From contig CP086569.2 in NCBI GenBank assembly GCA_009914755.4, positions 11,904,001 to 11,968,000 on the forward strand: a DNA stretch of 64,000 nt. The letters run 5' to 3'. The notes under the pieces were generated by a model that saw only the letters and a list, made by a program, of their open reading frames with translations, had not been told where the DNA came from and made no database searches. The position numbers and the translations under genes were made by a program. This stretch comes from the human T2T-CHM13v2.0 reference genome, Homo sapiens. Below, in pieces: positions 1 to 64,000 of the stretch (positions are counted from its first letter, which is position 1; each line of letters begins with the position of its first letter).

Positions 1-273
1 AGGAATGGAATGGAATGGAGTGGACTCAAAAGGAATGGACTCGAAAGGAATGGAGTCCAACCAAATTGAATGAAATGGATTGGAGTCGAACAGAATGGAA
101 TGGAATGGAATGAACTCGACTGGAGTAGAGAGGAATGTAAAGGAATAGAATGGAATGTAATCAAATGGATTGCAAGTGAATGGAATCAAAAATAATAGAA
201 AGGAATGGAGTGTAAAGGGATCATATTGAATATAATGGAATGGAATGGAATTTAATGGAATGGAGTTGAAGGA
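1..273 (+). repeat. 3' tail of an upstream 5.5-kb HOR copy (its 1.38-kb-like terminal subunit); truncated by the window edge.
   Basis: Positions 1-273 align with the ends of later 5.5-kb copies (e.g. 5590-5865, 11150-11423: '...ggaatggagtggactcaaaaggaatggactcgaaaggaatggagtccaaccaaattgaat...'). The phase marker ATGGACAGGAATGTAATGGACTCCAATGG begins at 274. Confidence 0.7.
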
Positions 274-3200
274 ATGGACAGGAATGTAATGGACTCCAAT
301 GGAATGGAATGGATGAAAATGGATTTGAACAGATTGGAATCGAACGGAATGGAATGCAATGGAATGGAATGGACTCGAATGGAGAAGAGACAAATGGAAT
401 GGAAACGAATTCAATGGAATTGAAAAGAATAGGATGGAATGGCGTGTAATGGTAAGATACTAAATGGAATGGAATTGAATGGAATGGAATGGACCCAAAT
501 GTAATGCACTCGAAAGGAATATACTCAAATAGAATGGAATCGAAAGGAAAGGTCTCAAATGGAATTTATTCAATACAATGGAATCGAATGGAATGCAATA
601 GAATGGAATGGAATCGAATGTAATGGAATCAAATAGAATGGACCAGAATGGAATGGACTGCCATAGAACGGACTGCAGTGTAATGGATTGAATTCTAATT
701 CATTCAAATGGAATGGAATTGAATGGAATGGAATCCAATGGAATGGATAGGATTGTACTGGAATGGAATAGCATGGAATGCAACGGAGTGGAATGGAGTT
801 GAATGAAGTGGAATGGAATCGATTGGAATGGAATCAAATGGAATGGACGGGAATGGAATGGACTGGAAGAGAACAGACTCGAATTTAATGGATTGCACTG
901 TAATTGATTCAAATGGAATGGAATCGAATGGAATGTAATAAAATTGAAGGGATTTGAGTTCAATGCAATGGAATAGAATGGAATGCAAAGGAAAGGAAAG
1001 GAACGGAGTGAAATCGAGTGTAATGGAATCGAATGGAATGAAATGGAATGGAATGGACTCAAAAGAAATGGACGAGGGACAAAACGGAATCGAACTGATT
1101 GGAATCGAACGGAACGGAATGGAATGGAATGGTCTCCATTGGATTGGAGTAGAACGGACTGGAATGGAATGGAATGAAATGGAATGGAAAGGAATAGAAT
1201 GGAACGGAATGGAATGGAATGGAATGGAATGGAAGGTAATGGAAAGATATCGAACGGATTGGAAAGGAATGGAATGGACCCTAATGGAATGGAATAGAAT
1301 TCAACAGAAACGAATGGAATGGACTGGAGTGAAATGGAGTCGAATGTAATTGACTGGAGTGGAATGGACTCGAAAGGAATGGACTCGAATAGAATGGACT
1401 GGAATGGATTGTACTCGAATGGAGTGGAAAGGAATACAATGGATTCCACCAGATTGGAATGGAACAGAATGTAATGGAATGGAATGGAATGCAATGGAAT
1501 AGCTCCAATGGAATGGAGTCGAATGCAATGGAACAGAAAGGAAAGGAATTGAATGGAATTGAAAGGAATAGAACAAAATGGAGTGCAAAGGAAAGATATC
1601 GAATGGAATGGATCGAAAAGAAATCGAATGGAATGGACAGGAATGGAATGGAATAGAATGGAATAGACTGGCGTGCAATGAAAACGAATGGAATGGAAAC
1701 GAATGGAATGCAATGGAAAGGAATGGAGTAGAATAAATACTATGGAATGGAATGGAGGCGAAAGGAAAAGAATGGATTGGAATGTCACCGAATGGAAAGA
1801 TATGGAATGGAAAGGAATGGATACGAATGGAATGGAATAGAAAGGAACGGAAAGGTAAAGAATGGAATGGAATCGGATAGAATGGAATGCAATGTAATGG
1901 AGTCGAATGGAAAATAATCGTGTAGAATGATATCGAATGGAATGGAATTGAATGGAATGGAATGGAATGGACTCGAATGGAATGTACTCAAATGGATTAG
2001 AATAGAATGGAATGGAACTAAACGTAATGAACTCGAATGGAATGGACACAAATAGAATGGAAGAGAAAGGAATGGTATTGAATGGAATTTATTCGAATAG
2101 AGTGGAATTCAATGGAATGCAACAGTGTGGCATGGAATCAAATGGAATGGAATCGAATGGAATGGACCCGAGTGGAATGGACTCACATAGAACAGCCTCG
2201 AATGTAATGGATGACAATGTATTAGATTCGAAAGGACTGAAATCGAATGGAATGTAATCAAGTAGAACGGAATTGAATGCATGGAATGGCATGGAAAGTA
2301 ACGCAATGGAATGGAATAGACTGGAATGGAATGGAATCGGATGGAATGTAATGAAATGTAATGGAAGGAATGCCATGGAATGGAATGGAATGGAATGCAA
2401 TGGGACGGTGTATAATGGAGTGCAATGGATTTCAGTGGAATGTAGTCCAAAGGAAAGAAATATAATGGAATTCAATAAAATGGAATGGCATCCAATGGCA
2501 AGGAATGGAGCGGACTCCAATGGAAACGACATGAAAGGAATATAATATAATGAAATGGCATTGAACGAAATGGAATGCAATGGAGTTAAAAGGTAAAATA
2601 TCGAATGGAAAAGAATTGAATGGACTCGAAAGGAATATAATGGAATGGAATGGACTCGAATGGAATGTACTAGAGTTGAATGGAATCGAATGGAATGGAA
2701 AACAATGGAAAGGAAAGGAAGGGAATTGAAAGGAAAGGAATAGAATGGAATGGAATCGGATGGAACGGAATTGAATGGAATGGAAACTAAAGGAATAGAA
2801 TAGAAAGGAATCGCATTGAATGGAATGGAATGGAATGGAATCAGATGGAACAGAAAGGAATGGAATAGAATCGAATGGAATGGCATCGAATGGATGGAAT
2901 GGAATGGAATGGAATGGAATAGAAAGGTATGGAATGGACTCGAATGGAATGTACTCAAATGGAATAGAATAGAATGGAATGGAAGTAAATATAATGGACT
3001 CGAATGGAATGCATTGGAATAAATTGGAATTGAGTGTATTGGATTCGAATGGAAAGGAATGGAATGGAATGGAATGGAGTGGAATGGATTGGAATGGAAT
3101 GGAATCGAATGGAATTTAACGAATTGTAATGTAATTGAATGGAGTCAAAAACGGTAGAAAGAAATAGAGTTTCATCGAATGATATCGAATGGAATTGAAT

Positions 3201-5865
3201 GGAATGTACGCGAATGGAATGGACCGGAATGGAATGGAGTGACATGTAACGGAATCGAAAGGAATGGAATCCAATGAAATGGAATTGAATGGAATAGAAA
3301 TGAATAGAATGGAATGGAGATTAATGGAAAGATATTAAAATAATGGAATGGAATTGAGTGGATACGAATGGAATGGACTGGAATGGAAAGGACTCGAATG
3401 AAATGGAGCGCATTAGAATGGACTCGAATGGAATGGATTGGAGTGGAATGGTCTCGAATGGATTGGAAAGGAATGGAATGGAAAGGAATAGAATGGAATG
3501 TAATCAAATGGAACGAAATGGAATGGAATGGATTCGACTGGAGCAGAATTGAATGGAGTGGAATTGAATGGAATGGAATGCAATCGAATGGAATGGACAC
3601 GAATCGAATAGAATGAAATGAAATGGCATAGAATGGAATGGAATGGAATAGAAAGGAATGGAATGGAATGGAACGGAATGGAATGGCATGGAATGGAATG
3701 GCATGGCATGGAATGGAATGGAATGGAATGGAATGAAATGGATTGGACGGGGATGGGCCCAAAAGTAATAGACTCAAATAAAAGGGACTCAAATAGAATG
3801 AAGTGGAAAGAAACGGTCTCGAATGTAATTTATTCGAATAGAATGATATTGAATGGAATGCAATAGTATGGAATGGTATCGAATATAATGGAATAGAATG
3901 CAATGGAATGGAACGGAATGGAGTGCAATTGAACGGACTCAAATGCATTAAATTGCAACATAATTGATTCAAATGGAATGGAATCGAATAGAATGTAAAC
4001 AAATGGAATGGAAGGCAATGCAATGGAAAGCAATCGAATGAAATGGAATAAATGGAATGGAATGGAATGGAATGGAAAGGACGCGAATATATTGGACAGT
4101 TAAGGAAAGGTGTCAAATCGAATTTATTCCAATAGAATGGAATCGAATGGAATGCAATACTATTGAATCGAATCGAATGAAATGGAATTGAATGGAATGG
4201 ACAGGAATGGAATGACCTGGAAGTGAATGGACAGGAACGTAGTATATTGCAATGTAATTTATTCTAATGGAATGGAATGCAATCGAATGGAATGGACTCG
4301 ATTGGAATGGACTGGAGTGGAATGGACTCAAATGGAATGGCAAGGAATGGAATGGAATGGAATGGAAAGCAAAGGAATCTACTGGAATAGAATCGAACGG
4401 AACAGAATGGAATGGAATGTAATGGAGTGGAATGGACTCGAATGGAATGTATTCGAATGTAATGGACCTAAAAAGGAATGGAATCCAATGGAATGGAATT
4501 GAATGGAATCAAAAGGAATAGAAAGGAATAGAGTGTAATTGAATGATATCGAAAGGAAGGGAATGGCATGAACTCGAATGGAATGCACTGGAATGGAATG
4601 GACTCGATCAGAACGGACCGGAGAGGAATGTACACAAATGGAATGGAAACGAATGGAATGGAATGAAATGGAATGGAATGAAATGGAATTGAAAGGAACG
4701 GAATCAAATGGAATGGAATGGAATGGAATGGATTGGAATAGAATGGATTCAAATAAAATAGAATCGATGGGAATGGTATTGAATGAAAGGGACTTGAATG
4801 GAATGGAAAGCAATGGAAGATATTGGAATCGAATGGCATCGAATGAAATGGAATGGAACGGAATGGAACGGAACCGAATGGAATGGAATGGACTCAAATG
4901 TAATGGACACCAATGGAATCGACTGAAATATAATAGTATTGAAAGGAATGGCCTCGAGCGGAATTTATTTGAATAGAATGGAATCAAATGGAATACAATA
5001 CCATTGAATGGAATCGAATGGAATGGAATCGAATGGAATGTAATCAAATGGAATGGAACGGAATTCAATATAATGGAGTAGAATGGAATGCATTGGAAAG
5101 GAGCAGAGTGGAATCAAGTGGAATGGAATCGAGTGGAATGGAATCAATGGGAACAAAATCGAATTGAATGGACTTGAATGGAATTGACTCGAAAGGAACG
5201 GACTGGAACAAAAAGGAATCAAATGGACAGGAATGGGATGGAATGGACACGAATGGAATGGAGTCAAATGCAAACGCATCGAATGGAATGGATTGAAATG
5301 GAATGCAGTGGAATGGAACAGAAAGGAAGAGAATGGAATTGAGAGTAATGGAAAGATATCGATTGGAATGAAATGGAATGGAAAGGAATTGAATGGAAAG
5401 GAATGGAGTGGAAAGAAATGGATTGGAATGGAATGGTCTCCAATGGAATGGACTGGAGTGGAATGGAATCGAATAGAATGAAAAGAATGGAACGGAATGG
5501 AACGGAAAGGAATAGAATGTTATGGAATCCGATTGGACAGAATGGAATGGAATGGAGTTTCATGAAATGGAGTCGAATAGAGTGTCATCAAAAGGAATGG
5601 AATGGAATGGAGTGGACTCAAAAGGAATGGACTCGAAAGGAATGAAGTCCAACCAAATTGAATCAAATGGATTGGAGTCGAACAGAATGGAATGGAATGG
5701 AATGAACTCGACTGGAGTAGAGAGGAATGTAAAGGAATAGAATGGAATGTAATCAAATGGATTGCAAGTGAATGGAATCAAAAATAATAGAAAGGAATGG
5801 AGTGTAAAGGGATGATATTGAATATAATGGAATGGAATGGAATTTAATGGAATGGAGACGAAGGA
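274..5865 (+). repeat. 5.5-kb HOR copy U1 (5592 bp).
   Basis: The phase marker ATGGACAGGAATGTAATGGAC recurs at 274 and 5866. Once-per-HOR landmarks are present: 'gaattctaattcattc' at 690-705 and a GGGCCC-containing degenerate patch at ~3750-3835. Confidence 0.8.
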
Positions 5866-8800
5866 ATGGACAGGAATGTAATGGACTCCAATGGAATGGA
5901 ATGTATCAAAATGGATTTGAACAGATTGGAATCGAACGGAATGGAATGCAATGGAATGGAATGGACTCGAATGGAGAAGAGACAAATGGAATGGAAACGA
6001 ATTCAATGGAATTGAAAAGAATAGGATGGAATGGCGTGTAATGGTAAGATACTAAATGGAATGGAATTGAATGGAATGGAATGGACCCAAATGTAATGCT
6101 CTCGAAAGGAATATACTCAAATAGAATGGAATCGAAAGGAAAGGTCTCAAATGGAATTTATTCAATACAATGGAATCGAATGGAATGCAATAGAATGGAA
6201 TGGAATCGAATGTAATGGAATCAAATAGAATGGACCAGAATGGAATGGACTGCCATAGAACGGACTGCAGTGTAATGGATTGAATTCTAATTCATTCAAA
6301 TGGAATGGAATTGAATGGAATGGAATCCAATGGAATGGATAGGATTGTACTGCAATGGAATAGCATGGAATGCAACGGAGTGGAATGGAGTTGAATGAAG
6401 TGGAATGGAATCGATTGGAATGGAATCAAATGGAATGGACGGGAATGGAATGGACTGGAAGAGAACAGACTCGAATATCATGGATTGCAATGTAATTGAT
6501 TCAAATGGAATGGAATCGAATGGAATGTAATAAAATTGAAGGGATTGGAGTTCAATGCAATGGAATTGAATGGAATGCAAAGGAAAGGAAAGGCACGGAG
6601 TGAAATCGAGTGTAATGGAATCGAATGGAATGAAATCGAATGGAATGGACTCAAAAGAAATGGACGAGGGACAAAACGGAATCGAACTGATTGGAATCGA
6701 ATGGAACGGAATGGAATGGAATGGACTCCATTGGATGGGAGTAGAACGGATTGGAATGAAATGGAATGGAAAGGAATAGAATGGAATGGAAAGGAAGGGA
6801 AGGTAACGGAAAGATATCGAACGGATTGGAAAGGAATGGAATGGACGCTAATGGAATGGATTGGAATTCAACAGAAACGAATGGAATGGACTGGAGTGAA
6901 ATGGAGTCGAATGTAATTGACTGGAGAGGAATGGACTCGAAAGGAATGGACTCGAATAGAATGGACTGGAATGGATTGTACTCGAATTGAGTGGAAAGGA
7001 ATAAAATGGATTCCACCAGATTGGAATGGAACAGAATGTAATGGAATGGAATGGAATGCAATGGAATGGCTCGAATGGAATGGAGTCGAATGCAATGGAA
7101 GAGAAAGGAAAGGAATTGAATGGAATTGAAAGTAATAGAATTAAAAGGAGTGCAAAGGAAAGATATCGAATGGAATGGATCGAAAAGAAATAGAATGGAA
7201 TGGACATGAATGGAATGGAATAGAATGGAATAGACTGGCGTGCAATGAAAACGAATGGAATGGAAACAAATGGAATGGAATGGAAAGGAATGGAGTAGAA
7301 TAAATACTATGGAATGGAATGGAATGGAATGGAATGGAATGGAATGGAGGCGAAAGGAAAAGAATGGATTGGAATGTCAACGAATGGAAAGATATGGAAT
7401 GGAAAGGAATGGATACGAATGGAATGGAATAGAAAGGAATGGAAAGGTAAAGAATGGAATGGAATCGGACAGAATGGAATGCAATGTAATGGAGTCGAAT
7501 GGAAAATAATCGAGTAGAATGATATCGAATGGAATGGAATTTAATGTAATGGAATGGAATGGAATGGACTCGAATGGCATGTACTCAAATGGATTAGAAT
7601 AGAATGGAATGGAACTAAACGTAATGAACTCGAATGGAATGGACACAAATAGAATGGAAGAGAAAGAAATGGTATTGAATGGAATTTATTCGAATAGAAT
7701 GGAATTCAATGGAATGCAACAGTGTGGCATGGAATCAAATGGAATGGAATCGAATGGAATGGACCCGAGTGGAATGGACTCACATAGAACAGCCTCGAAT
7801 ATAATGGATGACAATGTATTAGATTCGAAAGGACTGAAATCGAATGGAATGTAATCAAATAGAACGGAATTGAATGCATGGAATGGCATAGAAAGTAATG
7901 CAATGGAATGGAATAGACTGGAATGGAATGGAATCGGATGGAATGTAATGAAATGTTATGGAAGGAATGCTATGGAATGGAATGGAATGGAATACAATGG
8001 GACGGTGTATAATGGAGTGCAATGGATTTCAGTGGAATGTAGTCAAAAGGAATGAAATAGAATGGAATTCAATATAATGGAATGGCACCCAATGGCAAGG
8101 AATGGAGCGGACTCCAATGGAAAAGACATGAAAGGAATATAATATAATGGAATGGCATTGAACGAAATGGAATGCAATGGAGTTAAAAGGTAAAATATCG
8201 AAGGGGAAAGAATTGAATGGACTCGAAAGGAATATAATGGAATGGAATGGACTCGAATGGAATGTACTAGGGTTGAATGGAATCGAAAGGAATGGAAAAC
8301 AATGGAAAGGAAAGGAAGGGAATTGAAAGGAAAGGAATGGAATGGAATCGGATGGAACAGAATTGAATGGAATGGAAACTAAAGGAATAGAATAGAAAGG
8401 AATGGCATTGAATGGAATGGAAATGAATGGAATCAGATGGAACAGAAAGGAATGGAATAGAATCGAATGGAATGGCATCGAATGGATTGGAATGGAATGT
8501 AATGGAATGGAATGGAAAGGAATGGAATGGACTCGAATGGAATGTACTCAAATGGAATAGAATAGAATGGAATGGAAGTAAATATAATGGACTCGAGTGG
8601 AATGGATTGGAAGAAATTGGAATTGAATGTATTGGATTCGAATGGAAAGGAATGGAATGGAATGGAATGGAATGGAATGGAATGGAAAGCAATGGAATGG
8701 ATTCGAATGGAATGGAACGAATTGGATTGTAATTGAATGGAGTCGAAAACAGTAGAAAGAAAAGAAGTTTAATCGAATGATATCGAATGGAATTGAATGG

Positions 8801-11423
8801 AATGTACGCGAATGGAATGGACTGGAATGGAATGGAATGGAATGACATGTAATGGAATCGAAAGGAATGGAATCGAATGAAATGGAATTGAATGGAATAG
8901 AAAGGAATAGAATGGAATGGAGTTTAATGGAAAGATATTAAAAGTAATGGAATGGAATTGAGTGGACACAAATGGAAAGGAATGGAATGGAAAGGACTCG
9001 AATGAAATGGACCGCATTAGAATGGACTCGAATGGAACGGATTGGTGTGGAATGGTCTCGAATGGATTGGAAACGAATGGAATGGAAAAGAATAGAATGG
9101 AATGTAATCAAATGGAACGAAATGGAATGGAATGGATTCAACTGGAACAGAATTGAATGGAGTGGAATTGAATGGAATGGAATGCAATCGAATGGAATGG
9201 ACACGAATCGAATAGAATGAAATGATATGGCATAGAATGGAATGGAATGGAATGGAATGGAATGGAATGGAATGGAATGGCATGGAATGGAATGGAATGG
9301 CATGGAATGAAATGGATTGGAATGGGATGGGCCCAAAAGTAATGGACTAAAATAAAAGGGACTCAAATAGAATGAATTGTAAAGAAACGTTCTCGAATGT
9401 AATTTATTCGAATAGAATGATATTGAATGGAATGCAATAGTATGGAATGGTATCGAATAGAATGGAATGGAATGGAACTTAATGGAGTGCATTTGAACGG
9501 ACTCAAATGCAATAAATGGCAATATAATTGATTCAAATGGAATGGAATCGAATAGAATGTAAACAAATGGAATGGAAGGCAATGCAATGGAAAGGAATCG
9601 AATGAAATGGAATAAATGGGATGGAATCGAATGGAGAGGACACGAATATAATGGAATGTCAAGGAAAGGTCTCGAATCGAATTTATTCCAATAGAATGGA
9701 ATCGAATGGAATGCAATACTATTGAATCAAATCGAATGGAATGGAATTGAATGGAATGGACAGGAATGGAATGAACTGGAAGTGAATAGACAAGAACATA
9801 ATATATTGCAATGTAATTTATTCAAATGGAATGGAATGCAATAGAATGGAATGGACGCGATTGCAATGGACTGGAGTTGAATGGACTGAAATGGAATTTA
9901 AACGAATGTAATGGAATGGAACGGAAAGCAAAGGAATCTACCGGAATGGAATCGAACGGAACAGAAAGGAATGGAATGGAGTGGAATGGACTCGAATGGA
10001 ATGTATTCGAATGTAATGGACCGGAAAGGAATGGAATCCAATGGAATGGAATTGAATGGAATCAAAAGGAATAGAAAGGAATAGAGTGTAATTGAATGAT
10101 ATCGAATGGAAGGGAATGGAATGAAGTCGAATGGAATGCACTGGAATGGAATGGACTCAATCAGAACGGACTGGAGAGGAATGTACACAAATGGAATGGA
10201 AACGAATGGAATGGAATGAAATGGAATGGAATGCAATGGAATTGAAAGGAACGGAATCAAAAGGAATGGAATGGAATGGATTGGAATAGAATGGATTCAA
10301 ATAAAATAGAATCGATTGCAATGGTATTGAATGGAAGGGACTTGAATGGAATGGAAAGCAAAGGAAGATATTGGAATCGAATGGCATCGAATGAAATGGA
10401 ATGGAACGGAATGGAACGGACCCGAATGGAATGGAATGGACTCAAATGTAATGGACTCGAATGGAATCGACTGAAATATAATAGACTCGAAAGGAATGGC
10501 CTCGAGCGGAATTTATTTGAATAGAATGGAATGAAATGGAATACAATAGTATGGAATGGAATCGAATGGAATGGAATCGAATGGAATGTAATCAAAGGGA
10601 ATGCAACGGAATTCAATATAATGGAGTAGAATGGAATGCATTGGAAAGGAGCAGAGTGGAATCGAGTGGATTGGAATCGAGTGGAATGGAATCAAAGGGA
10701 ACAAAATCAAATTGAATGGACTTGAATGGAATTGAGTCGAAAGGAATTGACTCGAAAGGAATGGACTGGAACAAAAAGGAATCAAATGGACAGGAATGGA
10801 ATGGAATGGACTCGAATGGAATGGAGTCAAATGCAAACGCATCGAATGGAATGGATTCAAATGGAATGCAATTGAATGGAATAGAAAGGAAGAGAATGGA
10901 ATTGAGAGTAATGGAAAGATATCGATTGGAATGAAATGGAATGGAAAGGAATTGAATGGAAAGGAAAGGACTCGAAAGAAATGGGTTGGAAAGGAATGGT
11001 CACCAATGGAATGGACTGGAGTGGAATGGAATCGAATGGAATGAAAAGAATGGAACGGAATGGAACGGAAAAGAATAGAATGTTATGGAATCCGATTGGA
11101 CAGAATGGAATGGAATGCAGTTTCATGAAATGGAGTCGAATAGAGTGGCATGAAAAGGAATGGAATGGAGTGGACTCAAAAGGAATGGACTCGAAAGGAA
11201 TGGAGCCGAACCAAATTGAATCAAATGGATTGGAGTCGAACAGAATGGAATGGAATGGAATGAACTCGACTGGAGTAGAGAGGAATGAAAAGGAATAGAA
11301 TGGAATGTAATCAAATGGATTGCAAGTGAATGGAATCAAAAATAATAGAAAGGAATGGAGTGTAAAAGGATGATATTTAATTAAATGGAATGGAAAGGAA
11401 TTTAATGGAATGGAGTCGAAGGA
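5866..11423 (+). repeat. 5.5-kb HOR copy U2 (5558 bp). It directly precedes the first 1.378-kb array and shares variants with U8 and U3.
   Basis: Marker at 5866 and 11424. Landmark 'gaattctaattcattc' at 6282-6297. Shared with U8: 'atcgaatggaatggatcgaaaagaaatagaatggaatggacatgaatgg' at ~7160 and at ~52780. Confidence 0.8.
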
Positions 11424-12776
11424 ATGGACAGGAATGTAATGGACTCCAATGGAATGGAATGGATCAAAATGAATTTGAACAGATTGGAATCGAACGGAAT
11501 GGAATGCAATGAAATGGAATGGACTCGATCAGAACGGACTGGAGAGGAATGTACACAAATGGAATGGAAACAAAAGGAATGGAATGAAATGGAATTGAAA
11601 GGAACGGAATCAAATGGAATGGAATGGAATGGATTGGAATAGAATGGATTCAAATAAAATAGAATCGATTGCAATGGTATTGAATGGAAGGGACTTGAAT
11701 GGAATGGAAAGCAATGGAAGATATTGGAATAGAATGGCATCGAATGAAATGGAATGGAACGGAATGGAACGGACCGGAATGGAATGGAATGGACTCAAAT
11801 GTAATGGACTCGAATGGAATCGACTGAAATATAATAGACTCGAAAGGAATGGCCTCGAGCGGAATTTATTTGAATAGAATGGAATCATATGGAATACAAT
11901 AGTAGGGAATGGAATCGAATGGAATGTAATCGAATGGAATGTAATCAAATGGAATGGAACGGAATTCAATATAATGGAGTAGAATGGAATGCATTGGAAA
12001 GGAGCAGAGTGGAATCGAGTGGATTGGAATCGAGTGGAATGGAATCAAAGGGATCGAAATCGAATTGAATGGACTTGAATGGAATTGAGTCGAAAGGAAT
12101 TGACTCGAAAGGAATGGACTGGAACAAAAAGGAATCAAATGGACAGGAATGGAATGGAATGGACTCGAATGGAATGGAGTCAAATGCAAACGCATCGAAT
12201 GGAATGGATTCAAATGGAATGCAATTGAATGGAATAGAAAGGAAGAGAATGGAATTGAGAGTAATGGAAAGATATCGATTGGAATGAAATGGAATGGAAA
12301 GGAATTGAATGGAATGGAATGGACTCGAAAGAAATGGATTGGAATGGAATGGTCTCCAAAGGAATGGACTGGAGTGGAATGGAATCGAATGGAAAGAAAA
12401 GAATGGAACGGAATGGAACGGAAAGGAATAGAATGTTATGGAATCCGATTGGACAGAATGGAATGGAATGCAGTTTCATGAAATGGAGTCGAATAGAGTG
12501 GCATCAAAAGGAATGGAATGGAGTGGACTCAAAAGGAATGGACTCGAAAGGAATGGAGTCGAACCAAATTGAATCAAATGGATTGGAGTCGAACAGAATG
12601 GAATGGAATGGAATGAAGTCGACTGGAGTAGAGAGGAATGAAAAGGAATAGAATGGAATGTAATCAAATGGATTGCAAGTGAATGGAATCAAAAATAATA
12701 GAAAGGAATGGAGTGTAAAGGGATGATATTGAATTAAATGGAATGGAATGGAATTTAATGGAATAGAGCCGAAGGA
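11424..12776 (+). repeat. 1.378-kb subunit copy c1 (1353 bp; ~25-bp internal deletion).
   Basis: Reads '...aaatggaatggaaacaaaaggaatggaatgaaatggaattgaaaggaacgg' where other copies have '...ggaaacgaatggaatggaatgaaatggaatggaatgcaatggaattgaaaggaacgg'. Shares 'aatcatatggaatacaatagtagggaatgg' with c3. Confidence 0.75.
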
Positions 12777-14154
12777 ATGGACAGGAATGTAATGGACTGT
12801 AATGGAATGGAATGGATCAAAATGGATTTGAACAGATTGGAATCGAACGGAATGAAATGCAATGAAATGGAATGGACTCGATCAGAAAGGACAGGAGAGG
12901 GATGTACACAAATGGAATGGAAACGAAAGGAATGGAATGAAATGGAATGGAATGCAATGTAATTGAAAGGAACGGAATCAAATTGAACGGAATGGAATGG
13001 AATGGAATGGATTGGAATAGAATGGATTCAAATAAAATAGAATCGATTGCAATGGTATTGAATGGAAAGGACTTGAATGGAATGGAAAGCAATGGAAGAT
13101 ATTGGAATCGAATGGCATCGAATGAAAGGGAATGGAACGGAATGGAACGGAGCGGAATGCAACGGAATGGACTCAAATGTAATGGACTCGAATGGAATCG
13201 ACTGAAATATAATAGACTCGAAAGGAATGGCCTCGAGCGGAATTTATTTGAATAGAATGGAATCAAATGGAATACAATAGTATGGAATGGAATCGAATGG
13301 AATGGAATCGAATGGAATGTAATCAAATGGAAGGGAACAGAATTCAATATAATTTAGTAGAATGGAATGCATTGGAAAGGAGCAGAGTGGAATCGAGTGG
13401 ATTGGAATCGAGTGGAATGGAATCAAAGGGAACGAAATCGAATTGAATGGACTTGAATGGAATTGAGTCGAAAGGAATTGACTCGAAAGGAATGGACTGG
13501 AACAAATAGGAATCAAATGGACAGGAATGGAATGGAATGGACTCGAATGGAATGGAGTCAAATGCAAACGCATCGAATGGAATGGATTCAAATGGAATGC
13601 AATTGAATGGAATAGAAAGGAAAAGAATGGAATTGAGAGTAATGGAAAGATATCGATTGGAATGAAATGGAATGGAAAGGAATTGATTGGAAAGGAAAGG
13701 ACTCGAAAGAAATGGGTTGGAATGGAATGGTTTCCAATGGAATGGACAGGAGTGGAATGGAATCGAATGGAATGAAAAGAATGGAACGGAATGGAACGGA
13801 AAGGAATAGAATGTTATGGAATCCGATTGGACAGAATGGAATGGAATGCAGTTTCATGAAATGGAGTCGAATAGAGTGGCATCAAAAGGAATGGAATGGA
13901 GTGGACTCAAAAGGAATGGACTCGAATGGAATGGAGTCGAACCAAATTGAATCAAATGGATTGGAGTCGAACAGAATGGAATGGAATGGAATGAAGTCGA
14001 CTGGAGTAGAGAGGAATGAAAAGGAATAGAATGGAATGTAATCAAATGGATTGCAAGTGAATGGAATCAAAAATAATAGAAAGGAATGGAGTGTAAAAGG
14101 ATGATATTTAATTATATGGAATGGAATGGAATTTAATGGAATGGAGTCGAAGGA
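12777..14154 (+). repeat. 1.378-kb subunit copy c2 (variant type beta; sister of c6).
   Basis: Shares with c6: 'cagaaaggacaggagagggatg', 'gcaatgtaattg', 'caaattgaacgg', 'gaaaggacttg', 'gaaagggaatgg'. Confidence 0.75.
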
Positions 14155-15527
14155 ATGGACAGGAATGTAATGGACTCCAATGGAATGGAATGGATCAAAA
14201 TGGACTTGAACAGATTGGAATCGAACGGAATGGAATGCAATGAAATAGAATGGACTCGATCAGAACGGACTGGAGAGGAATGTACACAAATGGAATGGAA
14301 ACGAATGGAATGGAATGAAATGGAATGGAAGGCAATGGAATTGAAAGGAACGGAATCAAATGGAATGGAATGGAATGGAATGGATTGGAATAGAATGGAT
14401 TCAAATAAAATAGAATCGATTGCAAAGGTATTGAATGGAAGGGACTTGAATGGAATGGAAAGCAATGGAAGATATTGGAATCGAATGGCATCGAATGAAA
14501 TGGAATGCAACGGAATGGAACGGACCCGAATGGAATGGAATGGACTCAAATGTAATGGACTCGAATGGAATCGACTGAAATATAATAGACTCGAAAGGAA
14601 TGGCCTCGAGCGGAATTTATTTGAAAAGAATGGAATCATATGGAATACAATAGTAGGGAATGGAATCGAATGGAATGGAATCGAATGGAATGCAATCAAA
14701 TGGAATGGAACGGAATTCAATGTAATGGAGTAGAATGGAATGCATTGGAAAGGAGCAGAGTGGAATCGAGTGGATTGGAATCGAGTGGAATGGAATCAAA
14801 GGGAACGAAATCGAATTGAATGGACTTGAATGGAATTGAGTCGAAAGGAATTGACTCGAAAGGAATGGACTGGAACAAAAAGGAATCAAATGGACAGGAA
14901 TGGAATGGAATGGACTCGAATGGAATGGAGTCAAATGCAAACGCATCGAATGGAATGGATTCAAATGGAATGCAATTGAATGGAATAGAAAGGAAGAGAA
15001 TGGAATTGAGAGTAATGGAAAGATATCGATTGGAATGAAATGGAATGGAAAGGAATTGAATGGAATGGAATGGACTCGAAAGAAATGGATTGGAATGGAA
15101 TGGTCTCCAATGGAATGGACTGGAGTGGAATGGAATCGAATGGAAAGAAAAGAATGGAACGGAATGGAGCGGAAAGGAATAGAATGTTATGGAATCCGAT
15201 TGGACAGAATGGAATGGAATGCAGTTTCATGAAATGGAGTCGAATAGAGTGGCATCAAAAGGAATGGAATGGAGTGGACTCAAAAGGAATGGACTCGAAA
15301 GGAATGGAGTTGAACCAAATTGAATCAAATGGATTGGAGTCGAACAGAATGGAATGGAATTGAATGAACTCGACTGGAGGGGAGAGGAATGAAAAGGAAT
15401 AGAATGGAATGTAATCAAATGGATTGCAAGTGAATGGAATCAAAAATAATAGAAAGGAATGGAGTGTAAAGGGATGATATTGAATTAAATGGAATGGAAT
15501 GGAATTTAATGGAATGGAGTCGAAGGA
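14155..15527 (+). repeat. 1.378-kb subunit copy c3 (variant type alpha; sister of c8).
   Basis: Shares with c8: 'caaaatggacttgaacag', 'gcaatgaaatagaatggactcg', 'ggaaggcaatggaattg'. Confidence 0.75.
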
Positions 15528-16905
15528 ATGGACAGGAATGTAATGGACTCCAATGGAATGGAATGGATCAAAATGGATTTGAACAGATTGGAATGGACCG
15601 GAATGGAATGCTATGAAATGGAATGGACTCGATCAGAACGGTCTGGAGAGGAATGTACATAAATGGAATGGAAACGAATGGAATGGAATGAAATGGAATG
15701 GAATGCAATGGAATTGAAAGGAACGGAATCAAATGGAACGGAATGGAATGGAATGGAATGGATTGGAATAGAATGGATTCAAATAAAATAGAATCGATTG
15801 CAATGGTATTGAATGGAAGGGACTTGAATGGAATGGAAAGCAATGGAAGATATTGGAATAGAATGGCATCGAATGAAATGGAATGGAACGGAATGGAACG
15901 GACCGGAATGGAATGGAATAGACTCAAATGTAATGGACTCGAATGGAATCGACTGAAATATAATAGACTCGAAAGGAATGGCCTCGAGCGGAATTTATTT
16001 GAATAGAATGGAATCAAATGGAATACAATAGTATGGAATGGAATCGAATGGAATGGAATCGAATGGAATGTAATCAAATGGAATGGAACAGAATTCAATA
16101 TAATGGAGTAGAATGGAATGCATTGGAAAGGAGCAGAGTGGAATCGAGTGGATTGGAATCGAGTGAAATGGAATCAAAGGGAACGAAATCGAATTGAATG
16201 GACTTGAATGGAATTGAGTCGAAAGGAATTGACTCGAAAGGAATGGACTGGAACAAAAAGGAATCAAATGGACAGGAATGGAATGGAATGGACTCGAATG
16301 GAATGGAGTCAAATGCAAACGCATCGAATGGAATGGATTCAAATGGAATGCAATTGAATGGAATAGAAAGGAAGAGAATGGAATTGAGAGTAATGGAAAG
16401 ATATCGATTGGAATGAAATGGAATGGAAAGGAATTGAATGGAAAGGAAAGGACTCGAAAGAAATGGGTTGGAATGGAATGGTCTCCAATGGAATGGACTG
16501 GAGTGGAATGGAATCGAATGGAATGAAAAGAATGGAACGGAATGGAACGTAAAGGAATAGAATGTTATGGAATCCGATTGGTCAGAATGGAATGGAATGC
16601 AGTTTCATGAAATGGAGTCGAATATAGTGGCATCAAAAGGAATGGAATGGAGTGGACTCAAAAGGAATGGACTCGAAAGGAATGGAGTCGAACCAAATTG
16701 AATCAAAGAGATTGGAGTCGAACAGAATGGAATGGAATGGAATGAACTCGACTGGAGTAGAGAGGAATGAAAAGGAATAGAATGGAATGTAATCAAATGG
16801 ATTGCAAGTGAATTGAATCAAAAATAATAGAAAGGAATGGAGTGTAAAAGGATGATATTTAATTAAATGGAATGGAAAGGAATTTAATGGAATGGAGTCG
16901 AAGGA
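15528..16905 (+). repeat. 1.378-kb subunit copy c4 (variant type gamma; sister of c7).
   Basis: Shares with c7: 'ttggaatggaccggaatggaatgctatgaaatggaatggactcgatcagaacggtctggagaggaatgtacataaatgg'. Confidence 0.75.
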
Positions 16906-18283
16906 ATGGACAGGAATGTAATGGACTCCAATGGAATGGAATGGATCAAAATGAATTTGAACAGATTGGAATCGAACGGAATGGAATGCAATGAAATGGA
17001 ATGGACTCGATCAGAACGGACTGGAGAGGAATGTACACAAATGGAATGGAAACGAATGTAATGGAATGAAATGGAATGGAATGCAATGGAATTGAAAGGA
17101 ACGGAATCAAATGGAATGGAATGGAATGGAATGGAATGGATTGGAATAGAATGGATTCAAATAAAATAGAATCGATTGCAATGGTATTGAATGGAAGGGA
17201 CTTGAATGGAATGGAAAGCAATGGAAGATATTGGAATCGAATGGCATCGAATGAAATGGAATGGAACGGAATAGAACGGACTGGAATGGAATGGAATGGA
17301 CTCAAATGTAATGGACTCGAATGGAATCGACTGAAATACAATAGACTCGAAAGGAATGGCCTCGAGCGGAATTTATTTGAATAGAATGGAATCAAATGGA
17401 ATACAATAGTATGGAATGGAATCGAATGGAATGGAATCGAATGGAATGTAATCAAATGGAATGGAACGGAATTCAATATAATGGAGTACAATGGAATGCA
17501 TTGGAAAGGAGCAGAGTGGAATCGAGTGGATTGCAATCGAGTGGAATGGAATCAAAGGGAATGAAATCGAATTGAATGGACTTGAATGGAATTGAGTCGA
17601 AAGGAATTGACTCGAAAGGAATGGACTGGAACAAAAAGGAATCAAATGGACAGGAATGGAATGGAATGGACTCGAATGGAATGGAGTCAAATGCAAACGC
17701 ATCGAATGGAATGGATTCAAATGGAGTGCAATTAAATGGAATAGAAAGGAAGAGAATGGAATTGAGAGTAATGGAAAGATATCGATTGGAATGAAATGGA
17801 ATGGAAAGGAATTGAATGGAAATGAATGGACTCGAAAGAAATGGATTGGAATGGAATGGTCTCCAATGGAATGGACTGGAGTGGAATGGAATCGAATGGA
17901 AAGAGTAGAATGGAACGGATTGGAACGGAAAGGAATAGAATGTTATGGAATCCGATTGGACAGAATGGAATGGAATGCAGTTTCATGAAATGGAGTCGAA
18001 TAGAGTGGCATCAAAAGGAATGGAATGGAGTGGACTCAAAAGGAATGGACTCGAATGGAATGGAGTCGAACCAAATTGAATCAAATGGATTGGAGTCGAA
18101 CAGAATGGAATGGAATGGAATGAAGTCGACTGGAGTAGAGAGGAATGAAAAGGAATAGAATGGAATGTAATCAAATGGATTGCAAGTGAATGGAATCAAA
18201 AATAATAGAAAGGAATGGAGTGTAAAGGGATGATATTGAATTAAATGGAATGGAATGGAATTTAATGGAATGGAGCCGAAGGA
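16906..18283 (+). repeat. 1.378-kb subunit copy c5.
   Basis: Marker at 16906 and 18284. Private variants (e.g. 'ggaattgaatggaaatgaatggactcg'). Confidence 0.7.
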
Positions 18284-19661
18284 ATGGACAGGAATGTAAT
18301 GGACTCTAATGGAATGCAATGGATCAAAATGGATTTGAACAGATTGGAATCGAACGGAATGGAATGCAATGAAATGGAATGGACTCGATCAGAAAGGACA
18401 GGAGAGGGATGTACACAAATGGAATGGAAACGAAAGGAATGGAATGAAATGGAATGGAATGCAATGTAATTGAAAGGAACGGAATCAAATTGAACGGAAT
18501 GGAATGGAATGGAATGGATTGGAATAGAATGGATTCAAATAAAATTGAATCGATTGCAATGGTATTGATTGGAAAGGACTTGAATGGAATGGAAAGCAAT
18601 GGAAGATATTGGAATCGAATGGCATCGAATGAAAGGGAATGGAACGGAATGGAATGGAGCGTAATGGATTGGAATGGACTCAAATGTAATGGACTCGAAT
18701 GGAATCGACTGAAATATAATAGACTCGAAAGGAATGGCCTCGAGCGGAATTTATTTGAATAGAATGGAATCAAATGGAATACAATAGTATGGAATGGAAT
18801 CAAATGGAATGGAATCGAATGGAATATAATCAAATGGAAGGGAACAGAATTCAATATAATTTAGTAGAATGGAATGCATTGGAAAGGAGCAGAGTGGAAT
18901 CGAGTGGATTGGAATCGAGTGGAATGGAATCAAAGGGAACGAAATCGAATTGAATGGACTTGAATGGAATTGAGTCGAAAGGAATTGACTCGAAAGGAAT
19001 GGACTGGAACAAAAAGGAATCAAATGGACAGGAATGGAATGGAATGGACTCGAATGGAATGGAGTCAAATGCAAACGCATCGAATGGAATGGATTCAAAT
19101 GGAATGCAATTGAATGGAATAGAAAGGAAGAGAATGGAATTGAGAGTAATGGAAAGATATCGATTGGAATGAAATGGAATGGAAAGGAATTGAATGGAAT
19201 GGAATGGACTCGACAGAAATGGATTGGAATGGAATGGTCTCCAATGGAATGGACTGGAGTGGAATGGAATCGAATGGAAAGAAAAGAATGGAATGGAATG
19301 TAGCGGAAAGGAATAGAATGTTATGGATTCCGATTGGACAGAATGGAATGGAATGCAGTTTCATGAAATGGAGTCGAATAGAGTGGCATCAAAAGGATTG
19401 GAATGGAGTGGACTCAAAAGGAATGGACTCGAAAGGAATGGAGTTGAACCAAATTGAATCAAATGGATTGGAGTTGAACAGAATGGAATGGAATTGAATG
19501 AACTCGACTGGAGTGGAGAGGAATGAAAAGGAATAGAATGGAATGTAATCAAATGGATTGCAAGTGAATGGAATCAAAAACAATAGAAAGGAATGGAGTG
19601 TAAAGGGATGATATTGAATTAAATGGAATGGAATGGAATTTAATGGAATGGAGTCGAAGGA
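18284..19661 (+). repeat. 1.378-kb subunit copy c6 (type beta; sister of c2).
   Basis: See c2. The 176-aa minus-strand ORF 18324..18854 is near-identical to 12817..13347. Confidence 0.75.
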
Positions 19662-21039
19662 ATGGACAGGAATGTAATGGACTCCAATGGAATGGAATGG
19701 ATCAAAATGGATTTGAACAGATTGGAATGGACCGGAATGGAATGCTATGAAATGGAATGGACTCGATCAGAACGGTCTGGAGAGGAATGTACATAAATGG
19801 AATGGAAACGAATGGAATGGAATGAAATGGAATGGAATGCAATGGAATTGAAAGGAACGGAATCAAATGGAACGGAATGGAATGGAATGGAATGGATTGG
19901 AATAGAATGGATTCAAATAAAATAGAATCGATTGCAATGGTATTGAATGGAAGGGACTTGAATGGAATGGAAAGCAATGGAAGATATTGGAATAGAATGG
20001 CATCGAATGAAATGGAATGGAACGGAATGGAACGGACCGGAATGGAATGGAATAGACTCAAATGTAATGGACTCGAATGGAATCGACTGAAATATAATAG
20101 ACTCGAAAGGAATGGCCTCGAGCGGAATTTATTTGAATAGAATGGAATCAAATGGAATACAATAGTATGGAATGGAATCGAATGGAATGGAATCGAATGG
20201 AATGTAATCAAATGGAATGGAACGGAATTCAATATAATGGAGTAGAATGGAATGCATTGGAAAGGAGCAGAGTGGAATCGAGTGGATTGGAATCGAGTGG
20301 AATGGAATCAAAGGGAACGAAATCGAATTGAATGGACTTGAATGGAATTGAGTCGAAAGGAATTGACTCGAAAGGAATGGACTGGAACAAAAACGAATCA
20401 AATGGACAGGAATGGAATGGAATGGACTCGAATGGAATGGAGTCAAATGCAAACGCATCGAATGGAATGGATTCAAATGGAATGCAATTGAACGGAATAG
20501 AAAGGAAGAGAATGGAATTGAGAGTAATGGAAAGATATCGATTGGAATGAAATGGAATGGAAAGGAATTGAATGGAAAGGAAAGGACTCGAAAGAAATGG
20601 GTTGGAATGGAATGGTTTCCAATGGAATGGACTGGAGTGGAGTGGAATCGAATGGAATGAAAAGAATGGAACGGAATGGAACGGAAAGGAATAGAATGTT
20701 ATGGAATCCGATAGGACAGAATGGAATGGAATGCAGTTTCATGAAATGGAGTCGAATAGAGTGGCATGAAAAGGAATGGAATGGAGTGGACTCAAAAGGA
20801 TTGGACTCGAAAGGAAAGAAGTCGAACCAAATTGAATCAAATGGATTGGAGTCGAACAGGATGGAATGGAATGGAATGAAGTCGACTGGAGTAGAGAGGA
20901 ATGAAAAGGAATAGAATGGAATGTAATCAAATGGATTGCAAGTGAATGGAATCAAAAATAATAGAAAGGAATGGAGTGTAAAAGGATGATATTTAATTAT
21001 ATGGAATGGAATGGAATTTAATGGAATGGAGTCGAAGGA
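19662..21039 (+). repeat. 1.378-kb subunit copy c7 (type gamma; sister of c4).
   Basis: See c4. The 176-aa ORF 19702..20232 is identical to 15568..16098. Confidence 0.75.
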
Positions 21040-22412
21040 ATGGACAGGAATGTAATGGACTCCAATGGAATGGAATGGATCAAAATGGACTTGAACAGAT
21101 TGGAATCGAACGGAATGGAATGCAATGAAATAGAATGGACTCGATCAGAACGGACTGGAGAGGAATGTACACAAATGGAATGGAAACGAATGGAATGGAA
21201 TGAAATGGAATGGAAGGCAATGGAATTGAAAGGAACGGAATCAAATGGAATGGAATGGAATGGAATGGATTGGAATAGAATGGATTCAAATAAAATAGAA
21301 TCGATTGCAATGTTATTGAATGGAAGGGACTTGAATGGAATGGAAAGCAATGGAAGATATTGGAATCGAATGGCATCGAATGAAATGGAATGGAACGGAA
21401 TGGAACGGACCCGAATGGAATGGAATGGACTCAAATGTAATGGACTCGAATGGAATCGACTGAAATATAATATACTCGAAAGGAATGGCCTCGAGCGGAA
21501 TTTATTTGAATAGAATTTAATCAAATGGAATACAATAGTATGGAATGGAATCGAATGGAATGGAATCGAATGGAATGGAATCAAATGGAATGGAACGGAA
21601 TTCAATATAATGGAGTAGAATGGAATGCATTGGAAAGGAGCAGAGTGGAATCGAGTGGATTGGAATCGAGTGGAATGGAATCAAAGGGAACGAAATCGAA
21701 TTGAATGGACTTGAATGGAATTGAGTCGAAAGGAATTGACTCGAAAGGAATGGACTGGAACAAAAAGGAATCAAATGGACAGGAATGGAATGGAATGGAC
21801 TCGAATGGAATGTAGTCAAATGCAAACGCATCGAATGGAATGGATTCAAATGGAATGCAATTGAATGGAATAGAAAGGAAGATAATGGAATTGCGAGTAA
21901 TGGAAAGATATCGATTGGAATGAAATGGAATGGAAAGGAATTGAATGGAAAGGAATGGACTCGAAAGAAATGGGTTGGAATGGAATGGTCTCCAATGGAA
22001 TGGACTGAAGTGGAATGGAATCGAATGGAATGAAAAGAATGGAACGGAATGGAACGGAAAGGAATAGAATGTTATGGAATCCGATTGGACAGAATGGAAT
22101 GGAATGCAGTTTCATGAAATGGAGTCAAATAGAGTGGCATCAAAAGGAATGGAATGGAGTGGACTCAAGAGGAATGGACTCGAAAGGAATGGAGGCGAAC
22201 CAAATTGAATCAAATGGATTGGAGTCGAACAGAATGGAATGGAATGGAATGAACTCGAGTGGAGTAGAGAGGAATGAAAAGGAATAGAATGGAATGTAAT
22301 CAAATGGATTGCAAGTGAATGGAATCAAAAATAATAGAAAGGAATGGAGTGTAAAGGGATGATATTGAATTAAATGGAATGGAACGGAATTTAATGGAAT
22401 GTAGTCGAAGGA
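21040..22412 (+). repeat. 1.378-kb subunit copy c8 (type alpha; sister of c3).
   Basis: See c3. The 195-aa ORF 21018..21605 is near-identical to 14133..14720. Confidence 0.75.
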
Positions 22413-23790
22413 ATGGACAGGAATGTAATGGACTCCAATGGAATGGAATAGATCAAAATGGATTTGAACAGATTGGAATCGAACGGAATGGAATGCAATG
22501 AAAAGGAATGGACTCGATCAGAACGGACTGGAGAGGAATGTACACAAATTGAATGGAAACGAATGGAATGGAATGAAATGGAATGGAATGCAATGGAATT
22601 GAAAGGAACGGAATCAAATGGAACGGAATGGAATGGAATGGAATGGATTGGAATAGAATGGATTCAAATAAAATAGAATCGATTGCAATGGTATTGAATG
22701 GAAGGGACTTGAATGGAATGGAAAGCTATGGAAGATATTGGAATCGAATGGCATCGAATGAAATGGAATGGAACGGAATGGAACGGACCGGAATGGAATG
22801 GAATGGACTCAAATGTAATGGACTCGAATGGAATCGACTGAAATATAATAGACTCGAAAGGAATGGCCTCGAGCGGAATTTATTTGAATAGAATGGAATC
22901 AAATGGAATACAATAGTATGGAATGGAATCGAATGGAATGGAATCGAATGGAATGTAATCAAATGGAATGGAACGGAATTCAATATAATGGAGTAGAATG
23001 GAATGCATTGGAAAGGAGCAGAGTGGAATCGAGTGGATTGGAATCGAGTGGAATGGAATCAAAGGGAACGAAATCGAATTGAATGGACTTGAATGGAATT
23101 GAGTCGAAAGGAATTGACTCGAAAGGAATGAACTGCAACAAAAAGGAATCAAATGGACAGGAATGGAATGGAATGGACTCGAATGGAATGGAGTCAAATG
23201 CAAACGCATCGAATGGAATGGATTCAAAGGGAATGCAATTGAATGGAATAGAAAGTAAGAGAATGGAATTGAGAGTAATGGAAAGATATCGATTGGAATG
23301 AAATTGAATGGAAAGTAATTGAATGGAAAGGAAAGGACTCGAAAGAAATGGGTTGGAATGGAATGGTCTCCAACGGAATGGACTGGAGTGGAATGGAATC
23401 GAATGGAATGAAAAGAATGGAACGGAATGGAACGGAAAAGAATAGAATGTTATGGAATCCGATTGGACAGAATGGAATGGAATGCAGTTTCATGAAATGG
23501 AGTCGAATAGAGTGGCATCAAAAGGAATGGAATGGAGTGGTCTCAAATCGAATGGACTCGAAAGGAATGGAGCCGAACCAAATTGAATCAAATGGATTGG
23601 AGTCGAACAGAATGGAATGGAATGGAATGAACTCGACTGGAGTAGAGAGGAATGAAAAGGAATAGAATGGAATGTAATCAAATGGATTGCAAGTGAATGG
23701 AATCAAAAATAATAGAAAGGAATGGAGTGTAAAGGGATGATATGGAATAAAATGGAATGGAATGGAATTTAATGGATTGGAGTCGAAGGA
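22413..23790 (+). repeat. 1.378-kb subunit copy c9. Last copy before the array returns to the 5.5-kb HOR.
   Basis: Marker at 22413 and 23791. Downstream of ~23875 the sequence follows the 5.5-kb HOR ('gcaatggaatggaatggactcgaatggagaagagacaaatgg') instead of the 1.378-kb unit ('gcaatgaaatggaatggactcgatcagaacggactggagagg'). Confidence 0.7.
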
Positions 23791-26700
23791 ATGGACAGGA
23801 ATGTAATGGACTCCAATGGAATGGAATGGATCAAAATGGATTTGAACAGATTGGAATCGAACGGAATGGAATGCAATGGAATGGAATGGACTCGAATGGA
23901 GAAGAGACAAATGGAATGGAAACGAATTCAATGGAATTGAAAAGAATAGAATGGAATGGTGTGTAATGGTAAGATACTAAATGGAATGGAATTGAATGGA
24001 ATGTAGTGGAATGGACCCAAATGTAGTGCACTCGAAAGGAATATACTCAAATAGAATGGAATCGAAAGGAAAGGTCTCAAATGGAATTTATTCAATACAA
24101 TGGAATCGAATGGAATGCAATAGAATGGAAAGGAATCGAATGTAATGGAATCAAATAGAATGGACCAGAATGGAATGGACTGCCATAGAACGGACTGCAG
24201 TGTAATGGATTGAATTCTAATTCATTCAAATGGAATGGAATTGAATGGAATGGAATCCAATGGAATGGATAGGATTGTACTGGAATGGAATAGCATGGAA
24301 TGCAACGGAGTGGAATGGAGTTGAATGAATTGGAATGGAATCGATTGGAATGGAATCAAATGGAATGGACGGGAATGGAATGGACTGGAATAGAACAGAC
24401 TCGAATATAATGGATTGCAATGTAATTGATTCAAATGGAATGGAATCGAATGGAATGTAATAAAATTGAAGGGATTGGAGTTCAATGCAATGGAATAGAA
24501 TGGAATGCAAAGGAAAGGAAAGGCACGGAGTGAAATCGAGTGTAATGGAATCGAATGGAATGAAATCGAATGGAATGGACACAAAAGAAATGGACGTGGG
24601 ACAAAACGGAATCGAACTGATTGGAATCGAATGGAACGGAATGGAATGGAATGGTCTCCATTGGATGGGAGTAGAACGGATTGGAATGAAATGGAATGGA
24701 AAGGAATAGAATGGAATGGAAAGGAATGGAAGGTAACGGAAAGATATCGAACGGATTGGAAAGGAATGGAATGGACGCTAATGGAATGGAATGGAATTCA
24801 ACAGAAACGAATGGAATGGACTGGAGTGAAATGGAGTCGAATGTAATTGACTGGAGAAGAATGAACTCGAAAGGAATGGACTCGAATAGAATGTACTGGA
24901 ATGGATTGTACTCGAATGGAGTGGAAAGGAATAAAATGGATTCCACCAGATTGGAATGAAATAGAATGTAATGGAATGGAATGGAATGCAATGGAATGGC
25001 TCGAATGGAATGGAGTCGAATGCAATGGAAGAGAAAGGAAAGGAATTGAATGGAATTGAAAGTAAGAGAAGTAAAAGGAGTGCAAAGGAAAGAAATGGAA
25101 TGGAATGGATCGAAAAGAAATAGAATGGAATGGACAGGAATGGAATGGAATAGAATGGAATAGACTGGCGTGCAATGAAAACGAATGGAATGGAAACGAA
25201 TGGAATGGAATGGAAAGGAATGGAGTAGAATAAATACTATGGAATGGAATGGAATGGAATGGAATGGAATGGAATGGAGGCGAAAGGAAAAGAATGGATT
25301 GGAATGTCACCGAATGGAAAGATATGGAATGGAAAGGAATGGATAGGAATGGAATGGAATAGAAAGGAACGGAAAGGTAAAGAATGGAATGGAAGCCGAC
25401 AGAATGGAATGCAATGTAATGGAGTCGAATGGAAAATAATCGAGTAGAATGATATCTAATGGAATGGAATTTAATGGAATGGAATGGAATGGAATGGACT
25501 CGAATGGCATGTACTCAAATGGATTAGAATAGAATGGAATGGAACTAAACGTAATGAACTCGAATGGAATGGACACAAATAGAATGGAAGAGAAAGAAAT
25601 GGTATTGAATGGAATTTATTCGAATAGAATGGAATTCAATGGAATGCAACAGTGTGGCATGGAATCAAATGGAATGGAATCGAATGGAATGGACCCGAAT
25701 GGAATGGACTCACATAGAACAGTCTCGAATGTAATGGATTACAATGTATTAGATTCGAAAGGACTGAAATCGAATGGAATGTAATCAAATAGAACGGAAT
25801 TGAATGCATGGAATGGCATAGAAAGTAATGCAATGGAATGGAATAGACTGGAATGGAATGGAATCGGATTGAATGTAATGAAATGTAATGGAAGGAATGC
25901 CATGGAATGGAATGGAATGGAATACAATGGGACGGTGTATAATGGAGTGCAATGGATTTCAGAGGAATGTAGCCAAAGGAATGAAATAGAATGGAATTCA
26001 ATATAATGGAATGGCATCCAATGGCAAGGAATGGAGTGGACTCCAATGGAAACGACATGAAAGGAATATAATATAATGGAATGGCATTGAAAGAAATGGA
26101 ATGCAATGGAGTTAAAAGGTAAAATATCGAATGGAAAAGAATTGAATGGACTCGAATGGAATATAATGGAATGGAATGGACTCGAATGGAATGTACTAGT
26201 GTTGAATGGAATCGAATGGAATGGAAAACAATGGAAAGGAAAGGAAGGGAATTGAAAGGAAAGGAATAGAATGGAATGGAATCGGATGGAACAGAATTGA
26301 ATGGAATGGAAACTAAAGGAATAGAATAGAAAGGAATGGCATTGAATGGAATAGAAATGAATGGAATCAGATGGAACAGAAAGGAATGGAATAGAATCGA
26401 ATGGAATGGCATCGAATGGATTGGAATGGAATGGAATGGAATGGAATGGAAAAGAATGGAATGGAGTCAAATGGAATGTACTCAAATGGAATAGAATAGA
26501 ATGGAATGGAAGTAAATATAATGGACTCGAGTGGAATGGATTGGAATAAATTGGAATTGAATGTATTGGATTTGAATGGAAAGGAATGGAATGGAATGGA
26601 ATGGAATGGAATGGATTCGAATGGAATGGAACGAATTGGAATGTAATTGAATGGAGTCGAAAACAGTAGAAAGAAAAGAAGTTTAATCGAATGATATCGA

Positions 26701-29347
26701 ATGGAATTGAATGGAATGTACGTGAAAGGAATGGACAGGAATGGAATGGAATGACATGTAATGGAATCAAAAGGAATGGAATCGAATGAAATGGAATTGA
26801 ATGGAATAGAAAGGAATAGAATGGAATGGAGTTTAATGGAAAGATATTAAAAGTAATGGAATGGAATTGAGTGGACACAAGGGGAATGGACTGGAATGGA
26901 AAGGACTCGAATGAAATGGACCACATTAGAATGGACTCGAATGGAACGGATTGGTGTGGAATGGTCTCGAATGGATGGGAAACGAATGGAATGGAAAAGA
27001 ATAGAATGGAATGTAATCAAATGGAACGAAATGGAATGGAATGGATTCGACTGGAACAGAATTGAATGGAGTGGAATTGAATGGAATGGAAGGCAATCGA
27101 ATGGAAAGGACACGAATGGAATAGAAAGAAATGAAATGGCATAGAATGGAATGGAATGGAATGGAATGGAATGGAATGGCATGGAATGGAATGGAATGGA
27201 ATGGAATGGAATTGAATGAAATGGATTGGAATGGGATGGGCCCAAAAGTAATGGACTAAAATAAAAGGGACTCAAATAGAATGAATTGTAAAGAAACGGT
27301 CTCGAATGTAATTTATTCGAATAGAATGATATTGAATGTTACGCAATAGTATGGAATGGTATCGAATAGAATGGAATGGAATGGAACGGAATGGAGTGCA
27401 TTTGAACGGACTCAAATGCAATAAATTGCACTATAATTGATTCAAATGGAATGGAATCGAATAGAATGTAAACAAATGGAATGGAAGGCAATGCAATGGA
27501 AAGGAATCGAATGAAATGGCATAAATGGGATGGAATCGAATGGAAAGGACGCGAATATAATGGAGTGTCAAGGAAAGGTGTCGAATCGAATTTATTCCAA
27601 TAGAATGGAATCGAATGGAATGCAATACTATTGAATCAAATCGAATGGAATGGAATTGAATGGAATGGACAGGAATGGAATGAACTGGAAGTGAATGGAC
27701 AAGAACATAATATATTGCAATGTAATTTATTCAAATGGAATGGAATGCAATAGAATGGAATGGACGCGATTGCAATGGACTGGAGTGGAATGGACTGAAA
27801 TGGAATTTAAACGAATATAATGCAATGGAACGGAAAGCAAAGGAATCTACCGGAATGGAATCGAACGGAACAGAAAGGAATGGAATGGAATGGAGTGGAA
27901 TGGACTCGAATGGAATGTATTCGAATGTAATGGACCGGAAAGGAATGGAATCCAAAGGAATGGAATTGAATGGAATGAAAAGGAATAGAAAGGAATAGAG
28001 TGTAATTGAATGATATCGAATGGAAGGGAATGGAATGAAGTCGAATGGAATGCACTGGAATGGAATGGACTCAATCAGAACGGACTGGAGAGGAATGTAC
28101 ACAAATGGAATGGAAACGAATGGAATGGAATGAAATGGAATGGAATGCAATGGAATTGAAAGGAACGGAATCAAAAGGAATGGAATGGAATGGATTGGAA
28201 TAGAATGGATTCAAATAAAATAGAATCGATTGGAATGGTATTGAATGGAAGGGACTTGAATGGAATGGAAAGCAATGGAAGATATTGGAATCGAATGGCA
28301 TCGAATGAAATGTAATGGAACGGAATGGAACGGACCCGAATGGAATGGAATGGACTCAAATGTAATGGACTCGAATGGAATCGAATGAAATATAATAGAC
28401 TCGAAAGGAATGGCCTCGAGCGGGATTTATTTGAATAGAATGGAATCAAATGGAATGCAATAGTATGGAATGGAATCGAATGGAATGGAATCGAATGGAA
28501 TGTAATCAAATGGAATGGAACGGAATTCAATATAATGGAGTAGAATGGAATGCATTGGAAAGGAGCAGAGTGGAATCGAGTGGATTGGAATCGAGTGGAA
28601 TGGAATCAAAGGGAACGAAATCGAATTGAATGGACTTGAATGGAATTGAGTCGAAAGGAATTGACTCGAAAGGAATGGACTGGAACAAAAAGGAATCAAA
28701 TGGACAGGAATGGAATGGAATGGACTCGAATGGAATGGAGTCAAATGCAAACGCATCGAATGGAATGGATTCAAATGGAATGCAATTGAATGGAATAGAA
28801 AGGAAGAGAATGTAATTGAGAGTAATGGAAAGATATGGATTGGAATGAAATGGAATGGAAAGGAATTGAATGGAAAGGAATGGACTCGAAAGAAATGGAT
28901 TGGAATGGAATGGTCTCCAATGGAATGGACTGGAGTGGAATGGAATCGAATGGAATGAAAAGAATGGAACGGAATGGAACGGAAAGGAATAGAATGTTAT
29001 GGAATCCGATTGGACAGAATGGAATGGAAAGGAATGGAGTTTCATAAAATGGAGTCGAATAGAGTGGCATCAAAAGGAATGGAATGGAATGGAGTGGACT
29101 CAAAAGGAATGGACTCGAAGGGAATGGAGTCGAAGCAAATTGAATCAAATGGATTGGAGTCGAACAGAATGGAATGGAATGGAATGAACTCGCCTGGATT
29201 AGAGAGGAATGTAAAGGAATAGAATGGAATGTAATCAAATGGATTGCAAGTGAATGGAATCAAAAATAATAGAAAGGAATGGAGTGTAAAGGGATGATAT
29301 GGAGTAAAATGGAATGGAATGGAATTTAATGGAATGGAGTCGAAGGA
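23791..29347 (+). repeat. 5.5-kb HOR copy U3 (5557 bp). Divergent copy immediately downstream of the first 1.378-kb array.
   Basis: Marker at 23791 and 29348. Landmark 'gaattctaattcattc' at 24212-24227. Carries many private variants relative to U4-U7. Confidence 0.8.
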
Positions 29348-32300
29348 ATGGACAGGAATGTAATGGACTCCAATGCAATGGAATGGATCAAAATGGATTT
29401 GAACAGATTGGAATCGAACGGAATGGAATGCAATGGAATGGAATGGACTCGAATGGAGAAGAGACAAATGGAATGGAAACGAATTCAATGGAATTGAAAA
29501 GAATAGAATGGAATGGCGTGTAATGGTAAGATACTAAATGGAATGGAATTGAATGGAATGTAGTGGAATGGACCCAAATGTAATGCACTCGAATGGAATA
29601 TACTCAAATAGAATGGAATCGAAAGGAAAGGTCTCAAATGGAATTTATTCAATACAATGGAATCGAATGGAATGCAATAGAATGGAAAGGAATCGAATGT
29701 AATGGAATCAAATAGAATGGAACAGAATGGAATGGACTGCCATAGAACGGACTGCAGTGTAATGGATTGAATTCTAATTCATTCAAATGGAATGGAATTG
29801 AATGGAATGGAATCCAATGGAATGGATAGGATTGTACTGGAATGGAATAGCATGGAATGCAACGGAGTGGAATGGAGTTGAATGAAGTGGAATGGAATCG
29901 ATTGGAATGGAATCAAATGGAATGGACGGGAATGGAATGGACTGGAAGAGAACAGACTCGAATATAATGGATTGCAATGTAATTGATTCAAATGGAATGG
30001 AATCGAATGGAATGTAATAAAATTGAAGGGATTGGAGTTCAATGCAATGGAATAGAATGGAATGCAAAGGAAAAGAAAGGCACGGAGTGAAATCGAGTGT
30101 AATGGAATCGAATGGAATGAAATCGAATGGAATGGACTCAAAAGAAATGGACGAGGGACAAAACGGAATCGAACTGATTGGAATCGAATGGAACGCAATG
30201 GAATGCAATGGACTCCATTGGATGGGAGTAGAACGGATTGGAATGAAATGGAATGGAAAGGAATAGAATGGAATGGAAAGGAATGGAAGGTAACTGAAAG
30301 ATATCGAACGGATTGGAAAGGAATGGAATGGACGCTAATGGAATGGAATGGAATTCAACAGAAACGAATGGAATGGACTGGAGTGAAATGGAGTCGAATG
30401 TAATTGACTGGAGAGGAATGGACTCGAAAGGAATGGACTCGAATAGAATGGACTGGAATGGATTGTACTCGAATGGAGTGGAAAGGAATAAAATGGATTC
30501 CACCAGATTGGAATGGAACAGAATGTAATGGAATGGAATGGAATGCAATGGAATGGCTCGAATGGAAGGGAGTCGAATGCAATGGAAGGGAAAGGAAAGG
30601 AATTGAATGGAATTGAAAGTAATAGAATTAAAAGGAGTGCAAAGGAAAGATATGGAATGGAATGGATCGAAAAGAAATAGAATGGAATGGACAGGAATGG
30701 AATGGAATAGAATGGAATAGACTGGCGTGCAATTAAAACGAATGGAATGGAAACGAATGGAATGGAATGGAAAGGAATGGAGTAGAATAAATACTATGGA
30801 ATGGAATGGAATGGAATGGAATGGAATGGAATGGAGGCGAAAGGAAAACAATGGAGTGGAATGTCACCGAATGGAATGATATGGAATGGAAAGGAATGGA
30901 TACGAATGGAATGGAATAGAAAGGAACGGAAAGGTAAAGAATGGAATGGAATCGGACAGAATGGAATGTAATGTAATGGAGTCGAATGGAAAATAATCGA
31001 GTAGAATGATATCGAATGGAATGGAATTTTTGGAATGGAATGGAATGGAATGGACTCGAATGGCATGTACTCAAATGGATTAGAATAGAATGGAATGGAA
31101 CTAAACGTAATGAACTCGAATGAATGGACACAAATAGAATGGAAGAGAAAGAAATGGTATTGAACGGATTTTATTCGAATAGAATGGAATTCAATGGAAT
31201 GCAACAGTGTGGCATGGAATCAAATGGAATGGAATCGAATGGAATGGACCCGAGTGGAATGGACTCACATAGAACAGCCTCGAATGTAATGGATGACAAT
31301 GTATTAGATTCGAAAGGACTGAAATCGAATGGAATGTAATCAAATAGAACGGAATTGAATGCATGGAATGGCATAGAAAGTAATGCAATGGAATGGAATA
31401 GACTGGAAAGGAATGGAATCGGATGGAATGTAATGAAATGTAATGGAAGGAATGCTATGGAATGGAATGGAATGGAATACAATGGGACAGTGTATAATGG
31501 AGTGCAATGGATTTAAGTGGAATATAGTCAAAAGGAATGAAATAGAATGGAATTCAATATAATGGAATGGCATCCAATGGCAAGGAATGGAGCGGACTCC
31601 AATGGAAACGACATGAAAGGAATATAGTATAATGGAATGGCATTGAACGAAATGGAATGCAATGGAGTTAAAAGGTAAAATATCGAATGGAAAAGAATTG
31701 AATGGACTCGAATGGAATATAATGGAATGGAATGGACTCGAATGGAATGTACTAGAGTTGAATGGAATCGAATGGAATGGAAAACAATGGAAAGGAAAGG
31801 AAGGGAATTGAAAGGAAAGGAATAGAATGGAATGGAATCGGATGGAACAGAATTGAATGGAATGGAAACTAAAGGAATAGAATAGAAAGGAATGGCATTG
31901 AATGGAATAGAAATGAATGGAATCAGATGGAACAGAAAGGAATGGAATAGAATCGAATGGAATGGCATCGAATGGATTGGAATGGAATGTAATGGAATGG
32001 AATAGAAAGGAATGGAATGGACTCAAATGGAATGTACTCAAATGGAATAGAATAGAATGGAATGGAAGTAAATATAATGGACTCGAGTGGAATGGATTGG
32101 AATAAATTGGAATTGAATATATTGGATTTGAATGGAAAGGAATGGAATGGAATGGAATGGAATGGATTCGAATGGAATGGAACGAATTGGAATGTAATTG
32201 AATGGAGTCGAAAACAGTAGAAAGAAAAGAAGTTTAATCAAATGATATCGAATGGAATTGAATGGAATGTACGTGAATGGAATGGACTGGAATGGAATGG

Positions 32301-34867
32301 AATGACATGTAATGGGAACAAAAGGAATGGAATCGAATGAAATGGAATTGAATGGAATAGAAAGGAATAGAATGAAATGGAGTTTAATGGAAAGATATTA
32401 AAAGTAATGGAATGGAATTGAGTGGACACAAATGGAATGGACTGGAATGGAAAGGACTCGAATGAAATGGACCGCATTAGAATGGACTCGAATGGAACGG
32501 ATTGGTGTGGAATGGTCTCGAATGGATGGGAAACGAATGGAATGGAAAAGAATAGAATGGAATGTAATCAAATGGAACGAAATGGAATGGAATGGATTCG
32601 ACTGGAACAGAATTGAATGGAGTGGAATTGAATACAATGGAATGCAATCGAATGGAATGGACACGAATGGAATAGAATGAAATGAAATAGCATAGAATGG
32701 AATGGAATGGAATGGAATGGAATGGCATGGAATGGAATGGAGTGAAATGGATTGGAATGGGATGGGCCCAAAGTAATGGACTAAAATAAAAGAGACTCAA
32801 ATAGAATGAATTGTAAAGAAACGGTCTCGAATGTAATTTATTCGAATAGAATGATATTGAATGGAATGCAATAGTATGGAATGGTATCGAATAGAATGGA
32901 ATGGAATGGAACTTAATGGAGTGCATTTGAACGGACTCAAATGCAATAAATTGCACTATAATTGATTCAAATGGAATGGAATCGAATAGAATGTAAACAA
33001 ATGGAATGGAAGGCAATGCAATGGAAAGGAATCGAATGAAATGGAATAAATGGGATGGAATCGAATGGAAAGGACGCGAATATAATGGAGTGTTAAGGAA
33101 AGGTCTCGAATCGAATTCATTCCAATAGAATGGAATCGAATGGAATGCAATACTATTGAATCAAATCGAATGGAATGGAATTGAATGGAATGGACAGGAA
33201 TGGAATGAACTGGAAGTGAATGGACAAGAACATAATATATTGCAATGTAATTTATTCAAATGGAATGGAATGCAATAGAATGGAATGGACGCGATTGCAA
33301 TGGACTGGAGTGGAATGGACTGCAATGGAATTTAAACGAATATAATGCAATGGAACGGAAAGCAAAGGAATCTACCGGAATGGAATCGAACGGAACAGAA
33401 AGGAATGGAATGGAATGGAGTGGAATGGACTCGAATGGAATGTATTCAAATGTAATGGACCGGAAAGGAATGGAATCCAAAGGAATGGAATTGAATGGAA
33501 TCAAAAGGAATAGAAAGGAATAGAGTGTAATTGAATGATATCGAATGGAAGGGAATGGAATGAAGTCGAATGGAATGCACTGGAATGGAATGGACTCAAT
33601 CAGAACGGACTGGAGAGGAATGTACACAAATGGAATGGAAACGAATGGAATGGAATGAAATGGAATGGAATGCAATGGAATTGAAAGGAACGGAATCAAA
33701 AGGAATGGAATGGAATGGATTGGAATAGAATGGATTCAAATAAAATAGAATCGATTGGAATGGTATTGAATGGAAGGGACTTGAATGGAATGGAAAGCAA
33801 TGGAAGATATTGGAATCGAATGGCATCGAATGAAATGGAATGGAACGGAATGGAACGGACCCGAATGGAATGGAATGGACTCAAATGTAATGGACTCGAA
33901 TGGAATCGAATGAAATATAATAGACTCGAAAGGAATGGCCTCGAGCGGAATTTATTTGAATAGAATGGAATCAAATGGAATAGAATAGTATTGAATGGAA
34001 TCGAATGGAATGGAATCGAATGGAATGTAATCAAATAGAATGGAATGGAATTCAATATAATGGAGTAGAATGGAATGCATTGGAAAGGAGCAGAGTGGAA
34101 TCGAGTGGATTGGAATCGAGTGGAATGGAATCAAAGGGAACGAAATGGAATTGAATGGACTTGAATGGAATTGAGTCGAAAGGAATTGACTCGAAAGGAA
34201 CGGACTGGAAGGAAAAGGAATCAAATGGACAGGAATGGAATGGAATGGACTCGAATGGATTGGAGTCAAATGCAAACGCATCGAATGGAATGGATTCAAA
34301 TGGAATGCAATTGAATGGAATAGAAAGGAAGAGAATGGAATTGAGAGTAATGGAAAGATATCGATTGGAATGAAATGGAATGGAAAGGAAGTGAATGGAA
34401 AGGAATGGACTCGAAAGAAATGGATTGGAATGGAATGGTCTCCAATGGAATGGACTGGAGTGGAATGGAATCGAATGGAATGAAAAGAATGGAACGGAAT
34501 GGAACGTAAAGGAATAGAATGTTATGGAATCCGATTGGACAGAATGGAATGGAATGGAGTTTCATAAAATGGAGTCGAATAGATTGGCATCAAAAGGAAT
34601 GGAATGGAATGGAGTGGACTCAAAAGGAATGGACTCCAAAGGAATGGAGTCGAAGCAAATTGAATCAAATGGATTGGAGTCGAACAGAATGGAATGGAAT
34701 GGAATGAACTCGACTGGAGTAGAGAGGAATGTAAAGGAATAGAATGGAATGTAATCAAATGGATTGCAAGTGAATGGAATCAAAAATAATAGAAAGGAAT
34801 GGAGTGTAAAGGGATGATATGGAATAAAATGGAATGGAATGGAATTTAATGGAATGGAGTCGAAGGA
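29348..34867 (+). repeat. 5.5-kb HOR copy U4 (5520 bp). A-type member of the ~11-kb dimeric super-repeat.
   Basis: Marker at 29348 and 34868. A-type variants shared with U6: 'ctcgaatggaagggagtcgaatgcaatggaagggaaagg' (~30555), 'atcgaattcattccaatag' (~33105), 'tagaatggaatggaattcaatataatgg' (~34035). Confidence 0.8.
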
Positions 34868-37800
34868 ATGGACAGGAATGTAATGGACTCCAATGGAATG
34901 GAATGGATCAAAATGGATTTGAACAGATTGGAATCGAACGGAATGGAATGCAATGGAATGGAATGGACTCGAAAGGAGAAGAGACAAATGGAATGGAAAC
35001 GAATTCAATGGAATTGAAAAGAATAGAATGGAATGGCCTGTAATGGTAAGATACTAAATGGAATGGAATTGAATGGAATGGAATGGAATGGACCCAAATG
35101 TAATGCACTCGAATGGAATATACTCAAATAGAATGGAATCGAAAGGAAAGGTCTCAAATGGAATTTATTCAATACAATGGAATCGAATGGAATGCAATAG
35201 AATGGAAAGGAATCGAATGTAATGGAATCAAATAGAATGGACCAGAATGGAATGGACTGCCATAGAACGGACTGCAGTTTAATGGATTGAATTCTAATTC
35301 ATTCAAATGGAATGGAATTGAATGGAATGGAATCCAATGGAATGGATAGGATTGTACTGGAATGGAATAGCATGGAATACAACGGAGTGGAATGGAGTTG
35401 AATGAAGTGGAATGGAATCGATTGGAATGGAATCAAATGGAATGGACGGGAATGGAATGGACTGGAAGAGAACAGACTCGAATATAATGGATTGCAATGT
35501 AATTGATTCAAATGGAATGGAATCGAATGGAATGTAATAAAATTGAAGGGACTGGAGTTCAATGCAATGGAATAGAATGGAATGCAAAGGAAACGAAAGG
35601 CACGGAGTGAAATCGAGTGTAATGGAATCGAATGGAATGAAATGGAATGGAATGGACTCAAAAGAAATGGACGAGGGACAAAACGGAATCGAACTGATTG
35701 GAATCGAATGGAACGGAATGGAATGGAATGGACTCCATTGGATGGGAGTAGAACGGATTGGAATGAAATGGAATGGAAAGGAATAGAATGGAATGGAATG
35801 GAATGGAAGATAACGGAAAGATATCGAACGGATTGGAAAGGAATGGAATGGACGCTAATGGAATGGAATGGAACTCAAGAGAAACGAATGGAATGGACTG
35901 GAGTGAAATGGAGTCGAATGTAATTGACTGGAGAGGGATGGACTCGAAAGGAATGGACTCGAATAGAATGGACTGGAATGGATTGTACTCGAATGGAGTG
36001 GAAAGGAATAAAATGGATTCCACCAGATTGGAATGGAACAGAATGTAATGGAATGGAATGGAATGCAATGGAATGGCTCGAGTGGAATGGAGCCGAATGC
36101 AATGGAAGAGAAAGGAAAGGAATTGAATGGAATTGAAAGTAATAGAATTAAAAGGAGTGCAAAGGAAAGATATGGAATGGAATGGATCGAAAAGAAATAG
36201 AATGGAATGGACAGGAATGGAATGGAATAGAATGGAATAGACTGGCGTGCAATTAAAACGAATGGAATGGAAACGAATGGAATGGAATGGAAAGGAATGG
36301 AGTAGAATAAATACTATGGAATGGAATGGAATGGAATGGAATGGAATGGAATGGAATGGAGGCGAAAGGAAAACAATGGAGTGGAATGTCACCGAATGGA
36401 ATGATATGGAATGGAAAGGAATGGATACGAATGGAATGGAATAGAAAGGAACGGAAAGGTAAAGAATGGAATGGAATCGGACAGAATGGAATGTAATGTA
36501 ATGGAGTCGAATGGAAAATAATCGAGTAGAATGATATCGAATGGAATGGAATTTTTGGAATGGAATGGAATGGAATGGACTCGAATGGCATGTACTCAAA
36601 TGGATTAGAATAGAATGGAATGGAACTAAACGTAATGAACTCGAATGAATGGACACAAATAGAATGGAAGAGAAAGAAATGGTATTGAACGGATTTTATT
36701 CGAATAGAATGGAATTCAATGGAATGCAACAGTGTGGCATGGAATCAAATGGAATGGAATCGAATGGAATGGACCCGAGTGGAATGGACTCACATAGAAC
36801 AGCCTCGAATATAATGGATGACAATGTATTAGATTCGAAAGGACTGAAATCGAATGGAATGTAATCAAATAGAACGGAATTGAATGCATGGAATGGCATA
36901 GAAAGTAATGCAATGGAATGGAATAGACTGGAAAGGAATGGAATCGGATGGAATGTAATGAAATGTAATGGAAGGAATGCTATGGAATGGAATGGAATGG
37001 AATACAATGGGACAGTGTATAATGGAGTGCAATGGATTTAAGTGGAATATAGTCAAAAGGAATGAAATAGAATGGAATTCAATATAATGGAATGGCATCC
37101 AATGGCAAGGAATGGAGCGGACTCCAATGGAAACGACATGAAAGGAATATAGTATAATGGAATGGCATTGAACGAAATGGAATGCAATGGAGTTAAAAGG
37201 TAAAATATCGAATGGAAAAGAATTGAATGGACTCGAATGGAATATAATGGAATGGAATGGACTCGAATGGAATGTACTAGAGTTGAATGGAATCGAATGG
37301 AATGGAAAACAATGGAAAGGAAAGGAAGGGAATTGAAAGGAAAGGAATAGAATGGAATGGAATCGGATGGAACAGAATTGAATGGAATGGAAACTAAAGG
37401 AATAGAATAGAAAGGAATGGCATTGAATGGAATAGAAATGAATGGAATCAGATGGAACAGAAAGGAATGGAATAGAATCGAATGGAATGGCATCGAATGG
37501 ATTGGAATGGAATGTAATGGAATGGAATAGAAAGGAATGGAATGGACTCAAATGGAATGTACTCAAATGGAATAGAATAGAATGGAATGGAAGTAAATAT
37601 AATGGACTCGAGTGGAATGGATTGGAATAAATTGGAATTGAATATATTGGATTTGAATGGAAAGGAATGGAATGGAATGGAATGGAATGGAATGGAATGG
37701 AATGGATTCGAATGGAATGGAACGAATTGGAATGTAATTGAATGGAGTCGAAAACAGTAGAAAGAAAAGAAGTTTAATCAAATGATATCGAATGGAATTG

Positions 37801-40407
37801 AATGGAATGTACGTGAATGGAATGGACTGGAATGGAATGGAATGACATGTAATGGGAACAAAAGGAATGGAATCGAATGAAATGGAATTGAATGGAATAG
37901 AAAGGAATAGAATGAAATGGAGTTTAATGGAAAGATATTAAAAGTAATGGAATGGAATTGAGTGGACACAAATGGAATGGACTGGAATGGAAAGGACTCG
38001 AATGAAATGGACCGCATTAGAATGGACTCGAATGGAACGGATTGGTGTGGAATGGTCTCGAATGGATGGGAAACGAATGGAATGGAAAAGAATAGAATGG
38101 AATGTAATCAAATGGAACGAAATGGAATGGAATGGATTCGACTGGAACAGAATTGAATGGAGTGGAATTGAATACAATGGAATGCAATCGAATGGAATGG
38201 ACACGAATGGAATAGAATGAAATGAAATAGCATAGAATGGAATGGAATGGAATGGAATGGAATGGCATGGAATGGAATGGAGTGAAATGGATTGGAATGG
38301 GATGGGCCCAAAGTAATGGACTAAAATAAAAGAGACTCAAATAGAATGAATTGTAAAGAAACGGTCTCGAATGTAATTTATTCGAATAGAATGATATTGA
38401 ATGGAATGCAATAGTATGGAATGGTATCGAATAGAATGGAATGGAATGGAACTTAATGGAGTGCATTTGAACGGACTCAAATGCAATAAATTGCACTATA
38501 ATTGATTCAAATGGAATGGAATCGAATAGAATGTAAACAAATGGAATGGAAGGCAATGCAATGGAAAGGAATCGAATGAAATGGAATAAATGGGATGGAA
38601 TCGAATGGAAAGGACGCGAATATAATGGAGTGTTAAGGAAAGGTCTCGAATCGAATTTATTCCAATAGAATGGAATCGAATGGAATGCAATACTATTGAA
38701 TCAAATCGAATGGAATGGAATTGAATGGAATGGACAGGAATGGAATGAACTGGAAGTGAATGGACAAGAACATAATATATTGCAATGTAATTTATTCAAA
38801 TGGAATGGAATGCAATAGAATGGAATGGACGCGATTGCAATGGACTGGAGTGGAATGGACTGCAATGGAATTTAAACGAATATAATGCAATGGAACGGAA
38901 AGCAAAGGAATCTACCGGAATGGAATCGAACGGAACAGAAAGGAATGGAATGGAATGGAGTGGAATGGACTCGAATGGAATGTATTCAAATGTAATGGAC
39001 CGGAAAGGAATGGAATCCAAAGGAATGGAATTGAATGGAATCAAAAGGAATAGAAAGGAATAGAGTGTAATTGAATGATATCGAATGGAAGGGAATGGAA
39101 TGAAGTCGAATGGAATGCACTGGAATGGAATGGACTCAATCAGAACGGACTGGAGAGGAATGTACACAAATGGAATGGAAACGAATGGAATGGAATGAAA
39201 TGGAATGGAATGCAATGGAATTGAAAGGAACGGAATCAAAAGGAATGGAATGGAATGGATTGGAATAGAATGGATTCAAATAAAATAGAATCGATTGGAA
39301 TGGTATTGAATGGAAGGGACTTGAATGGAATGGAAAGCAATGGAAGATATTGGAATCGAATGGCATCGAATGAAATGGAATGGAACGGAATGGAACGGAC
39401 CCGAATGGAATGGAATGGACTCAAATGTAATGGACTCGAATGGAATCGAATGAAATATAATAGACTCGAAAGGAATGGCCTCGAGCGGAATTTATTTGAA
39501 TAGAATGGAATCAAATGGAATAGAATAGTATTGAATGGAATCGAATGGAATGGAATCGAATGGAATGTAATCAAATAGAATGGAACGGAATTCAATATAA
39601 TGGAGTAGAATGGAATGCATTGGAAAGGAGCAGAGTGGAATCGAGTGGATTGGAATCGAGTGGAATGGAATCAAAGGGAACGAAATGGAATTGAATGGAC
39701 TTGAATGGAATTGAGTCGAAAGGAATTGACTCGAAAGGAACGGACTGGAAGGAAAAGGAATCAAATGGACAGGAATGGAATGGAATGGACTCGAATGGAT
39801 TGGAGTCAAATGCAAACGCATCGAATGGAATGGATTCAAATGGAATGCAATTGAATGGAATAGAAAGGAAGAGAATGGAATTGAGAGTAATGGAAAGATA
39901 TCGATTGGAATGAAATGGAATGGAAAGGAAGTGAATGGAAAGGAATGGACTCGAAAGAAATGGATTGGAATGGAATGGTCTCCAATGGAATGGACTGGAG
40001 TGGAATGGAATCGAATGGAATGAAAAGAATGGAACGGAATGGAACGTAAAGGAATAGAATGTTATGGAATCCGATTGGACAGAATGGAATGGAATGGAGT
40101 TTCATAAAATGGAGTCGAATAGATTGGCATCAAAAGGAATGGAATGGAATGGAGTGGACTCAAAAGGAATGGACTCCAAAGGAATGGAGTCGAAGCAAAT
40201 TGAATCAAATGGATTGGAGTCGAACAGAATGGAATGGAATGGAATGAACTCGACTGGAGTAGAGAGGAATGTAAAGGAATAGAATGGAATGTAATCAAAT
40301 GGATTGCAAGTGAATGGAATCAAAAATAATAGAAAGGAATGGAGTGTAAAGGGATGATATGGAATAAAATGGAATGGAATGGAATTTAATGGAATGGAGT
40401 CGAAGGA
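34868..40407 (+). repeat. 5.5-kb HOR copy U5 (5540 bp). B-type member of the dimeric super-repeat.
   Basis: B-type variants shared with U7: 'ctcgagtggaatggagccgaatgcaatggaagagaaagg' (~36075), 'atcgaatttattccaatag' (~38645), 'tagaatggaacggaattcaatataatgg' (~39575). One extra GGAAT in the run at ~36310. Confidence 0.8.
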
Positions 40408-43400
40408 ATGGACAGGAATGTAATGGACTCCAATGGAATGGAATGGATCAAAATGGATTTGAACAGATTGGAATCGAACGGAATGGAATGCAATGGAATG
40501 GAATGGACTCGAAAGGAGAAGAGACAAATGGAATGGAAACGAATTCAATGGAATTGAAAAGAATAGAATGGAATGGCCTGTAATGGTAAGATACTAAATG
40601 GAATGGAATTGAATGGAATGGAATGGAATGGACCCAAATGTAATGCACTCGAATGGAATATACTCAAATAGAATGGAATCGAAAGGAAAGGTCTCAAATG
40701 GAATTTATTCAATACAATGGAATCGAATGGAATGCAATAGAATGGAAAGGAATCGAATGTAATGGAATCAAATAGAATGGACCAGAATGGAATGGACTGC
40801 CATAGAACGGACTGCAGTTTAATGGATTGAATTCTAATTCATTCAAATGGAATGGAATTGAATGGAATGGAATCCAATGGAATGGATAGGATTGTACTGG
40901 AATGGAATAGCATGGAATACAACGGAGTGGAATGGAGTTGAATGAAGTGGAATGGAATCGATTGGAATGGAATCAAATGGAATGGACGGGAATGGAATGG
41001 ACTGGAAGAGAACAGACTCGAATATAATGGATTGCAATGTAATTGATTCAAATGGAATGGAATCGAATGGAATGTAATAAAATTGAAGGGACTGGAGTTC
41101 AATGCAATGGAATAGAATGGAATGCAAAGGAAACGAAAGGCACGGAGTGAAATCGAGTGTAATGGAATCGAATGGAATGAAATGGAATGGAATGGACTCA
41201 AAAGAAATGGACGAGGGACAAAACGGAATCGAACTGATTGGAATCGAATGGAACGGAATGGAATGGAATGGACTCCATTGGATGGGAGTAGAACGGATTG
41301 GAATGAAATGGAATGGAAAGGAATAGAATGGAATGGAATGGAATGGAAGATAACGGAAAGATATCGAACGGATTGGAAAGGAATGGAATGGACGCTAATG
41401 GAATGGAATGGAACTCAAGAGAAACGAATGGAATGGACTGGAGTGAAATGGAGTCGAATGTAATTGACTGGAGAGGGATGGACTCGAAAGGAATGGACTC
41501 GAATAGAATGGACTGGAATGGATTGTACTCGAATGGAGTGGAAAGGAATAAAATGGATTCCACCAGATTGGAATGGAACAGAATGTAATGGAATGGAATG
41601 GAATGCAATGGAATGGCTCGAATGGAAGGGAGTCGAATGCAATGGAAGGGAAAGGAAAGGAATTGAATGGAATTGAAAGTAATAGAATTAAAAGGAGTGC
41701 AAAGGAAAGATATGGAATGGAATGGATCGAAAAGAAATAGAATGGAATGGACAGGAATGGAATGGAATAGAATGGAATAGACTGGCGTGCAATTAAAACG
41801 AATGGAATGGAAACGAATGGAATGGAATGGAAAGGAATGGAGTAGAATAAATACTATGGAATGGAATGGAATGGAATGGAATGGAATGGAATGGAGGCGA
41901 AAGGAAAACAATGGAGTGGAATGTCACCGAATGGAATGATATGGAATGGAAAGGAATGGATACGAATGGAATGGAATAGAAAGGAACGGAAAGGTAAAGA
42001 ATGGAATGGAATCGGACAGAATGGAATGTAATGTAATGGAGTCGAATGGAAAATAATCGAGTAGAATGATATCGAATGGAATGGAATTTTTGGAATGGAA
42101 TGGAATGGAATGGACTCGAATGGCATGTACTCAAATGGATTAGAATAGAATGGAATGGAACTAAACGTAATGAACTCGAATGAATGGACACAAATAGAAT
42201 GGAAGAGAAAGAAATGGTATTGAACGGATTTTATTCGAATAGAATGGAATTCAATGGAATGCAACAGTGTGGCATGGAATCAAATGGAATGGAATCGAAT
42301 GGAATGGACCCGAGTGGAATGGACTCACATAGAACAGCCTCGAATGTAATGGATGACAATGTATTAGATTCGAAAGGACTGAAATCGAATGGAATGTAAT
42401 CAAATAGAACGGAATTGAATGCATGGAATGGCATAGAAAGTAATGCAATGGAATGGAATAGACTGGAAAGGAATGGAATCGGATGGAATGTAATGAAATG
42501 TAATGGAAGGAATGCTATGGAATGGAATGGAATGGAATACAATGGGACAGTGTATAATGGAGTGCAATGGATTTAAGTGGAATATAGTCAAAAGGAATGA
42601 AATAGAATGGAATTCAATATAATGGAATGGCATCCAATGGCAAGGAATGGAGCGGACTCCAATGGAAACGACATGAAAGGAATATAGTATAATGGAATGG
42701 CATTGAACGAAATGGAATGCAATGGAGTTAAAAGGTAAAATATCGAATGGAAAAGAATTGAATGGACTCGAATGGAATATAATGGAATGGAATGGACTCG
42801 AATGGAATGTACTAGAGTTGAATGGAATCGAATGGAATGGAAAACAATGGAAAGGAAAGGAAGGGAATTGAAAGGAAAGGAATAGAATGGAATGGAATCG
42901 GATGGAACAGAATTGAATGGAATGGAAACTAAAGGAATAGAATAGAAAGGAATGGCATTGAATGGAATAGAAATGAATGGAATCAGATGGAACAGAAAGG
43001 AATGGAATAGAATCGAATGGAATGGCATCGAATGGATTGGAATGGAATGTAATGGAATGGAATAGAAAGGAATGGAATGGACTCAAATGGAATGTACTCA
43101 AATGGAATAGAATAGAATGGAATGGAAGTAAATATAATGGACTCGAGTGGAATGGATTGGAATAAATTGGAATTGAATATATTGGATTTGAATGGAAAGG
43201 AATGGAATGGAATGGAATGGAATGGAATGGAATGGATTCGAATGGAATGGAACGAATTGGAATGTAATTGAATGGAGTCGAAAACAGTAGAAAGAAAAGA
43301 AGTTTAATCAAATGATATCGAATGGAATTGAATGGAATGTACGTGAATGGAATGGACTGGAATGGAATGGAATGACATGTAATGGGAACAAAAGGAATGG

Positions 43401-45937
43401 AATCGAATGAAATGGAATTGAATGGAATAGAAAGGAATAGAATGAAATGGAGTTTAATGGAAAGATATTAAAAGTAATGGAATGGAATTGAGTGGACACA
43501 AATGGAATGGACTGGAATGGAAAGGACTCGAATGAAATGGACCGCATTAGAATGGACTCGAATGGAACGGATTGGTGTGGAATGGTCTCGAATGGATGGG
43601 AAACGAATGGAATGGAAAAGAATAGAATGGAATGTAATCAAATGGAACGAAATGGAATGGAATGGATTCGACTGGAACAGAATTGAATGGAGTGGAATTG
43701 AATACAATGGAATGCAATCGAATGGAATGGACACGAATGGAATAGAATGAAATGAAATAGCATAGAATGGAATGGAATGGAATGGAATGGAATGGCATGG
43801 AATGGAATGGAGTGAAATGGATTGGAATGGGATGGGCCCAAAGTAATGGACTAAAATAAAAGAGACTCAAATAGAATGAATTGTAAAGAAACGGTCTCGA
43901 ATGTAATTTATTCGAATAGAATGATATTGAATGGAATGCAATAGTATGGAATGGTATCGAATAGAATGGAATGGAATGGAACTTAATGGAGTGCATTTGA
44001 ACGGACTCAAATGCAATAAATTGCACTATAATTGATTCAAATGGAATGGAATCGAATAGAATGTAAACAAATGGAATGGAAGGCAATGCAATGGAAAGGA
44101 ATCGAATGAAATGGAATAAATGGGATGGAATCGAATGGAAAGGACGCGAATATAATGGAGTGTTAAGGAAAGGTCTCGAATCGAATTCATTCCAATAGAA
44201 TGGAATCGAATGGAATGCAATACTATTGAATCAAATCGAATGGAATGGAATTGAATGGAATGGACAGGAATGGAATGAACTGGAAGTGAATGGACAAGAA
44301 CATAATATATTGCAATGTAATTTATTCAAATGGAATGGAATGCAATAGAATGGAATGGACGCGATTGCAATGGACTGGAGTGGAATGGACTGCAATGGAA
44401 TTTAAACGAATATAATGCAATGGAACGGAAAGCAAAGGAATCTACCGGAATGGAATCGAACGGAACAGAAAGGAATGGAATGGAATGGAGTGGAATGGAC
44501 TCGAATGGAATGTATTCAAATGTAATGGACCGGAAAGGAATGGAATCCAAAGGAATGGAATTGAATGGAATCAAAAGGAATAGAAAGGAATAGAGTGTAA
44601 TTGAATGATATCGAATGGAAGGGAATGGAATGAAGTCGAATGGAATGCACTGGAATGGAATGGACTCAATCAGAACGGACTGGAGAGGAATGTACACAAA
44701 TGGAATGGAAACGAATGGAATGGAATGAAATGGAATGGAATGCAATGGAATTGAAAGGAACGGAATCAAAAGGAATGGAATGGAATGGATTGGAATAGAA
44801 TGGATTCAAATAAAATAGAATCGATTGGAATGGTATTGAATGGAAGGGACTTGAATGGAATGGAAAGCAATGGAAGATATTGGAATCGAATGGCATCGAA
44901 TGAAATGGAATGGAACGGAATGGAACGGACCCGAATGGAATGGAATGGACTCAAATGTAATGGACTCGAATGGAATCGAATGAAATATAATAGACTCGAA
45001 AGGAATGGCCTCGAGCGGAATTTATTTGAATAGAATGGAATCAAATGGAATAGAATAGTATTGAATGGAATCGAATGGAATGGAATCGAATGGAATGTAA
45101 TCAAATAGAATGGAATGGAATTCAATATAATGGAGTAGAATGGAATGCATTGGAAAGGAGCAGAGTGGAATCGAGTGGATTGGAATCGAGTGGAATGGAA
45201 TCAAAGGGAACGAAATGGAATTGAATGGACTTGAATGGAATTGAGTCGAAAGGAATTGACTCGAAAGGAACGGACTGGAAGGAAAAGGAATCAAATGGAC
45301 AGGAATGGAATGGAATGGACTCGAATGGATTGGAGTCAAATGCAAACGCATCGAATGGAATGGATTCAAATGGAATGCAATTGAATGGAATAGAAAGGAA
45401 GAGAATGGAATTGAGAGTAATGGAAAGATATCGATTGGAATGAAATGGAATGGAAAGGAAGTGAATGGAAAGGAATGGACTCGAAAGAAATGGATTGGAA
45501 TGGAATGGTCTCCAATGGAATGGACTGGAGTGGAATGGAATCGAATGGAATGAAAAGAATGGAACGGAATGGAACGTAAAGGAATAGAATGTTATGGAAT
45601 CCGATTGGACAGAATGGAATGGAATGGAGTTTCATAAAATGGAGTCGAATAGATTGGCATCAAAAGGAATGGAATGGAATGGAGTGGACTCAAAAGGAAT
45701 GGACTCCAAAGGAATGGAGTCGAAGCAAATTGAATCAAATGGATTGGAGTCGAACAGAATGGAATGGAATGGAATGAACTCGACTGGAGTAGAGAGGAAT
45801 GTAAAGGAATAGAATGGAATGTAATCAAATGGATTGCAAGTGAATGGAATCAAAAATAATAGAAAGGAATGGAGTGTAAAGGGATGATATGGAATAAAAT
45901 GGAATGGAATGGAATTTAATGGAATGGAGTCGAAGGA
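40408..45937 (+). repeat. 5.5-kb HOR copy U6 (5530 bp). A-type, near-identical to U4 at the alternating sites.
   Basis: See U4. ORFs 41198..41911 (237 aa) and 30138..30851 (237 aa) are near-identical. Confidence 0.8.
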
Positions 45938-48900
45938 ATGGACAGGAATGTAATGGACTCCAATGGAATGGAATGGATCAAAATGGATTTGAACAGATTG
46001 GAATCGAACGGAATGGAATGCAATGGAATGGAATGGACTCGAAAGGAGAAGAGACAAATGGAATGGAAACGAATTCAATGGAATTGAAAAGAATAGAATG
46101 GAATGGCCTGTAATGGTAAGATACTAAATGGAATGGAATTGAATGGAATGGAATGGAATGGACCCAAATGTAATGCACTCGAATGGAATATACTCAAATA
46201 GAATGGAATCGAAAGGAAAGGTCTCAAATGGAATTTATTCAATACAATGGAATCGAATGGAATGCAATAGAATGGAAAGGAATCGAATGTAATGGAATCA
46301 AATAGAATGGACCAGAATGGAATGGACTGCCATAGAACGGACTGCAGTTTAATGGATTGAATTCTAATTCATTCAAATGGAATGGAATTGAATGGAATGG
46401 AATCCAATGGAATGGATAGGATTGTACTGGAATGGAATAGCATGGAATACAACGGAGTGGAATGGAGTTGAATGAAGTGGAATGGAATCGATTGGAATGG
46501 AATCAAATGGAATGGACGGGAATGGAATGGACTGGAAGAGAACAGACTCGAATATAATGGATTGCAATGTAATTGATTCAAATGGAATGGAATCGAATGG
46601 AATGTAATAAAATTGAAGGGACTGGAGTTCAATGCAATGGAATAGAATGGAATGCAAAGGAAACGAAAGGCACGGAGTGAAATCGAGTGTAATGGAATCG
46701 AATGGAATGAAATGGAATGGAATGGACTCAAAAGAAATGGACGAGGGACAAAACGGAATCGAACTGATTGGAATCGAATGGAACGGAATGGAATGGAATG
46801 GACTCCATTGGATGGGAGTAGAACGGATTGGAATGAAATGGAATGGAAAGGAATAGAATGGAATGGAATGGAATGGAAGATAACGGAAAGATATCGAACG
46901 GATTGGAAAGGAATGGAATGGACGCTAATGGAATGGAATGGAACTCAAGAGAAACGAATGGAATGGACTGGAGTGAAATGGAGTCGAATGTAATTGACTG
47001 GAGAGGGATGGACTCGAAAGGAATGGACTCGAATAGAATGGACTGGAATGGATTGTACTCGAATGGAGTGGAAAGGAATAAAATGGATTCCACCAGATTG
47101 GAATGGAACAGAATGTAATGGAATGGAATGGAATGCAATGGAATGGCTCGAGTGGAATGGAGCCGAATGCAATGGAAGAGAAAGGAAAGGAATTGAATGG
47201 AATTGAAAGTAATAGAATTAAAAGGAGTGCAAAGGAAAGATATGGAATGGAATGGATCGAAAAGAAATAGAATGGAATGGACAGGAATGGAATGGAATAG
47301 AATGGAATAGACTGGCGTGCAATTAAAACGAATGGAATGGAAACGAATGGAATGGAATGGAAAGGAATGGAGTAGAATAAATACTATGGAATGGAATGGA
47401 ATGGAATGGAATGGAATGGAATGGAATGGAGGCGAAAGGAAAACAATGGAGTGGAATGTCACCGAATGGAATGATATGGAATGGAAAGGAATGGATACGA
47501 ATGGAATGGAATAGAAAGGAACGGAAAGGTAAAGAATGGAATGGAATCGGACAGAATGGAATGTAATGTAATGGAGTCGAATGGAAAATAATCGAGTAGA
47601 ATGATATCGAATGGAATGGAATTTTTGGAATGGAATGGAATGGAATGGACTCGAATGGCATGTACTCAAATGGATTAGAATAGAATGGAATGGAACTAAA
47701 CGTAATGAACTCGAATGAATGGACACAAATAGAATGGAAGAGAAAGAAATGGTATTGAACGGATTTTATTCGAATAGAATGGAATTCAATGGAATGCAAC
47801 AGTGTGGCATGGAATCAAATGGAATGGAATCGAATGGAATGGACCCGAGTGGAATGGACTCACATAGAACAGCCTCGAATGTAATGGATGACAATGTATT
47901 AGATTCGAAAGGACTGAAATCGAATGGAATGTAATCAAATAGAACGGAATTGAATGCATGGAATGGCATAGAAAGTAATGCAATGGAATGGAATAGACTG
48001 GAAAGGAATGGAATCGGATGGAATGTAATGAAATGTAATGGAAGGAATGCTATGGAATGGAATGGAATGGAATACAATGGGACAGTGTATAATGGAGTGC
48101 AATGGATTTAAGTGGAATATAGTCAAAAGGAATGAAATAGAATGGAATTCAATATAATGGAATGGCATCCAATGGCAAGGAATGGAGCGGACTCCAATGG
48201 AAACGACATGAAAGGAATATAGTATAATGGAATGGCATTGAACGAAATGGAATGCAATGGAGTTAAAAGGTAAAATATCGAATGGAAAAGAATTGAATGG
48301 ACTCGAATGGAATATAATGGAATGGAATGGACTCGAATGGAATGTACTAGAGTTGAATGGAATCGAATGGAATGGAAAACAATGGAAAGGAAAGGAAGGG
48401 AATTGAAAGGAAAGGAATAGAATGGAATGGAATCGGATGGAACAGAATTGAATGGAATGGAAACTAAAGGAATAGAATAGAAAGGAATGGCATTGAATGG
48501 AATAGAAATGAATGGAATCAGATGGAACAGAAAGGAATGGAATAGAATCGAATGGAATGGCATCGAATGGATTGGAATGGAATGTAATGGAATGGAATAG
48601 AAAGGAATGGAATGGACTCAAATGGAATGTACTCAAATGGAATAGAATAGAATGGAATGGAAGTAAATATAATGGACTCGAGTGGAATGGATTGGAATAA
48701 ATTGGAATTGAATATATTGGATTTGAATGGAAAGGAATGGAATGGAATGGAATGGAATGGAATGGAATGGAATGGATTCGAATGGAATGGAACGAATTGG
48801 AATGTAATTGAATGGAGTCGAAAACAGTAGAAAGAAAAGAAGTTTAATCAAATGATATCGAATGGAATTGAATGGAATGTACGTGAATGGAATGGACTGG

Positions 48901-51477
48901 AATGGAATGGAATGACATGTAATGGGAACAAAAGGAATGGAATCGAATGAAATGGAATTGAATGGAATAGAAAGGAATAGAATGAAATGGAGTTTAATGG
49001 AAAGATATTAAAAGTAATGGAATGGAATTGAGTGGACACAAATGGAATGGACTGGAATGGAAAGGACTCGAATGAAATGGACCGCATTAGAATGGACTCG
49101 AATGGAACGGATTGGTGTGGAATGGTCTCGAATGGATGGGAAACGAATGGAATGGAAAAGAATAGAATGGAATGTAATCAAATGGAACGAAATGGAATGG
49201 AATGGATTCGACTGGAACAGAATTGAATGGAGTGGAATTGAATACAATGGAATGCAATCGAATGGAATGGACACGAATGGAATAGAATGAAATGAAATAG
49301 CATAGAATGGAATGGAATGGAATGGAATGGAATGGCATGGAATGGAATGGAGTGAAATGGATTGGAATGGGATGGGCCCAAAGTAATGGACTAAAATAAA
49401 AGAGACTCAAATAGAATGAATTGTAAAGAAACGGTCTCGAATGTAATTTATTCGAATAGAATGATATTGAATGGAATGCAATAGTATGGAATGGTATCGA
49501 ATAGAATGGAATGGAATGGAACTTAATGGAGTGCATTTGAACGGACTCAAATGCAATAAATTGCACTATAATTGATTCAAATGGAATGGAATCGAATAGA
49601 ATGTAAACAAATGGAATGGAAGGCAATGCAATGGAAAGGAATCGAATGAAATGGAATAAATGGGATGGAATCGAATGGAAAGGACGCGAATATAATGGAG
49701 TGTTAAGGAAAGGTCTCGAATCGAATTTATTCCAATAGAATGGAATCGAATGGAATGCAATACTATTGAATCAAATCGAATGGAATGGAATTGAATGGAA
49801 TGGACAGGAATGGAATGAACTGGAAGTGAATGGACAAGAACATAATATATTGCAATGTAATTTATTCAAATGGAATGGAATGCAATAGAATGGAATGGAC
49901 GCGATTGCAATGGACTGGAGTGGAATGGACTGCAATGGAATTTAAACGAATATAATGCAATGGAACGGAAAGCAAAGGAATCTACCGGAATGGAATCGAA
50001 CGGAACAGAAAGGAATGGAATGGAATGGAGTGGAATGGACTCGAATGGAATGTATTCAAATGTAATGGACCGGAAAGGAATGGAATCCAAAGGAATGGAA
50101 TTGAATGGAATCAAAAGGAATAGAAAGGAATAGAGTGTAATTGAATGATATCGAATGGAAGGGAATGGAATGAAGTCGAATGGAATGCACTGGAATGGAA
50201 TGGACTCAATCAGAACGGACTGGAGAGGAATGTACACAAATGGAATGGAAACGAATGGAATGGAATGAAATGGAATGGAATGCAATGGAATTGAAAGGAA
50301 CGGAATCAAAAGGAATGGAATGGAATGGATTGGAATAGAATGGATTCAAATAAAATAGAATCGATTGGAATGGTATTGAATGGAAGGGACTTGAATGGAA
50401 TGGAAAGCAATGGAAGATATTGGAATCGAATGGCATCGAATGAAATGGAATGGAACGGAATGGAACGGACCCGAATGGAATGGAATGGACTCAAATGTAA
50501 TGGACTCGAATGGAATCGAATGAAATATAATAGACTCGAAAGGAATGGCCTCGAGCGGAATTTATTTGAATAGAATGGAATCAAATGGAATAGAATAGTA
50601 TTGAATGGAATCGAATGGAATGGAATCGAATGGAATGTAATCAAATAGAATGGAACGGAATTCAATATAATGGAGTAGAATGGAATGCATTGGAAAGGAG
50701 CAGAGTGGAATCGAGTGGATTGGAATCGAGTGGAATGGAATCAAAGGGAACGAAATGGAATTGAATGGACTTGAATGGAATTGAGTCGAAAGGAATTGAC
50801 TCGAAAGGAACGGACTGGAAGGAAAAGGAATCAAATGGACAGGAATGGAATGGAATGGACTCGAATGGATTGGAGTCAAATGCAAACGCATCGAATGGAA
50901 TGGATTCAAATGGAATGCAATTGAATGGAATAGAAAGGAAGAGAATGGAATTGAGAGTAATGGAAAGATATCGATTGGAATGAAATGGAATGGAAAGGAA
51001 GTGAATGGAAAGGAATGGACTCGAAAGAAATGGATTGGAATGGAATGGTCTCCAATGGAATGGACTGGAGTGGAATGGAATCGAATGGAATGAAAAGAAT
51101 GGAACGGAATGGAACGTAAAGGAATAGAATGTTATGGAATCCGATTGGACAGAATGGAATGGAATGGAGTTTCATAAAATGGAGTCGAATAGATTGGCAT
51201 CAAAAGGAATGGAATGGAATGGAGTGGACTCAAAAGGAATGGACTCCAAAGGAATGGAGTCGAAGCAAATTGAATCAAATGGATTGGAGTCGAACAGAAT
51301 GGAATGGAATGGAATGAACTCGACTGGAGTAGAGAGGAATGTAAAGGAATAGAATGGAATGTAATCAAATGGATTGCAAGTGAATGGAATCAAAAATAAT
51401 AGAAAGGAATGGAGTGTAAAGGGATGATATGGAATAAAATGGAATGGAATGGAATTTAATGGAATGGAGTCGAAGGA
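45938..51477 (+). repeat. 5.5-kb HOR copy U7 (5540 bp). B-type, essentially identical to U5.
   Basis: See U5. ORFs 46728..47726 (332 aa) and 35658..36656 (332 aa) are identical. Landmark at 46378-46393. Confidence 0.8.
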
Positions 51478-54400
51478 ATGGACAGGAATGTAATGGACTC
51501 CAATGGAATGGAATGGATCAAAATGGATTTGAACAGATTGGAATCGAACGGAATGGAATGCAATGGAATGGAATGGACTCGAAAGGAGAAGAGACAAATG
51601 GAATGGAAACGAATTCAATGGAATTGAAAAGAATAGAATGGAATGGCCTGTAATGGTAAGATACTAAATGGAATGGAATTGAATGGAATGGAATGGAATG
51701 GACCCAAATGTAATGCACTCGAATGGAATATACTCAAATAGAATGGAATCGAAAGGAAAGGTCTCAAATGGAATTTATTCAATACAATGGAATCGAATGG
51801 AATGCAATAGAATGGAAAGGAATCGAATGTAATGGAATCAAATAGAATGGACCAGAATGGAATGGACTGCCATAGAACGGACTGCAGTTTAATGGATTGA
51901 ATTCTAATTCATTCAAATGGAATGGAATTGAATGGAATGGAATCCAATGGAATGGATAGGATTGTACTGGAATGGAATAGCATGGAATACAACGGAGTGG
52001 AATGGAGTTGAATGAAGTGGAATGGAATCGATTGGAATGGAATCAAATGGAATGGACGGGAATGGAATGGACTGGAAGAGAACAGACTCGAATATAATGG
52101 ATTGCAATGTAATTGATTCAAATGGAATGGAATCGAATGGAATGTAATAAAATTGAAGGGACTGGAGTTCAATGCAATGGAATAGAATGGAATGCAAAGG
52201 AAACGAAAGGCACGGAGTGAAATCGAGTGTAATGGAATCGAATGGAATGAAATGGAATGGAATGGACTCAAAAGAAATGGACGAGGGACAAAACGGAATC
52301 GAACTGATTGGAATCGAATGGAACGGAATGGAATGGAATGGACTCCATTGGATGGGAGTAGAACGGATTGGAATGAAATGGAATGGAAAGGAATAGAATG
52401 GAATGGAATGGAATGGAAGATAACGGAAAGATATCGAACGGATTGGAAAGGAATGGAATGGACGCTAATGGAATGGAATGGAACTCAAGAGAAACGAATG
52501 GAATGGACTGGAGTGAAATGGAGTCGAATGTAATTGACTGGAGAGGGATGGACTCGAAAGGAATGGACTCGAATAGAATGGACTGGAATGGATTGTACGC
52601 GAATGGAGTGGAAAGGAATAAAATGGATTCCACCAGATTGGAATGGAACAGAATGTAATGGAATGGAATGGAATGCAATGGAATGGCTCGAGTGGAATGG
52701 AGCCGAATGCAATGGAAGAGAAAGGAAAGGAATTGAATGGAATTGAAAGTAATAGAATTAAAAGGAGTGCAAAGGAAAGATATCGAATGGAATGGATCGA
52801 AAAGAAATAGAATGGAATGGACATGAATGGAATGGAATAGAATGGAATAGAATGGCGTGCAATGAAAACGAATGGAATGTAAACGAATGGAATGGAATGG
52901 AAAGGAATGGAGTAGAATAAATACTATGGAATGGAATGGAATGTAATGGAATGGAGGCAAAAGGAAAAGAATGGATTGGAATGTCACCGAATGGAAAGAT
53001 ATGGAATGGAAAGGAATGGATACGAATGGAATGGAATAGAAAGGAACGGAAAGGTAAAGAATGCAATGGAATCGGACAGAATGGAATGCAATGTAATGGA
53101 GTCGAATGGAAAATAATCGAGTAGAATGATATCGAATGGAATGGAATTTAATGGAACGGAATGGAATGGAATGGACTCGAATGGCATGTACTCAAATGGA
53201 TTAGAATAGAATGGAATGGAACTAAACGTAATGAACTCGAATGGAATGGACACAAATAGAATGGAAGAGAAAGAAATGGTATTGAATGGAATTTATTCGA
53301 ATAGAATGGAATTCAATGGAATGCAACAGTGTGGCATGGAATCAAATGGAATGGAATCGAATGGAATGGACCCGAGTGGAATGGACTCACATAGAACAGC
53401 CTCGAATGTAATGGATTACAATGTATTAGATTCGAAAGGACTGAAATCGTATGAATGTAATCAAATAGAACGGAATTGAATGCATGGAATGGCATAGAAA
53501 GTAATGCAATGGAATGGAATAGACTGGAATGGAATGGAATCGGATGGAATGTAATGAAATGTAATGGAAGGAATGCTATGGAATGGAATGGAATGGAATA
53601 CAATGGGACGGTGTATAATGGAGTGCAATGGATTTCAGTGGAATGTAGTCAAAAGGAATGAAATAGAATGGAATTCAATATAATGGAATGGCATCCAATG
53701 GCAAGGAATGGAGCGGACTCCAATGGAAACGACATGAAAGGAATATAATATAATGGAATGGCATTGAAAGAAATGGAATGCAATGGAGTTAAAAGGTAAA
53801 ATATCGAATGGAAAAGAATTGAATAGACTCGAATGGAATATAATGGAATGGAATGGACTGGAATGGAATGTACTAGAGTTGAATGGAATCGAATGGAATG
53901 GAAAACAATGGAAAGGAAAGGAAGGGAATTGAAAGGAATGGAATAGAATGGAATGGAATCGGATGGAACAGAATTGAATGGAATGGAAACTAAAGGAATA
54001 GAATAGAAGGGAATGGCATTGAATGGAATAGAAATGAATGGAATCAGATGGAACAGAAAGGAATGGAATAGAATCGAATGGAATGGCATCGAATGGATTG
54101 GAATGTAATGTAATGGAATGGAATGGAAAGGAATGGAATGGAGTCAAATGGAATGTACTCAAATGGAATAGAATAGAATGGAATGGAAGTAAATATAATG
54201 GACTCGAGTGGAATGGATTGGAATAAATTGGAATTGAATGTATTGGATTTGAAAGGAATGGAATGGAATGGAATGGAATGGAATGGAATGGATTCGAATG
54301 GAATGGAACGAATTGGAATGTAATTGAATGGAGTGGAAAACAGTAGAAAGAAAAGAAGTTTTATCGAATGATATCGAATGGAATTGAATGGAATGTACGC

Positions 54401-57004
54401 GAATGGAATGGACTGGAATGGAATGGAATGACATGTAATGGAATCGAAAGGAATGGAATAGAATGAAATGGAATTGAATGGAATAGAAAGGAATAGAAAG
54501 GAATGGAGTTTAATGGAAAGATATTAAAAGTAATGGAATGGAATTGAGTGGACACGAATGGAATGGACTGGAATGGAAATGACTCGACTGAAATGGACCG
54601 CATTAGAATGGACTCGAATGGAACGGATTGGTGTGGAATGGTCTCGAATGGATGGGAAACGAATGGAATGGAAAAGAATAGAATGGAATGTAATCAAATG
54701 GAACGAAATGGAATGGAATGGATTCGACTGGAACAGAATTGAATGGAGTGGAATTGAATACAATGGAATGCAATCGAATGGAATGGACACGAATGGAATA
54801 GAATGAAATGAAATGGCATAGAATGGAATGGAATGGAATGGAATGGAATGGCATGGAATGGAATGGAATGGAATGGAATGGAATGGAATGAAATGGATTG
54901 GAATGGGATGGGCCCAAAAGTAATGGACTAAAATAAAAGGGACTCAAATAGAATGAATTGTAAAGAAACGATCTCGAATGTAATTTATTCGAATCGAATG
55001 ATATTGAATGGAATGCAATAGTATGGAATGGTATCGAATAGAATGGAATGGAATGGAACGGAATGGAGTGCATTTGAACGGACTCAAATGCAATAAATGG
55101 CAATATAATTGATTCAAATGGAATGGAATCGAATAGAATGTAAACAAATGGAATGGAAGGCAATGCAATGGAAAGGAATCGAATGAAATGGAATAAATGG
55201 GATGGAATCGAATGGAAAGGACGCGAATATAATGGACTGTTAAGGAAAGGTCTCGAATCGAATTTATTCCAATAGAATGGAATCGAATGGAATGCAATAC
55301 TATTGAATCAAATCGAATGGAATGGAATTGAATGGAATGGACAGGAATGGAATGAACTGGAAGTGAATGGACAAGAACATAATATATTGCAATGTAATTT
55401 ATTCAAATGGAATGGAATGCAATAGAATGGAATGGACGCGATTGCAATGGACTGGAGTGGAATGGACTGCAATGGAATTTAAACGAATATAATGGAATGG
55501 AACGGAAAGCAAAGGAATCTACCGGAATGGAATCGAACGGAACAGAAAGGAAAGGAATGGAATGGAGTGGAATGGACTCGAATGGAATGTATTCGAATGT
55601 AATGGACCGGAAAGGAATGGAATCCAAAGGAATGGAATTGAATGGAATCAAAAGGAATAGAAAGGAATAGAGTGTAATTGAATGATATCGAATGGAAGGG
55701 AATGGAATGAAGTCGAATGGAATGCACTGGAATGGAATGGACTCAATCAGAACGGACTGGAGAGGAATGTACACAAATGGAATGGAAACGAATGGAATGG
55801 AATGAAATGGAATGGAATGCAATGGAATTGAAAGGAACGGAATCAAAAGGAATGGAATGGAATGGATTGGAATAGAATGGATTCAAATAAAATAGAATCG
55901 ATTGGAATGGTATTGAATGGAAGGGACTTGAATGGAATGGAAAGCAATGGAAGATATTGGAATCGAATGGCATCGAAAGAAATGGAATGGAACGGAATGG
56001 AACGGACCCGAATGGAATGGAATGGACTCAAATGTAATGGACTCGAATGGAATCGAATGAAATATAATAGACTCGAAAGGAATGGCCTCGAGCGGGAATT
56101 ATTTGAATAGAATGGAATTAAATGGAATGCAATAGTATGGAATGGAATCGAATGGAATGGAATCGAATGGAATGTAATCAAATGGAATGGAACGGAATTC
56201 AATATAATGGAGTAGAATGGAATGCATTGGAAAGGAGCAGAGTGGAATCTAGTGGATTGGAATCGAGTGGAATGGAATCACAGGGAACGAAATCGAATTG
56301 AATGGACTTGAATGGAATTGAGTCGAAAGGAATTGACTCGAAAGGAATGGACTGCAACAAAAAGGAATCAAATGGACAGGAATGGAATGGAATGGACTCG
56401 AATGGAATGGAGTCAAATGCAAACGCATCGAATGGAATGGATTCAAATGGAATGCAATTGAATGGAAAAGAAAGGAAGAGAATGGAATTGAGAGTAATGG
56501 AAAGATATCGATTGGAATGAAATGGAATGGAAAGGAATTGAATGGAAAGGAATGGACTCGAAAGAAATGGATTGGAATGGAATGGTCTCCAATGGAATGG
56601 ACTGGAGTGGAATGGAATCGAATGGAATGAAAAGAATGGAACGGAATGCAACGGAAAGGAATAGAATGTTATGGAATCCGATTGGACAGAATGGAATGGA
56701 ATGCAGTTTCATGAAATGGAGTCGAATAGAGTGGCATCAAAAGGAATGGAATGGAGTGGACTCAAGAAGAATGGACTCGAAAGGAATGGAGTCGAACAAA
56801 ATTGAAACAAATGGATTGGAGTCGAACAGAATGGAATGGAATGAACTCGACTGGAGTAGAGAGGAATGAAAAGGAATAGAATGGAATGTAATCAAATGGA
56901 TTGCAAGTGAATGGAATCAAAAATAATAGAAAGGAATGGAGTGTAAAGGGATGATATTGAATTAAATGGAATGGAATGGAATTTAATGGAATGGAGTCGA
57001 AGGA
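51478..57004 (+). repeat. 5.5-kb HOR copy U8 (5527 bp). Divergent copy immediately upstream of the second 1.378-kb array; resembles U2.
   Basis: Marker at 51478 and 57005. Shares 'atcgaatggaatggatcgaaaagaaatagaatggaatggacatgaatgg' and 'gcaatgaaaacg' with U2, against 'atatggaatgg...gacaggaatgg...gcaattaaaacg' in U4-U7. Confidence 0.8.
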
Positions 57005-58366
57005 ATGGACAGGAATGTAATGGATTCCAATGGAATGGAATGGATCAAAATGGATTTGAACAGATTGGAATCAAACGGAATGGAATGCAATGAAATGGAA
57101 TGGACTCGATCAGAACGGACTGGAGAGGAATGTACACAAATGGAATGGAAACGAATGGAATGGAATGAAATGGAATGGAATGCAATGGAATTGAAAGGAA
57201 CGGAATCAAATGGAATGGAATGGATTGGAATAGAATGGATTCAAATAAAATAGAATCGATTGCAATGGTATTGAATGGAAGGGACTTGAATGGAATGGAA
57301 AGCAATGGAAGATATTGGAATCGAATGGCATCGAATGAAATGGAATGGAACGGAATGGAACGGACCCGAATGGATGGAATGGACTCAAATGTAATGGACT
57401 CGAATGGAATCGACTGAAATATAATAGACTCGAAAGGAATGGCCTCGAGCGGAATTTATTTGAATAGAATGGAATCAAATGGAATACAATAGTATGGAAT
57501 GGAATCGAAAGGAATGGAATCGAATGGAATGTAATCAAATGGAATGGAACAGAATTCAATATAATGGAGTAGAATGGAATGCATTGGAAAGGAGCAGAGT
57601 GGAATCGAGTGTATTGGAATCGACTGGAATGGAATCAAAGGGAACAAAATCAAATTGAATTGACTTGAATGGAATTGAGTCGAAAGGAATTGACTCGAAA
57701 GGAATGGACTGGAACAAAAAGGAATCAAATGGACAGGAATGGAATGGAATGGACTCGAATGGAATGGAGTCAAATGAAAACGCATCGAATGGAATGGATT
57801 CAAATGGAATGCAATTGAATGGAACAGAAAGGAAGAGAATGGAATTGAGAGTAATGCAAAGATATCGATTGGAATGAAATGGAATGGAAAGGAATTGAAT
57901 GGAAAGGAAAGGACTCGAAAGAAATGGATTGGAATGGAATGGTCTCCAATGGAATGGACTGGAGTGGAATGGAATCGAATGGAAAGAAAAGAATGGAACG
58001 GAATGGAATGGAAAGGAATAGAATGTTATGGAATCCGATTGGACAGAATGGAATGGAATGCAGTTTCATGAAAAAGAGTCGAATAGAGTGGCATCAATAG
58101 GAATGGAATGGAGTGGACTCAAAAGTAATGGACTCGAAAGGAATCGAGTCGAACCAAATTGAGTCAAATGCATTGGAGTCGAACAGAATGGAATGGAATG
58201 GAATGAACTCGACTGGAGTAGAGAGGAATGAAAAGGAATAGAATGGAATGTAATCAAATGGATTGCAAGTGAATGGAATCAAAAATAATAGAAAGGAATG
58301 GAGTGTAAAGGGATGATATTGAATTAAATGGAATGGAATGGAATTTAATGGAATGGAGTCGAAGGA
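57005..58366 (+). repeat. 1.378-kb subunit copy d1 (1362 bp; two small pentamer-scale deletions).
   Basis: 'caaatggaatggaatggattgg' has 2 GGAAT where other copies have 4. 'cggacccgaatggatggaatggactc' lacks 5 bp. Confidence 0.7.
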
Positions 58367-59744
58367 ATGGACAGGAATGTAATGGACTCCAATGGAATGG
58401 AATGGATCAAAATGGATTTGAACAGATTGGAATCGAACGGAATGGAATGCAATGAAATGGAATGGACTCGATCAGAACAGACTGGAGAGGAATGTACACA
58501 AATGGAATGGAAACGAATGGAATGGAATGAAATGGAAAGGAATGCAATGGAATTGAAAGGAACGGAATCAAATGGAATGGAATGGAATGGAATGGAATGA
58601 ATTGGAATAGAATGGATTCAAATAAAATAGAATCGATTGCAATGGTATTGAATGGAAGGGTCTTGAATGGAATGGAAAGCAATGGAAGATATTGGATTCG
58701 AATGGCATCGAATGAAATGGAATGGAACGGAATGGAACGGACCCGAATGGTATGGAATGGACTCAAATGTAATGGACTCGAATGGAATCGACTGAAATAT
58801 AATAGACTCGAAAGGAATGGCCTCGAGCGGAATTTATTTGAATAGAATTGAATCAAATGGAATACAATAGTATGGAATGGAATCGAATGGAATGGAATCG
58901 AATGGAATGTAATCAAATGGAATGGAACGGAATTCAATATAATGGAGTAGAATGGAATGCATTGGAAAGGAGCAGAGTGGAATCGAGTGGATTGGAATCG
59001 AGTGGAATGGAATCAAAGGGAACGAAATCGAATTGAATGGACTTGAATGGAATTGAGTCGAAAGGAATTGACTCAAAAGGAATGGACTGGAACAAAAAGG
59101 AATCAAATGGACAGGAATGGAATGGAATGGACTCGAATGGAATGGAGTCAAATGCAAACGCATCAAATGGAATGGATTCAAATGGAATGCAATTGAATGG
59201 AATAGAAAGGAAGAGAATGGAATTGAGAATAATGGAAAGATATCGATTGGAATGAAATGGAATGGAAAGGAATTGAATGGAAAGGAATGGACTCGAAAGA
59301 AATGGATTGGAATGCAATGGTCTCCAATGGAATGGACTGGAGTGGAATGGAATCGAATGGAATGAAAAGAATGGAACGGAATGGAACGGAAAGGAATAGA
59401 ATGTTATGGAATCCGATTGGACAGAATGGAATGGAATGCAGTTTCATGAAATGGAGTGGAATAGAGTGGCATCAAAAGGAATGGAATGGAGTGGACTCAA
59501 AAGGAATGGACTCGAAAGGAATGGAGTCGAACCAAATTGAATCAAATGGATTGGAGTCGAACAGAATGGAATGGAATGGAATGAACTCGACTGGAGTAGA
59601 GAGGAATGAAAAGGAATAGAATGGAATGTAATCAAATGGATTGCAAGTGAATGGAATCAAAAATAATAGAAAGGAATGGAGTGTAAAGGGATGATATTGA
59701 ATTAAATGGAATGGAATGGAATTTAATGGAATGGAGTCGAAGGA
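58367..59744 (+). repeat. 1.378-kb subunit copy d2.
   Basis: Marker positions 58367 and 59745. Private variants 'gggtcttgaatgg', 'ggattcgaatggcatcg'. Confidence 0.7.
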
Positions 59745-61116
59745 ATGGACAGGAATGTAATGGACTCCAATGGAATGGAATGGATCAAAATGGATTTGAA
59801 CAGATTGGAATCGAACGGAATGGAATGCAATGAAATGGAATGGACTCGATCAGAACGGACTGGAGAGGAATGTACACAAATGGAATGGAAACGAAAGGAA
59901 TGGAATGAAATGGAATGGAATGCAATGGAATTGAAAGGAACGGAATCAAATGGAATGGAATGGAATGGAATGGATTGGAATAGAATGGATTCAAATAAAA
60001 TAGAATCGATTGCAATGGTATTGAATGGAAGGGACTTGAATGGAATGGAAAGCAATGGAAGATATTGGAATCGAATGGCATCGAATGAAATGGAATGGAA
60101 CGGAATGGAACGGACCCGAATGGAATGGAATGGACTCAAATGTAATGGACTCGAATGGAATCGACTGAAATATAATAGACTCGAAAGGAATGGCCTCTAG
60201 CGGAATTTATTTGAATAGAATGGAATCAAATGGAATACAATCGTATGGAATGGTATCGAATGGAATGGAATCGAATGGAATGTAATCAAATGGAATGAAA
60301 CGGAATTCAACATAATGGAGTAGAATGGAATGCATTGGAAAGGAGCAGAGTGGAATCGAGTGGATTGGAATCGAGTGGAATGGAATCAAAGGGAATGAAA
60401 TCGAATTGAATGGACTTGAATGGAATTGAGTCGAAGGAATTGACTCAAAAGGAATGGACTGGAACAAAAAGGAATCAAATGGACAGGAATGGAATGGAAG
60501 GGACTCGAATGGAATGGAGTCAAATGCAAACGCATCGAATGGAATGGATTCAAATGGAATGCAATTGAATGGAATAGAAAGGAAGAGAATGGAATTGAGA
60601 GTAATGGAAAGATATCGATTGGAATGAAATGGAATGGAAAGGAATTGAATGGAAAGGAATGGACTCGAAAGAAATGGATTGGAATGGAATGGTCTCCAAT
60701 GGAATGGACTGGAGTGGAATGGAATCGAATGGAAAGAAAAGAATGGAACGGAATGGAACGGAAAGGAATAGAATGTTATGGAATCCGATTGGACAGAATG
60801 GAATGGAATGCAGTTTCATGAAATGGAGTCGAATAGAGTGGCATGAAAAGGAATGGAATGGAGTGGACTCAAAAGGAATGGACTCGAAAGGAATGGAGTC
60901 GAACCAAATTGAATCAAATGGATTGGAGTCGAACAGAATGGAATGGAATGGAATGAACTCGACTGGAGTAGAGAGGAATGAAAAGGAATAGAATGGAATG
61001 TAATCAAATGGATTGCAAGTGAATGGAATCAAAAATAATAGAAAGGAATGGAGTGTAAAGGGATGATATTGAATTAAATGGAATGGAATGGAATTTAATG
61101 GAATGGAGTCGAAGGA
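59745..61116 (+). repeat. 1.378-kb subunit copy d3.
   Basis: Marker positions 59745 and 61117. Private variants 'ggcctctagcgg' and 'tcgaaggaattgactcaaaagg'. Confidence 0.7.
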
Positions 61117-62489
61117 ATGGACAGGAATGTAATGAACTCCAATGGAATGGAATGGATCAAAATGGATTTGAACAGATTGGAATCGAACGGAATGGAATGC
61201 AATGAAATGGAATGGACTCGATCAGAACGGACTGGAGAGGAATGTACACAAATGGAATGGAAACGAAAGGAATGGAATGAAATGGAATGGAATGCAATGG
61301 AATTGAAAGGAACGGAATCAAATGGAATGGAATGGAATGGAATGGATTGGAATAGAATGGATTCAAATAAAATAGAATCGATTGCAATGGTATTGAATGG
61401 AAGGGACTTGAATGGAATGGAAAGCAATGGAAGATATTGGAATCGAATGGCATCGAATGAAATGGAATGGAACGGAATGGAACGGACCCGAATGGAATGG
61501 AATGGACTCAAATGTAATGGACTCGAATGGAATCGACTGAAATATAATAGACTCGAAAGGAATGGCCTCGAGCGGAATTTATTTGAATAGAATGGAATAA
61601 AATGGAGTACAATCGTATGGAATGGAATCGATTGGAATGGAATCGAATGGAATGTAATCAAATGGAATGGAACGGAATTCAATATAATGGAGTAGAATGG
61701 AATGCATTGGAAAGGAGCAGAGTGGAATCGAGTGGATTGGAATCGAGTGGAATGGAATCAAAGGGAACGAAATCGAATTGAATGGACTTGAATGGAATTG
61801 AGTCGAAAGGAATTGACTTGAAAGGAATGGACTGGAACAAAAAGGAATCAAATGGAGAGGAATGGAATGGAATGGACTCGAATGGAATGGAGTCAAATGC
61901 AAACGCATCGAATGGAATGGATTCAAATGGAATGCAATTGAATGGAATAGAAAGGAAGAGAATGGAATTGAGAGTAATGGAAAGATATCGATTGGAATGA
62001 AATGGAATGGAAAGGAATTGAATGGAAAGGAATGGACTCGAAAGAAATGGATTGGAATGGAATGGTCTCCAATGGAATGGACTGGAGTGGAATGCAATCG
62101 AATGGAAAGAAAAGAATGGAACGGAATGGAACGGAAAGGAATAGAATGTTATGGAATCCGATTGAACAGAATGGAATGGAATGCAGTTTCATGAAATGGA
62201 GTCGAATATAGTGGCATCAAAAGGAATGGAATGGAATGGACTCAAAAGGAATGGACTCGAAAGGAATGGAGTCGAACCAAATTGAATCAAATGGATTGGA
62301 GTCGAACAGAATGGAATGGAATGGAATGAACTCGACTGGAGTAGAGAGGAATGAAAAGGAATAGAATGGAATGTAATCAAATGGATTGCAAGTGAATGGA
62401 ATCAAAAATAATAGAAAGGAATGGAGTGTAAAGGGATGATATTGAATTAAATGGAATGGAATGGAATTTAATGGAATGGAGTCGAATGA
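61117..62489 (+). repeat. 1.378-kb subunit copy d4.
   Basis: Marker positions 61117 and 62490. Near-identical to d5. Confidence 0.7.
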
Positions 62490-63862
62490 ATGGACAGGAA
62501 TGTAATGGACTCCAATGGAATGGAATGGATCAAAATGGATTTGAACAGATTGGAATCGAACGGAATGGAATGCAATGAAATGGAATGGACTCGATCAGAA
62601 CGGACTGGAGAGGAATGTACACAAATGGAATGAAAACGAAAGGAATGGAATGAAATGGAATGGAATGCAATGGAATTGAAAGGAACGGAATCAAATGGAA
62701 TGGAATGGAATGGAATGGATTGGAATAGAATGGATTCAAATAAAATAGAATCGATTGCAATGGTATTGAATGGAAGGGACTTGAATGGAATGGAAAGCAA
62801 TGGAAGATATTGGAATCGAATGGCATCGAATGAAATTGAATGGAACGGAATGGAACGGACCCGAATGGAATGGAATGGACTCAAATGTAATGGACTCGAT
62901 TGGAATCGACTGAAATATAATAGACTCGAAAGGAATGGCCTCGAGCGGAATTTATTTGAATAGAATGGAATCAAATGGAATACAATAGTATAGAATGGAA
63001 TCGAATGGAATGGAATCGAATGGAATGTAATCAAATGGAATGGAACGGAATTCAATATAATGGAGTAGAATGGAATGCATTGGAAAGGAGCAGAGTGGAA
63101 TCGAGTGGATTGGAATCGAGTGGAATGGAATCAAAGGGAACGAAATCGAATTGAATGGACTTGAATGGAATTGAGTCGAAAGGAATTGACTCGAAAGGAA
63201 TGGACTGGAACAAAAAGGAATCAAATGGAGAGGAATGGAATGGAATGGACTCGAATGGAATGGAGTCAAATGCAAACGCATCGAATGGAATGGATTCAAA
63301 TGGAATGCAATTGAATGGAATAGAAAGGAAGAGAATGGAATTGAGAGTAATGGAAAGATATCGATTGGAATGAAATGGAATGGAAAGGAATTGAATGGAA
63401 AGGAATGGACTCGAAAGAAATGGATTGGAATGGAATGGTCTCCAATGGAATGGACTGGAGTGGAATGCAATCGAATGGAAAGAAAAGAATGGAACGGAAT
63501 GGAATGGAAAGGAACAGAATGTTATGGATTCCGATTGAACAGAATGGAATGGAATGCAGTTTCATGAAATGGAGTCGAATAGAGTGGCATGAAAAGGAAT
63601 GGAATGGAGTGGACTCAAAAGGAATGGACTCGAAAGGAATGGAGTCGAACCAAATTGAATCAAATGGATTGGAGTCGAACAGAATGGAATGGAATGGAAT
63701 GAACTCGACTGGAGTAGAGAGGAATGAAAAGGAATAGAATGGAATGTAATCAAATGGATTGCAAGTGAATGGAATCAAAAATAATAGAAAGGAATGGAGT
63801 GTAAAGGGATGATATTGAATTAAATGGAATGGAATGGAATTTAATGGAATGGAGTCGAAGGA
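62490..63862 (+). repeat. 1.378-kb subunit copy d5.
   Basis: Marker positions 62490 and 63863. Confidence 0.7.
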
Positions 63863-64000
63863 ATGGACAGGAATGTAATGGACTCCAATGGAATGGAATG
63901 GATCAAAATGGATTTGAACAGATTGGAATCGAACGGAATGGAATGCAATGAAATGGAATGGACTCGATCAGAACGGACTGGAGAGGAATGTACACAAATG
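63863..64000 (+). repeat. Partial 1.378-kb subunit copy d6, truncated by the window end.
   Basis: Begins with the marker ATGGACAGGAATGTAATGGACTCCAATGG and continues as the other copies do. Confidence 0.65.

What the first reader, a model, noticed from the sequence alone, without database searches (positions are those of the whole stretch)
12777..22412. Sister-copy pairs in non-colinear order within the first 1.378-kb array (gene-conversion / unequal-exchange mosaic)
Copies c2 and c6 share a long private haplotype (beta), c4 and c7 share another (gamma), and c3 and c8 a third (alpha). Spacings are 4, 3 and 5 units, so the order is beta-alpha-gamma ... beta-gamma-alpha, not a simple block duplication. 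Second halves of units sort differently. Type I ('gaatggaatggaatggactcgaaagaaatggattgg', 'aatcgaatggaaagaaaagaatgg') occurs in c1, c3, c5 and c6. Type II ('gaatggaaaggaaaggactcgaaagaaatgggttgg') occurs in c2, c4, c7, c8 and c9. Half-units therefore have been shuffled between copies.
Basis: seen in the sequence. Interest (0 to 1): 0.5.

Follow-up and report, generated by a model that had tools for sequence, protein, structure and literature searches.

The report
Off-register duplicates in a satellite array
A ten-copy 1.38-kb repeat nested in a human satellite 3 array (probably Y-linked) contains three pairs of recently copied blocks in scrambled order. This is the ordinary footprint of repeated unequal exchange, and the apparent "shuffling of half-units" comes only from where the unit boundary was drawn.

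Summary
The sequence observation is real. Copies c2/c6, c4/c7 and c3/c8 share private haplotypes in their first ~575 bp, at spacings of 4, 3 and 5 units. The second halves group differently (c1/c5, c2/c7, c3/c6; type I/II motifs as stated, allowing up to 2 private substitutions).

However, the second-half pairs are the first-half pairs moved back by one unit. Moving the unit start by 580-870 bp lowers incompatibility from 35% to 7.7%, and 35 of 39 informative sites then fit one tree. So about one-unit blocks were copied in a different register; halves were not shuffled.

The order D-A-B-C-D'-A'-C'-B' remains non-colinear. It needs at least 3 tandem-duplication or deletion events. There are two age layers (0.7% versus ~1.5% divergence).

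The window is (GGAAT)n-derived HSat3. It carries the Y-specific HSat3A3 diagnostic 24-mer, has a 5.5-kb nested repeat, and holds two local 1.378-kb sub-arrays. This is known satellite dynamics (unequal sister-chromatid exchange, possibly with conversion) and is of low novelty.

The parts
10061..23848 (+). First 1.378-kb sub-array (array c). It holds ten tandem copies, c0-c9, of a segment that occurs once per 5.5-kb repeat unit. c0 is the junction copy, and its first ~230 columns are of the single-copy type.
12782..22417 (+). Unit starts are 12782, 14160, 15533, 16911, 18289, 19667 and 21045.
14729..16482 (+). Tract T1, left copy (block C: second part of c3 plus first part of c4). It is 99.3% identical to 18863-20616, at a lag of 3 units (4134 bp).
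   Evidence: 1754 bp, 12 mismatches; exact run 15448-16089
18863..20616 (+). Tract T1, right copy (block C': second part of c6 plus first part of c7).
13688..14542 (+). Tract T2, left copy (block B: end of c2 plus start of c3). It matches 20573-21427 at a lag of 5 units. The core 13976-14425 is identical to 20861-21310.
20573..21427 (+). Tract T2, right copy (block B': end of c7 plus start of c8).
10710..13355 (+). Tract T3, left copy (blocks D-A: c0 column 660 to c2 column 574). It matches 16192-18862 at a lag of 4 units, with about 1.3-1.75% divergence and 15 shared derived sites for the A/A' pair.
16192..18862 (+). Tract T3, right copy (blocks D'-A').
11777..12413 (+). Tract T4. c1 columns 374-1010 resemble c3 (14528-15164) at a lag of 2 units (0.94% divergence; shared 485T, 502G, 912T). 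This is either the older two-unit periodicity or a conversion patch.
18863..19199 (+). Example in c6 of the zone with low diversity and no informative sites (unit columns 575-911). The resolvable switch points between donors can all lie in this zone. The same zone is at 13356-13692, 14729-15065, 16107-16443 and 20241-20577 in c2, c3, c4 and c7.
15533..15632 (+). Founder junction of the 1.378-kb unit, present in every copy. The first ~100 bp of the unit equal the sequence that follows the single-copy segment in the 5.5-kb repeat. A similar ~40-bp stretch occurs at both ends of the duplicated segment.
55647..63867 (+). Second 1.378-kb sub-array (d0-d5), cut off by the window end. It is the same derived unit type but carries none of the alpha, beta, gamma or type II alleles.
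1..64000 (-). The whole window is (CATTC)n-derived satellite when read on the minus strand. It has a 5.5-kb nested tandem repeat (periods 5520-5597). Each repeat consists of a 1.33-kb segment X plus a 4.15-4.2-kb remainder Y.

Best explanation
The region is a local expansion inside a human satellite 3 array. A 1.378-kb piece of the 5.5-kb nested repeat was amplified to ten tandem copies. The array was then remodelled several times by out-of-register homologous exchange between copies.

If the array is on the male-specific Y, as the HSat3A3 marker suggests, the exchange partners can only be sister chromatids or the same chromatid. Each event duplicated or deleted a whole number of units.

In that register the array reads D-A-B-C-D'-A'-C'-B'-E with three clean sister pairs.

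The shortest history that fits both the order and the divergence ranks is:
1. A 4-unit (5.5-kb) tandem duplication, giving D', A' and B' at about 1.4-1.6% divergence.
2. A younger 3-unit duplication.
3. A 2-unit deletion.

The net effect of steps 2 and 3 is one extra copy of C placed after A' (0.7% divergence). All of this sits on an older two-unit (type II - type I) alternation.

Shown: Inferred: the molecular mechanism, the exact order of events, and the chromosomal location.
For: - **Architecture.** The 1.378-kb array is nested in a 5.5-kb repeat. The founder junction has a similar ~40-bp stretch at both ends of the duplicated segment.
There are 642-bp and 450-bp exact runs. T1 is 1754 bp with 12 mismatches.
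- **Phase scan.** Incompatibility falls from 0.35 to 0.077.
- **Shifted-register tree.** (v1,v5) is supported by 15 sites, (v3,v6) by 13, (v2,v7) by 7 and the type II clade by 5. Only 4 sites are homoplasious.
- **Copying-model painting.** The second half of the array is built as lag 4, then lag 3, then lag 5.
- **Local origin.** All diagnostic alleles are derived and private to this array.
- **Minimum history.** At least 3 duplication or deletion events are needed. One of the minimal solutions (4-unit duplication, 3-unit duplication, 2-unit deletion) makes (v3,v6) the youngest pair.
- **Ages.** T1 is 0.70% diverged against T3 at 1.56% (Fisher p=0.016). T2 is 1.38%.
- **Type order.** The order II-I-II-I-II-I-I-II is what this history predicts.
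- **Possible older relative.** c9 columns 129-659 are closest to c7, as expected if E is an older relative of C and C'.
- **Subfamily.** The HSat3A3 24-mer occurs 19 times exactly, and no other subfamily 24-mer matches exactly (the 24-mers come from PMC4022460 Table 1).
- **Literature.** HSat nested repeats 'expand hyper-locally' (10.1101/2021.07.12.452052). Y satellite arrays show iterative tandem duplications consistent with unequal exchange, and sister-chromatid exchanges were seen in Yq12 (10.1101/2022.12.01.518724).
Against: - **History not unique.** Two other three-event histories exist (a two-unit duplication first, then a 4-unit duplication, then a one-unit deletion). A 4-unit duplication followed by two unit-length conversions gives the same order.
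- **Weak support for E.** E (v8) is only weakly closest to C: 31 mismatches, against 32 to D'. It shares no derived allele with C and C', and it carries 935G of type II.
- **Uneven divergence in T2.** T2 has a 450-bp core with no mismatches inside a tract that is 1.38% diverged overall, which hints at a later conversion patch.
- **Homoplasy and a lag-2 patch.** Four homoplasious sites and the c1/c3 lag-2 patch (T4) show that short non-reciprocal transfers or recurrent mutation also occurred.
- **Junction zone not demonstrated.** Placing junctions in the low-diversity zone is only compatible with the data. The switch intervals are 574-912 and 388-951.
Confidence: 0.75

Rival explanations
1. Left and right halves of the 1.378-kb units have independent histories because crossovers or conversions between copies recombined half-units, so individual units are true recombinants.
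For: c6 looks like c2 on the left and like c3 on the right.
Against: The conflict disappears when the unit boundary is moved. The right-half pairs are the left-half pairs offset by one unit. The shared tracts are continuous across the boundary. c6 is simply the junction between block A' and block C'.
Confidence: 0.07
2. Non-reciprocal copying without change in copy number. After a 4-unit duplication, positions 6 and 7 were overwritten by gene conversion, by synthesis-dependent repair, or by break-induced replication with template switching. The templates were units 3 and 2, possibly in one event that copied c3:575-c4:906 and then jumped back to c2:907-c3:~388.
For: T1 and T2 are adjacent and together span about 1.9 units (18863-21427). 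Their divergences are not significantly different (0.70% versus 1.38%, p=0.13). The 450-bp core of T2 has no mismatches. The number of units (9) equals that expected after a plain 4-unit duplication. Short patches such as T4 and four homoplasious sites show that some conversion-like transfer occurs.
Against: It needs two unit-length conversions that happen to swap neighbours, or an unusual double template switch. It explains the order no more economically than duplication plus deletion (3 events either way). It gives no reason why T2 resembles the older layer (1.38% versus T3 at 1.56%, p=0.87).
Confidence: 0.15
3. Excision of a two-unit circle (B-C) from the array and its re-integration by homologous recombination at another phase. 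This would give a circularly permuted C'-B' copy.
For: C'-B' is a circular permutation of B-C. The T1/T2 junction (column ~907-950) and the T1 start (column ~575) are in-register points, as homologous integration would require.
Against: There is no positive evidence beyond the order. After integration the recipient unit should resume as a lag-6 copy of c2 and c3, but c8's right half is not c2-like. T2 cannot be followed to column 574, as the model requires.
Confidence: 0.03
4. Assembly artefact: mis-joined or collapsed reads in a near-identical repeat produced a chimeric order of units.
For: Satellite arrays are hard to assemble. No reads are available here.
Against: Neighbouring units differ by 2-3%, well above long-read consensus error. 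The whole array is 13.7 kb, within the length of single long reads. The haplotype blocks are internally coherent, with clean in-register junctions.
Confidence: 0.03

Closest known systems
Nested tandem repeats (NTRs) of human satellites 2/3, as described in the T2T-CHM13 centromere study (Altemose et al., 10.1101/2021.07.12.452052)
   Same: A pentamer-derived satellite with multi-kilobase periods and no discrete monomers. [quoted passage not shown] Here a 5.5-kb NTR carries two local 1.378-kb sub-arrays.
   Different: I found no published description of this particular 5.5-kb/1.378-kb arrangement in the searchable library. The unit-by-unit genealogy worked out here is locus-specific detail.
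DYZ1 (HSat3A6) and DYZ2 blocks of Yq12 on the human Y (Rhie et al., 10.1101/2022.12.01.518724)
   Same: [quoted passage not shown] Sister-chromatid exchanges were observed directly.
   Different: DYZ1 has a ~3.6-kb unit and belongs to subfamily HSat3A6. This window carries the HSat3A3 marker instead and has 5.5-kb and 1.378-kb periods. The scale here is kilobases rather than megabases.
Smith (1976) model of repeat evolution by unequal crossover, and the layered or local expansions seen in alpha-satellite higher-order-repeat arrays
   Same: Out-of-register exchange creates blocks of sister units, multi-unit super-periods and non-colinear mosaics. Array edges are less homogenised: c0/c1 and d0/d1 keep features of the single-copy form.
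   Different: There are no discrete ~171-bp monomers. X and the rest of the 5.5-kb unit are only ~70% alike at every offset.
Minisatellite variant-repeat mosaics (MVR maps). Comparison from my own knowledge, not tested here.
   Same: Interspersion patterns of variant repeats reveal complex duplication and conversion histories within a tandem array.
   Different: Minisatellite units are 10-100 bp, and their germline events are often polar, conversion-like and inter-allelic. Here the units are 1.4 kb, and on the Y there is no allelic partner.

Membership tests
Human satellite 3 (HSat3) | Derived from a (CATTC)n / (GGAAT)n pentamer repeat | tested here: met
   TRF gives a GGAATGGAAT consensus across 2-63962. 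The five rotations of GGAAT are the top 5-mers. G exceeds C by a constant skew of about 0.58.
Human satellite 3 (HSat3) | Present in the human genome | tested here: met
   A conserved 29-mer of the unit hits 24 metagenome contigs, several labelled human gut or human skin. Their units are 97.5-98.4% identical to c4. This is indirect evidence (host contamination).
HSat3 subfamily A3 (Y-specific; Altemose 2014) | Subfamily-specific 24-mer CTTTACACTCCATTCCTTTCTATT | tested here: met
   19 exact hits on the minus strand, about one per X unit. The 13 other subfamily 24-mers have 0 exact hits (list from PMC4022460).
HSat3 subfamily A3 (Y-specific; Altemose 2014) | Location on the Y chromosome | not testable with these tools
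   No human reference assembly is searchable here. The location is inferred only from the published specificity of the 24-mer.
Human satellite 2 (HSat2) | HSat2 diagnostic 24-mers and the ATCATCGAATGGAATCGAATG-type 23/26-bp structure | tested here: not met
   0 hits even with 2 mismatches for the HSat2A1, HSat2A2 and HSat2B 24-mers. 0 hits for the HSat2 motif.
Nested tandem repeat (NTR) | A multi-kilobase tandem period built on a short-repeat background, without discrete monomers of similar length | tested here: met
   Periods are 5520-5597 bp and 1353-1378 bp. X versus Y is ~70% at any offset, so there is no monomer register.
Products of unequal (out-of-register) homologous exchange | Sister tracts at integer-unit lags with in-register junctions, and a change in copy number | tested here: met
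   The lags are exactly 3, 4 and 5 units. Tracts switch at homologous columns. Ten copies stand where the 5.5-kb unit has one. That copy number changed in the later events is inferred.
Gene-conversion mosaic (recombinant half-units) | Phylogenetic conflict between parts of a unit that persists whatever the unit register | tested here: not met
   Incompatibility falls from 0.35 to 0.077 on shifting the register. 35 of 39 sites then fit one tree. Only minor residual signal remains (4 homoplasious sites, PHI-like p=0.037).

The most novel reading that the evidence does not exclude
All resolvable exchange junctions in this array, and possibly in the satellite generally, fall in one ~340-bp stretch of the 1.378-kb unit (columns 575-911). 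Diversity there is 3-4 times lower than elsewhere. This would be a preferred exchange site in a Y-linked HSat3 repeat. The adjacent C'-B' swap may record a single multi-template repair event or the re-integration of an excised two-unit circle.
Probability: 0.12. Interest if true: 0.45.

Novelty: already known. Interest (0 to 1): 0.15.

Why it matters
It matters little as a discovery. Tandem satellite arrays are expected to evolve by unequal exchange and conversion, and the T2T studies already describe hyper-local expansions in HSat arrays and iterative duplications on the Y.

It is useful in three ways:
- **Method.** In tandem arrays the unit boundary is arbitrary. Recombination tests on units cut in one register can create apparent 'recombinant units', so a register scan should come before any GARD or four-gamete analysis.
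- **Worked example.** It gives a small, fully resolved case of at least 3 events in two age layers. This could be dated on the Y phylogeny using published Y assemblies.
- **Mechanism.** If the array is Y-linked, every event must be intrachromosomal, so it is a clean record of exchange between sister chromatids or within one chromatid.

Tried and rejected
- **Global autocorrelation** was too diluted by indels to show the structure. Distances between 24-mers worked.
- **A 45.6-kb super-repeat linking the two 1.378-kb arrays.** Rejected. The flanks of the two arrays are no closer (2.27%) than other 5.5-kb units.
- **The 5.5-kb unit as a tetramer of the 1.378-kb unit (4 x 1378 = 5512).** Rejected. 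X aligns to the rest of the unit at ~70% at every offset.
- **Positional orthology between c1-c3 and d1-d3.** The indel pattern suggests it, but substitution distances do not support it. Left open.
- **Search for the conserved 29-mer in genome contigs.** Nothing found.
- **Rfam scan of 9000-25000.** No hits.
- **ORFs.** They are translated pentamer repeats on both strands (MEWNG..., IPFHS...) and vary between copies. Not coding.
- **Literature search for the HSat3A3 or DYZ17 repeat period.** No period was stated in the searchable texts, so I could not confirm that the 5.5-kb unit is the published one.
- **A unique event history.** Not achievable. Several three-event histories remain.


Full report
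**What the window is.**
- The entire 64 kb is a (GGAAT)n-derived satellite. TRF reports one GGAATGGAAT array from 2 to 63962. GC is 0.36-0.39 with a constant G>C skew. The five rotations of GGAAT dominate the 5-mer spectrum.
- Distances between repeated 24-mers show two periodicities. A ~5.5-kb period (5520-5597 bp) covers most of the window. A 1.353-1.378-kb period occurs at ~10-23.8 kb and from ~55.6 kb to the window end.
- BLAST of one unit against the window shows that the 1.378-kb unit is a segment present once per 5.5-kb repeat. I call this segment X; it lies at 4561, 28028, 33553, 39093, 44623 and 50163. X is amplified to ten tandem copies at 10061-23848 (c0-c9) and to at least six copies at 55647-63867 (d0-d5).
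- The first ~100 bp of the amplified unit equal the sequence that follows X in the 5.5-kb repeat. A similar ~40-bp stretch lies at both ends of the duplicated segment. This is what a founding unequal exchange between short similar stretches would leave.
- X is only ~70% similar to the rest of the 5.5-kb unit at any offset. The 5.5-kb repeat is therefore a nested tandem repeat in the sense of Altemose et al. (10.1101/2021.07.12.452052), not a multimer of X.

**Which satellite.**
- Of the 14 subfamily-specific 24-mers in Table 1 of Altemose et al. 2014 (PMC4022460), only the HSat3A3 24-mer matches exactly. It occurs 19 times on the minus strand, about once per X copy.
- That paper describes HSat3A3 as Y-specific.
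- A conserved 29-mer of the unit is found in 24 metagenome contigs, several from human gut or skin samples. Their units are 97.5-98.4% identical to c4. This is consistent with human host DNA.
- The Y location itself could not be tested here.

**Checking the observation.**
- In a 22-sequence alignment (c0-c9, d0-d5, six single copies), c1-c9 have 160 variable columns, of which 47 are informative.
- In columns 1-574, c2+c6 share 14 private sites, c4+c7 share 7, and c3+c8 share 4 plus a 5-bp indel.
- In columns 912-1388 the groups are {c3,c6}, {c2,c7}, {c2,c4,c7}, {c1,c3,c5,c6} and {c1,c5}.
- The type I/II classification holds, but the quoted strings are exact in only some of the named copies. 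The others differ by 1-2 private substitutions.
- The four-gamete test gives 296 of 861 incompatible site pairs: 7% within the left half, 14% within the right half, and 63% between halves. Rm is 7, and a PHI-like permutation test gives p<1e-4.
- All the diagnostic alleles, including the type II set 917A/935G/1327A/1338T, are derived and private to this array. They are absent from array d, from the single copies, and from 35 unit fragments of the metagenome contigs.

**What it really is.**
- The right-half pairs (c1,c5), (c2,c7), (c3,c6) are the left-half pairs (c2,c6), (c3,c8), (c4,c7) moved back by one unit.
15448-16089 is identical to 19582-20223 (642 bp). 13976-14425 is identical to 20861-21310 (450 bp). 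The full lag-3 tract, 14729-16482 versus 18863-20616, has 12 mismatches in 1754 bp.
- I scanned the unit start position.
- In that register, unit v_i is the right half of c_i plus the left half of c_(i+1). There, 35 of 39 informative sites fit one tree: (v1,v5) 15 sites, (v3,v6) 13, (v2,v7) 7, and type II (v2,v4,v7[,v8]) 5. Four sites are homoplasious.
- Halves were therefore not shuffled.

**A copying-model (Viterbi) painting describes the second half of the array as three pieces.**

| Recipient | Donor | Lag (units) | Divergence |
|---|---|---|---|
| c4:660-c6:574 | c0:660-c2:574 | 4 | 1.3-1.75% |
| c6:575-c7:906 | c3:575-c4:906 | 3 | 0.70% |
| c7:907-c8:388 | c2:907-c3:388 | 5 | 1.38% |

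**History.**
- The order D-A-B-C-D'-A'-C'-B'-E is still non-colinear.
- An exhaustive unit-level search shows that it cannot be produced by one or two tandem-duplication or deletion events. Three events suffice.
- Among the minimal histories, one makes C/C' the youngest pair: a 4-unit duplication, then a 3-unit duplication, then a 2-unit deletion. This agrees with T1 (0.70%) being younger than T3 (1.56%, Fisher p=0.016), and with T2 (1.38%) being like T3.
- The same history reproduces the type order II-I-II-I-II-I-I-II.
- It predicts that E is an older relative of C. E is indeed nearest to C, and c9:129-659 is nearest to c7, but only weakly.
- The alternatives are a two-unit duplication first, or a 4-unit duplication followed by two conversions or one template-switching repair. 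These also need three steps and cannot be excluded.
- A lag-2 patch (c1:374-1010 versus c3) and four homoplasious sites show that short non-reciprocal transfers or recurrent mutation also occur.
- The resolvable switch intervals (574-912 and 388-951) all contain the zone at columns 575-911. This zone has no informative sites, and diversity in columns 581-812 is 3-4 times lower than elsewhere. That is compatible with exchange preferring the longest identical stretch, but it does not prove it.

**Mechanism and comparison.**
- Out-of-register homologous exchange in tandem arrays (Smith 1976, cited in PMC4022460) is the textbook process.
- The T2T studies report hyper-local NTR expansion in HSat arrays. 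They also report iterative tandem duplications and sister-chromatid exchanges in Y satellites.
- If the array is in the male-specific Y there is no homologue. The partners must then be sister chromatids or the same chromatid. This is an inference from the subfamily assignment.
- No coding or structured-RNA feature is present.

**Verdict.** The interpretation as an unequal-exchange mosaic is supported, but 'half-unit shuffling' is a register artefact. This is a known kind of feature and of low interest.

Noticed in passing
window 32121-41714 versus 43191-52784: These two stretches are at least 99.5% identical at a lag of 11070 bp, which is two 5.5-kb units. X copies h2=h4 and h3=h5 differ by 0-1 mismatches, and Y_d versus Y_f differ by 0.02%. 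This indicates a very recent ~11-kb tandem duplication inside the 5.5-kb array.
   Followed up: partly
window 55647-63867 (array d, cut off by the window end): A second 1.378-kb sub-array of the same derived unit type lies 45.6 kb downstream. Its copies d3-d5 differ from one another by only 17-19 sites. It carries none of the first array's private haplotypes. Its flanks are no closer to those of the first array than any other 5.5-kb unit is.
   Followed up: partly
window 10061-12781 (c0, c1) and 55647-58371 (d0, d1): The edge copies keep features of the single-copy form. The left ~230 columns of c0 and d0 are identical to the 5.5-kb-unit type. c1 and d1 keep the short (GGAAT)n tract at columns 199-215, with further deletions in multiples of 5 bp (pentamer slippage). 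This fits the idea that array edges are less homogenised.
   Followed up: partly
unit columns 581-812, for example window 16113-16344 in c4: Diversity among c1-c9 is 3-4 times lower here: 10 singletons and no informative site in 232 columns, Fisher p~0.001. The cause is unknown. It may be preferred exchange and homogenisation, or chance.
   Followed up: partly
unit columns 63-128 in c4 and c7 (window ~15595-15660 and ~19729-19794): Five of the gamma-haplotype substitutions cluster within 66 bp. One of them (63G) restores the single-copy (5.5-kb-unit) state. This looks like a small conversion patch or a clustered mutation rather than independent substitutions.
   Followed up: no
window 18289-19666 (c6) and 12782-14159 (c2): c6 and c2 have unusually long private branches: 42-58 and 37-47 mismatches to other copies, against about 23-41 for most other copies. 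Private changes are concentrated in columns 232-463.
   Followed up: no
loci L001-L024 (metagenome contigs): Human gut and skin metagenome assemblies contain contigs of this satellite, some with two units 1373-1378 bp apart. This is host-DNA contamination of the kind the T2T-Y paper describes for HSat3.
   Followed up: partly

What the first reader, a model, noticed from the sequence alone, without database searches (positions are those of the whole stretch)
23700..23900. Return junction from the 1.378-kb array to the 5.5-kb HOR (junction 2), same phase as junction 1
Copy c9 ends at 23790. The next unit starts with the same ~85 bp and then follows the 5.5-kb HOR ('...gcaatggaatggaatggactcgaatggagaagagacaaatggaatggaaacgaattcaatggaattgaaaagaat'). 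Both junctions fall within the same ~90-bp segment of the subunit. This is consistent with homologous, in-register unequal exchange and not with an insertion. Junction 3 (57005-57100) repeats the pattern of junction 1.
Basis: seen in the sequence. Interest (0 to 1): 0.5.

Follow-up and report, generated by a model that had tools for sequence, protein, structure and literature searches.

The report
Right edge of nested satellite sub-array
This is the right-hand edge of a block where a 1.37-kb piece of a 5.5-kb human-satellite-III repeat unit was copied in tandem ten times; the edge is real, but it is the ordinary outcome of tandem duplication and unequal exchange in satellite DNA.

Summary
The 64-kb window is all (GGAAT)n-derived satellite, probably human HSat3A3. 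It has a ~5.5-kb repeat unit, and an internal 1.37-kb segment "U" of that unit is amplified in tandem at 10160-23895 and again at 55746 to beyond 64000.

The 1.37-kb periodicity ends at 23895/23896. This is the same unit phase as the first joints of both sub-arrays (11527/8 and 57108/9).

The interpretation needs correcting. Position 23895/6 is not a breakpoint: the sequence there is collinear with every 5.5-kb unit. "Same phase at both ends" follows automatically from tandem duplication of an internal segment, so it does not show exchange at that spot.

The only novel joint is GGACTCG|ATCAGAAC, present 9 times in array 1 and 6 times in array 2. It lies in a 32-bp block shared by two sites 1.37 kb apart in the unit, of which the last 19 bp are exact. 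The founding event was therefore out of register with the 5.5-kb unit.

The real trace of homologous exchange is elsewhere. The last unit is a hybrid, array-type up to 23655 and 5.5-kb-unit type from 23744. Insertion is excluded.

This is a textbook satellite process and of low interest.

The parts
10160..23895 (+). Sub-array 1: ten tandem copies of the 1.37-kb segment U (1353-1379 bp each). Units start at 10160, 11528, 12881, 14259, 15632, 17010, 18388, 19766, 21144 and 22517. The first unit belongs to the 5.5-kb unit H1 on its left, and the last unit continues into H2 on its right.
   Evidence: k-mer phase map and motif positions; unit alignment with 1.7-4.2% pairwise divergence among the ten units.
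11497..11528 (+). The same joint recurs at 12880/1, 14258/9, 15631/2, 17009/10, 18387/8, 19765/6, 21143/4 and 22516/7.
   Evidence: After the joint, 11528-11592 matches the a-site 10160-10224 at 63/65 but the normal continuation of the 5.5-kb unit at only 28/65.
10129..10160 (+). a-site of the 5.5-kb unit (left end of U) in H1: GAATGGAATGCACTGGAATGGAATGGACTCAA followed by TCAGAACGG. This is the partner of the b-site in the founding exchange.
   Evidence: In H0 (4576-4607) and in 10 of 11 metagenome-derived copies the block ends CTCGA, which makes its last 19 bp identical to the b-site.
22517..23895 (+). Last (tenth) U unit, a hybrid. It carries array-type diagnostic bases from 22617 to 23655 and 5.5-kb-unit-type bases at 23744, 23749 and 23879.
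   Evidence: Diagnostic-site table and coordinate map.
23656..23743 (+). Interval that contains the actual homologous exchange or conversion point between array-type and 5.5-kb-unit-type sequence at this edge.
   Evidence: Last array-type site is 23655 (A; the 5.5-kb units have T). First unit-type site is 23744 (G; the array has T)..
23864..23895 (+). b-site block at the exit (junction 2 proper): GAATGGAATGCAATGGAATGGAATGGACTCGA, followed at 23896 by ATGGAGAAGAGAC. It is identical to the b-site of H2 (29421-29452); the other 5.5-kb units carry the same GGACTCGA motif at this phase. The 1.37-kb periodicity ends here, but there is no novel joint.
23896..29452 (+). 5.5-kb unit H2 (5557 bp), collinear continuation after the array. 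It is followed by H3-H7 up to 57108.
23711..23734 (-). Copy of the 24-mer listed as specific for subfamily HSat3A3 (CTTTACACTCCATTCCTTTCTATT on the minus strand). It occurs in 19 of the 24 complete or partial U copies in the window.
   Evidence: 24-mer list in Table 1 of PMC4022460; counts and positions.
55746..64000 (+). Sub-array 2, cut by the window end. Units start at 55746 (inside H7), 57109, 58471, 59849, 61221, 62594 and 63967. It has the same b->a joint (junction 3 at 57078-57109) and the same array-specific variants as sub-array 1.

Best explanation
The window is a nested tandem repeat array of human satellite III, probably the Y-chromosomal subfamily HSat3A3. Its unit is about 5.5 kb.

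Step 1 (founding event). Once, site b (the end of segment U) was joined to site a (the start of U, 1.37 kb upstream in the same unit). The join lies inside a short block the two sites happen to share, GAATGGAATGCA[A/C]TGGAATGGAATGGACTCGA, with the crossover in its last 19 bp. This produced a U-U duplication carrying the novel joint GGACTCG|ATCAGAAC. The event was either a misaligned sister-chromatid or intrachromatid exchange, or replication slippage. It was out of register with the 5.5-kb unit.

Step 2 (growth and spread). In-register unequal exchange between U copies, now guided by 1.37 kb of homology, raised the copy number to ten. It spread array-specific variants across the array, and larger exchanges in register with the 5.5-kb unit placed a second block carrying the same joint 46 kb away.

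Step 3 (the edge examined here). The 'return junction' at 23895/6 is the untouched right end of the amplified segment, where the last U runs on into the rest of its 5.5-kb unit. The last U is a recombinant: its first ~1140 bp are array-type and its last ~150 bp are unit-type, with the switch at 23656-23743. This is what crossover or gene conversion between an array unit and a unit-embedded U leaves behind.

Status of the steps: the anatomy, the single joint, the shared block and the hybrid edge units are shown. The kind of enzymatic event (crossover, conversion or slippage) and the order of events are inferred.
For: - Phase map: the only discontinuity relative to the 5.5-kb unit is b->a, 9 times in array 1 and 6 times in array 2.
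- The exit at 23895/6 is collinear with the 5.5-kb unit: 64/65 and 494/500 identity to H2.
- Shared 32-bp block at a and b. The joint keeps the b-type A at the single mismatch and switches to a-type sequence right after CTCGA. The a-site ends CTCGA in H0 and in 10 of 11 independent human contigs.
- Array-specific derived states at 23 alignment columns of about 15 variants are shared by arrays 1 and 2, including a 5-bp deletion and the G->A inside the joint block. This indicates a single origin.
- Edge units are hybrids. H1's U is unit-type to 10262 and array-type from 10319. H7's U is unit-type to 56057 and array-type from 56139/56704. The last unit is array-type to 23655 and unit-type from 23744.
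- Exits in other human contigs mostly switch later, after the 23749-equivalent site, so exchange points differ between exits.
- Ongoing exchange is visible nearby: 32128-41632 is 99.93% identical to 43198-52702, and H7 is a mosaic.
- Units differ by multiples of 5 bp in length and by 1.2-4.2% in sequence, so they are old, real copies.
- Unequal exchange is the explanation given for Y satellite structure in the T2T-Y paper (10.1101/2022.12.01.518724).
Against: - Nothing in one haplotype distinguishes crossover from gene conversion or replication template switching.
- The hybrid call for the last unit rests on three unit-type sites (23744, 23749, 23879) after a run of array-type sites.
- The 19-bp exact identity assumes the founding unit's a-site carried G, as in H0 and most other copies, and not the A seen in H1-H7 of this window.
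- Assignment to human chrY rests on one published subfamily 24-mer and on matches to human-associated metagenome contigs, not on a genome alignment.
- Those metagenome contigs are short-read assemblies that collapse repeats, so they confirm joints but not copy numbers.
Confidence: 0.8

Rival explanations
1. Junction 2 is itself a crossover point: an in-register unequal exchange within the ~90-bp segment 23791-23895 joined the 1.378-kb array back to the 5.5-kb repeat, mirroring junction 1.
For: The periodicity ends in that segment, at the same phase as junctions 1 and 3. One diagnostic site inside it (23879) is already 5.5-kb-unit type.
Against: The sequence across 23895/6 is the normal sequence of every 5.5-kb unit, so there is no joint to explain. 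Identical phase at both ends is forced by the geometry of any tandem duplication. The unit-type states begin at 23744, upstream of the segment, so the exchange lies at 23656-23743.
Confidence: 0.12
2. Circle-mediated amplification. Recombination between the a and b blocks excised a 1.37-kb circle whose junction is exactly b->a. Rolling-circle replication produced a concatemer, which reintegrated by homologous recombination into a U segment.
For: The b->a joint is what a circle formed from U would carry. Reintegration by homology would give the same collinear edges and hybrid edge units as observed.
Against: There is no positive evidence. Units in the array differ by 1.7-4.2% and form mosaics with 2-, 3- and 4-unit offsets. 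That is compatible with stepwise exchange and not with one burst of identical copies, although age could have erased a burst.
Confidence: 0.07
3. Insertion or transposition of a pre-formed foreign 1.378-kb array into the 5.5-kb repeat.
For: None beyond the abrupt change of period.
Against: U is the host unit's own segment (2.3-4.3% from unit-embedded copies in H2-H6). Both edges are collinear with the unit, there is no duplication or loss of flanking sequence, and the edge units share unit-lineage variants on their outer sides.
Confidence: 0.01
4. Assembly artefact: a mis-join or a false expansion of a repeat in the source assembly.
For: Satellite arrays are prone to such errors, and copy number could not be checked here.
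Against: The ten units are all different from one another. The same b->a joint and the same exit into the 5.5-kb unit occur in 22 independently assembled contigs from human-associated metagenomes.
Confidence: 0.04

Closest known systems
Human satellite III (HSat3) nested tandem repeats, subfamily HSat3A3 (reported as almost entirely Y-chromosomal)
   Same: It is a diverged (CATTC)n/(GGAAT)n pentamer satellite organised in multi-kb repeat units. It carries the published HSat3A3-specific 24-mer and none of the ten other HSat3 subfamily 24-mers. It matches human DNA in human gut and skin metagenome assemblies at 94-99% where collinear.
   Different: Nothing different in kind. I found no text in the held library describing a 5.5-kb unit with embedded 1.37-kb sub-arrays for this subfamily. 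The T2T-Y periodicity plot gives such numbers only in a figure I cannot read.
Higher-order-repeat variants of alpha satellite generated by unequal crossing-over (classical Smith-type model; established knowledge)
   Same: Structural variants of a long repeat unit arise by misaligned homologous exchange. They then expand locally and leave hybrid units at the edges and less homogenised array borders.
   Different: Alpha-satellite units consist of discrete 171-bp monomers, so misalignment is in register with the monomer. Here there are no discrete monomers and no 1.37-kb sub-periodicity. The founding misalignment used only a 19-32-bp chance identity.
DYZ1/DYZ2 block structure of Yq12
   Same: It is Y-linked satellite with nested units and recent multi-unit duplications, attributed to unequal exchange, with sister-chromatid exchange detected there (10.1101/2022.12.01.518724).
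   Different: The subfamily differs: the HSat3A6 24-mer is absent. The unit size differs (3.6 kb against 5.5 kb), and there is no interspersed HSat1B.

Membership tests
HSat3 (human satellite III) | Derived from a (CATTC)n / (GGAAT)n pentamer repeat | tested here: met
   TRF finds one array covering 2-63962 with consensus GGAATGGAAT. There are 3840 exact GGAAT on the plus strand against 19 on the minus strand, and 30% of bases lie in exact GGAAT pentamers.
HSat3 (human satellite III) | Not HSat2, which I recall (own knowledge) as having a diverged 23/26-bp CATTCGATTCCATTCGATGAT-type unit | tested here: met
   That HSat2-type motif has 0 hits on either strand.
HSat3A3 subfamily | Presence of the subfamily-specific 24-mer CTTTACACTCCATTCCTTTCTATT (Altemose 2014, Table 1) | tested here: met
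   19 exact hits on the minus strand, in 19 of the 24 complete or partial U copies. There are 0 hits for the ten other HSat3 subfamily 24-mers. Only one 24-mer per subfamily was available, so this is a lead-grade test.
HSat3A3 subfamily | Location on the human Y chromosome | not testable with these tools
   No human genome collection is available. Indirect support: exact 36-mer matches occur only in human-associated metagenome contigs and none in 185,579 prokaryotic genomes.
Nested tandem repeat (NTR) as defined by Altemose et al. 2021 | Multi-kb repeat unit built from a diverged simple repeat, without discrete equal-length monomers | tested here: met
   Units are 5520-5592 bp. No internal sub-periodicity stands out above the 5/15-bp level. 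Definition in 10.1101/2021.07.12.452052.
Tandem amplification by unequal homologous exchange | One and the same novel joint in all copies, with both outer edges collinear with the parent unit | tested here: met
   15 joints share the GGACTCG|ATCAGAA core (the bases after it vary in five units), and the collinear edges are at 10160 and 23895/6.
Tandem amplification by unequal homologous exchange | Sequence identity between the two sites that were joined | tested here: met
   A 32-bp block with one mismatch, of which the last 19 bp are exact. Such blocks are common: there are 1149 position pairs sharing a 19-mer within one unit.
Tandem amplification by unequal homologous exchange | Recombinant (hybrid) units at array borders | tested here: met
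   All three borders visible in the window are hybrids, with switch points at different unit phases.
Tandem amplification by unequal homologous exchange | Copy-number polymorphism of the block between haplotypes | not testable with these tools
   Only collapsed short-read contigs of other individuals were reachable.

The most novel reading that the evidence does not exclude
The 1.37-kb unit may be a young repeat form that is replacing the 5.5-kb unit inside a Y-chromosomal HSat3A3 array. It would spread from one founding joint to many blocks (two within 64 kb here). The differing exchange points at each block edge would then record individual sister-chromatid exchange or conversion events. This would make the locus a readable recorder of satellite turnover on a non-recombining chromosome across the Y phylogeny. 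A more exotic variant is that the founding amplification went through a 1.37-kb extrachromosomal circle.
Probability: 0.3. Interest if true: 0.3.

Novelty: new member of a known kind. Interest (0 to 1): 0.15.

Why it matters
The finding matters little beyond satellite biology. It is a clean, nucleotide-resolved example of three things. A new shorter repeat period is born inside a longer satellite unit from a 19-32-bp chance identity. It then grows by in-register exchange. Its array borders keep hybrid units that mark individual exchange points.

If the locus is the Y-linked HSat3A3 array, block copy numbers and edge switch points could serve as markers of sister-chromatid exchange along the Y phylogeny. 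For the scan itself, the lesson is methodological: 'both junctions at the same phase' is a geometric consequence of tandem duplication and not evidence for a mechanism.

Tried and rejected
1. Ancient 1.37-kb sub-periodicity in the 5.5-kb unit, which would make sites a and b truly homologous and the founding exchange 'in register'. Ungapped self-identity, smoothed 11-mer offset counts and 559 global alignments of U against all non-overlapping phases showed no peak at the in-register positions. Scores there were 495, 531 and 528, against a median of 505, sd 18 and maximum 555. Rejected. One search was unusable because the segments overlapped U itself.

2. Positional one-to-one correspondence between units of array 1 and array 2, as expected from a recent duplication of a whole block. 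Array-2 units are closer to each other (1.2-2.3%) than to any array-1 unit (1.8-3.8%), and the unit-embedded first units H1 and H7 differ by 2.5%. No such correspondence is visible.

3. Known structured RNAs. An Rfam scan of the whole window at gathering thresholds gave no hits.

4. Scan of 185,579 prokaryotic genomes for the joint, as a test for contamination copies. It gave no hits.

5. Literature on the unit sizes of HSat3A3/DYZ17. The Altemose 2022 review is not held. The T2T-Y and 43-Y papers give array sizes and names but no unit periodicities in their text.

6. Protein, phage, plasmid and E. coli tools were not used, because they have no bearing on a primate satellite.
Full report
**What the window is**

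Tandem Repeats Finder reports a single array over 2-63962 with consensus GGAATGGAAT. GC is 0.36-0.39 throughout, with a constant strong excess of G over C. Exact GGAAT occurs 3840 times on the plus strand and 19 times on the minus strand.

Of the eleven subfamily-specific 24-mers that Altemose et al. 2014 list for HSat3 (PMC4022460, Table 1), only the HSat3A3 one is present. It occurs 19 times on the minus strand, in 19 of the 24 complete or partial U copies, including 23711-23734 inside the finding. HSat3A3 is described as almost entirely Y-chromosomal (10.1101/2021.07.12.452052).

An exact 36-mer spanning the joint or a-site was found in 22 contigs of the metagenome collection; the three whose record names state a source are human gut or human skin, and the rest carry accession-only names. 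It was found in none of 185,579 prokaryotic genomes. Those contigs are 94-99% identical to the window wherever they are collinear. The source is therefore very probably human HSat3, likely the Y-linked subfamily. The chromosome itself could not be tested.

**Large-scale anatomy**

Nearest-repeat offsets, a phase map against one reference unit and motif positions give the following layout.

| Coordinates | Element |
|---|---|
| 1-378 | Partial U |
| 379-5970 | H0 (5.5-kb unit) |
| 5971-11528 | H1 (5.5-kb unit) |
| to 23895 | Nine further copies of U |
| 23896-57108 | H2-H7 (5520-5557 bp each) |
| 57109 to window end | At least five further U copies |

U is the last 1.37 kb of the unit as I phase it, running from site a to site b.

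Counting the copy inside H1, sub-array 1 has ten units. They start at 10160, 11528, 12881, 14259, 15632, 17010, 18388, 19766, 21144 and 22517, and are 1353-1379 bp long. They differ in length by multiples of 5 bp and in sequence by 1.7-4.2%.

**Check of the observation**

- 23791-23895 equals the preceding array unit at 102/105 and the 5.5-kb unit at 104/105.
- From 23896 the sequence follows the 5.5-kb unit (64/65, then 494/500).
- It no longer follows the array (42/65, which is background).

The first joints of both arrays (11527/8 and 57108/9) diverge at exactly the same column.

**What the junction is**

Relative to the 5.5-kb unit, the only discontinuity anywhere in the window is b->a...GGACTCG|ATCAGAACGG.... 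It is present nine times in array 1 and six times in array 2.

At 23895/6 there is no discontinuity. GAATGGAATGCAATGGAATGGAATGGACTCGA|ATGGAGAAGAGAC is the normal sequence of the 5.5-kb unit: the block is identical in H2 and the fork motif recurs at this phase in every unit.

A tandem amplification of an internal segment necessarily reads a..b|a..b|...|a..b,b+1. Read from the left, the first departure from the parent unit is at b. Read onward, the last departure from the new period is also at b. 'Both junctions at the same phase' is therefore a geometric consequence and does not test how the edge arose.

What the collinearity does exclude is insertion of a foreign array.

**The founding joint**

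The sites compare as follows.

| Site | Sequence |
|---|---|
| a-site in H1 (other units share at least its last 24 bp) | GAATGGAATGCACTGGAATGGAATGGACTC[A/G]A\|TCAGAACGG |
| b-site | GAATGGAATGCAATGGAATGGAATGGACTCGA\|ATGGAGAAG |

H1-H7 of this window have A at the variable position of the a-site. H0 (4576-4607) and 10 of 11 unit-context copies in the independent human contigs have G, so G is the likely founder state.

The two sites then share 32 bp with one mismatch, and the last 19 bp are identical. The joint keeps the b-type base at the mismatch and turns a-type immediately after the block. The exchange therefore lies within those 19 bp.

Such identities are common in this satellite. The 19-mer occurs four times in one unit, and 1149 position pairs within a unit share some 19-mer.

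I tested whether a and b might be homologous positions of an older 1.37-kb period. They are not. In-register segments score 495-531, against a median of 505, sd 18 and maximum 555 for all phases. The founding event was therefore out of register with the 5.5-kb unit and was mediated by a short chance identity. Whether it was a crossover or a replication slip cannot be told from sequence.

**Evidence for later homologous exchange**

Twenty-three alignment columns (about 15 separate variants) separate the internal array units of both arrays from the unit-embedded copies H0 and H2-H6. Comparison with the divergent copy H0 shows that some array states are derived: G->C at columns 175 and 979, a 5-bp deletion, T->A at 1154, A->T at 1248, and G->A at 1378 inside the joint block. 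Others are derived in the unit lineage, for example G at column 1243.

Arrays 1 and 2 share all the array states and the joint, so they have one origin.

The three visible border units are hybrids:

| Border unit | 5.5-kb-unit type | Array type |
|---|---|---|
| H1's U (left edge of array 1) | up to 10262 | from 10319 |
| H7's U (left edge of array 2) | up to 56057 | from 56139 (certainly from 56704) |
| Last unit of array 1 | from 23744 (23744 G, 23749 A, 23879 G) | up to 23655 |

From column 1243 to its end, the last unit is identical to H3-H6 except for one private base.

The true array-to-unit switch at this edge therefore lies in 23656-23743, 150-240 bp upstream of the end of the periodicity. 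Because 23744 G is a derived unit-lineage state, this end segment has been homogenised with neighbouring 5.5-kb units, by crossover or conversion inside U.

In the independent human contigs, most exits stay array-type through the 23749-equivalent site and become unit-type only at the last site. Two others switch earlier. Different exits thus carry different exchange points, as expected from repeated in-register exchange.

**Other signs of ongoing exchange**

- 32128-41632 is 99.93% identical (7 mismatches) to 43198-52702, a very recent two-unit duplication.
- H3-H6 differ by 0.02-0.58%, whereas H1, H2 and H7 are 1.5-2.4% away and H0 is about 4% away.
- The first 1.2 kb of H7 is identical to H4 and H6, and the rest is not.
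- Within array 1, units resemble each other at offsets of 2, 3 and 4 units.

**Comparison with what is known**

This is the classical picture of satellite evolution by unequal exchange. [quoted passage not shown] The multi-kb units of HSat2/3 are called nested tandem repeats, a better term here than 'HOR' because there are no discrete monomers.

I found no text in the held library describing a 5.5-kb unit with embedded 1.37-kb arrays for HSat3A3. The relevant review is not held, and the periodicity values of the T2T-Y figure are not in its legend.

**Verdict**

- The feature is real and correctly located.
- The exclusion of insertion is right.
- The phase argument is not evidence for a mechanism.
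- The founding joint was out of register with the 5.5-kb unit.
- The real exchange point at this edge is at 23656-23743.

It is a new, well-resolved instance of a well-known process, and interest is low.

Noticed in passing
window 32128-41632 and 43198-52702: A 9.5-kb stretch is repeated at an offset of 11,070 bp (two 5.5-kb units) with 99.93% identity (7 mismatches). This is a very recent two-unit duplication inside the otherwise 2-4% divergent array.
   Followed up: partly
window 379-5970 (H0) compared with H1-H7: The leftmost complete 5.5-kb unit is much more divergent (about 4% overall and up to 6.9% in its last 600 columns before U). It keeps several ancestral states, including the G form of the a-site at 4576-4607.
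   Followed up: partly
window 51583-57108 (H7): H7 is a mosaic unit. Its first ~1.2 kb is identical to H4 and H6 (0.0-0.2% divergence), and the remainder is 1-3% divergent from every other unit. This marks the right-hand end of the recent duplication.
   Followed up: partly
window 10160-23895: Array 1 has an internal superstructure. Units resemble each other at offsets of 2751/2756, 4129/4134 and 5507 bp (2, 3 and 4 units). Examples are u1~u5~u8 (1.7-1.8%), u2~u4~u6 (1.9-2.0%) and u3~u7 (2.8%). This suggests multi-unit duplications within the sub-array.
   Followed up: no
L002 5171-7197; also L009, L014, L017, L020: Human-derived metagenome contigs carry about 2 kb of poorly matching GGAAT satellite between phases 2841 and 2889 of the 5.5-kb unit. 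This is a longer unit variant (about 7.5 kb) that is absent from all eight units of the window.
   Followed up: no
L001-L022 (metagenome contigs): Kilobase-scale human satellite III contigs sit in public metagenome assemblies (the three named ones are human gut and skin). This is host DNA assembled as if it were microbial, and it echoes the contamination issue raised in the T2T-Y paper.
   Followed up: no
window 10259-10262, 22617-22629 and equivalent positions in all U units (alignment columns 101-113): A short (GGAAT)n tract about 100 bp into U varies in pentamer number between units (0-, 5-, 10- and 15-bp differences). This slippage hotspot accounts for most of the unit length differences.
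   Followed up: partly

What the first reader, a model, noticed from the sequence alone, without database searches (positions are those of the whole stretch)
29348..51477. ~11.07-kb dimeric super-repeat: alternating A/B variants across four near-identical 5.5-kb copies
Copies U4 and U6 share one allele, and copies U5 and U7 share the other, at at least five independent sites. Examples: 'ctcgaatggaagggagtcgaatgc...ggaagggaaagg' versus 'ctcgagtggaatggagccgaatgc...ggaagagaaagg'; 'atcgaattcattccaatag' versus 'atcgaatttattccaatag'; 'tagaatggaatggaattcaatataatgg' versus 'tagaatggaacggaattcaatataatgg'; MNSIPFY versus MNSVPFY; and IEFHSILFD versus IEFRSILFD in the ORF track. The 332-aa ORF is present in U5 and U7, and the 237-aa ORF in U4 and U6. 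This indicates that the most recent amplification unit was a 2 x 5.5-kb dimer, one hierarchy level above the 5.5-kb HOR.
Basis: seen in the sequence. Interest (0 to 1): 0.6.

Follow-up and report, generated by a model that had tools for sequence, protein, structure and literature searches.

The report
Recent 11-kb tandem duplication in satellite III
Inside a (GGAAT)n satellite array, an 11.07-kb piece holding two already near-identical 5.5-kb repeat units was copied once, head to tail, giving an A-B-A-B pattern; this is real, but it is the ordinary way satellite arrays grow.

Summary
The alternation is real. The cause is one clean tandem duplication. Window 30418-41528 equals 41478-52598 with only two differences in 11,111 bp (one SNV and one (GGAAT)2 indel). 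Both flanks diverge by about 2% immediately. The identical span equals one period, so there are two copies, not a periodic 11-kb array.

An older 5.53-kb duplication (span 30590-36173) lies nested inside it.
- The young block is 30418-52598, not 29348-51477.
- U4's first 1,070 bp is older sequence, with 19 private SNVs.
- Three of the five "independent" examples are the same SNV (34046).
- The 4-SNV cluster is older inter-copy variation, captured because the two duplications have different breakpoints.
- The 237/332-aa ORFs are stop-free translations of ATTCC repeats, and their length difference comes from a 5-bp indel.

The 5.53-kb unit is a composite of a 4.15-kb segment (X) and one 1.375-kb module (M). 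M also forms arrays of its own on both sides. The sequence is HSat3-type and carries the HSat3A3 (human Y-specific) diagnostic 24-mer once per module. This is an ordinary nested tandem repeat that expanded locally, so interest is low.

The parts
30418..41477 (+). Left copy of the 11.07-kb tandem duplication (11,060 bp). It comprises the tail of the older unit Cm1, then unit C1 (A-type), then most of unit C2 (B-type).
   Evidence: the lag-11,060/11,070 alignment has its last left-flank difference at 30417/41477. Inside there are only a 10-bp indel and one SNV.
41478..52547 (+). Right copy of the 11.07-kb tandem duplication (11,070 bp). Near-identity continues by chance to 52598.
   Evidence: the first right-flank difference is at 41529/52599, followed by about 2-3% divergence.
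41478..41529 (+). Interval that contains the duplication junction. The matching outer breakpoint intervals are 30418-30469 and 52548-52599. The junction is clean, with no inserted bases.
   Evidence: the three intervals are identical to one another up to the first flanking difference, and the alignment is continuous through the junction.
30590..36173 (+). Span of near-identity at lag 5.52-5.54 kb once the right 11-kb copy is removed. This is the footprint of the older 5.53-kb duplication (5,584 bp, about one period). Its left breakpoint lies in about 30590-30654.
   Evidence: dense differences end at 30589/36109 and resume at 36174/52784. Inside there are 3-4 SNVs plus a 5-bp and a 15-bp pentamer indel.
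33118..33118 (+). A/B SNV. C in the A copies (33118, 44188) and T in the B copies (38658, 49728). C is the derived allele.
   Evidence: all older copies (4125, 9684, 27593, 55265) have T.
34046..34046 (+). A/B SNV inside the M module. T in the A copies (34046, 45116) and C in the B copies (39586, 50656). T is derived (CpG to TpG).
   Evidence: every other M module in the window that matched the search pattern has C.
30562..30589 (+). Four-SNV cluster. AGTG at 30562-30589 and 41622-41649. GTCA at 36082-36109, 47152-47179 and 52692-52719. This is older variation between neighbouring units, not new A/B mutations.
   Evidence: older copies at 7068 and 24998 have ATTA, and the independent contig L007 has GTCA.
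36316..36336 (+). (ATGGA/GGAAT) run holding a 5-bp indel. The extra unit is present in C1, C3 and C4 and absent in Cm1 (30796-30811) and C2 (41856-41871). It shifts the frame and makes the ORF 332 aa instead of 237 aa.
32114..32138 (+). Pure (GGAAT)n tract of variable length: 5 units in C1, 8 in C2 (37664-37678 extra), 7 in C3 (43199-43208 extra) and 8 in C4. The 10-bp C1/C3 difference arose after the 11-kb duplication.
36811..36811 (+). The only SNV between the two 11-kb copies: A at 36811 and G at 47881.
29393..51522 (+). X: 29393-33541, 34913-39081, 40453-44611, 45983-50151. M: 33537-34912, 39077-40452, 44607-45982, 50147-51522.
10098..23835 (+). Array of ten 1.375-kb M modules on the left of the (X+M)x6 block. 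A second M array starts at 55684 and runs to the end of the window.
35658..36656 (-). 332-aa ORF (copy at 46728-47726), with the 237-aa ORFs at 30138-30851 and 41198-41911. All are stop-free (IPFHS)n-like translations of ATTCC repeats, not genes.
   Evidence: One search gives the sequences. One search finds no Pfam family above its cut-off. Searches find no such product on record.

Best explanation
The region is part of a (GGAAT)n-derived satellite III array. Its local repeat unit is a 5.53-kb composite: a 4.15-kb segment X plus one 1.375-kb module M.

Two nested tandem duplications produced the four near-identical units.

1. **Event 1.** One unit length (5.53 kb, left breakpoint about 30590-30654) was duplicated. 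The two daughter copies then acquired two substitutions, both in the A copy (33118 T>C and 34046 CpG>TpG), and two pentamer-slippage indels.
2. **Event 2.** A two-unit length (11.06 kb, left breakpoint 30418-30469) containing both daughter copies was duplicated once. This turned A-B into A-B-A-B. Because event 2 started 120-240 bp to the left of event 1, it also copied a piece of the older neighbouring unit. That is why an old 4-SNV cluster now alternates too.
3. **Since event 2.** Only one substitution (36811) and one (GGAAT)2 slippage (43199-43208) have occurred.

The duplication history is shown by the sequence. The mechanism is inferred: most likely out-of-register homologous exchange, that is unequal sister-chromatid exchange shifted by one unit and then by two units, between ~98%-identical neighbouring units.

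The feature has no function of its own. It is a snapshot of how satellite arrays expand and how longer periodicities are born.
For: - **Span equals the period.** At lag 11,060/11,070, positions 30418-41528 equal 41478-52598 with 1 SNV and 1 indel in 11,111 bp. The flanks carry 25 SNVs in 1,418 bp on the left and a similar or higher density on the right. The identical span is the period plus 41-51 bp, as expected for a single tandem duplication.
- **Clean junction.** The junction lies inside a 51-bp stretch shared by all three breakpoint intervals.
- **Partitions.** 8: 0: 0 for the predicted partition.
- **Lag alternation.** The lag runs 5540/5530/5540.
- **Recurrence.** 24-mer recurrence is 99.8% at 11.07 kb against 97.9% at 5.53 kb.
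- **Older event.** With the right copy removed, a second span of near-identity (30590-36173, 5,584 bp, about one 5.53-kb period) appears with sharp borders.
- **Polarity.** The A alleles at 33118 and 34046 are derived. The cluster alleles pre-exist in older copies and in an independent contig.
- **Real unit.** X+M is a genuinely propagated unit. M modules attached to X form their own subfamily, and an independent metagenome contig closes on itself at 5,564 bp.
- **Published context.** HSat2,3 'nested tandem repeats' evolve and expand hyper-locally (bioRxiv 10.1101/2021.07.12.452052, read). Y-chromosome satellite blocks evolve by unequal exchange (10.1101/2022.12.01.518724).
Against: - No reads are available, so a false duplication made by the assembler cannot be excluded from the sequence alone.
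- The mechanism cannot be told from the sequence. Unequal exchange and replication template switching both give a clean homology-flanked tandem duplication.
- The left breakpoint of event 1 has an alternative placement at 30418-30454, with span 30418-35988. That would make the 4-SNV cluster a post-duplication change. It is less parsimonious and fits poorly with GTCA occurring elsewhere, but it is not excluded.
- The species and chromosome assignment rests on one diagnostic 24-mer.
Confidence: 0.85

Rival explanations
1. Assembly artefact. The assembler falsely duplicated one 11-kb A-B segment, and the two differences between the copies are consensus errors, one of them in a pure pentamer run.
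For: The two copies differ by only one SNV and one 10-bp indel inside a (GGAAT)n run. Satellite arrays are error-prone to assemble, and Y satellite regions are routinely flagged or excluded from variant calling (10.64898/2026.06.03.729890).
Against: The borders are exactly what a biological tandem duplication gives. An older nested event with the same signature sits inside it. The A/B differences and the flanking divergence are enough to anchor reads of 15 kb or more. No reads could be examined.
Confidence: 0.07
2. The same duplication history, but produced by replication-based template switching or slippage (a FoSTeS/MMBIR-like process) rather than by unequal homologous exchange.
For: Both routes give a clean head-to-tail duplication with homology at the junction. 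A short inverted repeat (TGGAAT...ATTCCA at 30497 and its copies), rare in this strand-pure satellite, lies between the two left breakpoints.
Against: The register shifts are exact multiples of the unit, and the junction lies in 51 bp or more of perfect identity within ~98%-identical units. That is the expected substrate for homologous exchange. The two breakpoints lying close together has about a 9% probability by chance, which is not significant.
Confidence: 0.2
3. An established 11.07-kb higher-order period (a true dimeric super-repeat) of which the window shows a part.
For: The A-B-A-B order holds and the recurrence at 11.07 kb exceeds that at 5.53 kb.
Against: There are only two copies. 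The units on both sides (Cm1, C5, D4, D5) are 2-4.5% diverged from the young copies and from each other, with no alternating pattern. Near-identity at the 11-kb lag stops after exactly one period. Before the two events this block held only three X+M units.
Confidence: 0.03
4. Four copies arose by some other route, and gene conversion between alternate copies created the A/B pattern.
For: Gene conversion is reported in Y heterochromatin (10.64898/2026.06.03.729890). One site shows the same G>A state at two distant copies (36811 and 7801).
Against: It would need several concordant conversion tracts covering sites spread over 5.5 kb, plus coincident sharp borders exactly one period apart. There are zero sites with any conflicting partition.
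Confidence: 0.03

Closest known systems
Nested tandem repeats (NTRs) of human satellite 3, as defined by Altemose et al. (bioRxiv 10.1101/2021.07.12.452052; Science 2022)
   Same: Multi-kilobase repeat units built on a diverged (CATTC/GGAAT)n background. The periodicity varies along the array, and units 'evolve and expand hyper-locally'. The window shows all of these features.
   Different: In this window the 5.53-kb unit is visibly a composite of a 4.15-kb segment and one copy of a 1.375-kb module that also forms its own arrays. I found no published description of this particular unit in the papers I could read.
HSat3 subfamily A3 (Y-chromosome-specific; Altemose et al. 2014, PMC4022460), probably the pericentromeric Yq HSat3/DYZ17 region
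   Same: The subfamily's example 24-mer CTTTACACTCCATTCCTTTCTATT occurs 19 times exactly, once per M module. None of the other 12 subfamily 24-mers occurs exactly. DYZ17 varies from 0.86 to 1.74 Mb among men (10.1101/2022.12.01.518658), which fits ongoing duplication and deletion.
   Different: The assignment rests on a single k-mer. Chromosome, species and exact array could not be checked, because no human or primate reference is available in these tools. The best independent contigs are only about 96% identical.
Recent nested duplications inside alpha-satellite HOR arrays (for example DXZ1 in CHM13, same Altemose paper) and the classical unequal-crossover model of satellite evolution (Smith 1976; from my own knowledge)
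   Same: Successive tandem duplications of different lengths, one inside the other, detected as blocks of near-identity. This process creates longer periodicities from shorter ones.
   Different: The satellite family is different and the scale is much smaller: 5.5 and 11 kb against tens to hundreds of kb.
DYZ1, the ~3.6-kb HSat3 (A6) nested tandem repeat of Yq12
   Same: A Y-linked, pentamer-derived nested tandem repeat that evolves by unequal exchange.
   Different: The subfamily marker (3A6 24-mer) is absent. The unit lengths are 1.375 and 5.53 kb rather than 3.6 kb, and there is no interleaved HSat1B/DYZ2.

Membership tests
Human satellite 3 (HSat3) | Tandem array derived from the pentamer CATTC/GGAAT, strand-pure over long distances | tested here: met
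   TRF reports one array over 2-63962 with period 10 (GGAATGGAAT) or 15. There are about 120 GGAAT and 0-1 ATTCC per 2 kb across the whole window.
Human satellite 3 (HSat3) | Not HSat2: lacks the HSat2-type CATTCGATTCCATTCGATGAT-like units | tested here: met
   ATCATCGAATGG has 0 hits. The HSat2 example 24-mers have 0 hits even with 2 mismatches.
HSat3 subfamily A3 | Carries subfamily-specific 24-mers (Table 1 of PMC4022460) | tested here: met
   19 exact hits spaced at the M-module period. The other 12 subfamily 24-mers have 0 exact hits. Only one k-mer per subfamily was available to test.
HSat3 subfamily A3 | Located on the human Y chromosome | not testable with these tools
   No human or primate genome is searchable here. 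The exact-ORF look-ups found nothing. The metagenome contigs that match carry no host label.
Nested tandem repeat (NTR) | Multi-kb unit repeated head to tail, not composed of a whole number of like-sized monomers | tested here: met
   Units of 1.375 kb and 5.53 kb. The 4.15-kb X part shows no 1.375-kb sub-periodicity and only pentamer-level similarity to M.
11.07-kb higher-order period ('super-repeat') | The period is repeated beyond a single duplication: three or more copies, or array-wide periodicity | tested here: not met
   There are exactly two copies. Near-identity at this lag ends after one period, and the neighbouring units show no A/B alternation.
Single tandem duplication by out-of-register exchange | Near-identity at lag P spans about P bases, with sharp borders and a clean junction lying in homology | tested here: met
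   11,111 bp of near-identity at P = 11,060-11,070. The same holds for the older event, with 5,584 bp at P = 5,520-5,540.
Single tandem duplication by out-of-register exchange | Produced by unequal sister-chromatid or homologous exchange rather than a replication error | not testable with these tools
   Testing this needs reciprocal deletion alleles in related haplotypes, or pedigree or Strand-seq data.
Protein-coding gene (the 237/332-aa ORFs) | Recognisable domain or homologues, and composition not explained by the repeat | tested here: not met
   The ORFs are (IPFHS)-like pentapeptide runs from ATTCC. Pfam gives only sub-threshold low-complexity hits, 18.8 bits against a cut-off of 38.

The most novel reading that the evidence does not exclude
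The 11.07-kb A-B dimer is the birth of a new, longer periodicity in a Y-linked satellite array. It would be polymorphic among human Y lineages and so usable as a datable structural marker. In addition, the two successive duplications began within about 240 bp of each other, next to a rare ATTCC-containing inverted repeat, because that spot is a preferred exchange or fork-stalling site in the unit.
Probability: 0.1. Interest if true: 0.35.

Novelty: new member of a known kind. Interest (0 to 1): 0.15.

Why it matters
It matters little on its own. It is a clean, fully resolved example of how satellite arrays grow: a one-unit duplication followed by a two-unit duplication, with breakpoints mapped to about 50 bp and the order of mutations readable.

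Such cases can be used to calibrate rates of unequal exchange against point mutation and pentamer slippage in heterochromatin. Here the counts are 1 SNV and 1 slippage since the last event, and about 3-4 SNVs and 2 slippages since the earlier one. If the locus is on the human Y, the case could also serve as a lineage marker.

It is also a caution for scans. Long ORFs and 'alleles' seen in translation inside (GGAAT)n satellites are by-products of a stop-free repeat.

Tried and rejected
- **Young-block phase from the 5.5-kb lag (start 30812).** Adding the flanking copies and aligning at the 11-kb lag showed that the true block starts at 30418.
- **A ~45.66-kb super-repeat.** Self-BLAST aligns 1-18421 with 45665-64000 at 95.4%. 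However, copies at that lag are no more alike than any other pair of old copies, at 95.4-97.8%. I reject it as a demonstrable recent duplication. It reflects the block order (X+M)n then (M)n.
- **The 5.53-kb unit as four diverged 1.375-kb modules.** Rejected. Only unit positions about 2740-4180 match M, at 97-99%. The rest matches only at the pentamer level.
- **Looking for the source organism.** Three ORF products were looked up verbatim in public assemblies and none was found. One genome-contig scan with the cluster pattern gave 0 hits. The metagenome scan gave 13 contigs, at most about 96.5% identical and without host labels.
- **HSat3 review with the DYZ17 consensus.** It is not held in the library.
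- **Other checks.** Rfam found no family in the window. One MAFFT run timed out and was repeated with lighter settings. One BLAST parse failed on empty output and was rerun.
- **Correction of my own recollection.** I first recalled that the CAACCCGAGT decamer marks A-type HSat3. Table 1 of PMC4022460 shows it in the B1 marker, so its absence here agrees with an A-type assignment.


Full report
**What the window is.**
All 64 kb is one strand-pure (GGAAT)n-derived satellite. There are about 120 GGAAT and 0-1 ATTCC per 2 kb, the base composition is A 41%, G 30%, T 21% and C 8%, and there are no Ns. TRF reports a single array over 2-63962 with period 10 or 15. A 24-mer distance histogram shows longer periods of about 1.375 kb, 5.53 kb and 11.07 kb.

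**Where each period holds.**
- A 4.15-kb segment, which I call X, alternates with a 1.375-kb module, M.
- The window reads: partial M (1-318), (X M)x2 (319-11468), nine more M (to 23835), (X M)x6 (23836-57049), then at least five more M (to 63907).
- The '5.5-kb HOR' is therefore a composite X+M unit. Only unit positions about 2740-4180 match M, at 97-99%. The rest resembles M only at the pentamer level.
- M modules attached to X form their own subfamily. They differ from one another at 22-37 sites, against about 45-70 from array-type M. X+M has therefore been propagated as a unit.
- An independent metagenome contig, L007, matches a whole unit at 96.5% and closes on itself through a 64-bp terminal overlap, giving a 5,564-bp circle. 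That is what a collapsed tandem unit looks like.

**Checking the observation.**
The four-way alignment gives 6 SNVs and 2 indels for (U4,U6)|(U5,U7), and none for either alternative partition.

Private changes are as follows:
- U4 has 19 SNVs, all within 29376-30417, plus a 10-bp indel.
- U5 has one SNV (36811).
- U6 and U7 have none.

The quoted DNA strings are at the stated places, and the 237-aa and 332-aa ORFs exist. The 'tagaatggaa[t/c]gg' string, NSIPFY/NSVPFY and IEFHSILFD/IEFRSILFD all cover 34046/39586/45116/50656.

The independent loci are:
- the 4-SNV cluster (30562-30589 and its copies);
- 33118;
- 34046;
- a 5-bp indel (30796-30811 against 36316-36336);
- a variable (GGAAT)n tract at 32138.

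Normalised 24-mer recurrence in the young block is 99.8% at 11.07 kb, 97.9% at 5.53 kb and 98.2% at 16.6 kb.

**What it really is.**
Aligning the sequence against itself at the 11-kb lag gives a very sharp picture.
- To the left there are 25 SNVs in 29000-30417 (1.8%), the last at 30417/41477.
- Then 30418-41528 equals 41478-52598 with only two differences: a GGAATGGAAT indel (present at 43199-43208) and one SNV (36811 A / 47881 G).
- From 41529/52599 onward, divergence of 2-3% resumes.

The near-identical span is 11,111 bp and the lag is 11,060-11,070 bp. Identity at lag P that lasts for P bases, plus a few tens of bases of chance extension, is the signature of one tandem duplication of a P-long segment. 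The left breakpoint lies in 30418-30469, the junction in 41478-41529 and the right end in 52548-52599. These three intervals are identical to one another, and nothing is inserted at the junction. At the flanking divergence, about 200 differences would be expected in the span where one SNV is seen.

**The older event.**
I removed the right 11-kb copy and compared the result with itself at the 5.5-kb lag. A second span of near-identity appears at 30590-36173 (5,584 bp, for a period of 5,520-5,540). It is bounded on the left by the 4-SNV cluster and the ~2% divergence before it. On the right, dense differences start at 36174/52784.

Inside this span are:
- two SNVs shared by both dimers (33118 and 34046);
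- one SNV at 35989/52599;
- the later SNV at 36811;
- two pentamer indels, of 5 bp and 15 bp.

The history is therefore a one-unit duplication followed by a two-unit duplication that contains it.

The within-window outgroups polarise the changes.
- 33118 C is derived: it occurs only in the A copies.
- 34046 T is derived and is a CpG>TpG change. The other M modules that matched the search pattern keep C.
- The cluster is older variation. The old copies at 7068 and 24998 carry ATTA, Cm1 carries AGTG and C1 carries GTCA. Contig L007 from another sample also carries GTCA.

The cluster alternates only because event 2 began 120-240 bp to the left of event 1 and so copied the tail of the older neighbouring unit. 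An alternative placement of event 1's left breakpoint (30418-30454) is possible. It needs four clustered substitutions after the duplication, so I prefer the placement above.

**Mechanism.**
The two-step tandem duplication history is shown by the sequence. The cause is inferred. Both register shifts are whole numbers of units (one, then two). The junctions lie in perfect identity within ~98%-identical neighbours. That is the expected outcome of out-of-register homologous exchange (unequal sister-chromatid exchange). The same process is invoked for Y-chromosome satellite blocks (10.1101/2022.12.01.518724) and for the 'hyper-local' expansion of HSat2,3 nested tandem repeats (10.1101/2021.07.12.452052).

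Replication template switching cannot be excluded from the sequence. I put about 0.6 on unequal exchange and 0.2 on a replication route.

A two-unit shift needs no pre-existing 'dimer unit'. The A-B-A-B order simply follows from copying two slightly different neighbours.

There are only two copies. The units outside the block (Cm1, C5, D4, D5) are 2-4.5% from everything else and show no alternation. An 11-kb 'hierarchy level' is therefore not established. At most this is how one would begin.

Multi-unit relationships are also seen in the M-only array. For example, the modules at 15570 and 19704, three units apart, differ at 21 sites, against 38-56 for their adjacent neighbours. Events of this kind are evidently routine in this array.

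**Relative ages (inference).**
There is 1 SNV in 11.06 kb since event 2, and about 3-4 SNVs in 5.5 kb since event 1, so event 1 is roughly 6-8 times older. If this is human Y DNA with about 0.9e-9 substitutions per bp per year (my own knowledge of published Y rates), the ages are on the order of 50 thousand years and 300-400 thousand years. The Poisson uncertainty is very wide, and satellite mutation rates are unknown.

**Identity.**
- HSat2-type motifs are absent.
- Thirteen subfamily example 24-mers are listed in Table 1 of Altemose et al. 2014 (PMC4022460). Only the HSat3A3 one occurs exactly. It has 19 hits, once per M module.
- HSat3A3 is described as Y-specific.
- Hallast et al. report an HSat3 array next to the Y centromere, followed by the DYZ17 array. 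DYZ17 varies from 0.86 to 1.74 Mb among men.

I therefore think the window comes from that region of a human Y. This rests on one k-mer and could not be checked against a reference.

**The ORFs.**
GGAAT/ATTCC repeats are stop-free in several frames, and the ORFs read (IPFHS)-like pentapeptides. Pfam gives only sub-threshold low-complexity hits. No such products are on record, and Rfam finds nothing in the window. The 237/332-aa difference is the frame shift caused by the 5-bp indel.

**Verdict.**
The coordinates need shifting to 30418-52598. This is an ordinary, well-resolved instance of nested tandem duplication in a satellite III nested tandem repeat: low interest, and a new instance of a known kind.

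Noticed in passing
window 1-64000 (X at 319, 5911, 23836, 29393, 34913, 40453, 45983, 51523; M arrays 10098-23835 and 55684-63907): The 5.53-kb unit is a composite of a 4.15-kb segment X and one 1.375-kb module M. M also forms pure arrays between runs of X+M. M modules attached to X are a distinct subfamily from array-type M.
   Followed up: yes
window 1-18421 versus 45665-64000: Self-BLAST aligns these at 95.4% (lag 45.66 kb), suggesting a large super-unit of (X+M)n followed by (M)n. Copies at that lag are no closer than any other old pair, so a recent 45-kb duplication is not supported. An ancient one, later blurred, is possible.
   Followed up: partly
window 30418-30654, with ATTCC at 30497 (copies at 36017, 41557, 47087, 52627): The left breakpoints of the two successive duplications lie within about 240 bp of each other in a 5.5-kb unit, which has roughly a 9% probability by chance. 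They flank one of the rare ATTCC-containing short inverted repeats (TGGAAT...ATTCCA) in this strand-pure satellite.
   Followed up: no
window 11466-23835 (M-only array): Some M modules are closest to modules 2-4 units away rather than to their neighbours. Examples are 15570/19704 with 21 differences, 11466/14197 with 25 and 11466/16948 with 26. This hints at older multi-unit-register duplications. The right-hand M array (58409-63907) is younger and more homogeneous, with 16-25 differences.
   Followed up: partly
L001-L013 (metagenome contigs); L007 1-5628; L006 and L012: Thirteen public metagenome contigs carry a 42-mer of this satellite, presumably from host-DNA contamination. L007 is a self-closing 5,564-bp copy of X+M at 96.5% identity. 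L006 and L012 also self-close, at about 8.93 kb, and are a more divergent variant (83-88%) whose unit structure I did not resolve.
   Followed up: partly
window 36811 and 7801: The only SNV separating the two 11-kb copies (G>A at 36811) shows the same A at the homologous position of the old copy D5 (7801). All other copies have G. This is either recurrent mutation or a short conversion.
   Followed up: no
window 319-4549: The first X copy is much more diverged (91% to the young X) than the other old X copies (96-97.6%).
   Followed up: no
window 32114-32138, 37640-37678, 43175-43208, 48711-48748, 26583-26587: A pure (GGAAT)n tract inside X behaves like a microsatellite, with 5, 8, 7 and 8 units in the four young copies. 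It changed at least twice within the short time covered by the two duplications, so it evolves faster than point substitution here.
   Followed up: partly
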